DNA of 63,858 bases, filler included. It is 8 parts of 8 records of this genome, joined end to end, with 100 filler letters (N's around TTAATTAATTAA, not from the genome) between each part and the next. Parts side by side here need not be neighbours in the genome. Positions count along the whole stretch, not along the records: positions 1 to 10,187 come from SRR2962707_282; 7 more parts are not named here. One strand, given 5' to 3'. Positions 1 through 63,858 of this stretch are shown piece after piece. The notes under the pieces were generated by a model, which was not told where the DNA came from, did not search any database, and was given only the letters and a program-made list of their open reading frames with translations. Position 1 is the stretch's first letter. Each line of letters opens with the position of its first letter. The position numbers were made by a program, and so were the translations under genes.

Positions 1-472
1 CCCCCCCCCCCCCCCCCCCCTCTCTCTGCCCCCTGCTTCTCTGCCTCTGCATGTGTGCCTCTCTGTCCCGGCCTGTGTTTGTGCCACGTCGTCGGTGTTT
101 GTGTCCGTGCCTGCGTCATTGTCTGTTCGACTCACTCACTAACTCACTGGCTCTCTAGCAAGTGGATGTTGATTTGTCGACATGGGCCATTGGGCAATGC
201 ACTCACTTTGTTCCCCGGATTTTTTTCGTCGTTGGGTTTGTGCCTTCTGACTGCAACGAGCAAGGCTGGTCCACAGCGCAGTAACGGGAACGACCGCCCC
301 AAACGAATCTACAAACACGCACTCAGCAGAGACATACCTTCTCACACAGAGGCGTTCAGACAGACAGATATCGTGTAACCAAAACACACTCTCACTCTCA
401 CACACGCACACGCACACGCACAAACACAAGGGCTGCTCATTCCGCTGTATCTGGCGCGGGCCTCGATCGAAA

Positions 473-3400
473 ATGCCGTCGTCTCAAAAAAAGAAAAAAA
501 AACGATGCGAGGACGCTTCTACCGCCGCCGCCGCTGCTGCTACTTCTGCTGCTGCTGCTGCTGGTGGTGGCGCTGCTGCCCCAGCAGCAACCAGCAAAAG
601 CCAGCGGCGGGCAACGAGGAAGAAAGCACAGCAACGAGAGCTCGAACAGAGCAACGCAGGGAAGGTGAAGCTGCGCAGTGCCAGCGATACTATCAGTCGG
701 ATTCTGCACGACCCCTCGTTGCCCACTGCGTACTTCACTTTCGGGTACCTCGACCGCCACATTGGTATCGTTGAGAAGCCGCTCGCTGCAGCCAACTGGA
801 GTGACTCTCTGGATACGCTCGATCTTCGAACAACTTTCGCCGTGCCCCAGCACCGAGTGCAGTGGCTAAAGTGCAACGGTGAAGTCGTGTGGAGGAAGAA
901 GGATCGTTTGGACAGGTTTTGGGGAGGCAATGGGAATCATGGTCTAAAAGGTAAAGCCTGTTCCAAGGGGGCCGGCAGCAGAGCCAACAGCGGGCACGGT
1001 GGAATCCATGACGTGATTGCGCAGCAGCGAGAGCGTGGACTTATTCGCTCGGATGGGAGCGTTGATTACCAACTGCTGCGAAATGAGAGTGGGGAGGAGT
1101 CGGAAAAGAGAAAAAAGGGCAAGGACCACTCGCGCGCTAAGCCGAAAAGTCAACGGAAAATGGACGAAAGGGCAGAGCGTGCCCTTGCGCACGATATGCC
1201 AACGCATTTTTTTTGTGTGAAAGTTTCTGGGGCAGCGGTGCAGCGTGCTGTCTTTCGAGCGCAAAAGGCCCTCTGCGGTGCGTGAGCGTACTTGAAAAGA
1301 TTCAGTCACCACGCAACATTGGCAGATTTATGCTTTCAGCTTTTTGTTGCTCACTGTTCTGCCTGTCGTGGCGTTTTCATTGCAGTTGCGGATCAACGAC
1401 TGGAGGAGGGCTGTGCGGTGCTCCGATCGCTGCACATTACCATTGCGTTGGTGCGAGCGACCACATCTGAGCAAGTGGGCTTGGCTGCGAGTGTTTTGCA
1501 CAATGCATCCAAGCAACTGCGTGACGTTTTGAACCTCCTTGCTGAAGCCACACTAAAGTTTGTGGGAACAGACGATTTTCGTGGCAAAGTTGCCTATGCT
1601 CGCCTTGACGAACAGTCACAACATGCAATTGGCGCTCTGCACGAAGCACTTTGCAGAGATTTGCGTGAGATGGGAGTGCACATCACCGGTCAACATCGAG
1701 AGTTCAACCCTCACGTCACCCTTTGCAAGATTACAAGGCCGCTTGCCATAAGAAAAGTATCAACGCTGCCTGCAGCGGGTCGCCGAGCGGCAGCCAAAGC
1801 TTTTTATGGCATGGGCGACGCCGACGAGGGAGCTGAGCCCTCGCCAGACAATGCGAGCAGGAAAAGAGATGCGAAGTTGGTCGAATCAGCAGCCGGATGT
1901 GGCGCCAGATTGTTTCTGTGTCCCATGCAGAAGCCACTAGGAGACACAGGGTTTTATCCCATTATCGCAGAGACCAGCATTGCCGGAAACGGCACAGAAG
2001 AGGAAAACAACCCTGAAGTTTTGGGCCAAGTGCATGACGCTGATGGTGCTTGTTCTTTGACTGATCAAAGTGGCAATGACCACGGCAATGGTGGCGGTGC
2101 GGACGGCGTCAACGCGGGCGGGTTAGTGAGCGATGTCTCGATTCCTTTGGAGCAGCCTGTCACAGTGCTCTACGTCGGAGTGTTTCTAAGCGCTCGCTCT
2201 GCAAGCGAAACGCGATCAATGTGGCCGCCTGTGCACTCGCGACTGCCAGACGCCCCACATGTGACACTCGCGTATCAACCAACTCCGTCAACGTTTCAAA
2301 AGCACCAGCTTCCACAGCTTGGGCAGGTTGTTACGCTTCAGGCGTCAGCACCTGCGGCTAATCGCCGTGCTCAGATTGTCCTTTGCGAGATGGTGTCGAC
2401 AGAAGTGCCTGAAAGAGCACAGAGCACATCAAAACAAGACCCACAATTGGTTGACCCGCAACAACCGTTGCATCTGACGCTGTCACACTCTGAGCGCAGC
2501 ACGCCGCGAGACGGAATGATTCTTGCTGAGGAACGGCGAGCCAGTGCTGCTGCGAGGGGCGCGACGCAATCTTTTTCCGAAGAGCTGTTTATTGAAGGTG
2601 TGCTGGGAGCGATCGTTGCCCCCGTGGTGGAAGGTGTCGCACAGTCGTCAGCTGCCGATGTTGTGTTTGATCCATCGTTTTTCCACTCTGGACAACATAA
2701 AATTGTGGCTTGCAACAGTTCTCCAGGTGTTCACTCCACCGTGCCAACGATCGCTGCTAATGGTGAGCTTGACCGACCGTTGAAACGTCTTGCAACCCAT
2801 TGCCGCCATGTTTTTGTGTTTGATTTCGACCATACCCTCTTCAACACCCCCGATCCTGAGCACTTTGAGCAAGTTCACGGGCACGCGTGGCGTTCTCACG
2901 CTGCAACCGGGCATGCCTCATGGTCATGCGATCCAGTGTCGCTTTCAGCACCATTGCGGCGTGTAGGGCTTTCTCCAGGCCCGGGTCTCGCCTTCTGCTA
3001 TGACTGTGCTGCTCTGGGCGATTCAGTGACGCTGATTTTACTGACCGGGCGGCCTCGGGCCCTTGAACCTTTAGTGGCGGAGGTGCTTCGTGAGTTTGGC
3101 TTGGAACAACTGTTTCAGCGGCGTCTGTTTGTGCACGGCCTTGCCCGTGGCGGAAAGACATCCCATTTCAAGAGGCGGGCTGTGCGTGCACTGCTTGATG
3201 AATTTCAGACCCCACGGTCTCTCAGCAGTGGATCAGAATCTGAACCAGCAGAAGGCTTGCTCCAGTTTCATGTCGTCGATGACTTGAACGAAAATATTTC
3301 TGCCATGATGAGTGAAATGCGAGCGCATTTTGGCCACGCACGGACTGAATTAAGAGCAACGCTAGTTGGTTGTTCTAGCAGTGGCGGCGGTGGTAGTGCT

Positions 3401-5476
3401 TCGCTTGACAGCGCGACCGAGTCCACCCGTCTGAAGGGATGGGTACAGCTCTGTCGCCCATCCTTGTCGCCGAAAGTGCTCACGAAAACGGTAGTTCTGC
3501 CGCATGCGAAATCGGCCATTGAGCGTGCGCGACATCTATTTGGGAAAGTTTTCAGCGATCGATTTGAGAACTCTGCAAGGACACTTATGCGAGTCATTGG
3601 ACGAGAATGGCTTAAACTCCTTCGGTCGGCGGGCACAATTGATTCGGATGCTGACAATGAGATGCTCATTGCGGCACTTGTCCTGCCATTTGGGTCGTTT
3701 CAGCTCAAACGACGAAGTGATGTTGACGTTTGTCTACTGGGCGCCCCGCCAATTTCGTTCGTGACTGTTGTTTGGCCTCTGCTGCTTCGCATCAGAACAT
3801 TTGCTTTGCAGTTGACTGGCCAAGGTTCCCGTCTCAGCTCACGCATGCTGGTTCTTTTGCTGTGCTTGTCCTTGTGTCTGCCCTTGTGGTTCCGTGCATA
3901 CGAATGGCGTACAATCAGTTCCAAAGAAGGACTCCAGGCCCTCAGGTTTGCCCTGCAAAAGCGAGGTTTTTTGGTCTACTGGAGCGGTGACGGAGGGCGG
4001 CTGAGTTTGCTTCGTGCCAAGTGGCCAGGTGGTCGCCTCCTAGCTTGCAAAGACAGTTTAAACGACCAAGCCCAGCTTGAGGGTCTCCTTTCAGTCGAGT
4101 TTGACATCCTCTGCGCAACAGTGGACTCCCACCACTTTGCCAAGGTTATACGAGATTGGCCGACTGTTGGCCGCTGGACAATAGGATCTTTGAAGTGCGT
4201 GCCTGCAATGCAATTTCAGTTGTTGCTTTTCCGTTGCTGCCTCCAAAGTCTGATTGTTCCTGTCGCACGGCTGTCAGGCGGCTTCTGGAACGATCCACCT
4301 CCGAAGCGTCTAAAAATGCCATCGTTGGACCGCTGTTTGCATCCCGGTGCGGCGGAGGGCGGTAAGTTTTAAGTTTTTAATTCATTGTGGCTCGTTACTT
4401 TTGAAAATTGCTTGTTCATTTGTTTGAGCCATTACTGATGCCATGCACTGTTTTTGGCTGGTGGCTGCTCCTTCGTGAAAGGTCTGTCAACGTCAAAGAG
4501 CAGGAGCAGCGTATTGGTCTTCTTGGAGAAATTGTAGACGCGGTTGTCCTCTTACTCGCAGCCGCTGGCCTGCGTGGCAATGCGTTTCAGCTTCCGCGCA
4601 CGTTCCATCTCGTCACTCTTTTGTCGCAGTGGTTGGAAACTGTGAACATGGAGGTGTCCGGTGCAAGCGGTTCCCTCGCCACACTTGTGGCAGCACTCCA
4701 GTTCATCGTGGAACTTCCCTTGAAGCATTGGTGTTCGGTGTGCGGGCTTACACCGCATTGCTATGTGGAAAATGTCCGCGCCTTTCTGTCCGAAGTGCAC
4801 ACGCTTTTGGTAGGATACAGTTTGCGCGTTTGTTTTCTGGGCCTTTTCTGTTTCTCTTGTTTTTTATTGTTGCACGGTGGAATTGCTGACGTTGGACTGC
4901 ATTTTGGTGGTATTGCCGCTTCGTACTGTCCAGGGTGCGTGCGCTTCTGAGGCAGACATGGAAAACGCCTTTCTTGGGATGTGCATGGCGGGTGCTCAGC
5001 AAACAAGCACAGAGCTTGCGATAGAGGCGGCCGCTGCGCGCGCAGGAGCTCCCCTCCACACTCACTCGCAATCGCAAAATCAGCTTTGTGGATTTGTAGC
5101 AGTGGAAGTGATTGTTTTGCCAACAACAGCAAAATCGTGGCTGGAACAGCAGCAGCAGCTTTTTCATGACACATGCGTGTTGACGTGGTTGTTTCCGGGT
5201 TTTGTTAGAGCAATTGGGGACTGCACGGCGGTTGTTCCTGGCCTTGGCAGGTCGCGCCAGAGCTCAGCTAGCGACATCCAACCAGCAAATGGCCCTGAAG
5301 GCCTCCAAGTTGGTGGCAGTGACCTTCGAGGCGTGTATGCTTTTCGGATGGCCCGAGCGGCAGGTTTGCGAGGGCGAATTCGCGCCGCTTTTGAGGAGCA
5401 TGTCGTGACGAAGTCAAACATGAACACAAAACCACCGTTCTCTCTCACATTTACGCCACGGCCTCATGAAAGTTAG
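473..5476 (+). CDS. Multi-exon putative RNA end-processing/repair protein: MJ1316 (DUF504) + AKAP7-like 2H + second 2H phosphoesterase + HAD phosphatase + poly(A)-polymerase-like nucleotidyltransferase (LENG9-related N-terminus)
   Basis: MJ1316-like SDTISRILHDP..FTFGYLDRHIGIVEKP..VPQHRVQWLKCNGEVVW..RLD; PTHFFCVKV then LHITI/PHVTL; second pair PHVTL/LHLTL; FVFDFDHTLFNTP..LLTGR..VVDD (HAD); PFGSFQLKRRSDVDV and VEFDI (Pol-beta NTase). GT-AG intron 1278-1385 joins ORFs 473 and 1292 in frame; further introns are inferred downstream. Confidence 0.75.
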
Positions 5477-5689
5477 AGCTGCACTTGTGAATCAGAGGGC
5501 ACAATTTTGTGCTTTGCTGTGCGGGGGGAATGAAGGCATCACAGGACGGGACTATGGAACCGGTAAACCACATGGAGGTTGCTGGTTGATGATCACACGA
5601 CTAATATTTAAAAAAAAGATTTATACAGTGAAGAAACAACAAGTGCTGCGCTCGGGCATGCCCCCAGCAGCACAACACAGCTAGGGCAC

Positions 5690-8600
5690 TTAAACGCCGT
5701 TCTGCTGGGTTTCTGTCTGCTGAAAGGAAGGGTTTGATACTTGGCGGTGCGTGGTTGCGATGCTGCCAGCGGTTGAAGCACGCAGCTTCCCCATCCACCC
5801 TTTTCTGCTCGCACTGCGAGCAAATTCCGTTGAATTGGAATTGGTTCCCGTGGCTGCAGCGGATGAGGAACTACTTGAGCTGTAGCCGTTGTTGCTTGAC
5901 GACGAAGCTTCGATGGCTAAGCTGCTGCGGTTCGAGGCGTTGCTTTGAAGGCCAATTGCGAAGGGCCGTTCAAGATTATCAATGATATCAATCAGCGCAC
6001 TAAACGTTGGTCGCATGGAAGGTTCAGTGTGCCACATGGTTTGCAAAAGCGCATGAAAATCCGAGCTCAATTCCTCGGGTAAATGTGGTCGAAGATTGTG
6101 CATCAGGACCTGTGTTTTAGCAAACAACCACAAAAAGCGCGCTGAATGCACATTCGTTTTTGTGTGAGGTGCCAACCCGCCAACAGCTCAAAAACGCAGT
6201 CACCTTGACGATCAGAAGTCTTTCGTCGACGTCCGGAAAAGGAACGACTTGACGGTTGAACAAAGCTGCAACCATGAGTCCAAAACTGTACATATCCCAA
6301 GACTTGGCTAATGCCAGTGTGGCGGTCTGAACACCACCTTCAGGTGTGGAAGTTGGAGCTTCAGCCATACCATTTAGAGCCTCTGGGGGCATATACCTTT
6401 GAATTGAAAAGCCAGCAGCTCAATACTTGCCCGCAGACATTGGTTTTCGAAGAATCGCACGATCAAGTTAGGACTGAGTACGTACTGAACGGTTCCAATT
6501 TGCGAGGTCATCGTTCGCGTCGAGCTCAGGGATCGAGCAATTCCAAAGTCGGTCAGCTACAGGATTGGATATCGACCCATAAATAACACTGACTTCGGCT
6601 GTTGAGCGGAACAAAGCAATTGTAGGCACATCCAACGCATGGTACCCACCAAACAATGCCATCCGCCATCGAGAAGAACGTTTTGGAGTTTGATATCTCT
6701 GTGAACGAAATTTTCGCGATGAAGGTAGTGAATAGCAAGGGCAATCTCTCGAACCCAGCCGAAACGTTGCTTAAGAGTTGGCCCGCGAGCAAAGTCATTT
6801 TCAACATGTTGATCCAGTGAGCCTTGGAAATAAAAGCGCGATTGGACAAGGCTGGCAAGTGAGCTGCATACAAAGCGCAGGTCTGCAACAAGTATTTCCC
6901 TCGCACACGTGCGAGTGAGAACAAGGATCGGGTTGCAAAGCCGTACCGTTGTCGGCAAACTGAGTGACCATGAAGTAGCGTTCCACGGGAGTCCCGTCAT
7001 GCATTTGGATATGAAAGAAAACCCCAAGGAAGGGCACAATGTGTTCGTGGCGTAAATGCATGAGCACTGTCAACTCTTTAGCAAACTCATTGATGCCCTC
7101 GGAGGTTGCTACAATGTCCATCATTGCATATATCTCCTTCAATGCAACGGCTTGCTGTAGCGTCGCCCTTCGATTTAATGTGGACGTTGCAGTGCACTTA
7201 TAGACCCTGCCACCACCACCAGTGGCAATGACGGGTGAATGCGGGCCAAAGTCAATGCTTCCAATTGGAAGCAGCAGCTGTGCAAGGTCCTCTTCATCAA
7301 AGTAAGGTTGCAAGAGACGCAGCGTATTGTCTCGCCCCTTTTCCTGCTGCACCGCAAGCTTTCGCTTTCGTGCCCCGTTCCACGACGAAAAAGCGACAAT
7401 TGCAACAACGACGATGACGATGACCACCAACACAACCCAAAATGCATCTGGAGACAACGGTCGGCATGCGTCGAGGCAGGCTACTCCAACTGAGCACACC
7501 TGAAGGTCTTCCGCACAGGAACAGGGTAGGCGACTACAATCCCATTTACCACCGTTCGCATTGTCGGCACTGCTCATGTTGCAAGTGCCAGGCATGGATG
7601 TTGGCAAACTGCAAATACTTGGCGGAAGAACAGCATCAAAGTAGTTTCCCGAAATATCGAACGATGTCAGGAGCGCTAAGCTTCCAATGGACGCGGGGAG
7701 GGGTCCTAGAAAGTTCACAGGAGAGTATACACATTTCAGAACAAACGGCGCGGCTGTTGAAAAACCTACTGGTTGGGTTGGGCATGTAGCTCTACGCACC
7801 AGTGAACGTGTTGTGGGCAAGATTCAATGCCTTGAGGGACGTGAGGGAGCCCACTCCTTCAGGTACGGAGCCGGTGAAAGTATTGCGCCCCAAAGTAAGC
7901 GACTCCAAGTTTTGGAATTCGCCAATGGTAGATACAAGCGTTCCTTGAAGGTTGTTAGACTCGAGGTCCAAGTTGCGCAAATGAGACGCCTTGACACAGA
8001 ATTCATCTCCAAATTGTAGAGAAGCACGAGTGAGCTGATTGCTTGACAAAATTAGGCTTGTGAGCGCCATCGCGTAGGTCAAGCGATTAAATTGGTAACA
8101 CGGGAGCACCAGAGGTCCTGCATGATACGAAACAATGGAAAAGATGTCAGTGCCTTGGCTCAGACAATACCTATGACTGATTCGGAAACTTGACGCACCT
8201 GTCAGTAGATTGTCATTGAAGTCAATATTGCCAACAGCGGTTAGCCGATGCAACGACGACGGAATGGTTCCTGACAGTCGATTCTCGTGCAAAATTAGGC
8301 CACTGCCGTATGACTCAAGAGACTCAAGGCTTCCCAGCGACACAGGCAACGTTCCAGTCAAGTTGAGGTTCCCAAGATTGCTGCGCAAGTAGCAGAGCAC
8401 GATGGGAATGCGCAGCGTGCATGCGTCAACGTTAAGGGGAAGTGGTTCGGGTGCCTTGCATTGTGCAAAGTCCAGTTTTTTCCTTTGACAAATTCAGCAA
8501 CTTACAATCCAAACTGCACATCAGTGAGCGCTCCCAGTCCAGAATGAAGAGTGCCACTCATTTTCGGGCAATTAGCAATGAGCCTTTGTGTGAAACCACC

Positions 8601-10122
8601 ACAAATTAAACGAATCAATAACACAGCATAGGATCGCACGGCGAACAAGCGCTCTAGACTCTCACAGTAATTGCATCACCGAACAAGTTACTCGTACGCA
8701 CAAGCGTTTCAATTTTGTGAGCCGTGTCAATCCCTTCGGGATGCTCCCAGACAGATCAAGATCCAAAAGGACTCTACATCGAAAAGCGCGATCAAAGGAA
8801 TGAACAACACTCAACATTCACGAAGCACGCAAAGCAACCCCAAGTGCAAAACGAAAGTGGATCTCGTGTTCGCGTACAAGTCATGAACATTCGTGATACT
8901 AAATAGCGATGCGGGTATGGTCCCAGTCAGGCGCATGGCCTCCAAGGCGCTGAGTGATGGAAAAAAAAAAAAACAACAACACAACGGACAACCGTCAACA
9001 ATGTCTGCACACTGAATGAACTCCCGTGCCCTGCACGAGTGACTTGATTCCAGGCACAACGGACTGGTCACTTACACAACGGATGACACCTGCACCAAGC
9101 TGCCAATCGACGATGGAATCGTTCCTGTGAGCTGGAGGTACTCCAAACCACTATGGGGCAACAGGAAATTCAAAAGCATGCGCAGCGAGCACAACAGTTT
9201 AAGAGCTGAACGTGGAGCAGGCATTTTCTAAATCAACGTCAACAGAAGCTCGCACATGTTGTCACCGAGGAGCGTTAAACTTCCAATCGACGAAGGGATG
9301 GTGCCAGATAGTTCCATGAAAGCAATTTCGCTGCCATGGACGTTAAAGCAGGTGAAGTAAGCAAAAAACATGCATTTTTAAAATGCAGCAACACTTTCAA
9401 TGAGCCAAAGTTCCTCAGGCAATGCTCGACAGTCAAAACGCACAAGACGGTCTGAAGATTCGAGAGGGAACCCAGCGACGGGGGGATTGTCCCAGTGAGA
9501 TCGCTTCCAACCACAGCGCTGCACATCACCAACATTGACACAGACACGAGTTCGTGAGTGAGTGAGCTCAGGCCAAATAGGGAGGTTCATGTCATTGCGT
9601 CACATTTTGGAAAAGCAAGGTCAGGCGCACAATGAGCTTTTCAGCTGCGTCAGAGAGCCGAGATAAGAGGGAATCGTCCCCGTAAGTTGCGAATATTGTG
9701 AGTCCGATTTCAGCACCCTTGTTTCGAATCAAAACGAACGTTTGCAGAAGTGGTGCAGAAACAACGTTGCGCACAAAGGGAGTCAGCGTGAGCCTTTGCA
9801 GCATTAAACCGCCTCAGTATGCATACAAACATTCAATTGGGGCGTCAACAACAGTTCCTGGAATGTTCTCCTGCACGTACATGTCAGTGAGATTCACGCA
9901 GTTCTGCAGCGAGCACGAAGCCATGGGCCGCACACCCCGACAATTGGCAAATTCTGCACAATACGTCGTATTTGTCGCATTCTTGGACGTCGCCAGTGAG
10001 AAAGCAGCCGCCACGCTCAGTGCAAGCACGACGAGGTGCAATGAAAGTGAGGGCACTGAAGTTTTGCCCACCAAGCACTTTCCGCAACGCTTGGGAAATT
10101 TCATATCTCCACGAACGAGCAA
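5690..10122 (-). CDS. LRR receptor-like kinase (signal peptide, LRRs, single TM, TKL-type kinase), multi-exon
   Basis: Hydrophobic N-terminal LHLVVLALSVAAAFSLA; LRRs LxGxIPxxxGxL; TM FWVVLVVIVIVVVAIVAF; kinase motifs ATGGGGRVYK, VALKE, HRDIKLQN, DFG, YMPPE, DMYSFG, MRPTF. Confidence 0.85.
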
Positions 10123-10133
10123 AGCCGCGATAT

Positions 10134-10187
10134 GATTGGATGAATGAATCGTTGATTGATTGATTGATTGATTGAATGAATGAATGA
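10134..10187. repeat. (TGAT)n/(TGAA)n microsatellite at contig end
   Basis: Directly visible tetranucleotide repeats running into the N spacer. Confidence 0.9.
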
Positions 10188-10287
10188 NNNNNNNNNNNNN
10201 NNNNNNNNNNNNNNNNNNNNNNNNNNNNNNNTTAATTAATTAANNNNNNNNNNNNNNNNNNNNNNNNNNNNNNNNNNNNNNNNNNNN
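10188..10287. other. Artificial contig-joining spacer
   Basis: 44 N + TTAATTAATTAA (stops in all six frames) + 44 N. Confidence 0.97.
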
Positions 10288-10288
10288 T

Positions 10289-10819
10289 ACCACCCAGCAG
10301 CGACTCGCGTCTCTGCGGGGTGAGCACTCCGATTATTCCTCCTTGAGTCAGAGTCACGCCCCGAGTGGTAGCAGCACTGCCGACGCTCGCTTTGCAGGTG
10401 AAGGTGGCTGGAGGCACGAGCGCCGTCTTGAGAACCGGCAGCTTGAATTACGCAGCAGCGCGAGCGGCCGGCGCCTGGAGGGAGTGGGCTCGGGGGGCAA
10501 TGGCACAGGGATTGCGTTTGCGAGTGGAGGAGCGGCGCGTCGCCAGTTGCTCGCAGGCAGCGACACGCAGTCGCACATCGATTTGATTCGCACAGCGACG
10601 GCGCAGTACAAACGGCAGATTGACCGGCAGTTCATGGGCACGCCGGCTTTAATGGCAAGACTTCGCGGACGAGGCCGGGCAGGCGGTGCAGCAGCCAGTG
10701 CCGCTGATGGTGGGGCAGGGGCACAGTTGAGACCGATTAATGGCGGCGATAGACTTCCTGTGTCATGTACGTGGATGTATGGCATCGATGGAATTGGTTG
10801 GCTCTATTGGCGACCCTGA
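10289..10819 (+). CDS. Probable 3' fragment of an unidentified gene truncated by the contig edge
   Basis: The frame of ORF 10343-10819 is open back to the contig start; Gly/Ala/Arg-rich with no recognisable domain. Confidence 0.35.
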   Translation, partial: TTQQRLASLRGEHSDYSSLSQSHAPSGSSTADARFAGEGGWRHERRLENRQLELRSSASGRRLEGVGSGGNGTGIAFASGGAARRQLLAGSDTQSHIDLIRTATAQYKRQIDRQFMGTPALMARLRGRGRAGGAAASAADGGAGAQLRPINGGDRLPVSCTWMYGIDGIGWLYWRP

Positions 10820-11193
10820 GATGTTCTGCTTGATTTGCGTCGTTCACTTGTGTGTGGTTGGTGTTGGTGGTGTGCGTTGGATGATTGAACGAAAACGCAG
10901 GTTGCGCGAGCGTGAGCATGGCAACAGTTTTGGCGAACATTTTGCTTGTTGGGTTGATCTGGATCTACCATGAGTTAATTGCGGCCATGTGGAACGGTGC
11001 GCTGGGAGCTGCCGGGTTCAATTCCAATGGAGATGAGCTTTAGCTTTTCAACGCAACGAACGTTGCGACCTTTCAAAGCACGACACCGCTTGCGTATCAG
11101 TGAATATTATTTAAAAACCCCAACTCATCCAATTTACTGCTGCAGTGGAACGCCCTCAACCTTGGCTGTGTCAGAGACCCATGCAAGCACAAT

Positions 11194-14100
11194 TTATTGG
11201 GGCTGTTGTTTTTTCATCCACGACAGGTCATCTTTCTTTTTCTTTGTGCCCAGGCGCTTTTTCTTTTTCTTTTTTGTCTCTGTTGCTGACCTGTCGGCGC
11301 TAGCGTTCGTTGGATGCGACACACCGTCGTCAATGGTGTAGACTTTGCCTGGACTTTCGCTCAGTTCACTCGATGCTGCACCCAAAGGCCGCGCAGCAAC
11401 TACGCTCTCCTGCTGTGGCAGCGGCACCTCAAGCCCTTCTTTTGAATGCGAAGCCGACTTTGTCCCGACTGAGGCGGATTTGGATGTCTCATCAGGCGTT
11501 TGACGTGCTTTTGCCTCTTTAGCCTTTCGGAACTTTGCCTTCGCGTGTGCTTTCATGTCCTCTTTCCACCTTTTGCGGTTCTCACGGATGTTGAATATAC
11601 ACAACTCCGCACGGGGGATCTAAAATGATCACACACATGAAAAGTAAGGCTGTGACCGCTGGACACTTAGAAGGCATGGCGGTGTTGCCATGTGCAGCAC
11701 GCGTACCAGCCGCCGAAGGTCCTCAAACATCGGAATCACGACGAAATCGCTGAACGACAGAGATGATTTTCCTGGAACATGCTTGCTGCGGTCGAATCCA
11801 GCCGACACTGGCATCCCCGCCGCTGCCTCTTTGTCACCTTGAGCGTAAAACTCCTCCGTAATCGCGTCCGACCTAGATTTACGACTGGAGTCAGCTTGTG
11901 CGGAACGAATCGCAAACGCAAGCGCAGACTCCTATCGTGAAACATACCATCGTTTGGCGACAGTCCATGGCTTCGTGGGATTGCTTACATCCGCTGCGTG
12001 AACAAGCGTACGCATGATGCAAAGTTTTTGCGAGTTGGAGAGTTTTTGAGCCAGTGGTGTGTAAACCTCGGTCGGCAGAAAATGGTCGGGCACCCTTTCG
12101 ACCACCTGTGCATCAAGTCGATTCAGCATGTTCATACCGGTGCGTGAGAACAGGCAATCAACGAAGGTTATTGACCACGGACTCAAACTCACAGTCAATG
12201 TACCTTTGCGAACTGCGCCGTTATGTCGCCATGTCGCGCCATGTCAGTTGCGAGGATAGTTTCGATAAGCACACGGCGGACGTGATCAAAATTGGGCGCA
12301 GATAGGCCTTCCAAAATGGAAAAGGCGTCGGTGGTGATGATGCTGAGAGCTATCGCAATGTGGTGGTTTTCGAGGACGGACTGGTCGTTGTACCGAACTG
12401 CCAGGTCGGTCGCGGCTGCAATCTGCAGGGTGAAGCAAAAACAAATCTCGCGGTCACGCAGGTCCGCAGTGAAGAGGATGGTGTCAAGTATCAACGGGTT
12501 TGAACCTGGTAAGCGTTGTTCAGTCCAGGGTGATCCAAGTCGTGCATAAGTGCGGCAATAAGAAGCGCCATCACGTCCAGCGGTTCAAAAAAGGCCTCCG
12601 CCCCCATGCATTGTACCGCGCATTGTGCCACGATTTCAGGAGCAACACCGACGTCTCCGTGCGGGTGTGTTGAAGATTCCCCGCGTGGGCGAAGTGGATG
12701 CACAAGCATGACCTGGATCACAGTTCGAGGCAATGCTGATGCTACAGGCAAACAAATCGCAAACAAACAGGCAGATAGTGCGCAACCACGAACCAATGCA
12801 GACTGAAAAACATCAACGGCATGCACAAAATTGTGATACGGGAGGCGATGTGCCCCCATCACTTGGGCCACTTTGGTTGCGAACGCCAGGAGCTTTCGTG
12901 GAGGAATGCGAAATTGCTCGACAAAACCCATCAGCGCAAATGCCTGCGCATCGACAAAAATCACATGAAGCTAATCGTACCAAACATGCCCAATAATCTG
13001 ACAAAGAAACCTTGGGTTCACATACCGAAGCAACCAGGCTCACGCGCTCATCGTTATCGAGCAAGAACGGATCGAAATCCCACGCAAGCATGTTTCCGAC
13101 CGCCTGTCGATCGAAAAATAGCAACAGGGTGAGGGCACAACACCAACACGCAACGAATACTGGCGGAAAGTAAGAGCTGGCAATGGTCGCACCTTGTCGT
13201 TGTCACTCGGCAAAAGTAAGGCGCGCATTCCCCAAGTAACGCGCTCACGCAAGTACACATCCCCAACCACGTCAGCAACGTAAAGGTTTCCAGCGCGATG
13301 GACTGGGCTGAATGGAGCCTCCGTCGTAGTGAGAGCAGATGTTTCGACAGCAGCTCGCTTTCCACGAGCTGGAAAGTGCGGCCTAAGCCGGACTCTTCCA
13401 TCGATGAGCTTTGCGTGATACCATTCGCAGATCTGTACCGCCGTAAATGGGCCCTGCTGGACACCATGCGCGTCCGAATAGCTGTGCACGGTTAAGCAAC
13501 AAGATACAAATCTCAACATTCGTGACAACATACGGCGGGCGGGCTTGCTGATGCACATTGTAAGACATACGTGAACATGGACTCCTTCACTGTATCCGGG
13601 ACGGATGCAACAGCAGCTCTTGCCGCTGCAACAGAGCTGCGTCGTCGGGCTGCAAGATCGTCCGGATCACCTTCAGCAACACTTCCAACAAAAGGAACTC
13701 CGGCTGCATCCACAAGCTCGGAGTCAAACGTATCAGCGTCAGTGAGAGCTGCCGGAAAATCCATCGGGCTGCCACTGCGTCGGTCAGGCCTGCATTGTCA
13801 GGAAGTAACTCAATGGACAATGACCTTTTGCCAGGTGCAAATGAAACGCCCATCGCCATTGCTGCTGACGCCACCATGCACAAGGTAATGAACGAATGAA
13901 CGTACGACAGCGATGCATCAGCAGCACCAACTTCCAACGACTGGTCAGAATCGTTGACGGCAGGGAAATCCTCCCCTCCACTTGCTTCACCATCGTTCCC
14001 GTCATGGTCGTCAAGCACAGCAGGAAAATCGTCCTGGTCTGAAATAGCGCTCAAGCTACCGCCCGCGGATCGCTGCATGCGTCGTTCTTGGATTCGCTGG

Positions 14101-17100
14101 CGAGCACTCTTCATCAATAGACACGTTCGCAAACACGGTATGATCCTGTCAAGGAATGTTCCAAATAAAATCAAGTTCGCGATGGTATGATCTTCCACGT
14201 GAAAAACATACCTGGCGCTGTGCTTCAAACTCAACAACGGATGCAGATCGCTCGAGCAAACCAGCTGTTAAAGACTCAGCGCGTTTGTGGCCTGACACAG
14301 AGGCACGCGCGCTGTGTGCAATCTGAGCACTGGAAGCTCGGGGCGTGCCTGCTCCATTCGTGTCGGTGTTATGCAGCATGCGCTCCAGGTCGTCAAGGCT
14401 CCAGGCACCGCCATCCCGAATCTTGTTGATTTGCCACTGCAACAAGGCCCGGGCCGAAGGGAACACGCCTGAGAGAGAGTCTTGACTTTGCGTTTCCAAT
14501 TGCCCTTGGTCCTCGCCATGCAACGCAAAGCCACGCATGGTCGAGGGAGCCGAAGCATAGGACTGCGTTGTGGGAGAGCCCAAAGAATACGATCGCATAT
14601 CGGAAATGGGTTGAGTGTCAACACTGAGGGAAAAATTATCAATGTTCCCTCGCAGAGCTTGGAGGCGATCGTTGGCAGGACCACGTCGCGTCTTGGTCGG
14701 AGTTGCCGCCATCGGCTTTTTGAGCCGCGACGGAAGGCCCGGGCTAAACGCGTCTCGCACATCGGCATCAGCGGTGGACAGCCACAAACAGCACTTCAAA
14801 AAGCCAGTGGGTCTTGTGGCAATCGATCCAGCGTTTGTTTCACTGCCATTTTTCCAGTCGTGGTATTCGGCGAGGGAGTCGCTTGCGGAGTCAGTTTGAA
14901 TGTTGAGCATTCGCCGGGACATAAAGGCTGATGCGGCGGCCGCCGCATCCGAAGAGACCACGGCCGACGCACTAGCAGGCGCGTCCGCAACAGTCTGCAT
15001 GGGGAGGACGTGGAATGCGGAATTCCCTTCCGCTTCCGCGACCGAACACCACGAGGCAATGTTCGGTGGAAGTTGTACCTCCTCCCCGTTGCCATCCTTG
15101 ACAGAGCTTCGGGACGGTGACCGGTCGGATACCGTGCGAAGGTCTACAGATGCCGTGGCCTGAACAACGCGTGAGCAGACTTGAGTGTCAACAAATCGAA
15201 ACGCAACGCACACTTTTCTCACACACAGCTCAGTTTGCACTTCGCACCAGAAGCTGCCCGCTAGCAAACTCGCTGTAAGCGTAGACGCAAACCCGCAATT
15301 CAGTCGGGGCAAGTCCAAAATCGCCACCGGGCCCGTAAGAGTGCAAATCTGCGTGCGCTCGGAGCTCCATGCATACGCCCTCTTCCCAGATTGGCAAATG
15401 CGCCTGCAACAAGCACAAGCGATTATTCTCGCCAAAAACAATGTAGACGAGGCAGTTCGGAGCACAACAAGCTGAACAGTACCTGATCTACGATGCGTGA
15501 ACTCCATTCCTGCCCTCCATGCTGAACCACGCAGTAAAGCATTGGCCGATTGTTAGCGTGCATAGCATACCGGCGCCGGTAAGGCTCGATGCCAAGCGCG
15601 TCGGCGGCAGGGTGTTCATCACCGCCCCAAACCGCAGGAAGTAGCTCAACGTTTCCAAGCAGCAGGCGCACGCAGTTTCTTGGCGAGGTGTTTGGATTCG
15701 TGGTTTGCCGCCAAGCTTCGTTCCACTGCTGCGCAACGGGTATGCTTTGCAACTCGTCGCTGTTCATCAAAATGGCGTTTTTTTTTGCCTGTGATGCCCG
15801 AGGCAGGTAATTACAGCCCCAGAGCAAGATTAGCTTGCCGAGCGAGTGCAAAGCAAAACATGACGGCACGCTATGCGTCCCTACGGACCGCCATCGCTAT
15901 ATGCGCAAGCTTTGGATTCGCAGCCTTGTGTGCTGTGTCGCGAAGTTGTTTTTTCCGCTCTTCAGCAACATCCAGTCTGTCAATACAAAATTGAATCCAG
16001 TAAGTCCATTGCTGAAGGTCTTGGCTAGAATTGAGCTCGATGTTGAAGTCACGTGCACCCTCAAGAGACGGTTCTTCCTGCAAACACCAACCATTTGTCG
16101 GAGTATTTAGAGCCCCGAGACAATAACTTTTCAACGCGGCCAACAGTAGAACCGAAACGTGCTGCGCACTACCCGCACCTCGTCTCCTTGAAACCAAGTT
16201 TGAACATGAATCGACAGGCAGGTCTGCAGGCGACCATTTGCAGCTGCTCCGCCGCCAGCCCTCATCAGCCCAGCTAAGCGGTCCAACGCACCGCCACCCG
16301 TCCGACCATGACGTCCACGTTCGTTAGAAGTACCTGGAAGTATACGACAGTCAGTGAACCCTGCACTCGATGAAGCACGATGCATGAGGCATAATGATCT
16401 TGCATGCGACGTACTCAGGTTCGTTCCTGCTGCGCCATGATTGATGCGTGCAGCTGTCAGCAACGCGCGCTGGGCCAACTTTTTACCCTCTTGATCACGG
16501 TAAATGATAATTTCGTCCCCGTGCGAGCCAAGACGAACTAAACGTCGCTTCCAGTCCGATCGAAGAAAGCTGAGCACTTTATTTGTTCCTGCAGTGCAAC
16601 CACGAGAATTCACATAGCGCACGTAGGCCGTGCAGTCTGTCTACCCACGACAACACATGCACGGACCTCGCGTGTTCTTCTGGACACGGCAGAATTGTTG
16701 CAGGCGTGGCACTTCGATGGATTTTGATGTTAATGTTGGCAAACGCAGCAAGATCTCTTTGCGCAGATTGTCTTGAAACTTGTTGTCATATCGATGAATC
16801 TTTTTTCGCAGTTGATCTCGCTGAGACTCTTTGAGCATTCGCCGAAGCACAACCTGCCTCATGCACGGGTCGCAGAACGCAAATTCTGCCGACTGTGCAG
16901 CGCGTTTGCGATGGGCGTCCATTGCCTGCGTTGCAATTGTCACAATACGCGTCACTGCCAGGGCCAAGCTACCCGCACGTGCGCACGGTGCCAGCACGTC
17001 AGAGCCAGCACGCCGGCAAATCCTGTCGAAAGATAATCACTTACCTGGGGATCCATCGAAGCCATGTCCCCAAATGTTGTGCGTGTCTCTCGTATGACAC

Positions 17101-20100
17101 CTTGCATTTCCATGGACTTCAGATCAGCCATTAAAGTTTGACATGTGACCGTGAGACCTTCTTTCACGAGCACTTCCTCCAGCACGCGCACCTACAGCAT
17201 GAACAAAGACAACTATTGGCACCACCAAATTGTCTCCAAACTTCTTCGATTCAGGTCAAGCAAATTAACTCACTTTGAAGCGCTGTCCAATGTTACTTGC
17301 GACCTTCAGTTCGAGCTGTTGTCTCATCAGTAGTCGATCAATGCGCATTCCATACATTGAATAGAAAGCCAATGGCAATGGACAGCTGAGCTGCGTGTCC
17401 GCTTCATCACCGCGAGGAACCTGCCGAAAGTACAACATTTAGCATACGAATAAAGTCGGTGTTCGTCTGCAAATACCTCAGCCCGAAGAAAACAGGAGCC
17501 TAATTGATACGCACATCATCGCCTCCTTCGTCAATGTCCAAATCCGCCGGTGCCCACACGTACACATTGATCGCCTCGTCGGGCCGCTGGAAGTGCCGGC
17601 CACCACCGAAGTAGTGACTAGGGTGAATGCGCTCGAGTAGCTGGCGTGCACGGTCATACGCTGTGATTCGACGCGTGAAATTGCTTGCGTATGGGTGCTG
17701 CGCCGTTTCATCTTTGTGCCGTTTTTGCTGCTGAAGCGCGTCTGTTTGGACACCTGTCCACGTTCAGACAAGTTGCTTGTGGGCAAACTATTTGATCAAA
17801 CGAGTGGCAGACACTTGTCCGCTTGCAAACGAACCGTGTGCGAGTTGCAGGGCTGGGGCCGCAAACAGTGCTCCATATGAGTTGTCTTCCGCCATGGTAT
17901 GCACCAGTTCTTTGACGGCGACCGGGATTCCACAACTCAGCTGATCAATAAGCTCAACAAGCGAGTCATCTGCAAGTACGAATGGCAACAGCCCGTCCCC
18001 CCGAAAGACGATGGCGCTATCATCACCATCATCTGCTCCCTCAGTTGCACTTGCGTTGTTGCTGGGCTTTAAGCCCATGACAGGCGCAGCAGTTGAACCT
18101 GAGTCAAAGTCGGCATGGTCGCCGAAATCTCCATCGTCTTCTTCTTCGTTCTTGCTTGAATCCACACCGCTTCCGGAACCCGACGACTCAACTTTTGCCC
18201 GGGCGGCCTTAGCAGCCTTAGCTGCCTTTGCAGCGTCACGTCGCGCCACTGTGTCTTGCAACACAGAGTCAACGAGCGCCCTCACACGCAGTCGGCACAG
18301 CGGGCCGATTCGAAATTGTTGCACAACGCCGGCCAGGGCCATGTCCTCACGCAGCTCCCTGTAGGACTGTATTATCACAACGTTCAGCAAAATAAGCAAA
18401 CCAATCCCGGCTGCAAAAACCCCCAATACAACCATGCCCCAAAAAGCGTACTTTGGGCAACGCAGGCATCACCACATCAATGAAGTGGTTTAACGGTCGC
18501 GTAGCAATCAGAAGTAGCATGTTTACGCTGCAAACGCGACGGTCGGTTTCATCAAAATAGAGCAGTGAATCTTGAAATGCAGCGGGCAGGAAATCGTCCT
18601 GTTGACAGGCATTTGACAGCATAAATGATGACCAATCTGCAAATCTGGCAATTGCGCGGCCGGTGACTGCAGTAGCACCTGTGCCACAACAGCTTACCTG
18701 CTCAGCAGGCAGTGACGCGGATGGAACTGAGGTCTCGTCGCTGCGCATGGGAAACAATCTCTTCCCGTTGGTTGCAAAGTCAAGGGCAACATCCCAAGAT
18801 GCGGGATCAATGTACCTGCCACGAAATTAGCCATGCATGGCGTAAGATATTAGTACAAGCTAGGAACACCTTCCAACGCGAGTACAGCAAAAAAAAAAAA
18901 CGGCACGAACTGGGCATCGTCAATTGCAATAACTGTTGGTCGAATATCGGCAATCATGCGCAGCATTGCAACCAACAGCCCTCTAACGATCTTCGCTGAT
19001 GCTTGCCCAGCCGGCAGCGCCCTAAATGCAAGTTGTGACGAAGTAAGTACCCTGTACATTCAATGCACAGCAATTGCGGCTCGAACCTGTGTGCAAAGCA
19101 TGCGCAAACCGCTGCGGACGGACCGGCTTTCGTCTGTGTCCGGGATCGCGTCCGCTGCTCCGAGAGGGAGCAGTTGAGCGAGCACTGGCAGCCAGGGACA
19201 AAGAAGTGGGTACTGCTCGCGGAACAGGGCCTGCAACACCTCACCTTCGTGGCACACTTGTCCGCGATTTCTACGCAGACGAGACTCTTCCGACAAAAAA
19301 TTCATCACAATCGTTCGCCAAACGCCCAGGTACAGCGTACGATAAAAGGGGTCACCTCCAGCACACAAACTGAGCGTATCAAGCTTCGTCAGCATGTCAG
19401 CGTTTGACTGTGAAATATCTCCGCGGGGTCGCCTCGTAAATGTCTCAAGTGCGTGAGTCAAAATGCAAGATTTCCCGCATCCAATAGGTCCCTCGAGAAC
19501 GACCACCGCGCCTTCCCAAGCTCTAGCCGACGGTGCACCGAGTGCACGTGGAGAAAAAGATCGTGCCGAGCTGTCGTTGCTAGAAACTTGACCTTCAGGG
19601 TCTTCGTCTTGTGAAGCTTCGTAGCCTTCGCATGGCAGCTCATCGTGACCCGAGATACAATCAACAAACACATCGTCTGACGATTCGCCGCGCCCATTTC
19701 CTCCAGACGTCGCCGTATTCCAGAGTGGCGCCACGCGTCGGAAGAAATTGGCCTGCAATTCCCAAATGGCCTGCAAATTGGTTGCAGCAAGTAAAAACCA
19801 ATGCTTGATGGGCAAAGCGGTTCAATAACGAACAAGTTGAATAGTGACAAAAAGCAAAGCCCTGCAAATACGTGCCTGGGCCGCATACCCCTGGTAGCTC
19901 TGAAGCTCTGCCCACTGACTTGAATGCGCAACAGTTACACGAAGCTCAGACTTGCCTTGAAAAAGAGAATCGCCCTCGAGCCCAACAACGTTCCGTTCAT
20001 ACAACAGGACAGCATTGCAAAAGTGTTGCATCCAGGTTGCGGGAAGTTCCTTTGTTTGTGACTGGTGCTGTGGCTTTTGTGAACCGACTGCTTTTGCGGC

Positions 20101-20107
20101 GCTTGGG
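11194..20107 (-). CDS. Large multi-exon protein: ADCY10-type STAND/AAA ATPase + PH + C2-like + GYF + class I cyclic-nucleotide phosphodiesterase; probably 5'-truncated
   Basis: VVVLEGPIGCGKS (Walker A), VIAIDDAQF (Walker B), LLIATRP, GIPVAVKEL; PH-like WKRRLVRL..SSQDLQQWTYWI; GYF-like YSDAHGVQQGPFTAVQICEWY; PDE motifs YHNFVHAVDV, MHDLDHPGLNN, YNDQSVLENHH, ILATDM, HAADVSNPTKPW. That this is a single gene is inferred from contiguous same-strand exons. Confidence 0.7.
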
Positions 20108-20207
20108 NNNNNNNNNNNNNNNNNNNNNNNNNNNNNNNNNNNNNNNNNNNNTTAATTAATTAANNNNNNNNNNNNNNNNNNNNNNNNNNNNNNNNNNNNN
20201 NNNNNNN
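20108..20207. other. Artificial contig-joining spacer
   Basis: N44-TTAATTAATTAA-N44. Confidence 0.97.
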
Positions 20208-20343
20208 AAAAAAAAAAAAAAAAAAAATATTAAAAAGAAAAAAAAGAGAGAAAAGAAAACGAAAAACAGACAAGCACGGAGGAAAAAGCGGGTCTGTCTG
20301 TGTCTGTGCGCTGCCTGCTGCACTGTCTCGACGTCGCGCGGCA

Positions 20344-23581
<3,238 letters not shown>

Positions 23582-23607
23582 TCGAAACATTGCTCGACAA
23601 GCATGTT

Positions 23608-25328
23608 CTAACTGTTAATCACCGGGGTTGAAGCAAGCGGTATTTCGTTGGTATTGATAACTCGGTAGTGAGGAGTTGCCGCTGTCACGTGCCGTTTCGA
23701 AGCAATTTCGCAACACGCGTTGGACACCAATAGCACTCGAATTGGTTCATCATCACTGCCAGCGACGACCGCTTGCGAGTGCTCGCGAATTTTGCGAGCC
23801 AGCATTGGCATCGAGCCATCAAGGGACATGCCACAAAGAAACACTTCTTCGACTCCCGAATCTAGCCATACTGGCAGCATTTGCTCCAGCAGCGGTCCAA
23901 ATTCCGTATGATGACGATGAGTGATGGTCACTCCAGCGGATGAAGATTTTTGAACAAGGTACCTGGAAAACGTTATTATCAGGCAGAAATGAGAGCAGAA
24001 ATGAGAGTGGGCAACCCATTCCAAGGGGAGCTGGGACAAAAGCAACACACAACGATCGCTTTTGCGTACGGGTGAATGCGCGACCCGATTTCGCCTTCGA
24101 TGCAATGGGGATGGAACCGCAGCAATGCCAAGCCCGGCTCGCGAGAATCTTGGGCGGTCACGGTGGTCACACCAGCCGCAAGGGTACTTCCTCGGCGACC
24201 TGCGCCAGCAGCGAGAAGACTCCCTCGACGGCCAGCGCCAGCAGCGAGAAGACTTCCTCGGCGGCCTGCTCCCGGTGTTCCAATGCGACTTACTCGCCGA
24301 GATGGTTTTCCTAGACCATTTACGTTTGAGCCAGCAAGTGCACTTACACGCTTATTCACAGCGCCAGCACCAGGCTGCTGCGCTGTTTGCAGTCGCTGAC
24401 GCTCTTGCTCCTTAAGATTCTCGCGGTACCTACACGCCGGTTAAAATTCAGGAGGAGTGGCACAAAGCATCGCGAGTGGGCTGTGAAGACCACTTCGACA
24501 ATGGCAAATGCATGCTTTGGCTGCCCTTGGTATGCATGCTCAAGGGCTCGCTCCCCCGATTGGTCCGTCTTTGAGGACAAAAATGCTGCAACGTACTGCG
24601 CTGCTTCTCGCCGGAGCTCCAGTTCGAAATCCGAGTATTGGCGCATCAATTGGAGGAACACGACTGAGGTCCACTCGTGATTGTTTAGCACGCAATTTAC
24701 GATGGGAATCATGCCATCAAAAGCCGCTCCGGTTCCGAGGCGACCAGTTCCCGAGAAATCAATCTGCATGTCCACGACAACCACAGCCCTTCGCGTCCGT
24801 CGCTTCAGGCGCAGCTGCAGCTGCTGCTTTGCCTGCAGGGTCAACAGCAGATTTGCCTTTGCATTTCGCTGCAGCCCCTCAATGTCAAGATCGCACGTGA
24901 TTTGATACCTGTCGTTTGTTTGAATGGCCAAAGTGCAAGCATGCAATATGCCACATAGTGACAGGCCGCCTTTGTGCTCGAAAAGGCGCGGCATACATAC
25001 GTGCACACATACATATATATGGTGTTCCATGCTGTGGTGAAAGTCTCGCCACGTACCGTGTTCGCGCAAAGTCTTCAAAACTACGCGAGTGTCCAACAAG
25101 CTTTCCAGAGCGGTTCCAAACAATGCACTGCTCCTGCGACAAAGTGATGTGGTTCAATCCCAGCTCTGCGCACTTGTCTGCAAGGAACGTCGGCCATTCA
25201 TTGGGTAAAATGGCCCGCGTTTCAATTCGTGCAGATGGCAGCGAGAGCTGCATGATCTCGCCGATCCGCTCGCAGCGAGCATAGTCCAGCGAGTCAGCTG
25301 CACCCACTATGTACAACCAGCACGCCAT
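23608..25328 (-). CDS. Nicotinamidase/isochorismatase-fold protein with an MDH1B-like N-terminal domain; probably catalytically degenerate
   Basis: VVVVDMQIDF, HPHCIEGEIGSRIHP, VEEVFLCGMSLDGSM; N-terminus YIVGAADSLDYARCERIGEIMQLSLP..PNEWPTFLADKC resembles the MDH1B N-terminal domain. Confidence 0.65.
24172..24300 (-). repeat. Coding 33-bp tandem repeat (three units plus one diverged) encoding RRGSLLAAGAG
   Basis: Units at 24172-24204, 24205-24237, 24238-24270 differ mostly at synonymous positions. Confidence 0.85.
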
Positions 25329-25387
25329 TGCCAACGATATCGAGCCCACCGCCCGAGCTGCTGCTGCTGCTGCTGCTTCTTCTTCGT

Positions 25388-25487
25388 NNNNNNNNNNNNN
25401 NNNNNNNNNNNNNNNNNNNNNNNNNNNNNNNTTAATTAATTAANNNNNNNNNNNNNNNNNNNNNNNNNNNNNNNNNNNNNNNNNNNN
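25388..25487. other. Artificial contig-joining spacer
   Basis: N44-TTAATTAATTAA-N44. Confidence 0.97.
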
Positions 25488-25719
25488 CTCTGTCTGTCTG
25501 TCTGTCTGTGTATGTGTGTGCGTGCGCGCGAAAACTTTCTGTGTGCTGATGGCTGCTGTTTCTAGAATAAACACAGCGGAAACTTGAAAAATAAACGTTG
25601 GCAAATAAATGAGTGAGTGGTATGAGTGGTATGTGCACGCTGGTTAGTTGTGAGCACAACTAACTGTTGAATGACGGCACCACTGTCACAGCCCTGAGAT
25701 AGGGCCTGACGCACGTAGG

Positions 25720-28700
25720 TTGAGAGAAATGCATGTTCGATTCTGTGGAGTTCCACGGCAGGGCTTTTGGATGCTCCACGGCAACGCTTCAGCGCTCGAA
25801 GCGTTGTTCCCGTGGGTTGCAGGAGGGGTGGCGCCTGTGTACAACTCTACTTGGGCTGCTCGAGACAGCAACCCCATTTTCCAGGCTGGACCGTCGTCAT
25901 CGTCGTCGGCTTTGTCAGCTGGGGAGGACTGGGAGCTCACTGGTTTCATGGCCGACCTTGCGGTTAACATCATGTCGCAAGAAGCTCTTCGTGACTTCAC
26001 ATTCAGTGTGTTCTTTTTCCCAACGTATACGCAATCGCTGTATGCAACGGCAAAATTGAACATGTGTGACATGACTCTGGCTCCCTTCACAGTCACCCCG
26101 CATCGAGAATATTGTGAACCTTTCTCACTCTTGAGTGGTGTTGAGGCGTGCACGAACCCGTTGACCAATACTTCAGCGCCGAGCGACTCTGATGCGTGCT
26201 GTGCCCGTTTCACCCCCCAGGTTTTAGAGACAACCGTCGACCTTTTGCTCCGTGCTCAACCAGACGTGAGCCTGATGTCCCAGATAGGCATTGATGGTAA
26301 CGTTGGGAACTTGTTTCTTGCACTCTTGCTGCTCGAAATTATCATCGCGCATCTGGTTTGGCTCACTGAGATTCTCAACAACAAAAGTCATCAATTCAGC
26401 CGTCAATATGTCACTGGAATAGCGAGTGCCTTGTACTTTGCTTTGATTACGATCACCACCGTTGGATATGGTGACACAGTCCCCGTTACAGCCTTGGGGA
26501 AGCTTATTACGATCGTTGGTTTGATTGTTGGCGTTGTCATCACGGTTTGTGTCGAAAATTCCTGCAGCTTGTGTTCACCCACAGATTTCATTCTCAGTTT
26601 TGGAAGTGGGTTTCATCATTTCACTGTTACTGACACCTGTCTTTGGTCTTTGTGCTACGTCAGGCACTGATGACAGGTACCATCGCCAGCAACCTCAATG
26701 CGTATCGACTGGATGCACAAAGGTATCAGATCAACTCCATGGGAGACATCCAAGAGTTCGTATACCACGCCCGTGGCTTATGCTTTCTGTCTGTCCCTTC
26801 GCGCCTTGAGTCACAGGCGAGGAAACGTACTAAGACAGTTTTCACTTTTTTTCCTCACATACATACCTCTGATTTGGCTCTTGGATTTTTGTTTCGCAGG
26901 GGCATGGATATTTGCACGCCTTCATCACTTTATCTTGATTTTCCTGCCTTTGACATGGCAGTAAGTTCCATGTTTGTTTGCAACTCAGCTGCGTTCGAAT
27001 TGTCGACCTTCCAGATGCCTGCTGGTAAACTAATTGGATGTGCAACTACGAATTATAGGACATTTTTGTACCCACGGTGGAGGATCGACAAGATGCTTTT
27101 GCATCCTGTGTGGAGAGTCTGAACAATGGCGATGTTAGTGCGGTCGCCAATGACCGCCCAGTACTTATAAATTATCTACTTGGCTTGCCGGCAGAAGAAG
27201 CAGCTGGCTTGCGCATTGTGGAAGGGGCGAACATCGTACATCTTGCCCCTGCCATTTCACAACAGGCGGATCCGGTATGAAATAGAGGTTTTGCTGAGAG
27301 CCCCAAACCTCATAATTTGAGCATGTGCTGTTTGTTTTCTCCCGATCATGATCTTAGAACTGTTGTCTGTAGACATTGCAGTCACTTCTTCAAACAGCGT
27401 ATGCAAATGCTCTTCGGGATCCTCTGTTCTATTACCCCGCTGTTAATAAATATTTTGAAGCTGTTCGTATTACAAAATGTTGTCATTGCCATTACATGCG
27501 CGCTAGCTGTTGTTTAGTATTGATGTGGTTGCTATTCAGGATCATGAACATCAAGACGAAGTGCTGTACAACGATTCCCTAAATCTAGTGACCTTTGGCA
27601 TCGTCATTGGATATTTTTCAATTCTTGTCATTGTGGGGATCGTTCATTGTGTAAAGGGCGGCGGGTAGGTACCTGGAATCAACTTGGATCACTCGCTCAC
27701 TTGTTGTGATGCTCACGCGTTTCTGAGCGCCCACATCTTTACCAAACAACCACTTCTACTTTACACAGTCTTCATTGCCATGCCATGTTGAATCTTTCAG
27801 ACTTCGACGAGTGTTTTTACGGTACAAACGAGGAGCCCGAGGTCTCAACAACTTGGTCACAATGGAAAAAGCACGTTAGGCATAGCATCATGTTTACTGC
27901 GCGTTCCTTGCTTGTTCTGGCACGTGCAATGACTTTTGACACTGCAAATTGTTTGGAATTGAAATTAGGCCCTGGCAAAAACGCACATCAACCGCAAAGT
28001 TTCTCGTCGAGACACGGTGACCAAGAAGCAATTGTCAAGCGCAGACAATTTCTCGACGGAAGAGCAGGTTTGTTGGGGGAGGACAGGCGTGTTTCAACTA
28101 TTCATACCATATTTATGCTACGGATGTTTCTCATGGGCACATCTATGGTGCGGTGTGCAAGATCCAAATGATATTTGAAGGCATCGATCTGGACGGCAAA
28201 GGTTACATCAAAAGTGACGACGTCATGCAGGTGCGTTGAGCTGTCTGGAGCACCATCTTGGACAGCTAACGGAGAACGCATGTTGTCGTTCACATATACT
28301 GTGCTTGTCGCCATTTGCTGGCTGCATGTTCATTGTTTTGTGTAGCTTATTCGCAGTGTAGTCAACAGCCAGGGTCTCAACACAAAGTCGGTGCGTTAAT
28401 TAAAGTCCCGGTTGAGGTTGAAACTTCTGGTGGTTGATGGTTCCACTGAATTTTCCGTTGCTCATTGCTAGGACAATGCCAAAGAGGGTCTTGACAACGT
28501 ACTCCAAGTAAGTTTGACACTACTTCCGCTGAGCTATCGTCTTTCACTGCAAGACTGCTTGGTCTCCTTTTTTTTCACAACAATGATCAAACCGGTACAT
28601 TATTAAATGCAACTCGCTGATAAAGATCAAGCGATTTTTGCGGCACACTATCGAAAGTGACCTAGATGGAAAAGTTTATCTTGATGAATTCCGCATAGCG

Positions 28701-29396
28701 TGAGTGGTGGACAATTTACTGCGGACAATCTGTTGATTGTAGAACTTTCATTGATTACTCGACTCAACCTGTACTGTACTTGCTGCATACAGGTATCTCA
28801 CAACCCTGAAAATGCCTTCCGCTCGACGTCTGCTTTTTGCTGTCACGGCATTGCCAGCAAAGGCTGTAACCACAAGCGTGACCCATCAGCAAAAGGCTCT
28901 CCGGAACAAGTTTGGAGATGGGGACGGCTCGCGCGATGTTGTGGCACACATTGCGTCCATTCAGTCCCAAATTACAACACTGCAGCAAAATATGCTGTTG
29001 CTGAAGGCAAAGGGGTCCGATGTTGAACTCACAGACAGATACCAACTAAAGCCGCGACAGCCAAAAGCAAGCCCAAGGGACCACTCCGTCGTTCACATGC
29101 AGCAGACGACCAATACCATACACGCAAATATATCCAAGGCCAAGTTGGTCGTGCCTCATCGGCCGCCAACCAAGGTGCCACACACAAAATCCATGTTACC
29201 TGCACGCACAGTTGTGAATGTTGACGACGCAGCCAGGCAAACGACGCTGAAGCAGCCTGCAGGTAGTGCGGACCAAAGAATGGCAGATGTGAAAACGAAA
29301 GAGGCACCTTCGTTGCTGACTCCAACTGCTTCCGACGATGCAGGACTCAATCCAACTGCCACTTCGGTTAAAGTAGTACGTTTGGAGTTCCGTTAA
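25720..29396 (+). CDS. GluR0-like ligand-gated channel (iGluR S1-M1-P-M3-S2-M4) with K+ selectivity filter and C-terminal EF-hand pair, multi-exon; ends approximate
   Basis: S1 TGFMADL..CDMTLAPFTVTPHRE; pore ALYFALITITTVGYGDTVPVTALGK; M3 ALMTGTIASNL; S2 CVESLNNGDVSAVANDRPVL; M4-like LVTFGIVIGYFSILVIVGIV (~27585-27650); EF loops DLDGKGYIKSDD (~28186) and ESDLDGKVYLDE (~28653). Confidence 0.75.
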
Positions 29397-29751
29397 TGTG
29401 CACATTTTAACGCTTCGTAGCATTGTGTGCCGCCTGGTGAGCAACTCAGCACAACAATTGGTATTCATGGCAGGTGAAATCACGGGTAATAGCATCATCT
29501 GCGTCGTTGGACGAACCTGCATCAGCTGTAACTCCACGAGGACGCAAACCTGCGTACTACGTATGAACACCTCCGCAACGACTGAAGGGTATTGCATTTG
29601 TAGCTAATGTCTTAGGGGAAGCTTGTGACAACTACCATCAGTAACTTATTCGATACATCTGACAACAGAATCCGCCTGATATAAAACGAACTCAATCCAT
29701 ATACGTCGTGCTTCAGGTGAACAGGTGAACCGGCTCCTCTTCGGTCCCAGA

Positions 29752-32700
29752 TCAACGCTTTTTTCTCGCCAAGAAACGGGCACGAGCAGCAGCAAGTGCA
29801 GCGGCCTTGTTGTCGGCAGTGATGGCCAAGTCTGAAGCGGTGACTGTCGATGCATCTGCACCGTCGGTTGCCACTGCGGTTGTTATCTGACAAAAGACAG
29901 TCATGGGTTCTTACGCAAGCTACAGATCAAGACAAGCAACGAAGCACACATTGAATTGATGTGCACACGAAACACGTTCTTTCTTCAAACCTGAGGACCT
30001 CCTTTTAACCTTCCCTGCGGCTTTCTCTGCAGGCTCCGAGCATCTGCGCTGCTTGTCGCGGCAGCACTTGACGAGGGGCGCGGGCCAACGGTAGCAGGAG
30101 CAACTGGCGCCACTCGTCCAGTGAGTTTGTAAACGTCTGGCCGCCCAATTTGCTTGACATGCTTCTTGATCCATCTTCGACGATCCAAAGCATAATCAAA
30201 AGAGAGATCAAACATATCTTCCACCAGCCACGGTACTTTCGAAAAACTGATACATGTGACACGCACCGCTCTTCGACGGAGATAACATTCCGCAGAAACG
30301 GCTTCGCGGTCACAATGAGCTCCATATACACAACGCAAGGCGGTGCACTCTGCAAAGTGCAATTTGGGTGCAACTGGCATATTTTCATGTCATAATCGCT
30401 TCCACTATCGCTGGAATTCAGGGTTTTCAGAAGGCCAAAAGGTCATGCAAAATATGTGTAAACTGCGCACCCGTCGCAAGCAGCCTTCGCAGTACAAACA
30501 CGTACCCATACTGAACTGTTCGATATGTCGACTGTTGACAGTTCAGGGCTGCACGCATGAAAAAACCGCTACAAATGGCTTTGCGGATATTCTTGGTCTT
30601 TGAGCGAAATTCAAAAATTCCTCCAGCGCTTTGACTTGAGCTGCGACTGCGTACACTGGTACTCGCACCCTTGCTGGTGGCAAATTCTCGGAATTGCCTA
30701 TCGGCAATGATATCTTTGAGTTGCTTACGAATGTTGTGAGCCAAGCGCATTGCGCGCATGTTGACAAAGTTGGCCTGCCATATCAAAAGGGCAAGTAGCG
30801 TGCAAATAAGATCTAAGTGTATCCAGTCAAAGCAAGAGTGTACTTGGCTCGGTTTAGTCGAACAAACCAGGCACCATTCCATTGATGCCCCCCGGCGTAG
30901 CCACTCGTTGTACACCGCCAAAAAACTTAGATGATCACCGTCTGGGTGCGATAGTCTCTGGCGAGCTTGAAAAGCCTTCTTCACATGCTGATCGTACCGG
31001 GCATCGCCGCCACCACGTCGTTGGGTCAGCACGCTACCACCTTTTTGCCTGCGGGGTGTGTACCATATCTCCTCTGAGCTCAGCATCGCCGCGATGGTCA
31101 GAACATCTTCCACACAGTCGAACTCGACGCTTGCAACTATCATCCGTGCAAGACATGGCTCCACCGGAAACAATGCCATGAGGCGGCCCAGCGACGTCAC
31201 TCCCCCGCTCGAATCAAGAGCACCAAGCTGGTGAAGCAATCGCAAAGCATCAAATGTTGCTTCAGGGAGAGGAGGATCCAAAAAGTCAAAACCGAGAACA
31301 TCGTGTACACCCAATATCTTCAGCTCGAGCACGGTGCTGGCAAGGTTGCAACGCTGAATTTCCGGGACAGTGACCGTGGCAAAATTTGCGTATGTTTCTT
31401 TTGGATATATGCGGTAGCACTTCCCCTGGCTCGTCCGCCCCGCGCGACCAGCACGCTGTTGTGCGGCAGTTTGTGATATCGGAACAACAACAAGCGCGTC
31501 CATACCGCGGTCTGGACGATAAATCCGTTGCTTCACAAAACCGGGATCAACAACGTAACGAACACCATCGACGGTGACTGAGGTTTCTGCGATATTGGTG
31601 CACACAACTACCTTCCGCACATGTGCTGGAACGTCATCAAACGCTCGTCGTTGCTCGTCGCCTTTCAGACTGCCTGCGAAATCAGAGAAGCAATTAGACC
31701 ATGAAAAGAACGCGTGACCGCTGAAGTACGGTCCAGACAAACTGTGTTCATAATCTAGCAAACGAAGCGAAGCCAAGTTGCACGAACCATATAGAGGAAT
31801 AACTGTCATAACCATCCCATCCTTCCCAGTCGCCGATTGTGCGCGCGCCCTGATCTGTTCACATGCTTTTTCAATTTCATCTTGGCCGGTCAAGAATACA
31901 AGAACATGCCCTTTCTGCTCTAGTGCATGAATTTTCATCACGATGTCCACAGCTGCCTCAAGCGTCGTGCCTCGATTGCGGTAGTGCGTGCGAGTATGAA
32001 AGAGCTGCACATCAAATGTGCGACCTGGCACTTCGATCACTGGGCAATTATCAAAAAACGCAGAAAACCGTTTGGTATTCAGCGTTGCCGAGGCAACGAT
32101 AAGCTTCAAGTCTGGTCGGCGCTCCTTCAACAGTGCCTTGAGCAGACCGAATAGAATATCGGTACTCAAGCTGCGCTCGTGTGCCTCGTCTAGCACCACG
32201 AGCGAGTAGTCCTTCAGCAACGGGTCACGCAAAATTTCACGAACCAGCACACCATCAGTCATGAACTTGATGCGTGTGTTGGGTGACGAGTTGTCATCAA
32301 ACCGAATCTGGTATCCGACCGTCTTGCCGAGGCTCGATCTCATCTCTTTTGCAACACGCGATGCGACTGTCACCGCTGCCACTCGACGAGGCTGAGTAAC
32401 TGCGATAAGGTTGCGCCCACCTCTGTGTTGATTTCTTCCGCTATCTCTCCTGCCTCCTCGGCGGTCGCGACTGAAGTCCTTCGACGACGACACACCAAAG
32501 TCCTTGTAGAGCATCTGGGGAAGCTGCGTGGTCTTGCCAGACCCTGTTTCACCAACAATGACAACTACTTGGTTGTCGCGAACTGTGTTTCGAATTGTGT
32601 CTTCAGCATCGTAAATGGGCAGTTCCCGGGCTTTGCGGCGGATTTGAGTAACCTCGTCGTCGGCAGCAGCAGCAGCAGCAGCAGATGCAGAAGATGAAGC

Positions 32701-33180
32701 AGCACGTGCTCTCGAAGTGCTTCCATTCTTCGTGCTTGAGGCAGCGCCTTTGGAACGAGGGCGAGAGCGAGAGCGAGAACGAGAACGGGAAGAAGACTGA
32801 GATTGGGAATTTGAGCGAGAATATGATCCCGAACTCGATGATCGAGACCCACGAGATCTTGATCTCGATCTCGAACTCGAACTCGACGAGCGCGACGACG
32901 ACCTTGGGCTGCGGCTCGAAGTAGTTTTAGAGCGTGTCGAGCGTGAGCGTGTCGAGCGTGAGCGAGATCGACGGCGATCTCGTCGTCGATGTGGTCGACT
33001 ATCTGTTTTCTCATTCCGACGACGTTGCGACGTCGTTCGCGACTCTGACCTTCGCTGCGTGGGCTCCTCTTCCCTCCTGCTCCTCCGCTCGGGTGGTTCC
33101 CTTCGGTCGCGGTTCCGACTTCGACTTCGACTTCGACTTCGACGTCGAACTGAGCGAGACTCAATCGTCGAGTCTGGCAT
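29752..33180 (-). CDS. DHX40: DEAH-box RNA helicase, DHX40-like, with RS-rich N-terminus, multi-exon
   Basis: GETGSGKTTQ, TQPRRVAA, LDEAHER, SAT, TNIAETS, QRAGRAGR, HA2 region; C-terminal AARARFLARKKR* resembles the DHX40 tail. Family is certain, subfamily is inferred. Confidence 0.8.
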
Positions 33181-33359
33181 GTTTCGAGAGTGTCGCTTGT
33201 GTGAGTGTGGTCTGTGCGCGTGCGAGTCGAACTACTCTATTCTACCCAGCCCGACGACCGACTACAAGCGCCGGCTGTGCTTCAGACTGTTTCGAATGGA
33301 TGAATGAATGAAGCGGCCGTCCCCCTCCACTTTCCGGCGCAAAAAAAAAACTCACGAAA

Positions 33360-33494
33360 ACAACAACACACACGCACACGCACACGCACGTGCACGTCCA
33401 CACATACACACACACACACACACCACAGGCACGGGACTAAGAGTGTGAGAGAGTGGCAGTGAGCAGCGAGAGTGAGAGTGAGAGTGAGAGTGAG
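33360..33494. repeat. (CA)n and (GAGAGT)n microsatellites upstream of the helicase, at contig end
   Basis: Directly visible. Confidence 0.85.
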
Positions 33495-33594
33495 NNNNNN
33501 NNNNNNNNNNNNNNNNNNNNNNNNNNNNNNNNNNNNNNTTAATTAATTAANNNNNNNNNNNNNNNNNNNNNNNNNNNNNNNNNNNNNNNNNNNN
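33495..33594. other. Artificial contig-joining spacer
   Basis: N44-TTAATTAATTAA-N44. Confidence 0.97.
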
Positions 33595-33955
33595 CACTCA
33601 CTCACGAACTCACGAACTCACCCATTCCAGCTCACGCTCACACTCCAACTCCAACTCGACGAAACTCAAACCTAACTCACTCACACATAGTCTGTCACAG
33701 CAAAGTCACTCGCTCGCATTCACTCTCTCACCACTCTCTCTCTCTCTCTCTCGTCGTCCCTGGGTTCGCTGACCTGCGGGACCTCTCTCCAAACCTCCCG
33801 CTGCTCCCTCGTTCCTCGCTGTGGTGGGGTGCGAAACGATCTCAGATTCGTGTGAAGACCTTTTGCAGTTTGCCTGGGACGCCCCAACAACAAAACAGAA
33901 GCACCCAACAAAAAAAAAAGAAAAAAAAGTAACAAGCAAAAAAAAACTAAAAAGA

Positions 33956-35289
33956 ATGCATCACGATGACGAAGAGGACGAGCAGGAGGAGGAAGAACAA
34001 GTGTTGGACCACTCGTTCATCCTCCGCCTCCCCGAGGGAGTAGCGGCACGGCTCCGTTCCAAAATGAGCCAGCTGGCCCGTGCTCGGAAGGGGTACGAAA
34101 AAACGAGGAAGCACAAAAAGCACCTGCTGCGAATGCAGCACTCGCTCGAAAACTACATTCGCATTGAGCCTGCAGTCGACCCAACCACTCTCGAGCCCCT
34201 GCGAGACGAGCGGTACCACGTTTTCATCGACAAAAAGTGCTATCCTGCGAAAGTGTTCTATCTGCCGTGCGTCACCGAGACGTACGCTTCGGCGGATACG
34301 TTTTCAGGGTCGGGCAGTCGCAGCGCCGCGCAGCAGAACACCGGCGATCTCACCAAGTCAGGTGACATTGGTGAGGTGCTCGTCGTGCACGATGCTCCGC
34401 GGTCAGCGGAGCACGAGCAGATGGACTGGACGTGGACGGAAGACCCGGACCTTGTCTACACCAAGGTAAATGAGTGCGGAAGGGAGTGCTTGGACGTGAA
34501 TGCAATGCTCGGACGAGACTTGCGTTCGATGATTCTTGGCAGGCGACAACGCTTGCTTGCTTTGGGTGGCGGTCCACGGCAATGCCGCGTTGACATCACT
34601 TTTTTGTGTTAATGCTTGCTTTCAAGGTCGAAGCGGCGCGTGCGCAAAACGAAGCGGTGCATCGCACTTTGCGAAAAGGCTTGACCCATCCAGCCAACGA
34701 CGTGTACGCAAAGCGCTGGGCTGGCAGCGAGTACACGAACGGATGGTACCCCTTGAAGCCCGCTGACACAAGTAGTTTTACCGTCGGCGTCGATCAAAGT
34801 GGCATAGAAGATATGTATGGCGGGTCCGATGGCGGTGCAGACGCACCTGATGACGAGTACGACTTTCAAAACGAGCTTAACACCCACATGCCGCCGCTGT
34901 CCCGCACGGACATTGAGGACATGTGCCGAATCCTCACGGACAACTTCGAAGTAGCAGTGGAATACACTGACGAATTCAGAGCTTTGCCATGGGATAAAGA
35001 CACAGTGCGCATCTACGACAGCGACAAGATGAATTATCAAGGAGCTGCGTTCGACGACGACAATGATGACGACGAGGACGACTTTGATGACGAGGGCAGA
35101 GGAGGTGGCAGTGGCGATGGGGAAGCCAGCGGGGGAGCAAGTGTAAGGGATTCTGGTGGGTTGTCTGCAGGCGGTGCCCTTGACACAATTGAAGATGGCA
35201 GCGAAGAAGACGATGGGTACAATTCTGCGGAAGGCCAAATGAGTGAAGACGAAGATTACACTCAGCCTGGCGCCGGGCGAAGGCGTTAG
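33956..35289 (+). CDS. TAF7: TFIID subunit TAF7-like (TAFII55_N domain), 2 exons
   Basis: HSFILRLP, YPAKVFYLPCVTETY, KSGDIGEVLVV, KGLTHP; acidic tail; GTAAAT..CAAG intron at about 34467-34626. Confidence 0.75.
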
Positions 35290-35468
35290 AGACTTTCGTG
35301 CCGCTGAGAACTGGGTGAGTGAGGGCCGCATTTTGCCAGGTTGTGGGGGACGTAGCCCATGCTGCCAAGCCTACTGTTCGACGACGTGTGCCCTCCTGCA
35401 GGAACGTTGTTGCAATAAGGTCTATAATTTATTGATATGAAAGCGAATGTGCCGTGATCATGCGCAGC

Positions 35469-38400
35469 TTAAAAGTCGAGTGCATCTGAAAAAGTCTGGC
35501 TTCCAAGTGACTCGAATAGCCCGTCCTCGTCAAAGTCGTCGTCTAAATCCATTGAATCATTGTTTGCGTCAGCTCCCGAGGAACTGCTGGTGCCGCCTTG
35601 TTCACTCTGATCGCTGCTGGCGCAGTTCGTCGCTGGCTCAGCACGAGCGCTCGCACTTGCCGAGTTGCCGCATGCTCCAGCACTACTGCTTGCGCCTGAT
35701 TGCCCCGTGTTTACCTGGGCTGATTTCGGCGCAAGTGGCGGACGTCCACCTGACGGCACTTCTGTGGCTTGGTGTGACGCTTTGGCCTGCGGGGCTTCGT
35801 GCCGTCGCATGCGCTTGTGCACTGGGGCACGAAACACTTTCACAACTGCGCCACCACGAGTTACCATTGTGGGGGCACGTTGCAGACCATCTCCACCGGA
35901 AGAAGATCCAGATGACTCGGCAGGAGCAGATCCCGCTTGCTGCCCATTCGCAACGCGATGGCCTTGGGGCAACGGGACTTTCAACTTCTCAGCGCCACCA
36001 GTAATTTTGACAATCCAGTTTTTGTCTTCAGCAAGGCCGATAAGATCTTGCAAAAGAGCAACCCCCGACTCGGCTAGGGCTTCCGCGGAGCCAAGAATGA
36101 TCAATTTGCTCTTGGCGCGTGTTACGGCGACATTGAGACGGCGTTTATCCCGGAGCAACGAACCCACCCGGCGGCCACTCGTTGGGCTTTCCACTTTGGG
36201 TACATCTTTGTCGGCTCCACTGGAACCACAGCTGGTCGAATTCGCGTGCTTGGACGATGCACTCCCCGCCGGCGGGCATACGAGGGACAATATGATCACT
36301 TCTTTGTCACGACCCTGATAACTATCGACCGTCATTGTTTCCAAGTCCTTGAAATCTTCGCCGACTGCACGCCGCAAAAGCTTCAGTTGGTTGCGATACC
36401 TGCCGTGGCAAACGACAAAGAAGACAACCAGGTGTGAATGCATTGGCAAAATCAAATCACCGAATTGTTCTGGGGGGGTCACAAACACCGTTTGCCTTGC
36501 AGAACGTACGGAGATATCAACCCAATGTCGGCCGGGGCAACACCTGCGAGGACAAGGGCGCGCACCACACTTCGCGCAGCATACGCTTCTGGCTTGTCCA
36601 TGTTGGACCATGCACGCCGCAAGCGTGAGGGAGACGGTTTGAGAGGCTGCTTGATCGGGGTTGCAGCAGCAGACGAAGCGCGCGATGAGGCCGCCGATGC
36701 TTCGATATCCAGGAATACAACAGCACGATTCGGACAGATCGCTTCCGCGATCCAATGAGACGGCCGCATGCTATCGACGGAGGGCGAAGTGCCGAGTACG
36801 CTAGACTCAGACTCGTGCAACGCCACGCTTCCATTCACAGTAGCGGCAACATCCCGCAAGGCGTACACACGCTCGATGTGTGGAAGCTGAAGAGCCCTCG
36901 ACGCGACCTCTGCTGTGCCGCAGCAGAGTTGCCCGTTGTACACGAGCGCATTGCAAACGGACATGATATCTTCATTCATGCGATACCTGCAGCACGGGAT
37001 CACACATGAAACAAAACAAAATCAATACGAGCGCCAGAGCAAACTGGTTTCCCACCGCACAACAAGAAACCCCAGCACCAAACATCACCAGACTCACTGG
37101 TGGGTCAGAGCAACCTTAGCGCCTTCGTGATCCGTGTCGCACAAACGCTTAAAGAGTGACACGTCCATGCCCCCGGCAATAGCACGCGGATTCTTTACCA
37201 AGGGAGGCAGCTGCTTGTGGTCACCAACGAGAACAAATGTCTCACAAGCCCGAAGTGGGCCAAGAACAACAGGCTCTGTGATCTGGCCAGCTTCGTCCAC
37301 AATGCAAAAGTCGAAGCGCCGACGGTCGAAAAGAGGGTGCCGCACCCCAAGACAAGTTGTCGCGACAAGGTGAGCCCCCTCCAACAGGGTTATGTAGCGT
37401 TGAAGTTCAAAAGCACTGTCCTTTTCGGCTGAAGTTGCTGGGGTCAACGGGAGGGGTGACGTTCCTAGGTCACTGGGGCTGCGTGCATCGTCGTCTGTGT
37501 CGTCAGCGAGCTGTTCCTTGTCTTGACGTAATCGACGCTCAATGCAGAAACGGCGCACACGTCGGTGCACGCGGCGCTCGGTCCCAATTCTTACAATGGA
37601 ATACGGCTCGTCAACGCAAGCGTCATCAACAATCTTCATGAGAAGATTGTCGACTCCGGTGTTCGTGTAAGACGCTACCAGAACCGACTTCCCCAAGAAA
37701 AGCAGTACACGCACAAGAAAACTAATTAGTCGTGTTTTGCCCGTGCCAGGCATTCCCTCGACAAGCATGTAGTCCCGAGCAGCAAGTGCTTGACAGACAG
37801 CACGTTGCTGACAGCTGTTCATCGACTCGAACTCTTGGCTTAATGCTGTGCGTATGCGCTGAAGTTGTGTGCCAGACATGACAGGCCAATATGAAGGGGT
37901 TGGCGGTTGCTTGAAAGTCGTGCTCCAGGGAAACCTGTCTCTTTCCAACAGCGCAGAGGGGAAAAACTGAGGCTTGTCAAGATGCACCACAAGTCGCCTT
38001 CGTTTGTCGTCCACGCGACGCCCAGGCAGCTGCGGCACAGGGTTCGCTTGAGTGGATCCAGCGCCCCGCATTTGCATTTTGTCCCAGCTTTTAGTTGCGG
38101 CCACGCCAGGAACCGCAAACAACCGCGTGACATTGTCCATCGCCAGTCGCATGCTGGAGTAAAACTCATCTTTGTCCAATCGCCACCGCAGGACCATTCC
38201 ATCTCCCGATTTGCAGCTGCTACGAGATGACTGAGAGTCTGCACCATTGCTTGTAAATTCTGCAGGAATATGGGTGCGAACTTGGAGCTTAATACTGTCT
38301 TTTTGCAAAGCTTTGACTGTCCCGATCGCAATTCCATACACTGTGTGCAAAGGGCGCTGTAAAAGGAAGTCCCCCTTGTCGGTACGATTCGACGCCGCGG

Positions 38401-41400
38401 CTGCTGGTGAAAGCATACTAGGCTGCTCGCTTTCGTCGAACCATTCGACGCTCAGGATCACACGATCGCCAACTTTAATGTTGGTTGCCGTGCGCAAATC
38501 ACCTCTTTGGGCTTTTTGTTTAACGCGTTTGCCGTGCGGGGAATCGAAAGTGAACTCGCGCAACGGAGAGTCTGCCGTCGCAGTTGGAGCTGACCCTCCG
38601 CTGCTGGCAGATGCCCCGGTAAAGCTCAAAGCGCCACTGCTCGAATCCGTTTCTGATTGTGAAGCTTTGCCGACACGGCGGAACGTCAGCAAATTTTTGG
38701 TTTTCGTGACGCCAACACAGGCCATATCAGCGAGGCAATCGCTACTGCTGCGCTCGCGCTCGCGGCCGCTCATTGAAAGAATTTCGCGCTTTGAGCTTGA
38801 TGCGGGGTACATTTCAACAAACACCAGTTGAATCCAGTGCTTGTAATAGGAAAGGTCAACTCCATCGGCCCCAAGGTGAGACGTGGTTTCGTGCCACAAT
38901 TCCTCGGGCATACCACTGGACTGCTGGCTTCCACCTTCCACGGCCGCATGCATCAATGTGCACACCTCACGTTGATAGCAGCGTGAACACTCGGAAGCTG
39001 CTTGACCACGGCTGGTCGGCAAACTAAGAAGGGTAGTTGCCGGGGAGGACGAGGCTGGTCCAGGCAAAGCGGCCTTTTCGGAGCTTCGAACGTCTTCTGC
39101 CGCAGCGCGTTTTCCTTCCGGACTTGCCATGGTGGGTGTTCTGAGGCTATTCAGATAATCGGCCATTCGATTGCGATGGTAGATCAGCTCTCGCACATCA
39201 CGGTTGCAGAGTGCCACGACCTCCATGGCCACATCAACTTGGGACTTCTGCGATTGCTGACTTTCCGCAGCCTTGGTGGAAATGTACAACAGCAAGCCAC
39301 CTTCCTGCGCATTGGCCCTGTTGCTCCTTGGCAGGCCCATACCGTCAGAGTTGCTGGGATGCGGATATCGATCCGCCAGCATGAGCGAGTAGAGTTGCAA
39401 TTGGGCGTGGTGGCTCAGAGCATTATTCCCACCTTGTCGTCCAGTTTTAAGCTCAAGCGGCAGAGTCTTTCGCACAAACCCTGGTCCTGCCGACCGCTCG
39501 ATCATGTGCGGGTCCAGCCTTGTGGTATTCGGCGATGTGTCAACTTGTGGATTGGTATTCGTAACGCAGACCTGCATGGTGGCGTCGATAAACCCCTTGA
39601 GACCCCACTTCGGAGACCACACACTCTCTTCGCATGCTTTTGCCCTTAGCAGCTGGACCTGTGTGTCAAGCTGCGAGCACGCAGCGGCCTTGCGGTCCTC
39701 GAGAGGGCGGGCCGTGAGGCGCAGGGCCACACCGTTAGCTGTCAACCCAAGGTGCTCTCGCATCCATGACTTCACCAAACGTCCAGCAGACCGCAACTCT
39801 GCTTCGCAACGACTTTGTTTCAGGTCTACGGCGTAAAGGATGTCCAGATGGTTCAAGACGATCTGTCGAGCAGCAAGCGCAATGGCGGTCGAGCTTGGCT
39901 GACGGTTGTCTGCTTGCAAAAGTCGATCGAACATCTCGTGCTTGAGTGTTCCCATCACGGCCGCCACACTCGGAGCGCCACTCGGCGAAACTTCTCCAAG
40001 AACGGCCTTGCGCATGCAAGGGAAACATTGGCTCACGCGGCTTGGTGATAGCAAAAATTCCGGGTGCAATACTGCAAGACCGAAATCATCGTCCACAATA
40101 ACAACGCGGTCCTTGGAGTCTTGGGCATGGGCCGTATGGCTGCTGGTCGTGATCGCATTGTCTGCGGCCGGGTCCTGGTAAAACTCCACGACGTTCAAAT
40201 TGTCTCCAACACCCACTGGCATCTCAAACCAAATACCGCGCAAAAGAACCTGACATTTTAGTCCTGGTCGCGAATGCCCGCTGCTTGCTTTGCTGGAAGG
40301 CACCATCAGGTCGCAAGTTAAAACTCGGGTTTCTCCAGCCGCATCCGTTTTAACAGCGGAGACGCGCAGCTGGTGGTAACCGTCAAGGGCATCCTTGAAA
40401 AACAGCTGATTAACCTCCCGAATAGTACGGGGATCCGTGGGTCCTTCCACAGCCGGTCCTGCACTTCCGACGTCGTCAAACAAATCGTCATCCATTGCCA
40501 CATCACAGTCCGAAAATTCATCATCGTCGTCGTCATCCTTGCTGACACGCTTGCGCGTGGTCAGGTCGGCAGGGGATGCGCCCCTTTTAGCACTGTCACC
40601 GTCGCGTGACGTTGGAGAGAGTGATTCTGCGGCGAGTTGGTCGACATCAATATCATCAATGTCAACATCGTCGTCGCCCAAATCATCATCGTCATCACCT
40701 TTGGGACCGCTTGCGCTGTCGGACTCGCCAAGCGCCGGCGGCAACGGGACTTTTTGAGAAAGTGACTGGGAATGCAGCTGAGAAGATCCTGCTTCAGCGG
40801 TACTAGAGGAGGACCTGGAGAGTGATTGGGTTGGCGGAGCTGAAGCCGGACCAGTCCCTTGTAACGGCACAACATCTTCAGTGGTTTTGCTCAACTTTCG
40901 GGACGGAATAGTTGGGGCTGACTTTGAGCGCTCAGAGTCCACTTTCCGCTTTGACGAACCTGTGGGGAACGCAGTTGAACGCGTGGCCGATGACAGTGCC
41001 CCGGAGGTTCCATGCGTCAGTTTCGTGGCTATCGAGGCAGATCCACCTGAGGTGGAATGATTCTGTTGAGCGCGGGGCCGTTGCTGCTGCTTCTGCTGCA
41101 AGGCTTTTTGTCGTCGCGCTATCGCATCTTGACGCTTCTGACGGATTCTGTCCGCGAGCATGGTTTTTGTGTCAGAACCGCGCGGATTGCGACTCGTCAA
41201 CTCTTCCTTGGACGTCTGCATGAGACTAATTAGTGCTTGGAGCTCCTCGCCAGAGGAAGTGGTCGTATGGCACACTTTTTCGACGGTCTCGTTTGGAGTT
41301 CCTGGCATGGCGACCTGTGAATCGCCGCTCGAAGAATCTGCAGTAATTTGGCTGGCGTCAGCGCTGCGCACGGGTTGGCTACTTTGCGTTGCTGCACTAG

Positions 41401-42172
41401 TAGCTTCAGCAACTTCAGCAACTGCTTTTGTTGGATCCCAATCATCGCATGCCGCAGCATTTTTTAGTCTCTCGTCTGTGCCACCACGTGGCGACGATGC
41501 AAACTTCTGCAACGCCTGCCGCAGTAATTCTTCTTCAACCTCTGCGTCTGCTGAAGTGATTCCCCGTTGTGAGTGTGGCCGAGCGCGTCCACGTCTCTGG
41601 GCAGACACTCCATTGGCTGAGTGGTCACTATTGGTGTTGGACACTCCCCCTGCCGCCTTACGCGACGTGTCGCCGGCAAAGCCAGTCCAATCAACACCGC
41701 ACCGCGACTCAAGAGTCGGATCTGGCGTTTCAGGAGATACCTGGGATGGTATTCGCACCCTGCTTCCTGAGGTTGCCATCCCACCTGCGGTCGCGGCAGA
41801 GTTTGCCGGCCGGCCTAAATTATTCGGTCCCGCCCGTGCCTGGGCAAGGCGGGAGCGTGACCGTCCGCCATCTCTCGTCGGGGTAACCAGGGGTGAGCGT
41901 CGGTGTGCACGCGGTCCATTCACTGGTGCAACGGAGGATGACGGCGACTGCACGCCTCTATTGCTCCGGCTGAGTGACAACGAGCTTCTGCGACGCGCAT
42001 TCAACGCGGCCGGAAAGGTGGACGCAGCGTTCGGCAGTTGCTGCAGCAGTGCCGCGGGGAGAGCAGGTTCTGGAGGCCGCGGCCGGCTTCCTGTCGGTAG
42101 GGGACGTCCTGCAGAGCTTGATCCCCGGCCCCCAGCCGAAGGGTGCGGGGAGCGTCGCCACGTTCGCCCCAT
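35469..42172 (-). CDS. DNA2: DNA2 nuclease/helicase with long low-complexity N-terminus, multi-exon
   Basis: CMRKAVL and CSRCYQREVC (Fe-S ligands), GTLKHEMF, WSPKWGLKGFIDAT, PLELKTG, EGMPGTGKT, IVDEAGQI, VGDHKQLPP, YRMNEDIM, TVDSYQGRDK, RRLNVAVTRAK. Confidence 0.93.
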
Positions 42173-42304
42173 GAGGAGGCGAATAAACAAGTGGGCTCCG
42201 TGAGCTTGCCACTCCCCCCACTAATTCCTGTTCAAGTGCCTGCCATAGTCGCTTGCTTGTGGCCAAGCTTCCAACGCAAAAGCAGCAGCAGCAGCAGCAG
42301 CAGC

Positions 42305-42404
42305 NNNNNNNNNNNNNNNNNNNNNNNNNNNNNNNNNNNNNNNNNNNNTTAATTAATTAANNNNNNNNNNNNNNNNNNNNNNNNNNNNNNNNNNNNNNNN
42401 NNNN
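42305..42404. other. Artificial contig-joining spacer
   Basis: N44-TTAATTAATTAA-N44, flanked by (GCA)n and (GTG/GTT)n repeats. Confidence 0.97.
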
Positions 42405-42687
42405 GTGGTGGTGGTGGTGTTGTTGTTGGTGGTGTGTTGTTGTTATTGTTGCTGCTGCTGTTGTTTGTGTTGTTGTTGCTGTTTTTTTTTCGTTTAACTC
42501 TTGTTTCGACCGGCGAAGTTCAAGGCGGAGCACATTTTTCGCTCCTCCTCTGGGGCATGCATGGCCGTGGTTTATCACCCGCCTTCGTGTGGACTTCCAA
42601 TGGAAGACAGGATGCTTCATCATTGTGCGTTTCGACGAAGCGTGGATGTGACGAAAGAAAGCTGCTGTGTGGGCGTGGGCGCGGTCC

Positions 42688-45600
42688 ATGCATCGTAGGA
42701 CTGACGCCACACAGTCAGCGAAGCCGTTTGATATTGCCATGAGCACGCGGCATGCTGGAGAATCCAACAACCCAAGTCCTTATGAGGGGGCGGGCGCCCG
42801 AGATCACGAGACGACGAACTCCGAATCCTTGTCTGCATCCCAGGACGCAGCAGCAGTGGCAGCGGCTTTTGCTGCAGAAACAGCTGGCATGCTGGGCACG
42901 GAACAATCGCAGCCACCCTCGTCTCCCTCGCGACGGAGGTCGTCTTCGATGGATCACGTTGTGGACTCGGTCAAGAAGGGAGCTCCTCCAGCTTTGTCGG
43001 CAGTTATGCTGGCCATGATGGGCATGTCGCGCGCGCGAAAGCAATCCGGTCGTCCAAGGGCTAGTTCCGCCATCCAACCCCCGTCACCATCTGCGCGGTT
43101 GTCGGCCCAGGGTCGGTCAAGGGCTGGGAGCATGGGCGGGACGCAACATGCGACAGCTGATCGTGCGAGTCGCCCCCATGGACGCTCACGGTCTTCGTCC
43201 CTTAAACCGGTTTTGGAGCTTCCATTGCCAAGGTCAGTAGCCGGGTCCAGCCAAATGGAATCTAACGCGACGGCCAATGCTTTTGACATTGCAATCACTG
43301 GTACTGTGGAGCAGCAGAGGGGTAGTTCACCACCAAGCTGGCCTTCCATTGCTCGGTTGCTGACTGCGAACGCGCGACCAAAGGGTACCGAAACTAGTTG
43401 GCCGTCACTTGCTGCCGTACTCAGCACCGGAGATGGCCATCGCAATAAAAACGTTGATGGCGGTAGGTCTCCCGGGGTCGGCACCATTGAACTCGGAATA
43501 CATGATGATGATGCGGAGTGGATCCCGGTGAATGACAGTGATGGTGATTCAGGGAGTGTGACGCCCCCGCTGCACGCGAATTACGACCGGCTTCGACGGC
43601 GGACCTCCGCCCCGGCTCATGTGAGTTTAACCGCACACCTTTCCCGGGAACATGCTCGTCTTCACAACAGTAGTGAAGGCGAAGTTGGGCACAACAGGTC
43701 ACTTGCTGAGAATGAGGCTGGCGGTTTGACTGTCGAGCGGTCGAACTCCCAGCCATCTTTAGCGACCTCCCTTGCCAGGCAGCCTGCGCCCGTGCTTCAC
43801 CAACGATCTCAGTCAATGTTCCGCTCGCAACATGCCACGACTCCTGTGAAGGGGGTCAAAGGAAGCACGGCATCTGGTTCGCAGCTTCCAAATTCTTCGA
43901 GCTCTGCCAATCCCTCTTCTCCAACTGTCTTTCGGTCTCAGTCTGAAGAGGCCACATCCCCAGCATGGTCGCGCCGCGGTAGCTCCAAGAGTTCGCACAA
44001 GCAACGAAAGAGTTTCCGAAAGTCCATGCAGGAAGTAGGCGATTTTCTTCGAATGGGACACGGCCGCCTGAAATCGTCGAGTGCGAATTTTGATTCCGCT
44101 GATGATGACGATGATGGTGCGGGACCTGGGAATGCAGAAGCCGCAGAGGACGTTTGGCGCTCGAAAATGGGCTGGGGCCCCCGATTGGATATGGATGCCG
44201 TCGAGTACGAGAGCAAGCTTCTCAACTTAGACCGAGCATCAAGTCAGCTGTCTGCTGCAAGCGGTGAGGACGAGGAGGAGGAAGCTGACGAAAAAGATCC
44301 GTTGGCTGTTCCTTTGGACGCGCGGCAGCGCATTCTTGCGGGTTTCAGCCATTCTGGAATCCAGGTAGCCGAGTTTATAGTTTGTCTTTTCCTATTATGG
44401 GGAACAGGTATTTATATGCTGGCGGGGCAGCCAGGAAGGTCTGGCGTTGTGTACATGGGCTTCTGCATTGTCGCCATGTGTGTTCTGCTGGTACAAAGTA
44501 TTTTGACCTGCTACGCGAAGCCCAAGTATACTTTCAAAACATCTTCGCTGTTGAACCTCATCACCATTGTTGCCTTGGCATGGGAAGTGGCATGGCTTCA
44601 AATTGACAACAGTTTGTCGGAGGCTGCCATCGAGGGCCTTGTTTCATTCCAAGGGTCTTGTGGGCTTTTACTTGATGGAAGTTCGGCGTTTAAAGCGGGG
44701 CATGCATCTGGTTCTGTTGCACCGAATACTTTACCTTGGGCTTGGTTCGGGAGTTTAATCACGGACTGCAGTGCAGTAAACGCCTCAGCATCAGCATGGA
44801 AAATCGGAGATTCTATCGATGGTGCATGGAATCATGAGAGTATACTCACCTTCAGTAGCCGCCCTCTGCGATTCCTGACTGCAATCCAATTGCTCAAACT
44901 GGCGTTCTTGAACACTTTCAACCACTGGTTCGAGGCATGCGCGCGCCACCGTCGCAGTAGTCGTGCGCGTCCTCTGGTCCCGCAGTCGAAGTTAGCTGGC
45001 AGTGGTAGATCCAGGGGCACAAGCATCGATGGAGACACGCATTCCGTCGGAAGACGGGGTGTGGGGGGACTGAGTTCTCCACGATCGAGCAATGGAAGCT
45101 TTGTTGCGCAACACCGAGTTTCGCATTTAGGGGATGACGTCAACAGGTCAGCAGGAGGTGTGTCGCGCGGAATTTCACCCGCGACGTCGCCACACCCACA
45201 TCGGCGCAAGGGTTCTGAAAGACCAGCAATTTCTTCGACAGAGTCAAACAGTTCTCTTCCCAAGACTGGGCGGCCGCGCAGATCGTTCGTGCTGCGCATG
45301 GATTCTCGTGGAAGCGATATGTCTTTCGGTGGTGAATCAGTAACTACATCTGTTGGGCTGGGACATGCTGCTGCAACTGTTGGTCGTGCGAAGCTGTACG
45401 TACGCTTTGCTCTTGTTGCTTGCGTGCGTGCTTGGTTTCATGGCACCCTCATCAACTGAGAACTGAGACTGTCGTGTGTCATTTTGGTGTCCAGGTACCG
45501 GCGATCTGACACCATTGGCAACAAGTTAACCCAAGTATTCATGTCCAAGGCTGCGTTGGGCTACATGTGCATTATCGTCATGACTTCGTACTTGTACCGG

Positions 45601-48600
45601 CCGGAGTGCGTCCCTGATGCATCAATCATCACGGACTTGAGTGTGATTCAATCTCTGGCTGATGACGTTGTAGACTTTGAGGGAAAGTGGGATACCTTTG
45701 ACGCCACATTGTCTGCAGTTGATTCACAAACGGCTTGGTGCAATTCTACGAGTTCATGCTGTGTCGACAATAAGTTGTGCACTGGGGCATTAGCGCAGCT
45801 TGCCTTTGGAAAGCAATCAACCCTGGCGCTTTTGATATTTCCTGGAGGGGGGGTTGCATACAACCGTACTCGTGATGCTGAAAGTTTGGGTTTCGAAGTA
45901 TCGCCTTTCGCTACTGACTCGTGTCGGCTTGAAAGGTTGAACTGTGGTGGGGAGTGCAACAGTGGGGCATCAGGGTTGATTGAGGCAACCTTCATTCACA
46001 GTGTAGCCTGTCCCGATCTGCGGACCTTTGAGTACTGGACCGTGGCTGTGCCCAGCATTGCTGTACCGGGAGAGTTTTACGTCGCAATTGTGGACAAAAG
46101 CGACATAATTGACGTTGACCACGCGTACAACATGTACCTCGATATTTTTGTCCTGCTTGTCTTCATTTCTGGCACACTGCTGATGAACTGCTCGATGCAA
46201 AGTTTTGCGTACAAACTGTCAAGTCCTTTAAAGCGGCTCGCTGTAGAGATGAGACGAGTCTCCAACTTAGATTTTTCATCCTCAAGTCGCTCTCGCACTA
46301 CAGCGATGGTGCCGAGCAAGTTCGTCGTTGGTGTATGGTTTCTTGTTGACACAAATGTGCACCTGTGTCTGCCCTACTTGGCAATGACGAACACCACTTT
46401 TTGCTGGGATTTTGTGCAGGTACTTTGAAATATTTGCCATCCAGCTCCAGTTCCTTCGCATGCAAGGTGCATTAAAAAGTTTTGCAAAGTTCATGCCTGA
46501 GTCAGTGGTCCAGCTGCATTTTCAGAGGATGAACAATGGAGCTGGGACCAACCCGGCAGGGAGCCAACTGTCTCTCTCGGCTACGTCCGCCCAGGTGGAT
46601 TTGAAAGCCGTCACTATTCTTTTTTCAGACATCAAGTCGTTCACGTCGCTGTGCGAGTCTATTCAGCCGGAGGACATGTGCTTGCTTCTGAATGAGTGAG
46701 TACTGGTACTGTTCAAAAAGCTGCACAAACCCATTGCCTATGTATATGGTGAATATTTCTGCAAGAACGGTGACGGCAAGTGACATTACCTCCGAACTTG
46801 GCTCGTTTGTGTGGTCCACAACTTTTTGAAAGGTATTTTGAAGCAATGTGTGCGATTGTGTCGCACCGTGGCGGTACAGTTATCGAGTTCATCGGAGATG
46901 CGATGTTGGTTGTGTGGAACATTCCACTGCCAGTGGCAAATCACGCCGAACGATGCGTGCTTTTTGCAATGGAGGCCCAGCAAGAACTCCGCGATCTCCG
47001 CCAAATTTGGCTCGACAGAGGGCTCCCTCGTGTTGAAGTGCGCATGGGCGTTCATACTGGGCTCGTCTATGCGGGTATTTTGGGTTCTGCTGCCCGTTTT
47101 AAGTGCGTGCTTACAAACCTACGCTGTTTCCGCGACACTGAAGTCTATGAGCTATCGCGTGTGCTTATTGTATCGTTCAATTGTGTCGGCCGTTGCGTTG
47201 CTCACACGCTCGGAAAAATCTCATTCGCACTGTTGACGGCTTATCTGCGGTTTCACAAGGTATGGGCTGCTGGGCGAATCATTAAATGTGGCCTCGTATT
47301 TGGAAGAAGCGAATAAACGATACGGTGCGTAGGCAACATTGATTGACTGCATTGCATCAAGTTGGTTTCACCAAGCGACCACCTCAACTGATCTGTTTTG
47401 ACTCGTTTTACGTATCTTGGTTTGATTTGGTATGGTGTGCTTGCGTCCACAAGGAACAAATGTGCTCGTGTCCGCAGGAACAGTGGCTCATATCAAGATG
47501 TTTCAAGATCATGCTGCAGCTGTGAAAGCCGCGATGAATGCCACAAGCGACTACTTTCGGTCGAGTAGCCCAAATGGGGTCGAGCGTGACTGTGATGAGC
47601 CGCGCCAACCTTCAGTTAACTCTCGCAGAATTGGTCGCCGCTTGGTAAGCCCTTCGGATGTCGATTTTGAAACACCTGGCAAGCGCGATACCGTTGGCAG
47701 CAGTAGTGCGAGCAATGAAGCACGCGACCATACCCTGCGGAGCTCCCCTTCTCACTCGATGCTCAGTTGGTTGAACAGCGACGGCGACTTGGAAGCAGGA
47801 CGTAGCGTTGCCGCTTCGAACCGCAACAACGATTCGTTGGGATCCATTACGGACAGTGAAACAACTGTGACTGCCAGTTTTCGAGATGATGACACCGAGT
47901 CGTTTGTCTCTGTCGCCCCAACTCTTGTCACAGCAGTCACACAGAACGGAGGGCATGAGAAGCACAAGGAAATTTCCGTCAAAAATCCTCGGCCTAGCTT
48001 TGCAACTGTGTCAACGAGCTCTGGTTTGTTTAGCTGACCGTATCCTCTGATCGCGATGCTTGCGCATTCCAATACTGCCCGTGGATCGTTGACGGAACTC
48101 ATTGAGGAGTGCTGCTTATGTTACTGTATATATTTATGGTGTTTTCTTTTGCTTCTGAAGCTGATTTTGAGGGAGGCAGTAATTCCGATGGCAAATGCGT
48201 TCCAGTGGAAAGCGACCGGGCAATGCACTCGAGCGATGTTGAAAAACGAAGTTCTACATTGCTCGCAGCAGGGTGCGTCTGTCGTTTAGCCTGCAGCGTG
48301 CTCCGCATGCGTGACGCTCTCGCGCACAGCTAACTTCTCGCATGCTGCTTGCTTGAAAGGACGACTCCGACGAAACAAAAAAAATCATCTTATGACAAGC
48401 CAGCATCGAGATCGAGGCGCTATCCCCAGTGCATATCGACGGAAATTGCCGTTTTCCGATGCGTTGATTTCGTCATTCCGTTGATATCTGGTGCCTCGGT
48501 GGAGCCAATTTTTGAAGCCATGCCGCACAATCGGGTATGGATGGCATGTTTGATCTCCTTTTCGTCATCTGATTCTTCGTGTTTGTTTCGGTGGTCTTGA

Positions 48601-48967
48601 AACTCCATCTTGATTTTTGCTGCGGTTGCGCAACCACATTCCCCTCTCATATTGTCGTAATTATGGTTGACAGGTCAACATTCTTGCCGCTGCAATCCAC
48701 CAGGAAGCAATATGTCGCTACCTTGATCGCAGGTTTGGGAAGGCAATCGCACTGTTGGACCAAGAGGCTGAAATTTTACCTCAAGATGAAGTTGTGAAGT
48801 TGCTTCGGGCAAGGTGTGAGCAGTTCGTGTTGATACCACCACCAGAAGTGTGGAACGGCGAGGCTCCCACCCAACAGCGTCTGCCTCACACGCCAGCAAC
48901 GAGCCCACAGCAGTCACAAGTCGAGAATCGGAAGAGTCCCTCGCCCCTCAACAACAATGGAAAATAA
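42688..48967 (+). CDS. Membrane class III nucleotidyl cyclase (multi-TM, Cys-rich loop, HAMP-like linker, cyclase domain, C-terminal PPP..WNG tail), multi-exon
   Basis: VTILFSDIKSFTSLCE, GGTVIEFIGDAMLVVWN, VRMGVHTG, spliced RFKYGLLGESLNVASYLEEANKRYG; SPLKRLAVEMRRVSNLDF; several hydrophobic segments at 44360-44910, 45550-45600 and 46130-46190. Confidence 0.8.
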
Positions 48968-49129
48968 TATCATACAGTTTTATGTTTTTGTGATTTTTGC
49001 AAGATGGTGATACCCTCATCCTTTTCTGGGACATTGATCTGAAGGATGTTATGAGCGATGGTGCTCGTGGCACGTTTTCCTTTGTAATTGCGCTCAAAGT
49101 TTGCCTGGTGATTAAAGTTACGGCACACG

Positions 49130-50634
49130 CTATGTTTTGGCAGTCCATGCAACTAGCCACTTGAGATTTGTGAGAGTGTACTTACACGCTTCCGTCCACG
49201 CGACCAAGTCACCCAAGTTACGAATGCTAAGCCCGCCAATTTTGTCGCCGCGGATCTCGTAGGGAACGCGAGCGCTCGGATCAGATCGCTGGATGTATAG
49301 ATACAGGTCATTCAGGCAGCTCAAAAATCCTTGCATGGCGTCACAGTAATTTCTTCTGGAGAATATTGTCCACCTTCAAAACAAGCAGGAACCGCCAACC
49401 AAATATTGTTGGGCAAAGCAATGAAAGCAGGTGCCGACGCTGCAAGTACCGTCCCTAACACCACGCACCCGCCGCTAAAAAGCTCTTTTGGTTTGTTCTT
49501 TGATCTCCAAACAAGAGTAGAGTTGCTTCCCATGGGGCGTATGTCATACTCTTTGAATTCGAAGCGCGGTTGGCCCTTCACCTCCTTCGATGCATGGTAC
49601 GCACCCGTCAGGTGGAGTAACAGCGCGGCGCAGCCCCAGGCTGCGTTGATCTCTGGGTAGTCTACCTGATGCTGCGGACCCGCCGAAGTAGGTAAGCGAC
49701 CGAGCCGATTTCCATTGATCGTGGCAAATGGACCCTCGTGCCAAATGAAGAAGCAGTCATTGAAAATGTTCGTGCGCTTGAGATGGTACGCCTTCACCTC
49801 CGCGACACGAATTTTGGTGCACAATGACTGCTGAATCTGAGAAAGTCGGTAGCGCGAAGTTTCACGCACACGCAGCTGTTGCACAGTTCGCTCAAATACA
49901 CCCTGAAGTTTTGCCATTTTCCTCTCCACGGCAGCTGATGAAGTTTGAACTTGTTGCCGAAGTGTCTTCGTGGCTTGGATGTCACGTTTTCGCTGAGCGA
50001 TTTGCTGCTTGAGCTGTGCAAGCTCCTGCTCTGGGGTGACGGAGCTTTCGGGCTTATACAAAAGCTGCAATTGCTCAGCAGCATCCACGATTTTTAGGTA
50101 GTTGCTGTAACGCTGGTTTGCATGCTCCAGCTGGCGGTACTCTGCTTTCAGGCACTCTATCGCTTGATGGGTTGATTTGGCGCACAGGGGCTGCTGCACA
50201 CCACAGTGCAGCAACGAAAATTTTGCAAATTCTTTCAAATTTTGAAATGCTGAGTTTGCCTTGTCGATGCGGTAGTCAAAAGAAACGATGGGGTTGTCTG
50301 GTGTCTCTCGAACAGCTCCAGGTCCATCATTGACGTCTTCTGCAGCTTCGCTGCCGTCGCTGTCGAGGCGTCCAGAGGCGTCACCTGCACCACCTGCTGG
50401 TTCACTCACGTCCTCAGCCTGAACGCCGGTGCCACCTGAGTCGAGTTGTTGTTGTTGCCACTTTGGGAGCGTGTGCTTTAGGTTATCTAGCGCCACGTCA
50501 CACAGGTTTTGCAGTCCTTCCGTGCACTCGCTGCCCTCCCAGCCATCAAGCTTCAAGGGCAAGCCCGTGTCTTGGCAAACCACCTTCCAAAGCTCGTGGT
50601 CGAGCTGCGTCCGCTGCGACTGGCCCCGCTCCAT
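49130..50634 (-). CDS. ATG6: Beclin-1/ATG6 (Vps30)
   Basis: QPLCAKS, coiled coil, TNIFNDCFFIWHEGPFATINGNRLGRLP, EINAAWG, PMGSNS, WTEACKYTLTNLKWLVAW. Confidence 0.92.
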
Positions 50635-51023
50635 ACCCACAAGAACCCTCAGCCGGTTGGTTGACCTACTACGCCTGCACCTACCGACGGGCCGCTGTAG
50701 TATCAATCAGGCCTCTGTGTATACCACAACCACCACCTTCGGTAGCTCGCCTCACCACCTGCCAGATGGGTTGTTCACACGCAGTCACAGACAAAGCTGC
50801 CCAGTAACATTCCGTCACTATCAAGGAGTGAAGGAACAAAAAAAAGAAAGAACGAAAGAAAGAAGGAAGGAAAGAAAGAAAGAACGAAAAGTCGCCTTGG
50901 GGGTGTTTACGGCGGTTCCTTGCGGCTCTCTGCCCTTTCCACGAGCAACTTCGAGCCCCACCCCGCAAAACCAAAAGACAAAAAGACAAAAACGCAACAG
51001 CAACAACAACAACAACAACAACA

Positions 51024-51123
51024 NNNNNNNNNNNNNNNNNNNNNNNNNNNNNNNNNNNNNNNNNNNNTTAATTAATTAANNNNNNNNNNNNNNNNNNNNN
51101 NNNNNNNNNNNNNNNNNNNNNNN
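51024..51123. other. Artificial contig-joining spacer
   Basis: N44-TTAATTAATTAA-N44, flanked by (AAC)n and (GTT)n. Confidence 0.97.
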
Positions 51124-51321
51124 TGTTGTTGTTGTTGTTGTTGCTGTTGTTGAAGAAGTGTGAAACCCTCAATTGTGCCGAAAACCAAAGAGGCTTTACT
51201 TCCAGATCCACCAAGGCTTTGCGTTGCTTCGCTTTATCGCTCAGCTCTGGTTGTATTGGTGCGTCGTGGTCGATCGGTGACTGCGTTGTCGGTTGCGCTG
51301 CGCTGGGTGCTGGGCGCCAAC

Positions 51322-54300
51322 ATGAGCCGCCGCCATCACAATGGGAATCGATTCGTCGGCGTGACTTGTTCGTCGACGACGAGCTCCCCTCCTTCTGGAC
51401 AGGCCGGGGGACGATCCAGCAAGAAGGGGCAGAACTTGATCCTCACCACCGCATCGCACACCGTCACGGTGTATCGAGCGGCCATGACCACGCAGCGCCT
51501 GCGGCAGTGGGCGACCCTCCCCAAAAAGTCGAGGCCCTTCTCGACGCCCTGCGCCGTGCACTCTCAGACCCAGAAGTATCTCTGTGCCCAGGGGTCGACC
51601 GTGCTGTGCTGGGACGACTCGGTCACTGACATTGGGACTGGCGCTGCGAAGCTGGCGCTGGACGGCGAGTGCGCGTTCTTGTTCGCTGGGGAGGTGCTGC
51701 GCAAGAACGCTATCCTGGCACTGGAGGACGGTGCCCTGCACACAGTGGTGGTGGAGAAGACTGCCAACGGGTTTCGCGACTCCCGGGCTCTGCTCCCAGC
51801 TCCAGCCAATAGCGTTGCCGGAGAATCTGCGCCGTGCTCGTTATTTGCTGCAGGACTCTGCAACATCTCGCGAGAGACGGCAGTCCTCCCGAAGTCATCT
51901 CTGATGTATGAGGTTCTGGAGGCGGGCGATGGGGCCTTTTCGATGAGGCTCGTTGCTCTCAGTCTCCGCAAGCATGATTCTTTGAAGGCAAGCGTGCTCC
52001 TGGATTACCCGCTTGTGCGGGAGGCACAAGCTACTTCATCCGCGTCAGGCGCCACATCGCCTTGCCGACTGCTCGACGTGTGCTACCACACGGAGCTGCA
52101 GACGTTTTCTTTGCTGTGGGACGATGCCACGTGGCAGACGTTGTCCATCGCGCCGTTGTTGCGATTGGGGTTGCGCAATACGAGAGGGCCGAATCCCTCA
52201 GACGGAACGAGGGCCTTCGTGAATTCTCACTCGTTTCGGTTGCCATGGATGATGACGCGTGATGAAATCGCAAGTGTGGAGGCCAATCTGGTTCATTTGC
52301 AAGACAGTGGCAGTGATGGCCAAGAAAATAGCGGCGACAACAGCGAGGACAGTGACCATGATGGCGATGCCACAACTGAGACCAAGGAAGGTGTCGACGA
52401 TGGCGAGAGTCAAGAGGAAGCGCCCACTCGGCGTCGGCGCAAGAGTCGGCGACGACAAGCAGGAACAGTGGCGCTCCTTAAGACCAGTGCAAAGTTAAAT
52501 CACAAACGCCGCGTGCGGCACCTTGTTGCAATTGGAGCGTCGCGGGTGCTGTTCATTTGCGATGATCCTGTGCTAGAGTTGCAGAAATCATCTCAAACTA
52601 GCGCTCTCGGCCGCAGCCAAGCGCGTGCTAGCGACCTTGCACTTGTAGTATCTGAAGCCGACGGGCGTCTGCCAGTAACAGCTGGAGAGGACAGAAGAAA
52701 AGCCAATCTCCGTTTTTACGATGCCAGGCACGGTGTTCCGCTCATGAAAGCTGCGACTTCCAACATCGGCTCTCATGTTCCAAACTTTTTGGAGCTCGTG
52801 CAATCTATTGATCCAGGTTTTGTCCGCCCTCAGAATGGCTTCGTGCTCGCACCTCGTGGCAGCGCAAATGCTGGCACTGGCACTAGCGACAAGAAAAAGA
52901 AGAAAAAAAACCAGGAAGACGACTCGCGCCTGCTGGTATTTGGCGGTGGTGGCAATGGCGATGGTGGAAGTCTTTCGATGCTGCAGGTCGTGGACAGTGT
53001 TGCGACCATGGCCAGTCTTCTCGGTGCCCTTCAGAGTGGGTCCGCATCACAGGCACAAGCGGCAGAATCGTTGTCAGCTGCAACAACAGACACGCTGCCC
53101 ACGTCCTCCACGTTGGAAATCGCGGACGAGACAGGCGCAACGTTGCTTACCCTCCGAGGCAATACAGACGCTGCAGCGGCCGTTGCTCGGTTGTCGACCA
53201 TCAATGACGCAGACACTTTCTGCCAATTCGTGGGCGAACATCTTGACCAACTTGAATTCCGGTCGAAGAAGCACGCAAGCCGGGACAAGGACAGCAACGG
53301 CAAGAAACGTCGGCAAAGCGCGACTGCCACCCACGACGATCGTGAGGTGCGAGCCTACAACCCTGCAAGTGTGTTGAAGTACCGTTCATTTATCTTGGCT
53401 GCTGTCAATTGGTGCTGCGGCTCGCATTCGAATCTCCTTGGCGGATCCGACGGTACTGCAGCAACGCCCGCGAAGAAGACCCGAGGCCGCGTCAACAAAA
53501 AGTCAAATGGGTCCAAGAACAGGCACACGGTACCAGAAATCTGGAACATTCTCCGCCGTTTGCTGCGCTCAGGGTGTGTTTCATGGGCGTTGTGCCCTGG
53601 GTTGTTGCGCCTGTGCTTCCGACACTCGAGGCTCGATGTGCTGGAAGATTGCATTCGTCATGTTGGGGACCTGCCTGAAACAGAAGCTGTACGAGTGATT
53701 CGGTATGGCAACCTCGTCATTTTTGTTTAATGTTGTTGTTGATGTCGCTTGGCGTCTGTTGCACTTGCGTTGAATGATTTCGGTTTGTGCTGACCATTCC
53801 GAAATATTTTGACAGGTTTGTGTGGGGTCGTTGCAAGAGTGACGATATCATTGCGTACGCCAAGGAATCGTCATCGATCACTTGCACACAGCTCGAAGCT
53901 GAAGACGCATCGTCTCGTAAGAAGCGCCGCCACAGCAAAGCTCGCGGCGGTGAAGTCGGCAGTGTCCAGAAGGAGGCCGCAGCGTGGCTTTTTGCCGGGG
54001 TTGCCAATTTTGTCCTTCTGGCCATTGCTGGCAACCACAGCGACCACTTCCTACAAGACGCACTTGTCGGATTAGGACTCCCAGAAGTTCTTTTTACACT
54101 CCGCGTGCTGTCGGCGACCCTTGAATTGGCTCGCAGGCGCCACTCGAGCATTGAAGAAGATGGACGCCACAGCCAGGGTTCTGGACCCATTTTGGAGTCC
54201 CACGGTTTTGCTTTTCAGTTTCGGCAGATGCCTTCTGAGGCGCAGTTGATCGATAGCCTTGGACTGCTCCTCGACGCGCATGTGTCCAATATCCTTCTTG

Positions 54301-54634
54301 CGGCGCAGTCCAGCAACGAGGCAGCTGAGGAAGCATGGGAGAGCCTGCAACGTGTACGGGAGCTGGTCGACGGAAAGCTGGGGCTCTACCGCGAAATTGC
54401 GCGGATTAAAGGATGCCTTGAGGTTCGTGAGCAACGTTTGGTCGCAGACGCCTTTTTATCCCGCTTCTGTTGGAGTGATTCATTTTTTTTTTACTTTTTT
54501 TGATATTTTTCGAAGCATGTTGTGGTGTTGTACGACTAATGACGATTTTTTTTTTATTGCAGGCTGTCAAGGTTAAAAAGAGACTGCCACAAGCTGCGGT
54601 GTCCGATTACTCAATTGAAGTTTTGCGGCTTTGA
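51322..54634 (+). CDS. NOL11: Nucleolar protein 11 (NOL11/Utp8)-like, multi-exon
   Basis: N-terminal TVTVY..QW..FSTPCAVHSQTQKY..VLCWD; C-terminal PSEAQLIDSLGLLLDAH and terminal YSIEVLRL* match remembered NOL11 features. Confidence 0.65.
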
Positions 54635-54775
54635 AGTGTTGTGACTTCTTCGTCTGAAGCGGTGACGACTTATTGTATGTCAGTTTAATTTCAAGTGCGG
54701 CACAAGCTTCTCCCTGCTGGTGGCCAATAGCCAGCCACTGTTTTCGTTCGCGAAATTTATTTCACTTTGTTCGCA

Positions 54776-56329
54776 TTACTCCACGTCAATTTGGGGAAGC
54801 CACCCATGCATCTGCAAGGCAATCACAAACAACACATTCTTCTTGACTGCTCCACCTGCTGCTGGTAACTCTGCCGCACTAGCATTCCGGGCCCGTTCGC
54901 GCGAGTGAAAAGTTGACCGGCTGTCAAAAAGAATCAATTGATCATCTTGCGGTGACACCTGGATAGCTTGATCATCGTTGTCGGTCGCCTGCAGGTGGAG
55001 AATGTGTGATGGTGTTTGTTGGACAGACTCGGGCTCGGCAAAGACGTGATAAAGGGCTGTCACGGCGACACCATTGTCAGCGTTTGGGGAATCAGGGTGT
55101 TTGCGTTTGACCCCGCCAGGGTTGTTGATGCGATGAGCATATTGGCAAGTCGAATGATCGAACACTTGCAGAGTCATGGCACCCTGAGCTGCTGGCAAGC
55201 ACAACTGCATACCGTTAGGGCCTTTTCGGTCGTCTCGACCACCGCGACAGTTCAGTTCAAACGGGAGGAGGCGCATTGAATTCAGGACCTCGGTCAAGGC
55301 CGGGTACTCTTTGGACAGGACAGAAGACAACTGAAGTTCTCCCACAAGCGGGGAATCCCCTTCGGCGGAGCTAGATGCACTACCACCGGAAGTGGCACCG
55401 GGTTGCTCGGTGTGGCTTGATGAAGGCAGCCGGCGCAAGCTGTCCGCACCCTCGAATTGTAAGTAGCGTGCACAGTCGGCAGCAACACAGCGAACCCACT
55501 CCTTCCCAAGAAACGAATCGACTACAGCCCATCGATTTCTGGGTGGCTTATTGCTCGCCGTGGCACCAAGTAAAGCGACGATTGCATCGTTGGGGAGTTG
55601 ATGCTGCTCCCCAAGCTGGGGATTCAATGCCAATCGTTCTCGAGGTATCTCGAGCGCCTTGTCACTCTGAGAAACGGTTTCACGTGCGCTACCCATCGTG
55701 CGCTCACGCTGCAACCGCGCGGCAGTAGCTTGCACAACGCTGGGAAGGCGTCTAGCAAAGGCTTCCAGCGCTACTTGAGGCCGCAGGACGTTTGATGTTT
55801 CGCTGTCAAACGCTTCACCGGCAGCGCGAGCACGCTTGGCAACGCCAGCAAGAATGCTCTCGGTTTTTGCACGGACGGCAGGCATGGCAGCAAGAACTTC
55901 GGGCACGAATCTTGCTCGTCCTTTGCTCGGAGTCTCGTGGACATCGCATTCTTTGAGAAACTCGTCGATATTTTTGGGCAAACCCTTCTCCACCACGCTG
56001 TCGTCAGAGTCCATGGGGTACATGTGCCGGCGAAACGTTCGAGGCTGCAGCAGCTCCTTCAAGAAGCCGCCCTGGAGCTCGACCTGGCGCTTGCGAATGA
56101 GTTGCAGGATCCACGACAGAGTGTCGACATCTTCTGGATTGTGAACGTTGATCTTCTTACTGTCTGTTGATTGATGCGAGTCTCTGTTCTTGTCGTGGTG
56201 TGGCGAGTGTGTCTTGGTTGGCTCAGGGGCGTCCTTCGTCGCTGGTTCAGGTTGACTTTTGCTTTTATTTTTGTTACTTTTCTTTTTCTTGCTCTTGTTC
56301 AGAAACCCACCCTTAAAGCCCCCGAACAT
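54776..56329 (-). CDS. 2OG-Fe(II) oxygenase-fold (EGLN/PHD-like) protein, probably inactive
   Basis: WAVVDSFLG, YAHRINNP, VTALYH, VSPQDDQLILFDSRSTFH; intact single long ORF. Confidence 0.55.
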   Translation of the reverse strand: MFGGFKGGFLNKSKKKKSNKNKSKSQPEPATKDAPEPTKTHSPHHDKNRDSHQSTDSKKINVHNPEDVDTLSWILQLIRKRQVELQGGFLKELLQPRTFRRHMYPMDSDDSVVEKGLPKNIDEFLKECDVHETPSKGRARFVPEVLAAMPAVRAKTESILAGVAKRARAAGEAFDSETSNVLRPQVALEAFARRLPSVVQATAARLQRERTMGSARETVSQSDKALEIPRERLALNPQLGEQHQLPNDAIVALLGATASNKPPRNRWAVVDSFLGKEWVRCVAADCARYLQFEGADSLRRLPSSSHTEQPGATSGGSASSSAEGDSPLVGELQLSSVLSKEYPALTEVLNSMRLLPFELNCRGGRDDRKGPNGMQLCLPAAQGAMTLQVFDHSTCQYAHRINNPGGVKRKHPDSPNADNGVAVTALYHVFAEPESVQQTPSHILHLQATDNDDQAIQVSPQDDQLILFDSRSTFHSRERARNASAAELPAAGGAVKKNVLFVIALQMHGWLPQIDVE

Positions 56330-57117
56330 TGTGGGACTCTCTCTTACATTCCAACACACGCACTGACCCTCTCACTCACGCACACTGAGAAAGAAACGCT
56401 CGTTCACATTCCCTGCCTGTGAAGTTTTAAACCATCAACCCACGATCTTCCGTGCTGATTCATTCCTGCAATGAAATTAACTAGAACCCCCCCCCCCCCA
56501 AAATAAAAAAAAACAGCTTCGGTCCCTCAAAAAAATTGTTACTTCCTCTTTTCTTCCTTTCCCTCTCGGCCTCTCGTGTGCTCACTGGATTCCGTTCCCC
56601 TTTCTTCGGACCCGGACCCAGACCCAGGCCCAGACACTCGGCCTGACAGAAAGCGTGTGAGAGTGAGTGTGAGTGAGAGCGAGGGAGGGTGAGAGTGTGA
56701 AGCTCGACTCGATCGATGCTCAAAAAGGGGTTCTGCAACCACTCAAAAAAGGAGTTTCCGCTTTCGAGACAGTTTGGCGAATTTATTAAAATTTAAGTCA
56801 GTACCCCTAGTAACCCTCGGTTATTTAAACCCTGAGAAAAACACTCCACGTATTTCGTTCATTTCACCCACGACGAACAGCACAAGCGCAGCCCGCTGTG
56901 CTCCCAATTTTGTTTAAAAAATTCAGTACTACAGCACTATGATTTTTATACTTACATATTATTATTTTCCCTTTATATGTCATACACATTGTTTGGCGCA
57001 CAAGAAAAAGCAATAGAAAAGAGCACACACAAAATGAATACCAAGCAAATCAATTCACCATTGCCATAGTCAGACCCAGTACCGGACAAATTTGTGGCCA
57101 CGTAAATACCGTTATAT

Positions 57118-57167
57118 ACCGGTAATTTATTTGAATTATCAGAATCGAACGTAAATAAATTACCGGT
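57118..57167. repeat. Perfect 15-bp inverted repeat with 20-nt spacer
   Basis: ACCGGTAATTTATTT (57118-57132) / AAATAAATTACCGGT (57153-57167). Confidence 0.85.
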
Positions 57168-57597
57168 GATTTCGGTATGATAAAATTTTCACCAGAGTGA
57201 AGGACAAGTGAAGTGTTGGTGAGTGAGTGAGTGAGTCACGCGAGCTTGCAAGGGCGGTCAACAGGGGGAGCCGGAGGTCAAGTGATGTTCTCACTTTGAG
57301 AAAGGATGATCAAACGACAATTTACGCCTTTAATTCATCACCTTCCAGGGTGCACCTGAGCTGAATCCCACCGCGCTGACGTCACCAATTGCGGAGGTTT
57401 TAGAGGGTTGAGGTGGAGGGAGTTTGTGTGGAGTTTGTGTGGAGATAGTGGGGGAGCAATGCGTTGAATACGCAGGTTTATGTTAGTACGAGGCTTGCTG
57501 GGTGCAATGTCTTGATAGTGAGCGGGGCGCTGGTGACTTGGTGACGAGTGAGTAAGTAAGTGAGTACGAGTGAGTGAGTGAGTGCGAGAGAGTGAGT

Positions 57598-57697
57598 NNN
57601 NNNNNNNNNNNNNNNNNNNNNNNNNNNNNNNNNNNNNNNNNTTAATTAATTAANNNNNNNNNNNNNNNNNNNNNNNNNNNNNNNNNNNNNNNNNNNN
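57598..57697. other. Artificial contig-joining spacer
   Basis: N44-TTAATTAATTAA-N44, preceded by (GAGT)n and followed by poly-A. Confidence 0.97.
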
Positions 57698-57946
57698 AAA
57701 AAAAAAAAAAAAAAAAGCAAAAACACAGCAAAAAAGTTTGGAAGCGGACGTGTGGGGAGGACGAACATGCGCGTGCGGCCGGTCGGGTAGGGAGATCGTT
57801 TGTTTTGGAGGCGGGTCGGTTGCCGCCGCTGGGGGCCGAGTCGATACCAACACTGCTGAAAGCTTCACTATGGGGAGGAGTGCAGCAGCTCGTATCCTTG
57901 GCTCATTGATTTTGTGAATTCTTTTGGCAAAGAAGAAGGGGTTCTC

Positions 57947-60900
57947 ATGCGGCGTTTCGGTGTGGAAAGCAGCGCTTGGGTGACGACGCTGCTCGCGGCT
58001 AGCTTTGCGACGATACGTGCATCAGCAGGTGATTCTTTCGCTGCATCCTCTTCTGCGTCTTTGCTCCCTGACGTTGACGATGTGGAGTATCAAGAAGACG
58101 CTCTCAGCACGTTAGAAGCACAGGTAATCAACGCTACCATCGTTGGTGCGGGTTGCGAGCTCGGTACTTATGCCACTGGGACTGCTCTGAATTCGGGTGA
58201 CTGTAGCGGCTATCGGTCGTGTGAGCCCGGTTTCTACTGTACGCTAGAGCATAAGCGCGTCCCTTGTCCCGCTGGAACTTTTGGCGCGACCGAGGGCCTG
58301 AACACCGAAGAGTGCTCTGGTCTTTGTGCAGCTGGTTTTTTCTGTCCAGAGGGATCGACTAGTTCAACTCAGCAACTGTGTGGAGGAAGCGACTTCTACT
58401 GCCCTGCCGGCAGCGGTGCTCCGATTCCAGTCGACACAGGCTACTACACCATTGGCGATGATGAGGGAGCCGGAGCCGCGAACCGGACGCGCTCAGCACA
58501 GCTTTTGTGCCCGCAAGGGCATTTTTGTATTGGTGGGGTTCGGTATGGCTGCCCGGCTGGAACTTTCAATGCTGGCCTCGGTGAAACGTCATGCGACGCT
58601 AATCCGTGCCCAGCAGGGCATTTTTGCCCTCGTGGCTCCGTTCAGCCTAGGCCCTGCGTAAGTTTGCTGGAATACTGTCCTGAGGGAACTGGTGTACCAC
58701 AGCCAGTGCAACCACGATATTTTGCGGCGAGTAGTTCTTCGGCCGCAAGGGTTCGAGGCGCGAACCTGACCGACTCGCAGAGGTTCTGCACACCAGGATC
58801 CTACTGCGTCGATGGTGTTCGGCATCCGTGCCCAGCCGGGCGTTTCGGTAGTGTTGCCGGAGAAGTGGACCCACTTTGCAGTGGCGTTTGTGAAGAGGGG
58901 TACGTCCGGATTTTTTTTGCTGCCCGGGGCTCACTCCCCCACCACTGTTCGCCGTGATCTGCTGCCAGCGTGTCGTGTTCACCCCCGCGGACTCTCTAGT
59001 CATTTTTTTCACGATCCTCGACATTTCACCTTGGTTTGCTGTGACGACGGTGTATCTAGGTACTACTGTCCAGAGGGATCGACGTCACCTCGCCAAGCTA
59101 GCTGCGGTGATTCGTCTGTCTTCTGTCCGGAGGGGTCCGCGTCACCCACATTGGTGTCAGAGGGTTTTTACACGGTGGGTGGCAATGACGAACTCACGCG
59201 CACGAATCAGGAGAAATGTGAAGAGGGATATTGGTGCGAAGCAGGGCTACGCTTTGAATGCTTTCAAGGACATTACGGTGCTGACAAAGCCATGACCAAC
59301 GGAAAGTGCTCGGGTCAGTGTGATGCTGGGTACTTCTGCCACGCGCAAAGTACGAGCCCGAAGCAGTACCACTGCGGCGACAAGACCGTGTTTTGCCCTG
59401 TTGGCTCATTTGCTCCGACCCCTGTGTCTCCTGGTCACTACACGATTGATGCTGCGGATGGAGGCGATGGTGGCATGACTGCAGAGCGATTGTGCGGCAT
59501 AGGTCATTACTGTCAGGCCGGCGTCGAGCTAGAGTGTGCTCCTGGTCACTACGGCTCCTCCTTTGGGCTCACGGCGCCAACATGTGATGGTCAATGTCAC
59601 AGCGGGTACTACTGCACCGCGGGATCTACCTTGCCAACTCAGAACCCATGTGGTGGTTTCGATGTCTACTGCCCAGCAGGCTCGAATACAACGACCCCTG
59701 TGAGTACCGGATACTACACAATCAACGAAAACTCGGAAGCTGGTGCAAGCGGGACGTTTGGCACAGATGGGCAACGTCAATCGGCACAGAAGATATGTGA
59801 GTCTGGTCACTTTTGTAAGAATGGTGTCAAGCGTTCTTGTCCAGCGGGCACATACGGTGAGATGGAGGGGCTGTCGACATTTGAGTGCTCGGGAATTTGC
59901 GCAGCTGGCTACTATTGTCCTCCCGCGAGCACCAGCGCTCAAGAGCGTCAGTGTGGAGCTGCTGATTTCTGGTGCCCTGACGGCTCCGCCCTGCCCACAC
60001 ATGCAGCTGAAGGCTTTTACACCATGCCGCCAGAAGATGTAGTTGTGGTGCATCGCAGCAGCGCAAGCACCTGCTTTGCTGACGCTGTCTGGATCCAGGA
60101 TCGTGACGACAGCAACACGACAACGGAGGGGTATGTCCGTGTTGAGCAGGGTTGCGTATCGGATGGTCACTTGGAACTCGAGGTACATGACGGAGTGGAT
60201 GTAGAAGCTTGCGCGTCCCTCTGCGACGACGCAGGGGATTTATGTGTTGGATTTGAATACGCAGTCAAATACGGAGGTCCCGCAGACTTCACAGCGCACC
60301 GTTGTGAGCTGCTGAAATCTACTACTGATGCGAGTGCATTAGTCGGCGAAGCCGACTCCACGTCTACCTCGTCTTTCACCGTGCTTGATATTCTCGAAGC
60401 GTTTCTGTTGAGCTGCTCGGGAGCACATCACAACGTTGATTTCTATCGCAAGCTCACCGAGGGTGAGCGGGGGATGTGCAGCCTGTATCCATATCGAGCC
60501 CGCTACTTCATGAACGAGACCATCACAGGAAATGCCAACACTCGGTCCCGGCAAGTGCAGTGTGAGCCTGGGTATTGGTGTTCTGGTGGTAAGCGCTACG
60601 AATGCCCTCCAGGACGTTTTGGTGCGACATACGGGTTGTCGGACATCGAATGCTCAGGCAGCTGCAAGGAAGGCTTCTACTGCCCGGCTGCATCCACCTC
60701 CAGAGAGGAGAATGATTGTGGTGGTCCCCATGTTTACTGCCCGCAAGAAGTCGGATCTCCAATCCCAGTTGGAGCCCCGTTCAATGGCCACTATGGCAGC
60801 CTGCTGCCCCTTGCTGACTACGTAACATCCGTCACAAGCGGGTGGTACACACTGTCGCAAGAATACACGCAGGCTATAGCAGCAGCCACGAGTTACACTT

Positions 60901-63394
60901 ACAAACCAGCCAACCGCTTCACACAAACGCTGTGTGAGCCAGGATTCTACTGCGCGGATGGCATCAAGTACCAGTGCCCTGCTGGACGGTAGGCTCTAGC
61001 ATTTGGTGTATCATTGAGTTTGGCTTTCCGTTTCTGCCTTATAGTGCTAACGGTTGTTCTTTGATTTTCGTGCCGACAGATATGGATCAACTTTTGGGCT
61101 TTCCGAATCTTTCTGCTCCGGATCTTGTAGCGCTGGGTACTTCTGTCCGATTAACTCGTCGTCTGGTGGGTTTGATGTTGGTCTGTGCGTGTGGGGCTTT
61201 ATTTCAAGAGTGTTCTCCTCACACTCGTGACGTGGTTGCAAACATATCGTACATGTGATGCCGGGTGTTTTTCGCAGCCACCCAATTCGAGTGCGGAAGC
61301 GTAGACCAATACTGTCCTCAAGGATCGGCAACGCCGACAGTGGCGGATACTGGCTACTACACTGTTGGTCAGGACGGGACCATCGACAGTTCGAGTAACT
61401 CCACGCGGTCTGGACAGTTGGGCTGTGAACCAGGTCACTTTTGTATTTACGGCCGCAAGTACGGAAATCGCCATGTTCTCCTTGTGTGCCCGGCAAACAG
61501 GGCAACCCTATTCCACTTCGCGCTGCGAGTAACTCATCGTCGTGTTACGGCTGTAGGTACGAGTGTTTTGAAGGAACATTCGGCGACGAGGCGTTGTACC
61601 CGTCCCAAAATCGCTTGAGCACACGCCAGGTCGACCTCATATGGGAACAGCTCCAGCTACGTGAGCGCGAGAACGTGTGTGCAGATATTAACGGTGGACC
61701 ACGGCGAGATGCATGCTCTCTTGACGCAGCAGATGCCTTAGGTGGAGCTATTCTTGCGACAATGTCATATTCTCTTTGTGTAGATGACATTGGCGCGCTC
61801 AATTCTGGCGTTGCGTGCCAAGATGGCGCCACTGGCACGGGGTTCGTTCAGTTAGCACTGCCTGGTACCATCTTGGGACGTGGCCCGGCAACGCCATGAA
61901 GTTTTGCTGGCGATGCTTGTGTATTGTTTTGGTGACTTGCTGCTTGTGTGCGCGCGCGCAGCTACATCATGTACTCCGGAATTGCAGACGTGAAACTACG
62001 CTTTGCACCTTCGCATCCTATGGATGACTTCACTGACGCGATTGCACCGCATGGCGACAACGCTGACCGCTTCATTTGCGTCCAATACAATGAAGACGAA
62101 GGTGGGTGTTAGTATTGTCACTCCCTCGCATGTTTTAGTGGCAGAGTCGCCAACTGCTTTATCCTTTGGGCTCAGTTGCTCCTGGTGGTCTAACCACCAT
62201 TCAATCTCACTTTTTTTGTCGAATAGAAACTTGGATGTATGACTCCAACCTTGTCTGGACACCCTTTGAAATCGATGAAACGGACTTGTTGGTTGCTGCC
62301 GTGGACTTTGATGCATGCCCGGAGGGTTCATTATGCGTTGGAACTGAAACGGTGACGTCCTTGCAGGGCACCTCTTCTATCGTGAATGGGCTCCACGCTG
62401 GATTTTTGCAATCTGACCTTGAGTTTGAGGCAAATGTGTGGAATGGGATTCCTAATGGTGGAGAGTACTATATAACAGGTTTGTTTTACGTACGACCGAG
62501 CCGCGGCGTCTCATGCCTTTTTTTTCCAAGTTGGTTCACTCACAGCGTGTTGCGGTATTTCCTCGTGGCACTTCTGCAGGCACTTATTTTTGCCACGGGT
62601 ACATCCCGGACGTTCTGGGTGTCAACCCAAATGAGGAGCTGGTCACAGATCCTTCTGCAGAAGGTCGCTTTCTATTGTACAACGGAACCTGCGGGGGTCT
62701 ATGCACAGAAGGCTACTACTGTGAACGTGGTGCTACAAACTCTACGCAGCATGAATGTGGAGATGAGCACTTTTACTGCCCTATTGGATCTTCGAAACCT
62801 CGAAATGTGACTAGAGGCTTTTATACAACTCCCGACGATCCGACCCGCAACTCAACACGTACATTGCAGTCAAAATGTCCAAAGGGATTCTACTGTGCGA
62901 AAGGAGTTCGCCGCATGTGCCCGGCAGGGACATTTGGAAACGAGACAGGACTTGTTGGCTACTCTACAATTCAGTGCGTTCCCGTTCAGTTGTGTGCTGG
63001 ACCTGGCACGATTGGAATGCTCCTGTCCTTGGTTTTTATTTGGTCTGATTGACCGCTGCTCAGGTATGATCATAATATGAATGGGCAGTCCGACCTTTAC
63101 CCGGCTGTTGGATCAAGGTCCGCCGGATACAATAGAGATGGTCGCGCGCATGACCCCACCAATGGCATTGACATTACGTCGCAATGCAGTGGCTGGTGTC
63201 CTCGAGGGCACGAGTGCCCTCCTGGCACTGCAGAACCAATCCCTTGCAGCTCGAAAGGAGGAGAGTACTACGCCACAGAGGGCGTCAGTGAGTGTATGAA
63301 GTGTCCAAGCAAACCTGCATACCTCAATGGCAAAACTCAAGATTCCAAGACGGAGCGCCAATGCTACGACTCGCGTCGATGCTGCTACCTGTGA
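57947..63394 (+). CDS. Secreted cysteine-rich repeat protein (GCC2/GCC3, ephrin-receptor-like repeats) with a PAN/apple-like insert, multi-exon
   Basis: Signal-like AWVTTLLAASFATIRASA; recurring CPAGxxG..CSGxCxAGYYCPxGSTS..CG..YCPxGS..P..GYYT units; ends CYDSRRCCYL*. Confidence 0.8.
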
Positions 63395-63858
63395 TGTATT
63401 GTGGCCTTGTACAACGAAGTAGCTTTCCCAATATAAACCAAAGAAAACTGAATTACATGTATTCTTCTTGTCTCTCCCACGCCAATGGGGCCAAGACCAC
63501 ATCACGAAGAGAACATTCCGGATCTCCCTCGCGTGTTCCGCCAGTTTCGACACTTCTCACGCTCTATGGTCATACATCTAACCCGAATAACCGTCCTAAG
63601 CAGCCTACTCGCCCACAAGTCTGCGGGCGAGCGCACGCAGGTGACACCGCGACTCGCCTGGCACGGCTGTATTGTACTGTATTGTATCGTGTAATTTGAC
63701 TTCATTCATCCTATAGCTTGGCGTTCTCATTCAGCAACTGAAACAAAGAACACCCACTCCGATTGTGCCGCTTTAAAATAAGAATTTCCACCACACAGAG
63801 CTGCCTTCTGAATAAGAATGTGAAACACTCAGAAGGGAGGCCCTCCATGACAGGCGAA

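Follow-up and report, generated by a model that had tools for sequence, protein, structure and literature searches.

A kinase-less Swiss Army Knife protein of a protist-like eukaryote, a candidate for healing and tailing RNA 3' ends

The gene at positions 473..5476 of the plus strand of the window (the whole 63.9-kb stretch of DNA analysed, to which all coordinates refer) is a single nuclear gene with introns, from a protist-like eukaryote. Its product belongs to the 'Swiss Army Knife' (SAK, extended LENG9-like) proteins, a family of fusions predicted to repair RNA ends, and is not a new kind of protein. It has lost, secondarily, the polynucleotide 5'-kinase and the R3H domain. Its function is most likely to heal RNA 3' ends bearing a 2',3'-cyclic phosphate and then to tail them, without 5' phosphorylation or ligation, as judged from domain content.

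Gene structure and transcript

The coding sequence consists of six exons (473-1277, 1386-3756, 3919-4194, 4278-4361, 4482-4809, and 4934-5476). They are joined by a single contig of 5,293 nt from a public run (X1), which is only presumed to be RNA and whose contigs may be chimeric. The contig bridges five GT..AG introns, namely, intron 1 (1278..1385, 108 nt; contig joint 1276/1385, cut +1), intron 2 (3757..3918, 162 nt), intron 3 (4195..4277, 83 nt), intron 4 (4362..4481, 120 nt), and intron 5 (4810..4933, 124 nt). A script confirmed the splice sites and showed the spliced frame to be open. Once spliced, the sequence is a single ORF of 1,468 aa, from the ATG at 473 to the stop codon at 5474-5476. 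The first-pass annotation had bounded the feature by exactly these two ends and had proposed a single polypeptide, and the spliced contig bears it out on both points. The same contig continues into a convergent neighbouring gene.

Two of the introns affect how the locus reads without splicing. An in-frame TGA (1283-1285) separates the MJ1316 part from the remainder, but it falls within intron 1 and is removed in the contig. Intron 2 is in frame and stop-free within the palm domain of the nucleotidyltransferase (NTase), and the public ORF call P0001 runs on across it. As had been noted, one continuous ORF (1286..4372) does contain the 2H, HAD, and NTase-core motifs. On the unspliced ORFs, the NTase family profile matches in separate pieces only. 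On the spliced protein, it matches continuously over aa 992-1322, unbroken across four exon junctions, because splicing puts the family-conserved motifs back in order.

Domain composition

Five modules were found on the spliced protein with family profiles made from the sequences of relatives, the window sequence being left out (Z set to 1e6). In order, they are MJ1316 (94 bits), an AKAP7-like 2H (2H-1, 122 bits), a second 2H (2H-2, 69 bits), a DxDxT HAD phosphatase (91 bits), and the NTase (140 bits). All five had been called from motifs, and all five calls stand, with every motif at its place in the window DNA. The profile scores, and for MJ1316 and 2H-1 also Pfam, show that these are not chance matches. 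On the window ORFs, Pfam has no match for an EEP domain. It also has none for the second 2H, HAD_SAK_1, or the NTase, and the HAD model PF12710 stays below threshold (E 0.034); the calls for these three domains are therefore based on family profiles and structural models. Across the four enzyme domains, the window residue equals the consensus at all catalytic columns checked, which vary little or not at all among 32 sequences.

The MJ1316 domain (aa 64-147; 662..913) matches PF04457 with an E of 1.9e-17. MJ1316 is a predicted recognition module for RNA 2',3'-cyclic ends, a published prediction that the Pfam name mirrors. The 2H-1 domain (aa ~241-470; 1193..1990) spans intron 1 and matches Pfam AKAP7_NLS directly on the window ORFs (E 2.9e-12) and AKAP18 in the PDB (E 4e-6). 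Its motifs are LHITIA (1430-1447) and PHVTLC (1709-1726), with HxT residues H285/T287 and H378/T380, and it bears an insertion at aa 390-442. It is followed by a low-complexity linker (aa ~471-523; 1991..2149), delimited by alignment with relatives, in which this is the site of a polynucleotide kinase domain of ~160 aa. No kinase profile matches the spliced protein, and no Walker A motif is present in the linker.

The 2H-2 domain (aa 524-680; 2150..2620) is CNPase/Trl1-CPD-like. Its motifs are PHVTLA (2255-2272) and LHLTLS (2468-2485), with HxT residues H560/T562 and H631/T633. An AF2 model of 2138-3355, comprising 2H-2 and the HAD, has a mean pLDDT of 82.7. The 2H-2 part of the model resembles mouse CNPase (Foldseek E 1.5e-4; VIA Z 12.9, with an rmsd of 2.8 over 145 residues). 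It also resembles, at a Foldseek E of 7e-4, the fungal Trl1 kinase-CPD entry 6u05. The HAD phosphatase (aa 740-915; 2798..3325) has the motif FDFDHTLF (2819-2842) and the key residues D748, D750, T752, T822, K864, D900, and D901. Its model resembles the 3'-phosphatase of T4 Pnkp (5uj0; Z 12.0, with an rmsd of 2.4 over 125 residues) and, at Z 11.9, Pnkp1 (4xrp) from the Pnkp1/Rnl/Hen1 repair complex. Since other HAD phosphatases come near (Z up to 10.8), the top ranking of Pnkp phosphatases is suggestive but not exclusive. The domain calls agree with structure for 2H-2 and the HAD in the window protein itself, and for the NTase in the model of a relative that resembles canonical poly(A) polymerases (PAPs).

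The NTase (palm and central domain, aa 992-1322; 3554..5035) spans introns 2-5. Its motifs are PFGSFQL (3686-3706), SDVDVCLL (3716-3739), and VEFDILCA (4094-4117), and the key residues are G1038, S1039, D1047, D1049, and D1121. The NTase family profile finds yeast PAP (Pap1 residues 18-241; E 1.5e-5), Pla1 (6.6e-5), and URT1 (3e-4). The fold was modelled on the NTase module of P0148, a relative and not the window protein (pLDDT 91.8). The best Foldseek match of this model is bovine PAP (E 3.9e-13); mammalian, human-gamma, fission-yeast, and budding-yeast PAPs range from 3.9e-13 to 4.6e-10 over ~460-530 columns, and CCA-adding enzymes and Cid1/URT1 are far behind (~3e-7). Judged by the model of this relative, the NTase is poly(A)-polymerase-like. 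The protein ends in a divergent tail of 146 residues (aa 1323-1468; 5036..5473) that matches no family profile. No R3H profile matches the spliced protein, and Pfam is blank on 4814-5473.

Family membership and lost modules

The usual order of domains in the family is MJ1316, 2H, polynucleotide kinase, 2H, HAD_SAK_1, and PAP-like NTase, often with R3H. SAK proteins were reportedly described by comparative genomics, by Burroughs and Aravind in Nucleic Acids Res in 2016. The title of Pfam PF10307 is 'HAD domain family 1 in Swiss Army Knife RNA repair proteins', and the first-pass annotation did mention related fusions of this name in eukaryotes. Examples were found in Aphanomyces, Salpingoeca urceolata, and Oscarella lobularis. 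Among 29 long relatives, Pfam finds AAA_33 and AKAP7_NLS in all 29, MJ1316 in 27, HAD_SAK_1 in 20, and R3H in 16. The exact module combination of the window protein, which had been put forward as unrecognised, is indeed found in none of 35 full-length representatives; the novelty was overstated, however, as the protein is a pared-down member of a family that is widespread.

The tree places the window protein with P0139 and P0005 (support 0.968), both of which bear the kinase, 2H-2, and R3H, and it is nested among kinase-bearing relatives. The kinase is kept in 32 of the 35 representatives and R3H in 18. The N-terminal CCCH and RWD domains are also absent from the window protein, Pfam finding no CCCH finger in exon 1. 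Nowhere in the window is there a kinase or R3H of the family type; the best kinase-profile match (19063-19821, 12.7 bits) covers a P-loop only. Modules do decay in this family, as the kinases of a sister group (P0071, P0102, P0107, P0049) are visibly decayed and lack Walker A.

Proposed function

The protein is probably a SAK-family variant that, without kinase and R3H, heals and tails RNA 3' ends; we infer its chemistry, substrate, added nucleotide, and role. The first-pass annotation had likewise proposed ligase-free healing and re-tailing, and this is the reading that we prefer. MJ1316 would dock the protein on an RNA 3' end carrying a 2',3'-cyclic phosphate. The CNPase/Trl1-CPD-like 2H would then open the cyclic phosphate to a monoester; the product of CNPase and Trl1 is a 2'-phosphate. 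The AKAP7-like 2H may share in the opening, or may cleave 2'-5' linkages. The T4-Pnkp-like DxDxT phosphatase would strip the phosphate via an aspartyl-phosphate on D748, leaving 2'-OH and 3'-OH. Finally, the PAP-like NTase would extend the healed 3'-OH without a template. With the kinase lost and no fused ligase, the variant is expected to act on 3' ends only, healing and tailing but not sealing them. A search of the literature found no activity, substrate, or product data for any family member.

The strongest competing possibility, although less likely, is that sealing is retained, a separately encoded 5'-kinase and RNA ligase elsewhere in the genome acting with the protein. The NTase would then be accessory, e.g., in tRNA 3'-end or CCA-type restoration, and not in bulk tailing. 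The family is linked to sealing by RNA ligases fused in some relatives: PF09414 in P0036 (Aphanomyces) and P0139, and Rnl1-type PF09511 in P0047. That most representatives keep the kinase also favors sealing, as do 2H-2-HAD-NTase halves occurring as separate database proteins (P0037, P0041, P0063, P0065, P0127), possibly fragments. Against sealing, the window has neither a kinase nor an R3H of the family type, and Pfam finds no RNA ligase domain in the gene.

A role in immune signalling or counter-signalling, in which the NTase would make or modify 2'-5'-linked oligoadenylates or cyclic nucleotides and the AKAP7-like 2H would degrade them, is highly improbable. The nearest relatives of 2H-1 are AKAP7/AKAP18, and the central domain of AKAP7 is reported to cleave 2'-5' oligoadenylate. 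NTases of the Pol-beta fold also include signal synthases, and the cyclic-oligonucleotide synthase CdnC is among the Foldseek matches of the P0148 model (E 7.7e-7). However, canonical PAPs reach E values roughly six orders of magnitude better than that of CdnC, in alignments that cover all three PAP domains. Furthermore, the remaining modules (MJ1316, CNPase/Trl1-CPD-like 2H, and T4-Pnkp-like phosphatase) are all of the RNA-end type, and relatives add a Pnkp-type kinase, R3H, CCCH, and RNA ligases. Least probable of all is a gene decaying after these losses, with neither selection for catalysis nor a coherent function: the missing kinase, R3H, and CCCH, the 2H-1 insertion, the low-complexity linkers, the divergent C terminus, and the decayed kinases of the sister group would fit, but the 1,468-codon frame is open once spliced and a spliced contig exists, the catalytic residues checked keep the family consensus in four enzyme domains, the 2H-2 and HAD region gives a confident model, and the same motifs are kept in fragments of a closer relative (P0033, P0039, P0021, and P0129, the last with 76% identity over the matched stretch).

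Comparison with known systems

SAK proteins are colinear with the window protein in MJ1316, AKAP7-like 2H, CNPase-like 2H, DxDxT HAD, and PAP-like NTase, but most of them place a Pnkp-type P-loop kinase between their 2H domains, and this kinase is missing from the window protein. Vertebrate LENG9-type proteins consist of a CCCH zinc finger, MJ1316, and an AKAP7-like 2H. The N-terminal pair of MJ1316 and AKAP7-like 2H is common to the window protein, which lacks the CCCH finger and extends the pair with another 2H, the HAD phosphatase, and the PAP-like NTase.

The fold of 2H-2 is that of fungal and plant Trl1 KIN-CPD and of vertebrate CNPase. Trl1 KIN-CPD is described as a healing cassette (PMC7145591), and CNPase has been compared with tRNA healing enzymes (PMC5434554). 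In relatives of the window protein, the kinase is directly upstream of 2H-2, as in Trl1 and CNPase; the window protein has neither the kinase nor a ligase domain, and its identity to CNPase is just 11-17%. The DxDxT 3'-phosphatases of T4 Pnkp and bacterial Pnkp1 are structurally nearest to the window HAD (Z 12.0, 11.9, 11.6), at 11-16% identity and with the kinase half missing in the window protein. T4 Pnkp heals 2',3'-cyclic ends with its DxDxT phosphatase (PMC3592404). With canonical PAPs (bovine PAP, human PAP gamma, Pap1, and S. pombe Pla1), the window protein shares the G-S, D-x-D, and third Asp; identity is just 11-15%. Unlike in these enzymes, the module of the window protein is fused behind enzymes of RNA-end healing.

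Gene structure

In the ORF listing, the frame that opens with the ATG at 473 reaches a TGA at 1283-1285, and the same frame resumes as a 1,028-codon ORF (1286..4372), with two more ORFs downstream in other frames. The public sequencing run X1 contained 83% of the words sampled from the locus. X1 is presumed to be RNA, which is a guess, and the evidence used here is only what its contigs bridge. A single X1 contig of 5,293 nt, placed on window 1-7000, spans 583..6111 with five joints, all of them GT..AG. With the contig joints as bounds, after small shifts of the cuts indicated by the tool, the introns lie at 1278-1385 (intron 1, 108 nt), 3757-3918 (intron 2, 162 nt), 4195-4277 (intron 3, 83 nt), 4362-4481 (intron 4, 120 nt) and 4810-4933 (intron 5, 124 nt). 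The joined exons form a single open frame of 1,468 aa that starts at ATG 473 and stops at 5474-5476. The bounds proposed by the first-pass annotation, 473..5476, coincide exactly with this ATG and stop, and its proposal that the locus encodes one polypeptide is supported by the bridged joints and the open spliced frame.

Two results support splicing independently of X1. The family-conserved motifs SK.A..GP.F (exon 4) and GNA...RTFH (exon 5) come back into register once the exons are joined. Also, the family profile of the PAP-like nucleotidyltransferase (NTase) gives one unbroken match from aa 992 to 1322, which takes in four exon junctions, where the unspliced ORFs give separate pieces. Read-through of the TGA at 1283-1285, or a variant genetic code, was considered and rejected, the codon being inside intron 1. 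Reading the ORFs as a bacterial operon was rejected in view of the GT..AG introns and the eukaryotic housekeeping genes elsewhere in the window.

For this locus the sole public protein is P0001 (984 aa, from a 1.13-Mb contig), which is a plain ORF prediction. Its start lies within exon 2; translation through intron 2, which is in frame, inserts 54 spurious residues into the NTase palm, and the call continues into intron 3 (window 4195-4369). The present gene model corrects both its start and the two introns read through. The X1 contig is an assembly product that also extends into the 3' part of a convergent neighbour gene, and it is therefore uninformative on transcript ends.

Surrounding sequence

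The convergent neighbour (5690-8493, minus strand) encodes a protein kinase domain of the Tyr/Ser-Thr kind along with leucine-rich repeats, and its CT..AC joints lie between 6107 and 6946. Since the contig of the repair gene extends to 6111, the two genes either overlap in their 3' regions or were co-assembled there. The rest of the window's genes are eukaryotic housekeeping genes of an ordinary kind: MCM7-like (20164-21420, plus), a two-pore-type ion channel domain (25675-26667, plus), a DEAH-box helicase (30430-33231, minus), a Dna2-like nuclease-helicase (35472-42220, minus) and Beclin/Atg6 (49324-50706, minus). No named protein exceeds 49% identity to the MCM7 exon, with matches mixed among green algae, fungi and protists, so no close named relative of the organism is in the database.

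The first letters of the window are a run of 20 C, and five X1 contigs stop at position 33 with poly-C as a loose tail. One contig carries 10 unmatched letters before 232, upstream of the CA/CT-rich 5' leader of the repair gene. Seven pairs of 44-N runs, with 12 bases between partners, recur about 6.5 to 10 kb apart (10188-10287, 20108-20207, 25388-25487, 33495-33594, 42305-42404, 51024-51123 and 57598-57697); they resemble masking or scaffolding, not a biological feature.

Domains and catalytic residues

The first-pass annotation had named motifs for five domains, MJ1316, two 2H, HAD and NTase, with positions for the last four. All of these motifs were found where it had put them, and the five calls are upheld by Pfam, family profiles and structure models. 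The family profiles were made from A2, an alignment of 32 sequences of the Swiss Army Knife (SAK) RNA-repair family, which was cut by domain with the window row excluded; they were scored at a database size of one million.

The protein begins with 63 basic, Ala-rich residues of low complexity, and its N-terminus includes the string KKKKKR. MJ1316 follows in exon 1, where PF04457 matches aa 68-142 at E 1.9e-17 (64.1 bits, cutoff 26.3) and the family profile matches aa 64-147 with 94 bits. The first 2H domain (2H-1) is matched directly on the ORF by PF10469 (AKAP7_NLS) at E 2.9e-12, and by the family profile over aa 241-389 (122 bits) with a C-terminal piece at 443-464. Its motifs LHITIA (1430-1447) and PHVTLC (1709-1726), which like all the motifs below are on the plus strand, supply H285/T287 and H378/T380. 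The second 2H domain (2H-2) scores 69 bits over aa 524-680, with H560/T562 and H631/T633 present in PHVTLA (2255-2272) and LHLTLS (2468-2485). The HAD profile scores 91 bits over aa 740-915, with the DxDxT, T, K and DD motifs present, the first in FDFDHTLF (2819-2842). The NTase profile scores 140 bits, and G1038, S1039, D1047, D1049 and D1121 are present in PFGSFQL (3686-3706), SDVDVCLL (3716-3739) and VEFDILCA (4094-4117). The last 146 aa have no family-profile match.

At the invariant or near-invariant catalytic columns of A2, the window protein has the consensus residue at all four H/T pairs of the two 2H domains, at D748, D750, T752, K864 and D901 of the HAD domain, and at G1038, S1039, D1047 and D1049 of the NTase.

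Direct searches with the single sequence were not sensitive enough for three of the domains, 2H-2, HAD_SAK_1 and NTase. Pfam applied directly to the window ORFs gave no match to HAD_SAK_1 (PF10307), 2H-2 or NTase, and the HAD region drew only PF12710 at E 0.034, below threshold. In the PDB, 2H-1 matches AKAP18 at E 4e-6, and AKAP18/AKAP7 were the sole matches in single-sequence phmmer searches. Pfam also found no zf-CCCH on exon 1 and no EEP family on four ORF pieces (both at E up to 1), and none of the exon ORFs matches an RNA ligase family.

Fold assignments

Against PDB sequences, the A2 profile finds AKAP18/AKAP7 at E 5.9e-43. Its NTase part matches yeast Pap1 residues 18-241 (1.5e-5), Pla1 (6.6e-5), URT1 (3e-4) and Mnt (7e-4), and the kinase that the relatives carry matches Pnkp1 (7e-11), mammalian PNKP (about 5e-7) and T4 PNK. 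A smaller, 14-sequence profile (A5) did less well than A2, with weak matches only (Mnt 7e-4, PAP 0.04).

The 2H-2 and HAD domains were modelled together with AlphaFold2 (window 2138-3355, 406 aa, 32-row alignment, mean pLDDT 82.7). In Foldseek searches of the PDB with this model, the catalytic domain of mouse CNPase comes first (E 1.5e-4, with many similar entries) and a fungal Trl1 kinase-CPD entry, 6u05, is found at 7e-4. When the model was compared with 48,161 representative chains by VIA-align, residues 4-173 matched CNPase (Z 12.9), and residues ~220-395 matched the 3'-phosphatase of T4 Pnkp (Z 12.0, rmsd 2.4, 125 aligned). For the HAD part, Pnkp1 of the Pnkp1/Rnl/Hen1 repair complex (Z 11.9) and T4 PNK (Z 11.6) are also found, and generic HAD enzymes come next (Z <=10.8).

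The NTase coding sequence of the window is split over five exons, and the fold was modelled on a relative, P0148, a HAD-NTase-R3H fragment in the 90% cluster of P0002 (pLDDT 91.8, pTM 0.85). Its top Foldseek matches are canonical poly(A) polymerases, over about 460-530 columns: bovine PAP (3.9e-13), human PAP gamma (3.6e-12), Pla1 (9.7e-12) and yeast Pap1 (1.3e-11). Class I CCA-adding enzymes and Cid1/URT1 uridylyltransferases reach only about 3e-7. Of the canonical PAP features, the palm and central parts of the window protein match by profile, and the three-domain PAP fold is seen on P0148 only. The domain and gene-structure interpretation is supported by these results.

Relatives

A word-indexed search returned three full-length relatives, all distant (23-25% identity). 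Exhaustive HMMER with exon 2 through 1.84 billion representatives found 135 proteins at E <=1e-3 and 32 at <=1e-10. Among 29 long matches scanned with Pfam, AKAP7_NLS and AAA_33 are present in all, MJ1316 in 27, HAD_SAK_1 in 20, R3H in 16, and tRNA_lig_CPD (PF08302), which lies over the second 2H, in 10. Pfam titles HAD_SAK_1 'HAD domain family 1 in Swiss Army Knife RNA repair proteins'. Named entries in the database go by the labels 'hypothetical', 'uncharacterized' or 'RWD domain-containing'; they include the oomycete Aphanomyces euteiches ('hypothetical' and 'RWD domain-containing protein'), the choanoflagellate Salpingoeca urceolata and the sponge Oscarella lobularis ('uncharacterized protein').

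Members add varied further modules to the core, which makes the family a shuffled toolkit for RNA ends. The additions include an RNase_T exonuclease (P0005), NUDIX (P0016), Rnl2/DraRnl-type RNA ligase PF09414 (P0036 and P0139), Rnl1-type ligase PF09511 (P0047), and RWD and CCCH domains. P0139 is 2,241 residues long, with two ligase stretches. In a FastTree analysis of 37 sequences and 819 concatenated domain columns, with a midpoint root only, the window protein is sister to P0139 and P0005 (support 0.968), both of which have the kinase, the second 2H and R3H.

Absence of the kinase and R3H

The spliced window protein has no family-profile match to the P-loop polynucleotide kinase (AAA_33, Pnkp-like), and no Walker A motif was found in aa 390-523. 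Between 2H-1 and 2H-2, where the relatives have a Pnkp-like kinase of about 160 residues, the window protein carries a linker some 55 residues long, rich in Gly, Asn, Asp and Glu. A C-terminal R3H has no family-profile match either, and Pfam is blank on 4814-5473. Six-frame ORFs across the 63.9-kb window hold no family-type kinase or R3H elsewhere. The stretch GLARGGKT (aa 853-860) was rejected as a kinase remnant: it belongs to the HAD domain, and no match to the kinase profile was obtained.

The kinase is a usual feature of the family, being present in every one of the Pfam-scanned long relatives (29/29) and in 32 of 35 representatives, defined as relatives carrying both MJ1316 and NTase. 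R3H is frequent and not universal (18/35). The order MJ1316-2H-kinase-2H-HAD-NTase-R3H is found in 18 representatives and the same order without R3H in 11; three lack the second 2H, and three more (P0071, P0102 and P0107) lack both it and a kinase-profile match. The order of the window protein, MJ1316-2H-2H-HAD-NTase, is found in none of the 35. In P0071, P0102 and P0107 the kinase is recognisable but decayed, without Walker A. Together with P0049 they form a sister group in which Walker A is gone, later kinase motifs are kept and no second 2H was detected; kinase function seems to have been lost here by a separate route.

The simplest reading of these sequences is that the kinase and R3H were lost secondarily in the lineage of the window protein, which, going by its domain content, is a 3'-end-only version of the SAK toolkit. 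Four fragments from closer relatives, P0129 (76% identity over the matched stretch), P0033 (64%), P0039 (60%) and P0021 (39%), keep the catalytic motifs and do not reach the kinase position.

Proposed function

The function that we infer, in all its steps, is probably one of healing and tailing: a cyclic RNA end would be opened, dephosphorylated and tailed without ligation. MJ1316 would recognise an RNA end with a 2',3'-cyclic phosphate, and the CNPase/Trl1-CPD-like 2H-2 would hydrolyse it, while the AKAP7-like 2H-1 may bring a second specificity. In passages on Trl1, the hydrolysis product is a 3'-OH, 2'-PO4 end (PMC7145591, PMC11571804). The DxDxT phosphatase would then take off the monoester; a passage on the phosphatase of T4 Pnkp describes monoester removal through an Asp-phosphate intermediate (PMC3592404). 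Finally, the PAP-like module would lengthen the 3'-OH. Lacking both a kinase and a ligase, the protein would yield tailed and not rejoined RNA.

A less likely reading is that a kinase and a ligase act in trans with the window protein. In its favour, ligases occur within the polypeptides of certain family members; against it, no family-type kinase lies elsewhere in the window. A role in nucleotide-signal metabolism instead of RNA repair is improbable: CNPase is the first fold match of 2H-2, and the HAD part aligns with repair phosphatases ahead of generic HAD enzymes. Least probable is that the gene is a decaying remnant, its missing domains standing beside an open spliced frame and consensus catalytic residues.

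Beyond the healing and tailing of ends, it is possible, though we hold this tentatively, that deletion of the 5'-kinase turned an ancestral heal-and-seal protein into a dedicated one-polypeptide pathway for healing and tailing RNA 3' ends. If so, a single enzyme would recognise RNAs that metal-independent ribonucleases have cut, leaving 2',3'-cyclic phosphate ends, and would open these ends, dephosphorylate them and add poly(A) or some other tail. The added tail would serve to flag fragments for decay or to restore functional 3' ends, and this route of RNA surveillance would be one so far undescribed in eukaryotes. Since kinase, R3H and ligase are absent and the 3'-end modules intact, the window protein is a simpler object in which to study what the PAP-like module does after healing. 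It allows one to ask whether RNA ends with 2',3'-cyclic phosphate go to tailing instead of ligation.

Comparison with known systems

The SAK family's founding description is reportedly the comparative work of Burroughs and Aravind in 2016. The literature searched yielded no experimental study of any member. A passage of PMC6514570 cites Burroughs and Aravind 2016.

The window protein shares with the family MJ1316, the AKAP7-like 2H, the CNPase-like 2H, the DxDxT HAD, the PAP-like NTase and a nested position in the tree, but differs in having no kinase between the 2H domains and no R3H. Since it lacks the usual kinase, it is filed as a reduced SAK variant and not as a typical member; it is homologous to the SAK family and would work like it. 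Unlike vertebrate LENG9, it has no CCCH finger upstream of MJ1316, and it is not a strict LENG9 orthologue. Unlike Trl1-type tRNA ligase, it has neither the ATP-dependent ligase domain nor the GTP-dependent kinase. The SAK kind has already been described computationally; what is new is the reduced combination found in the window.
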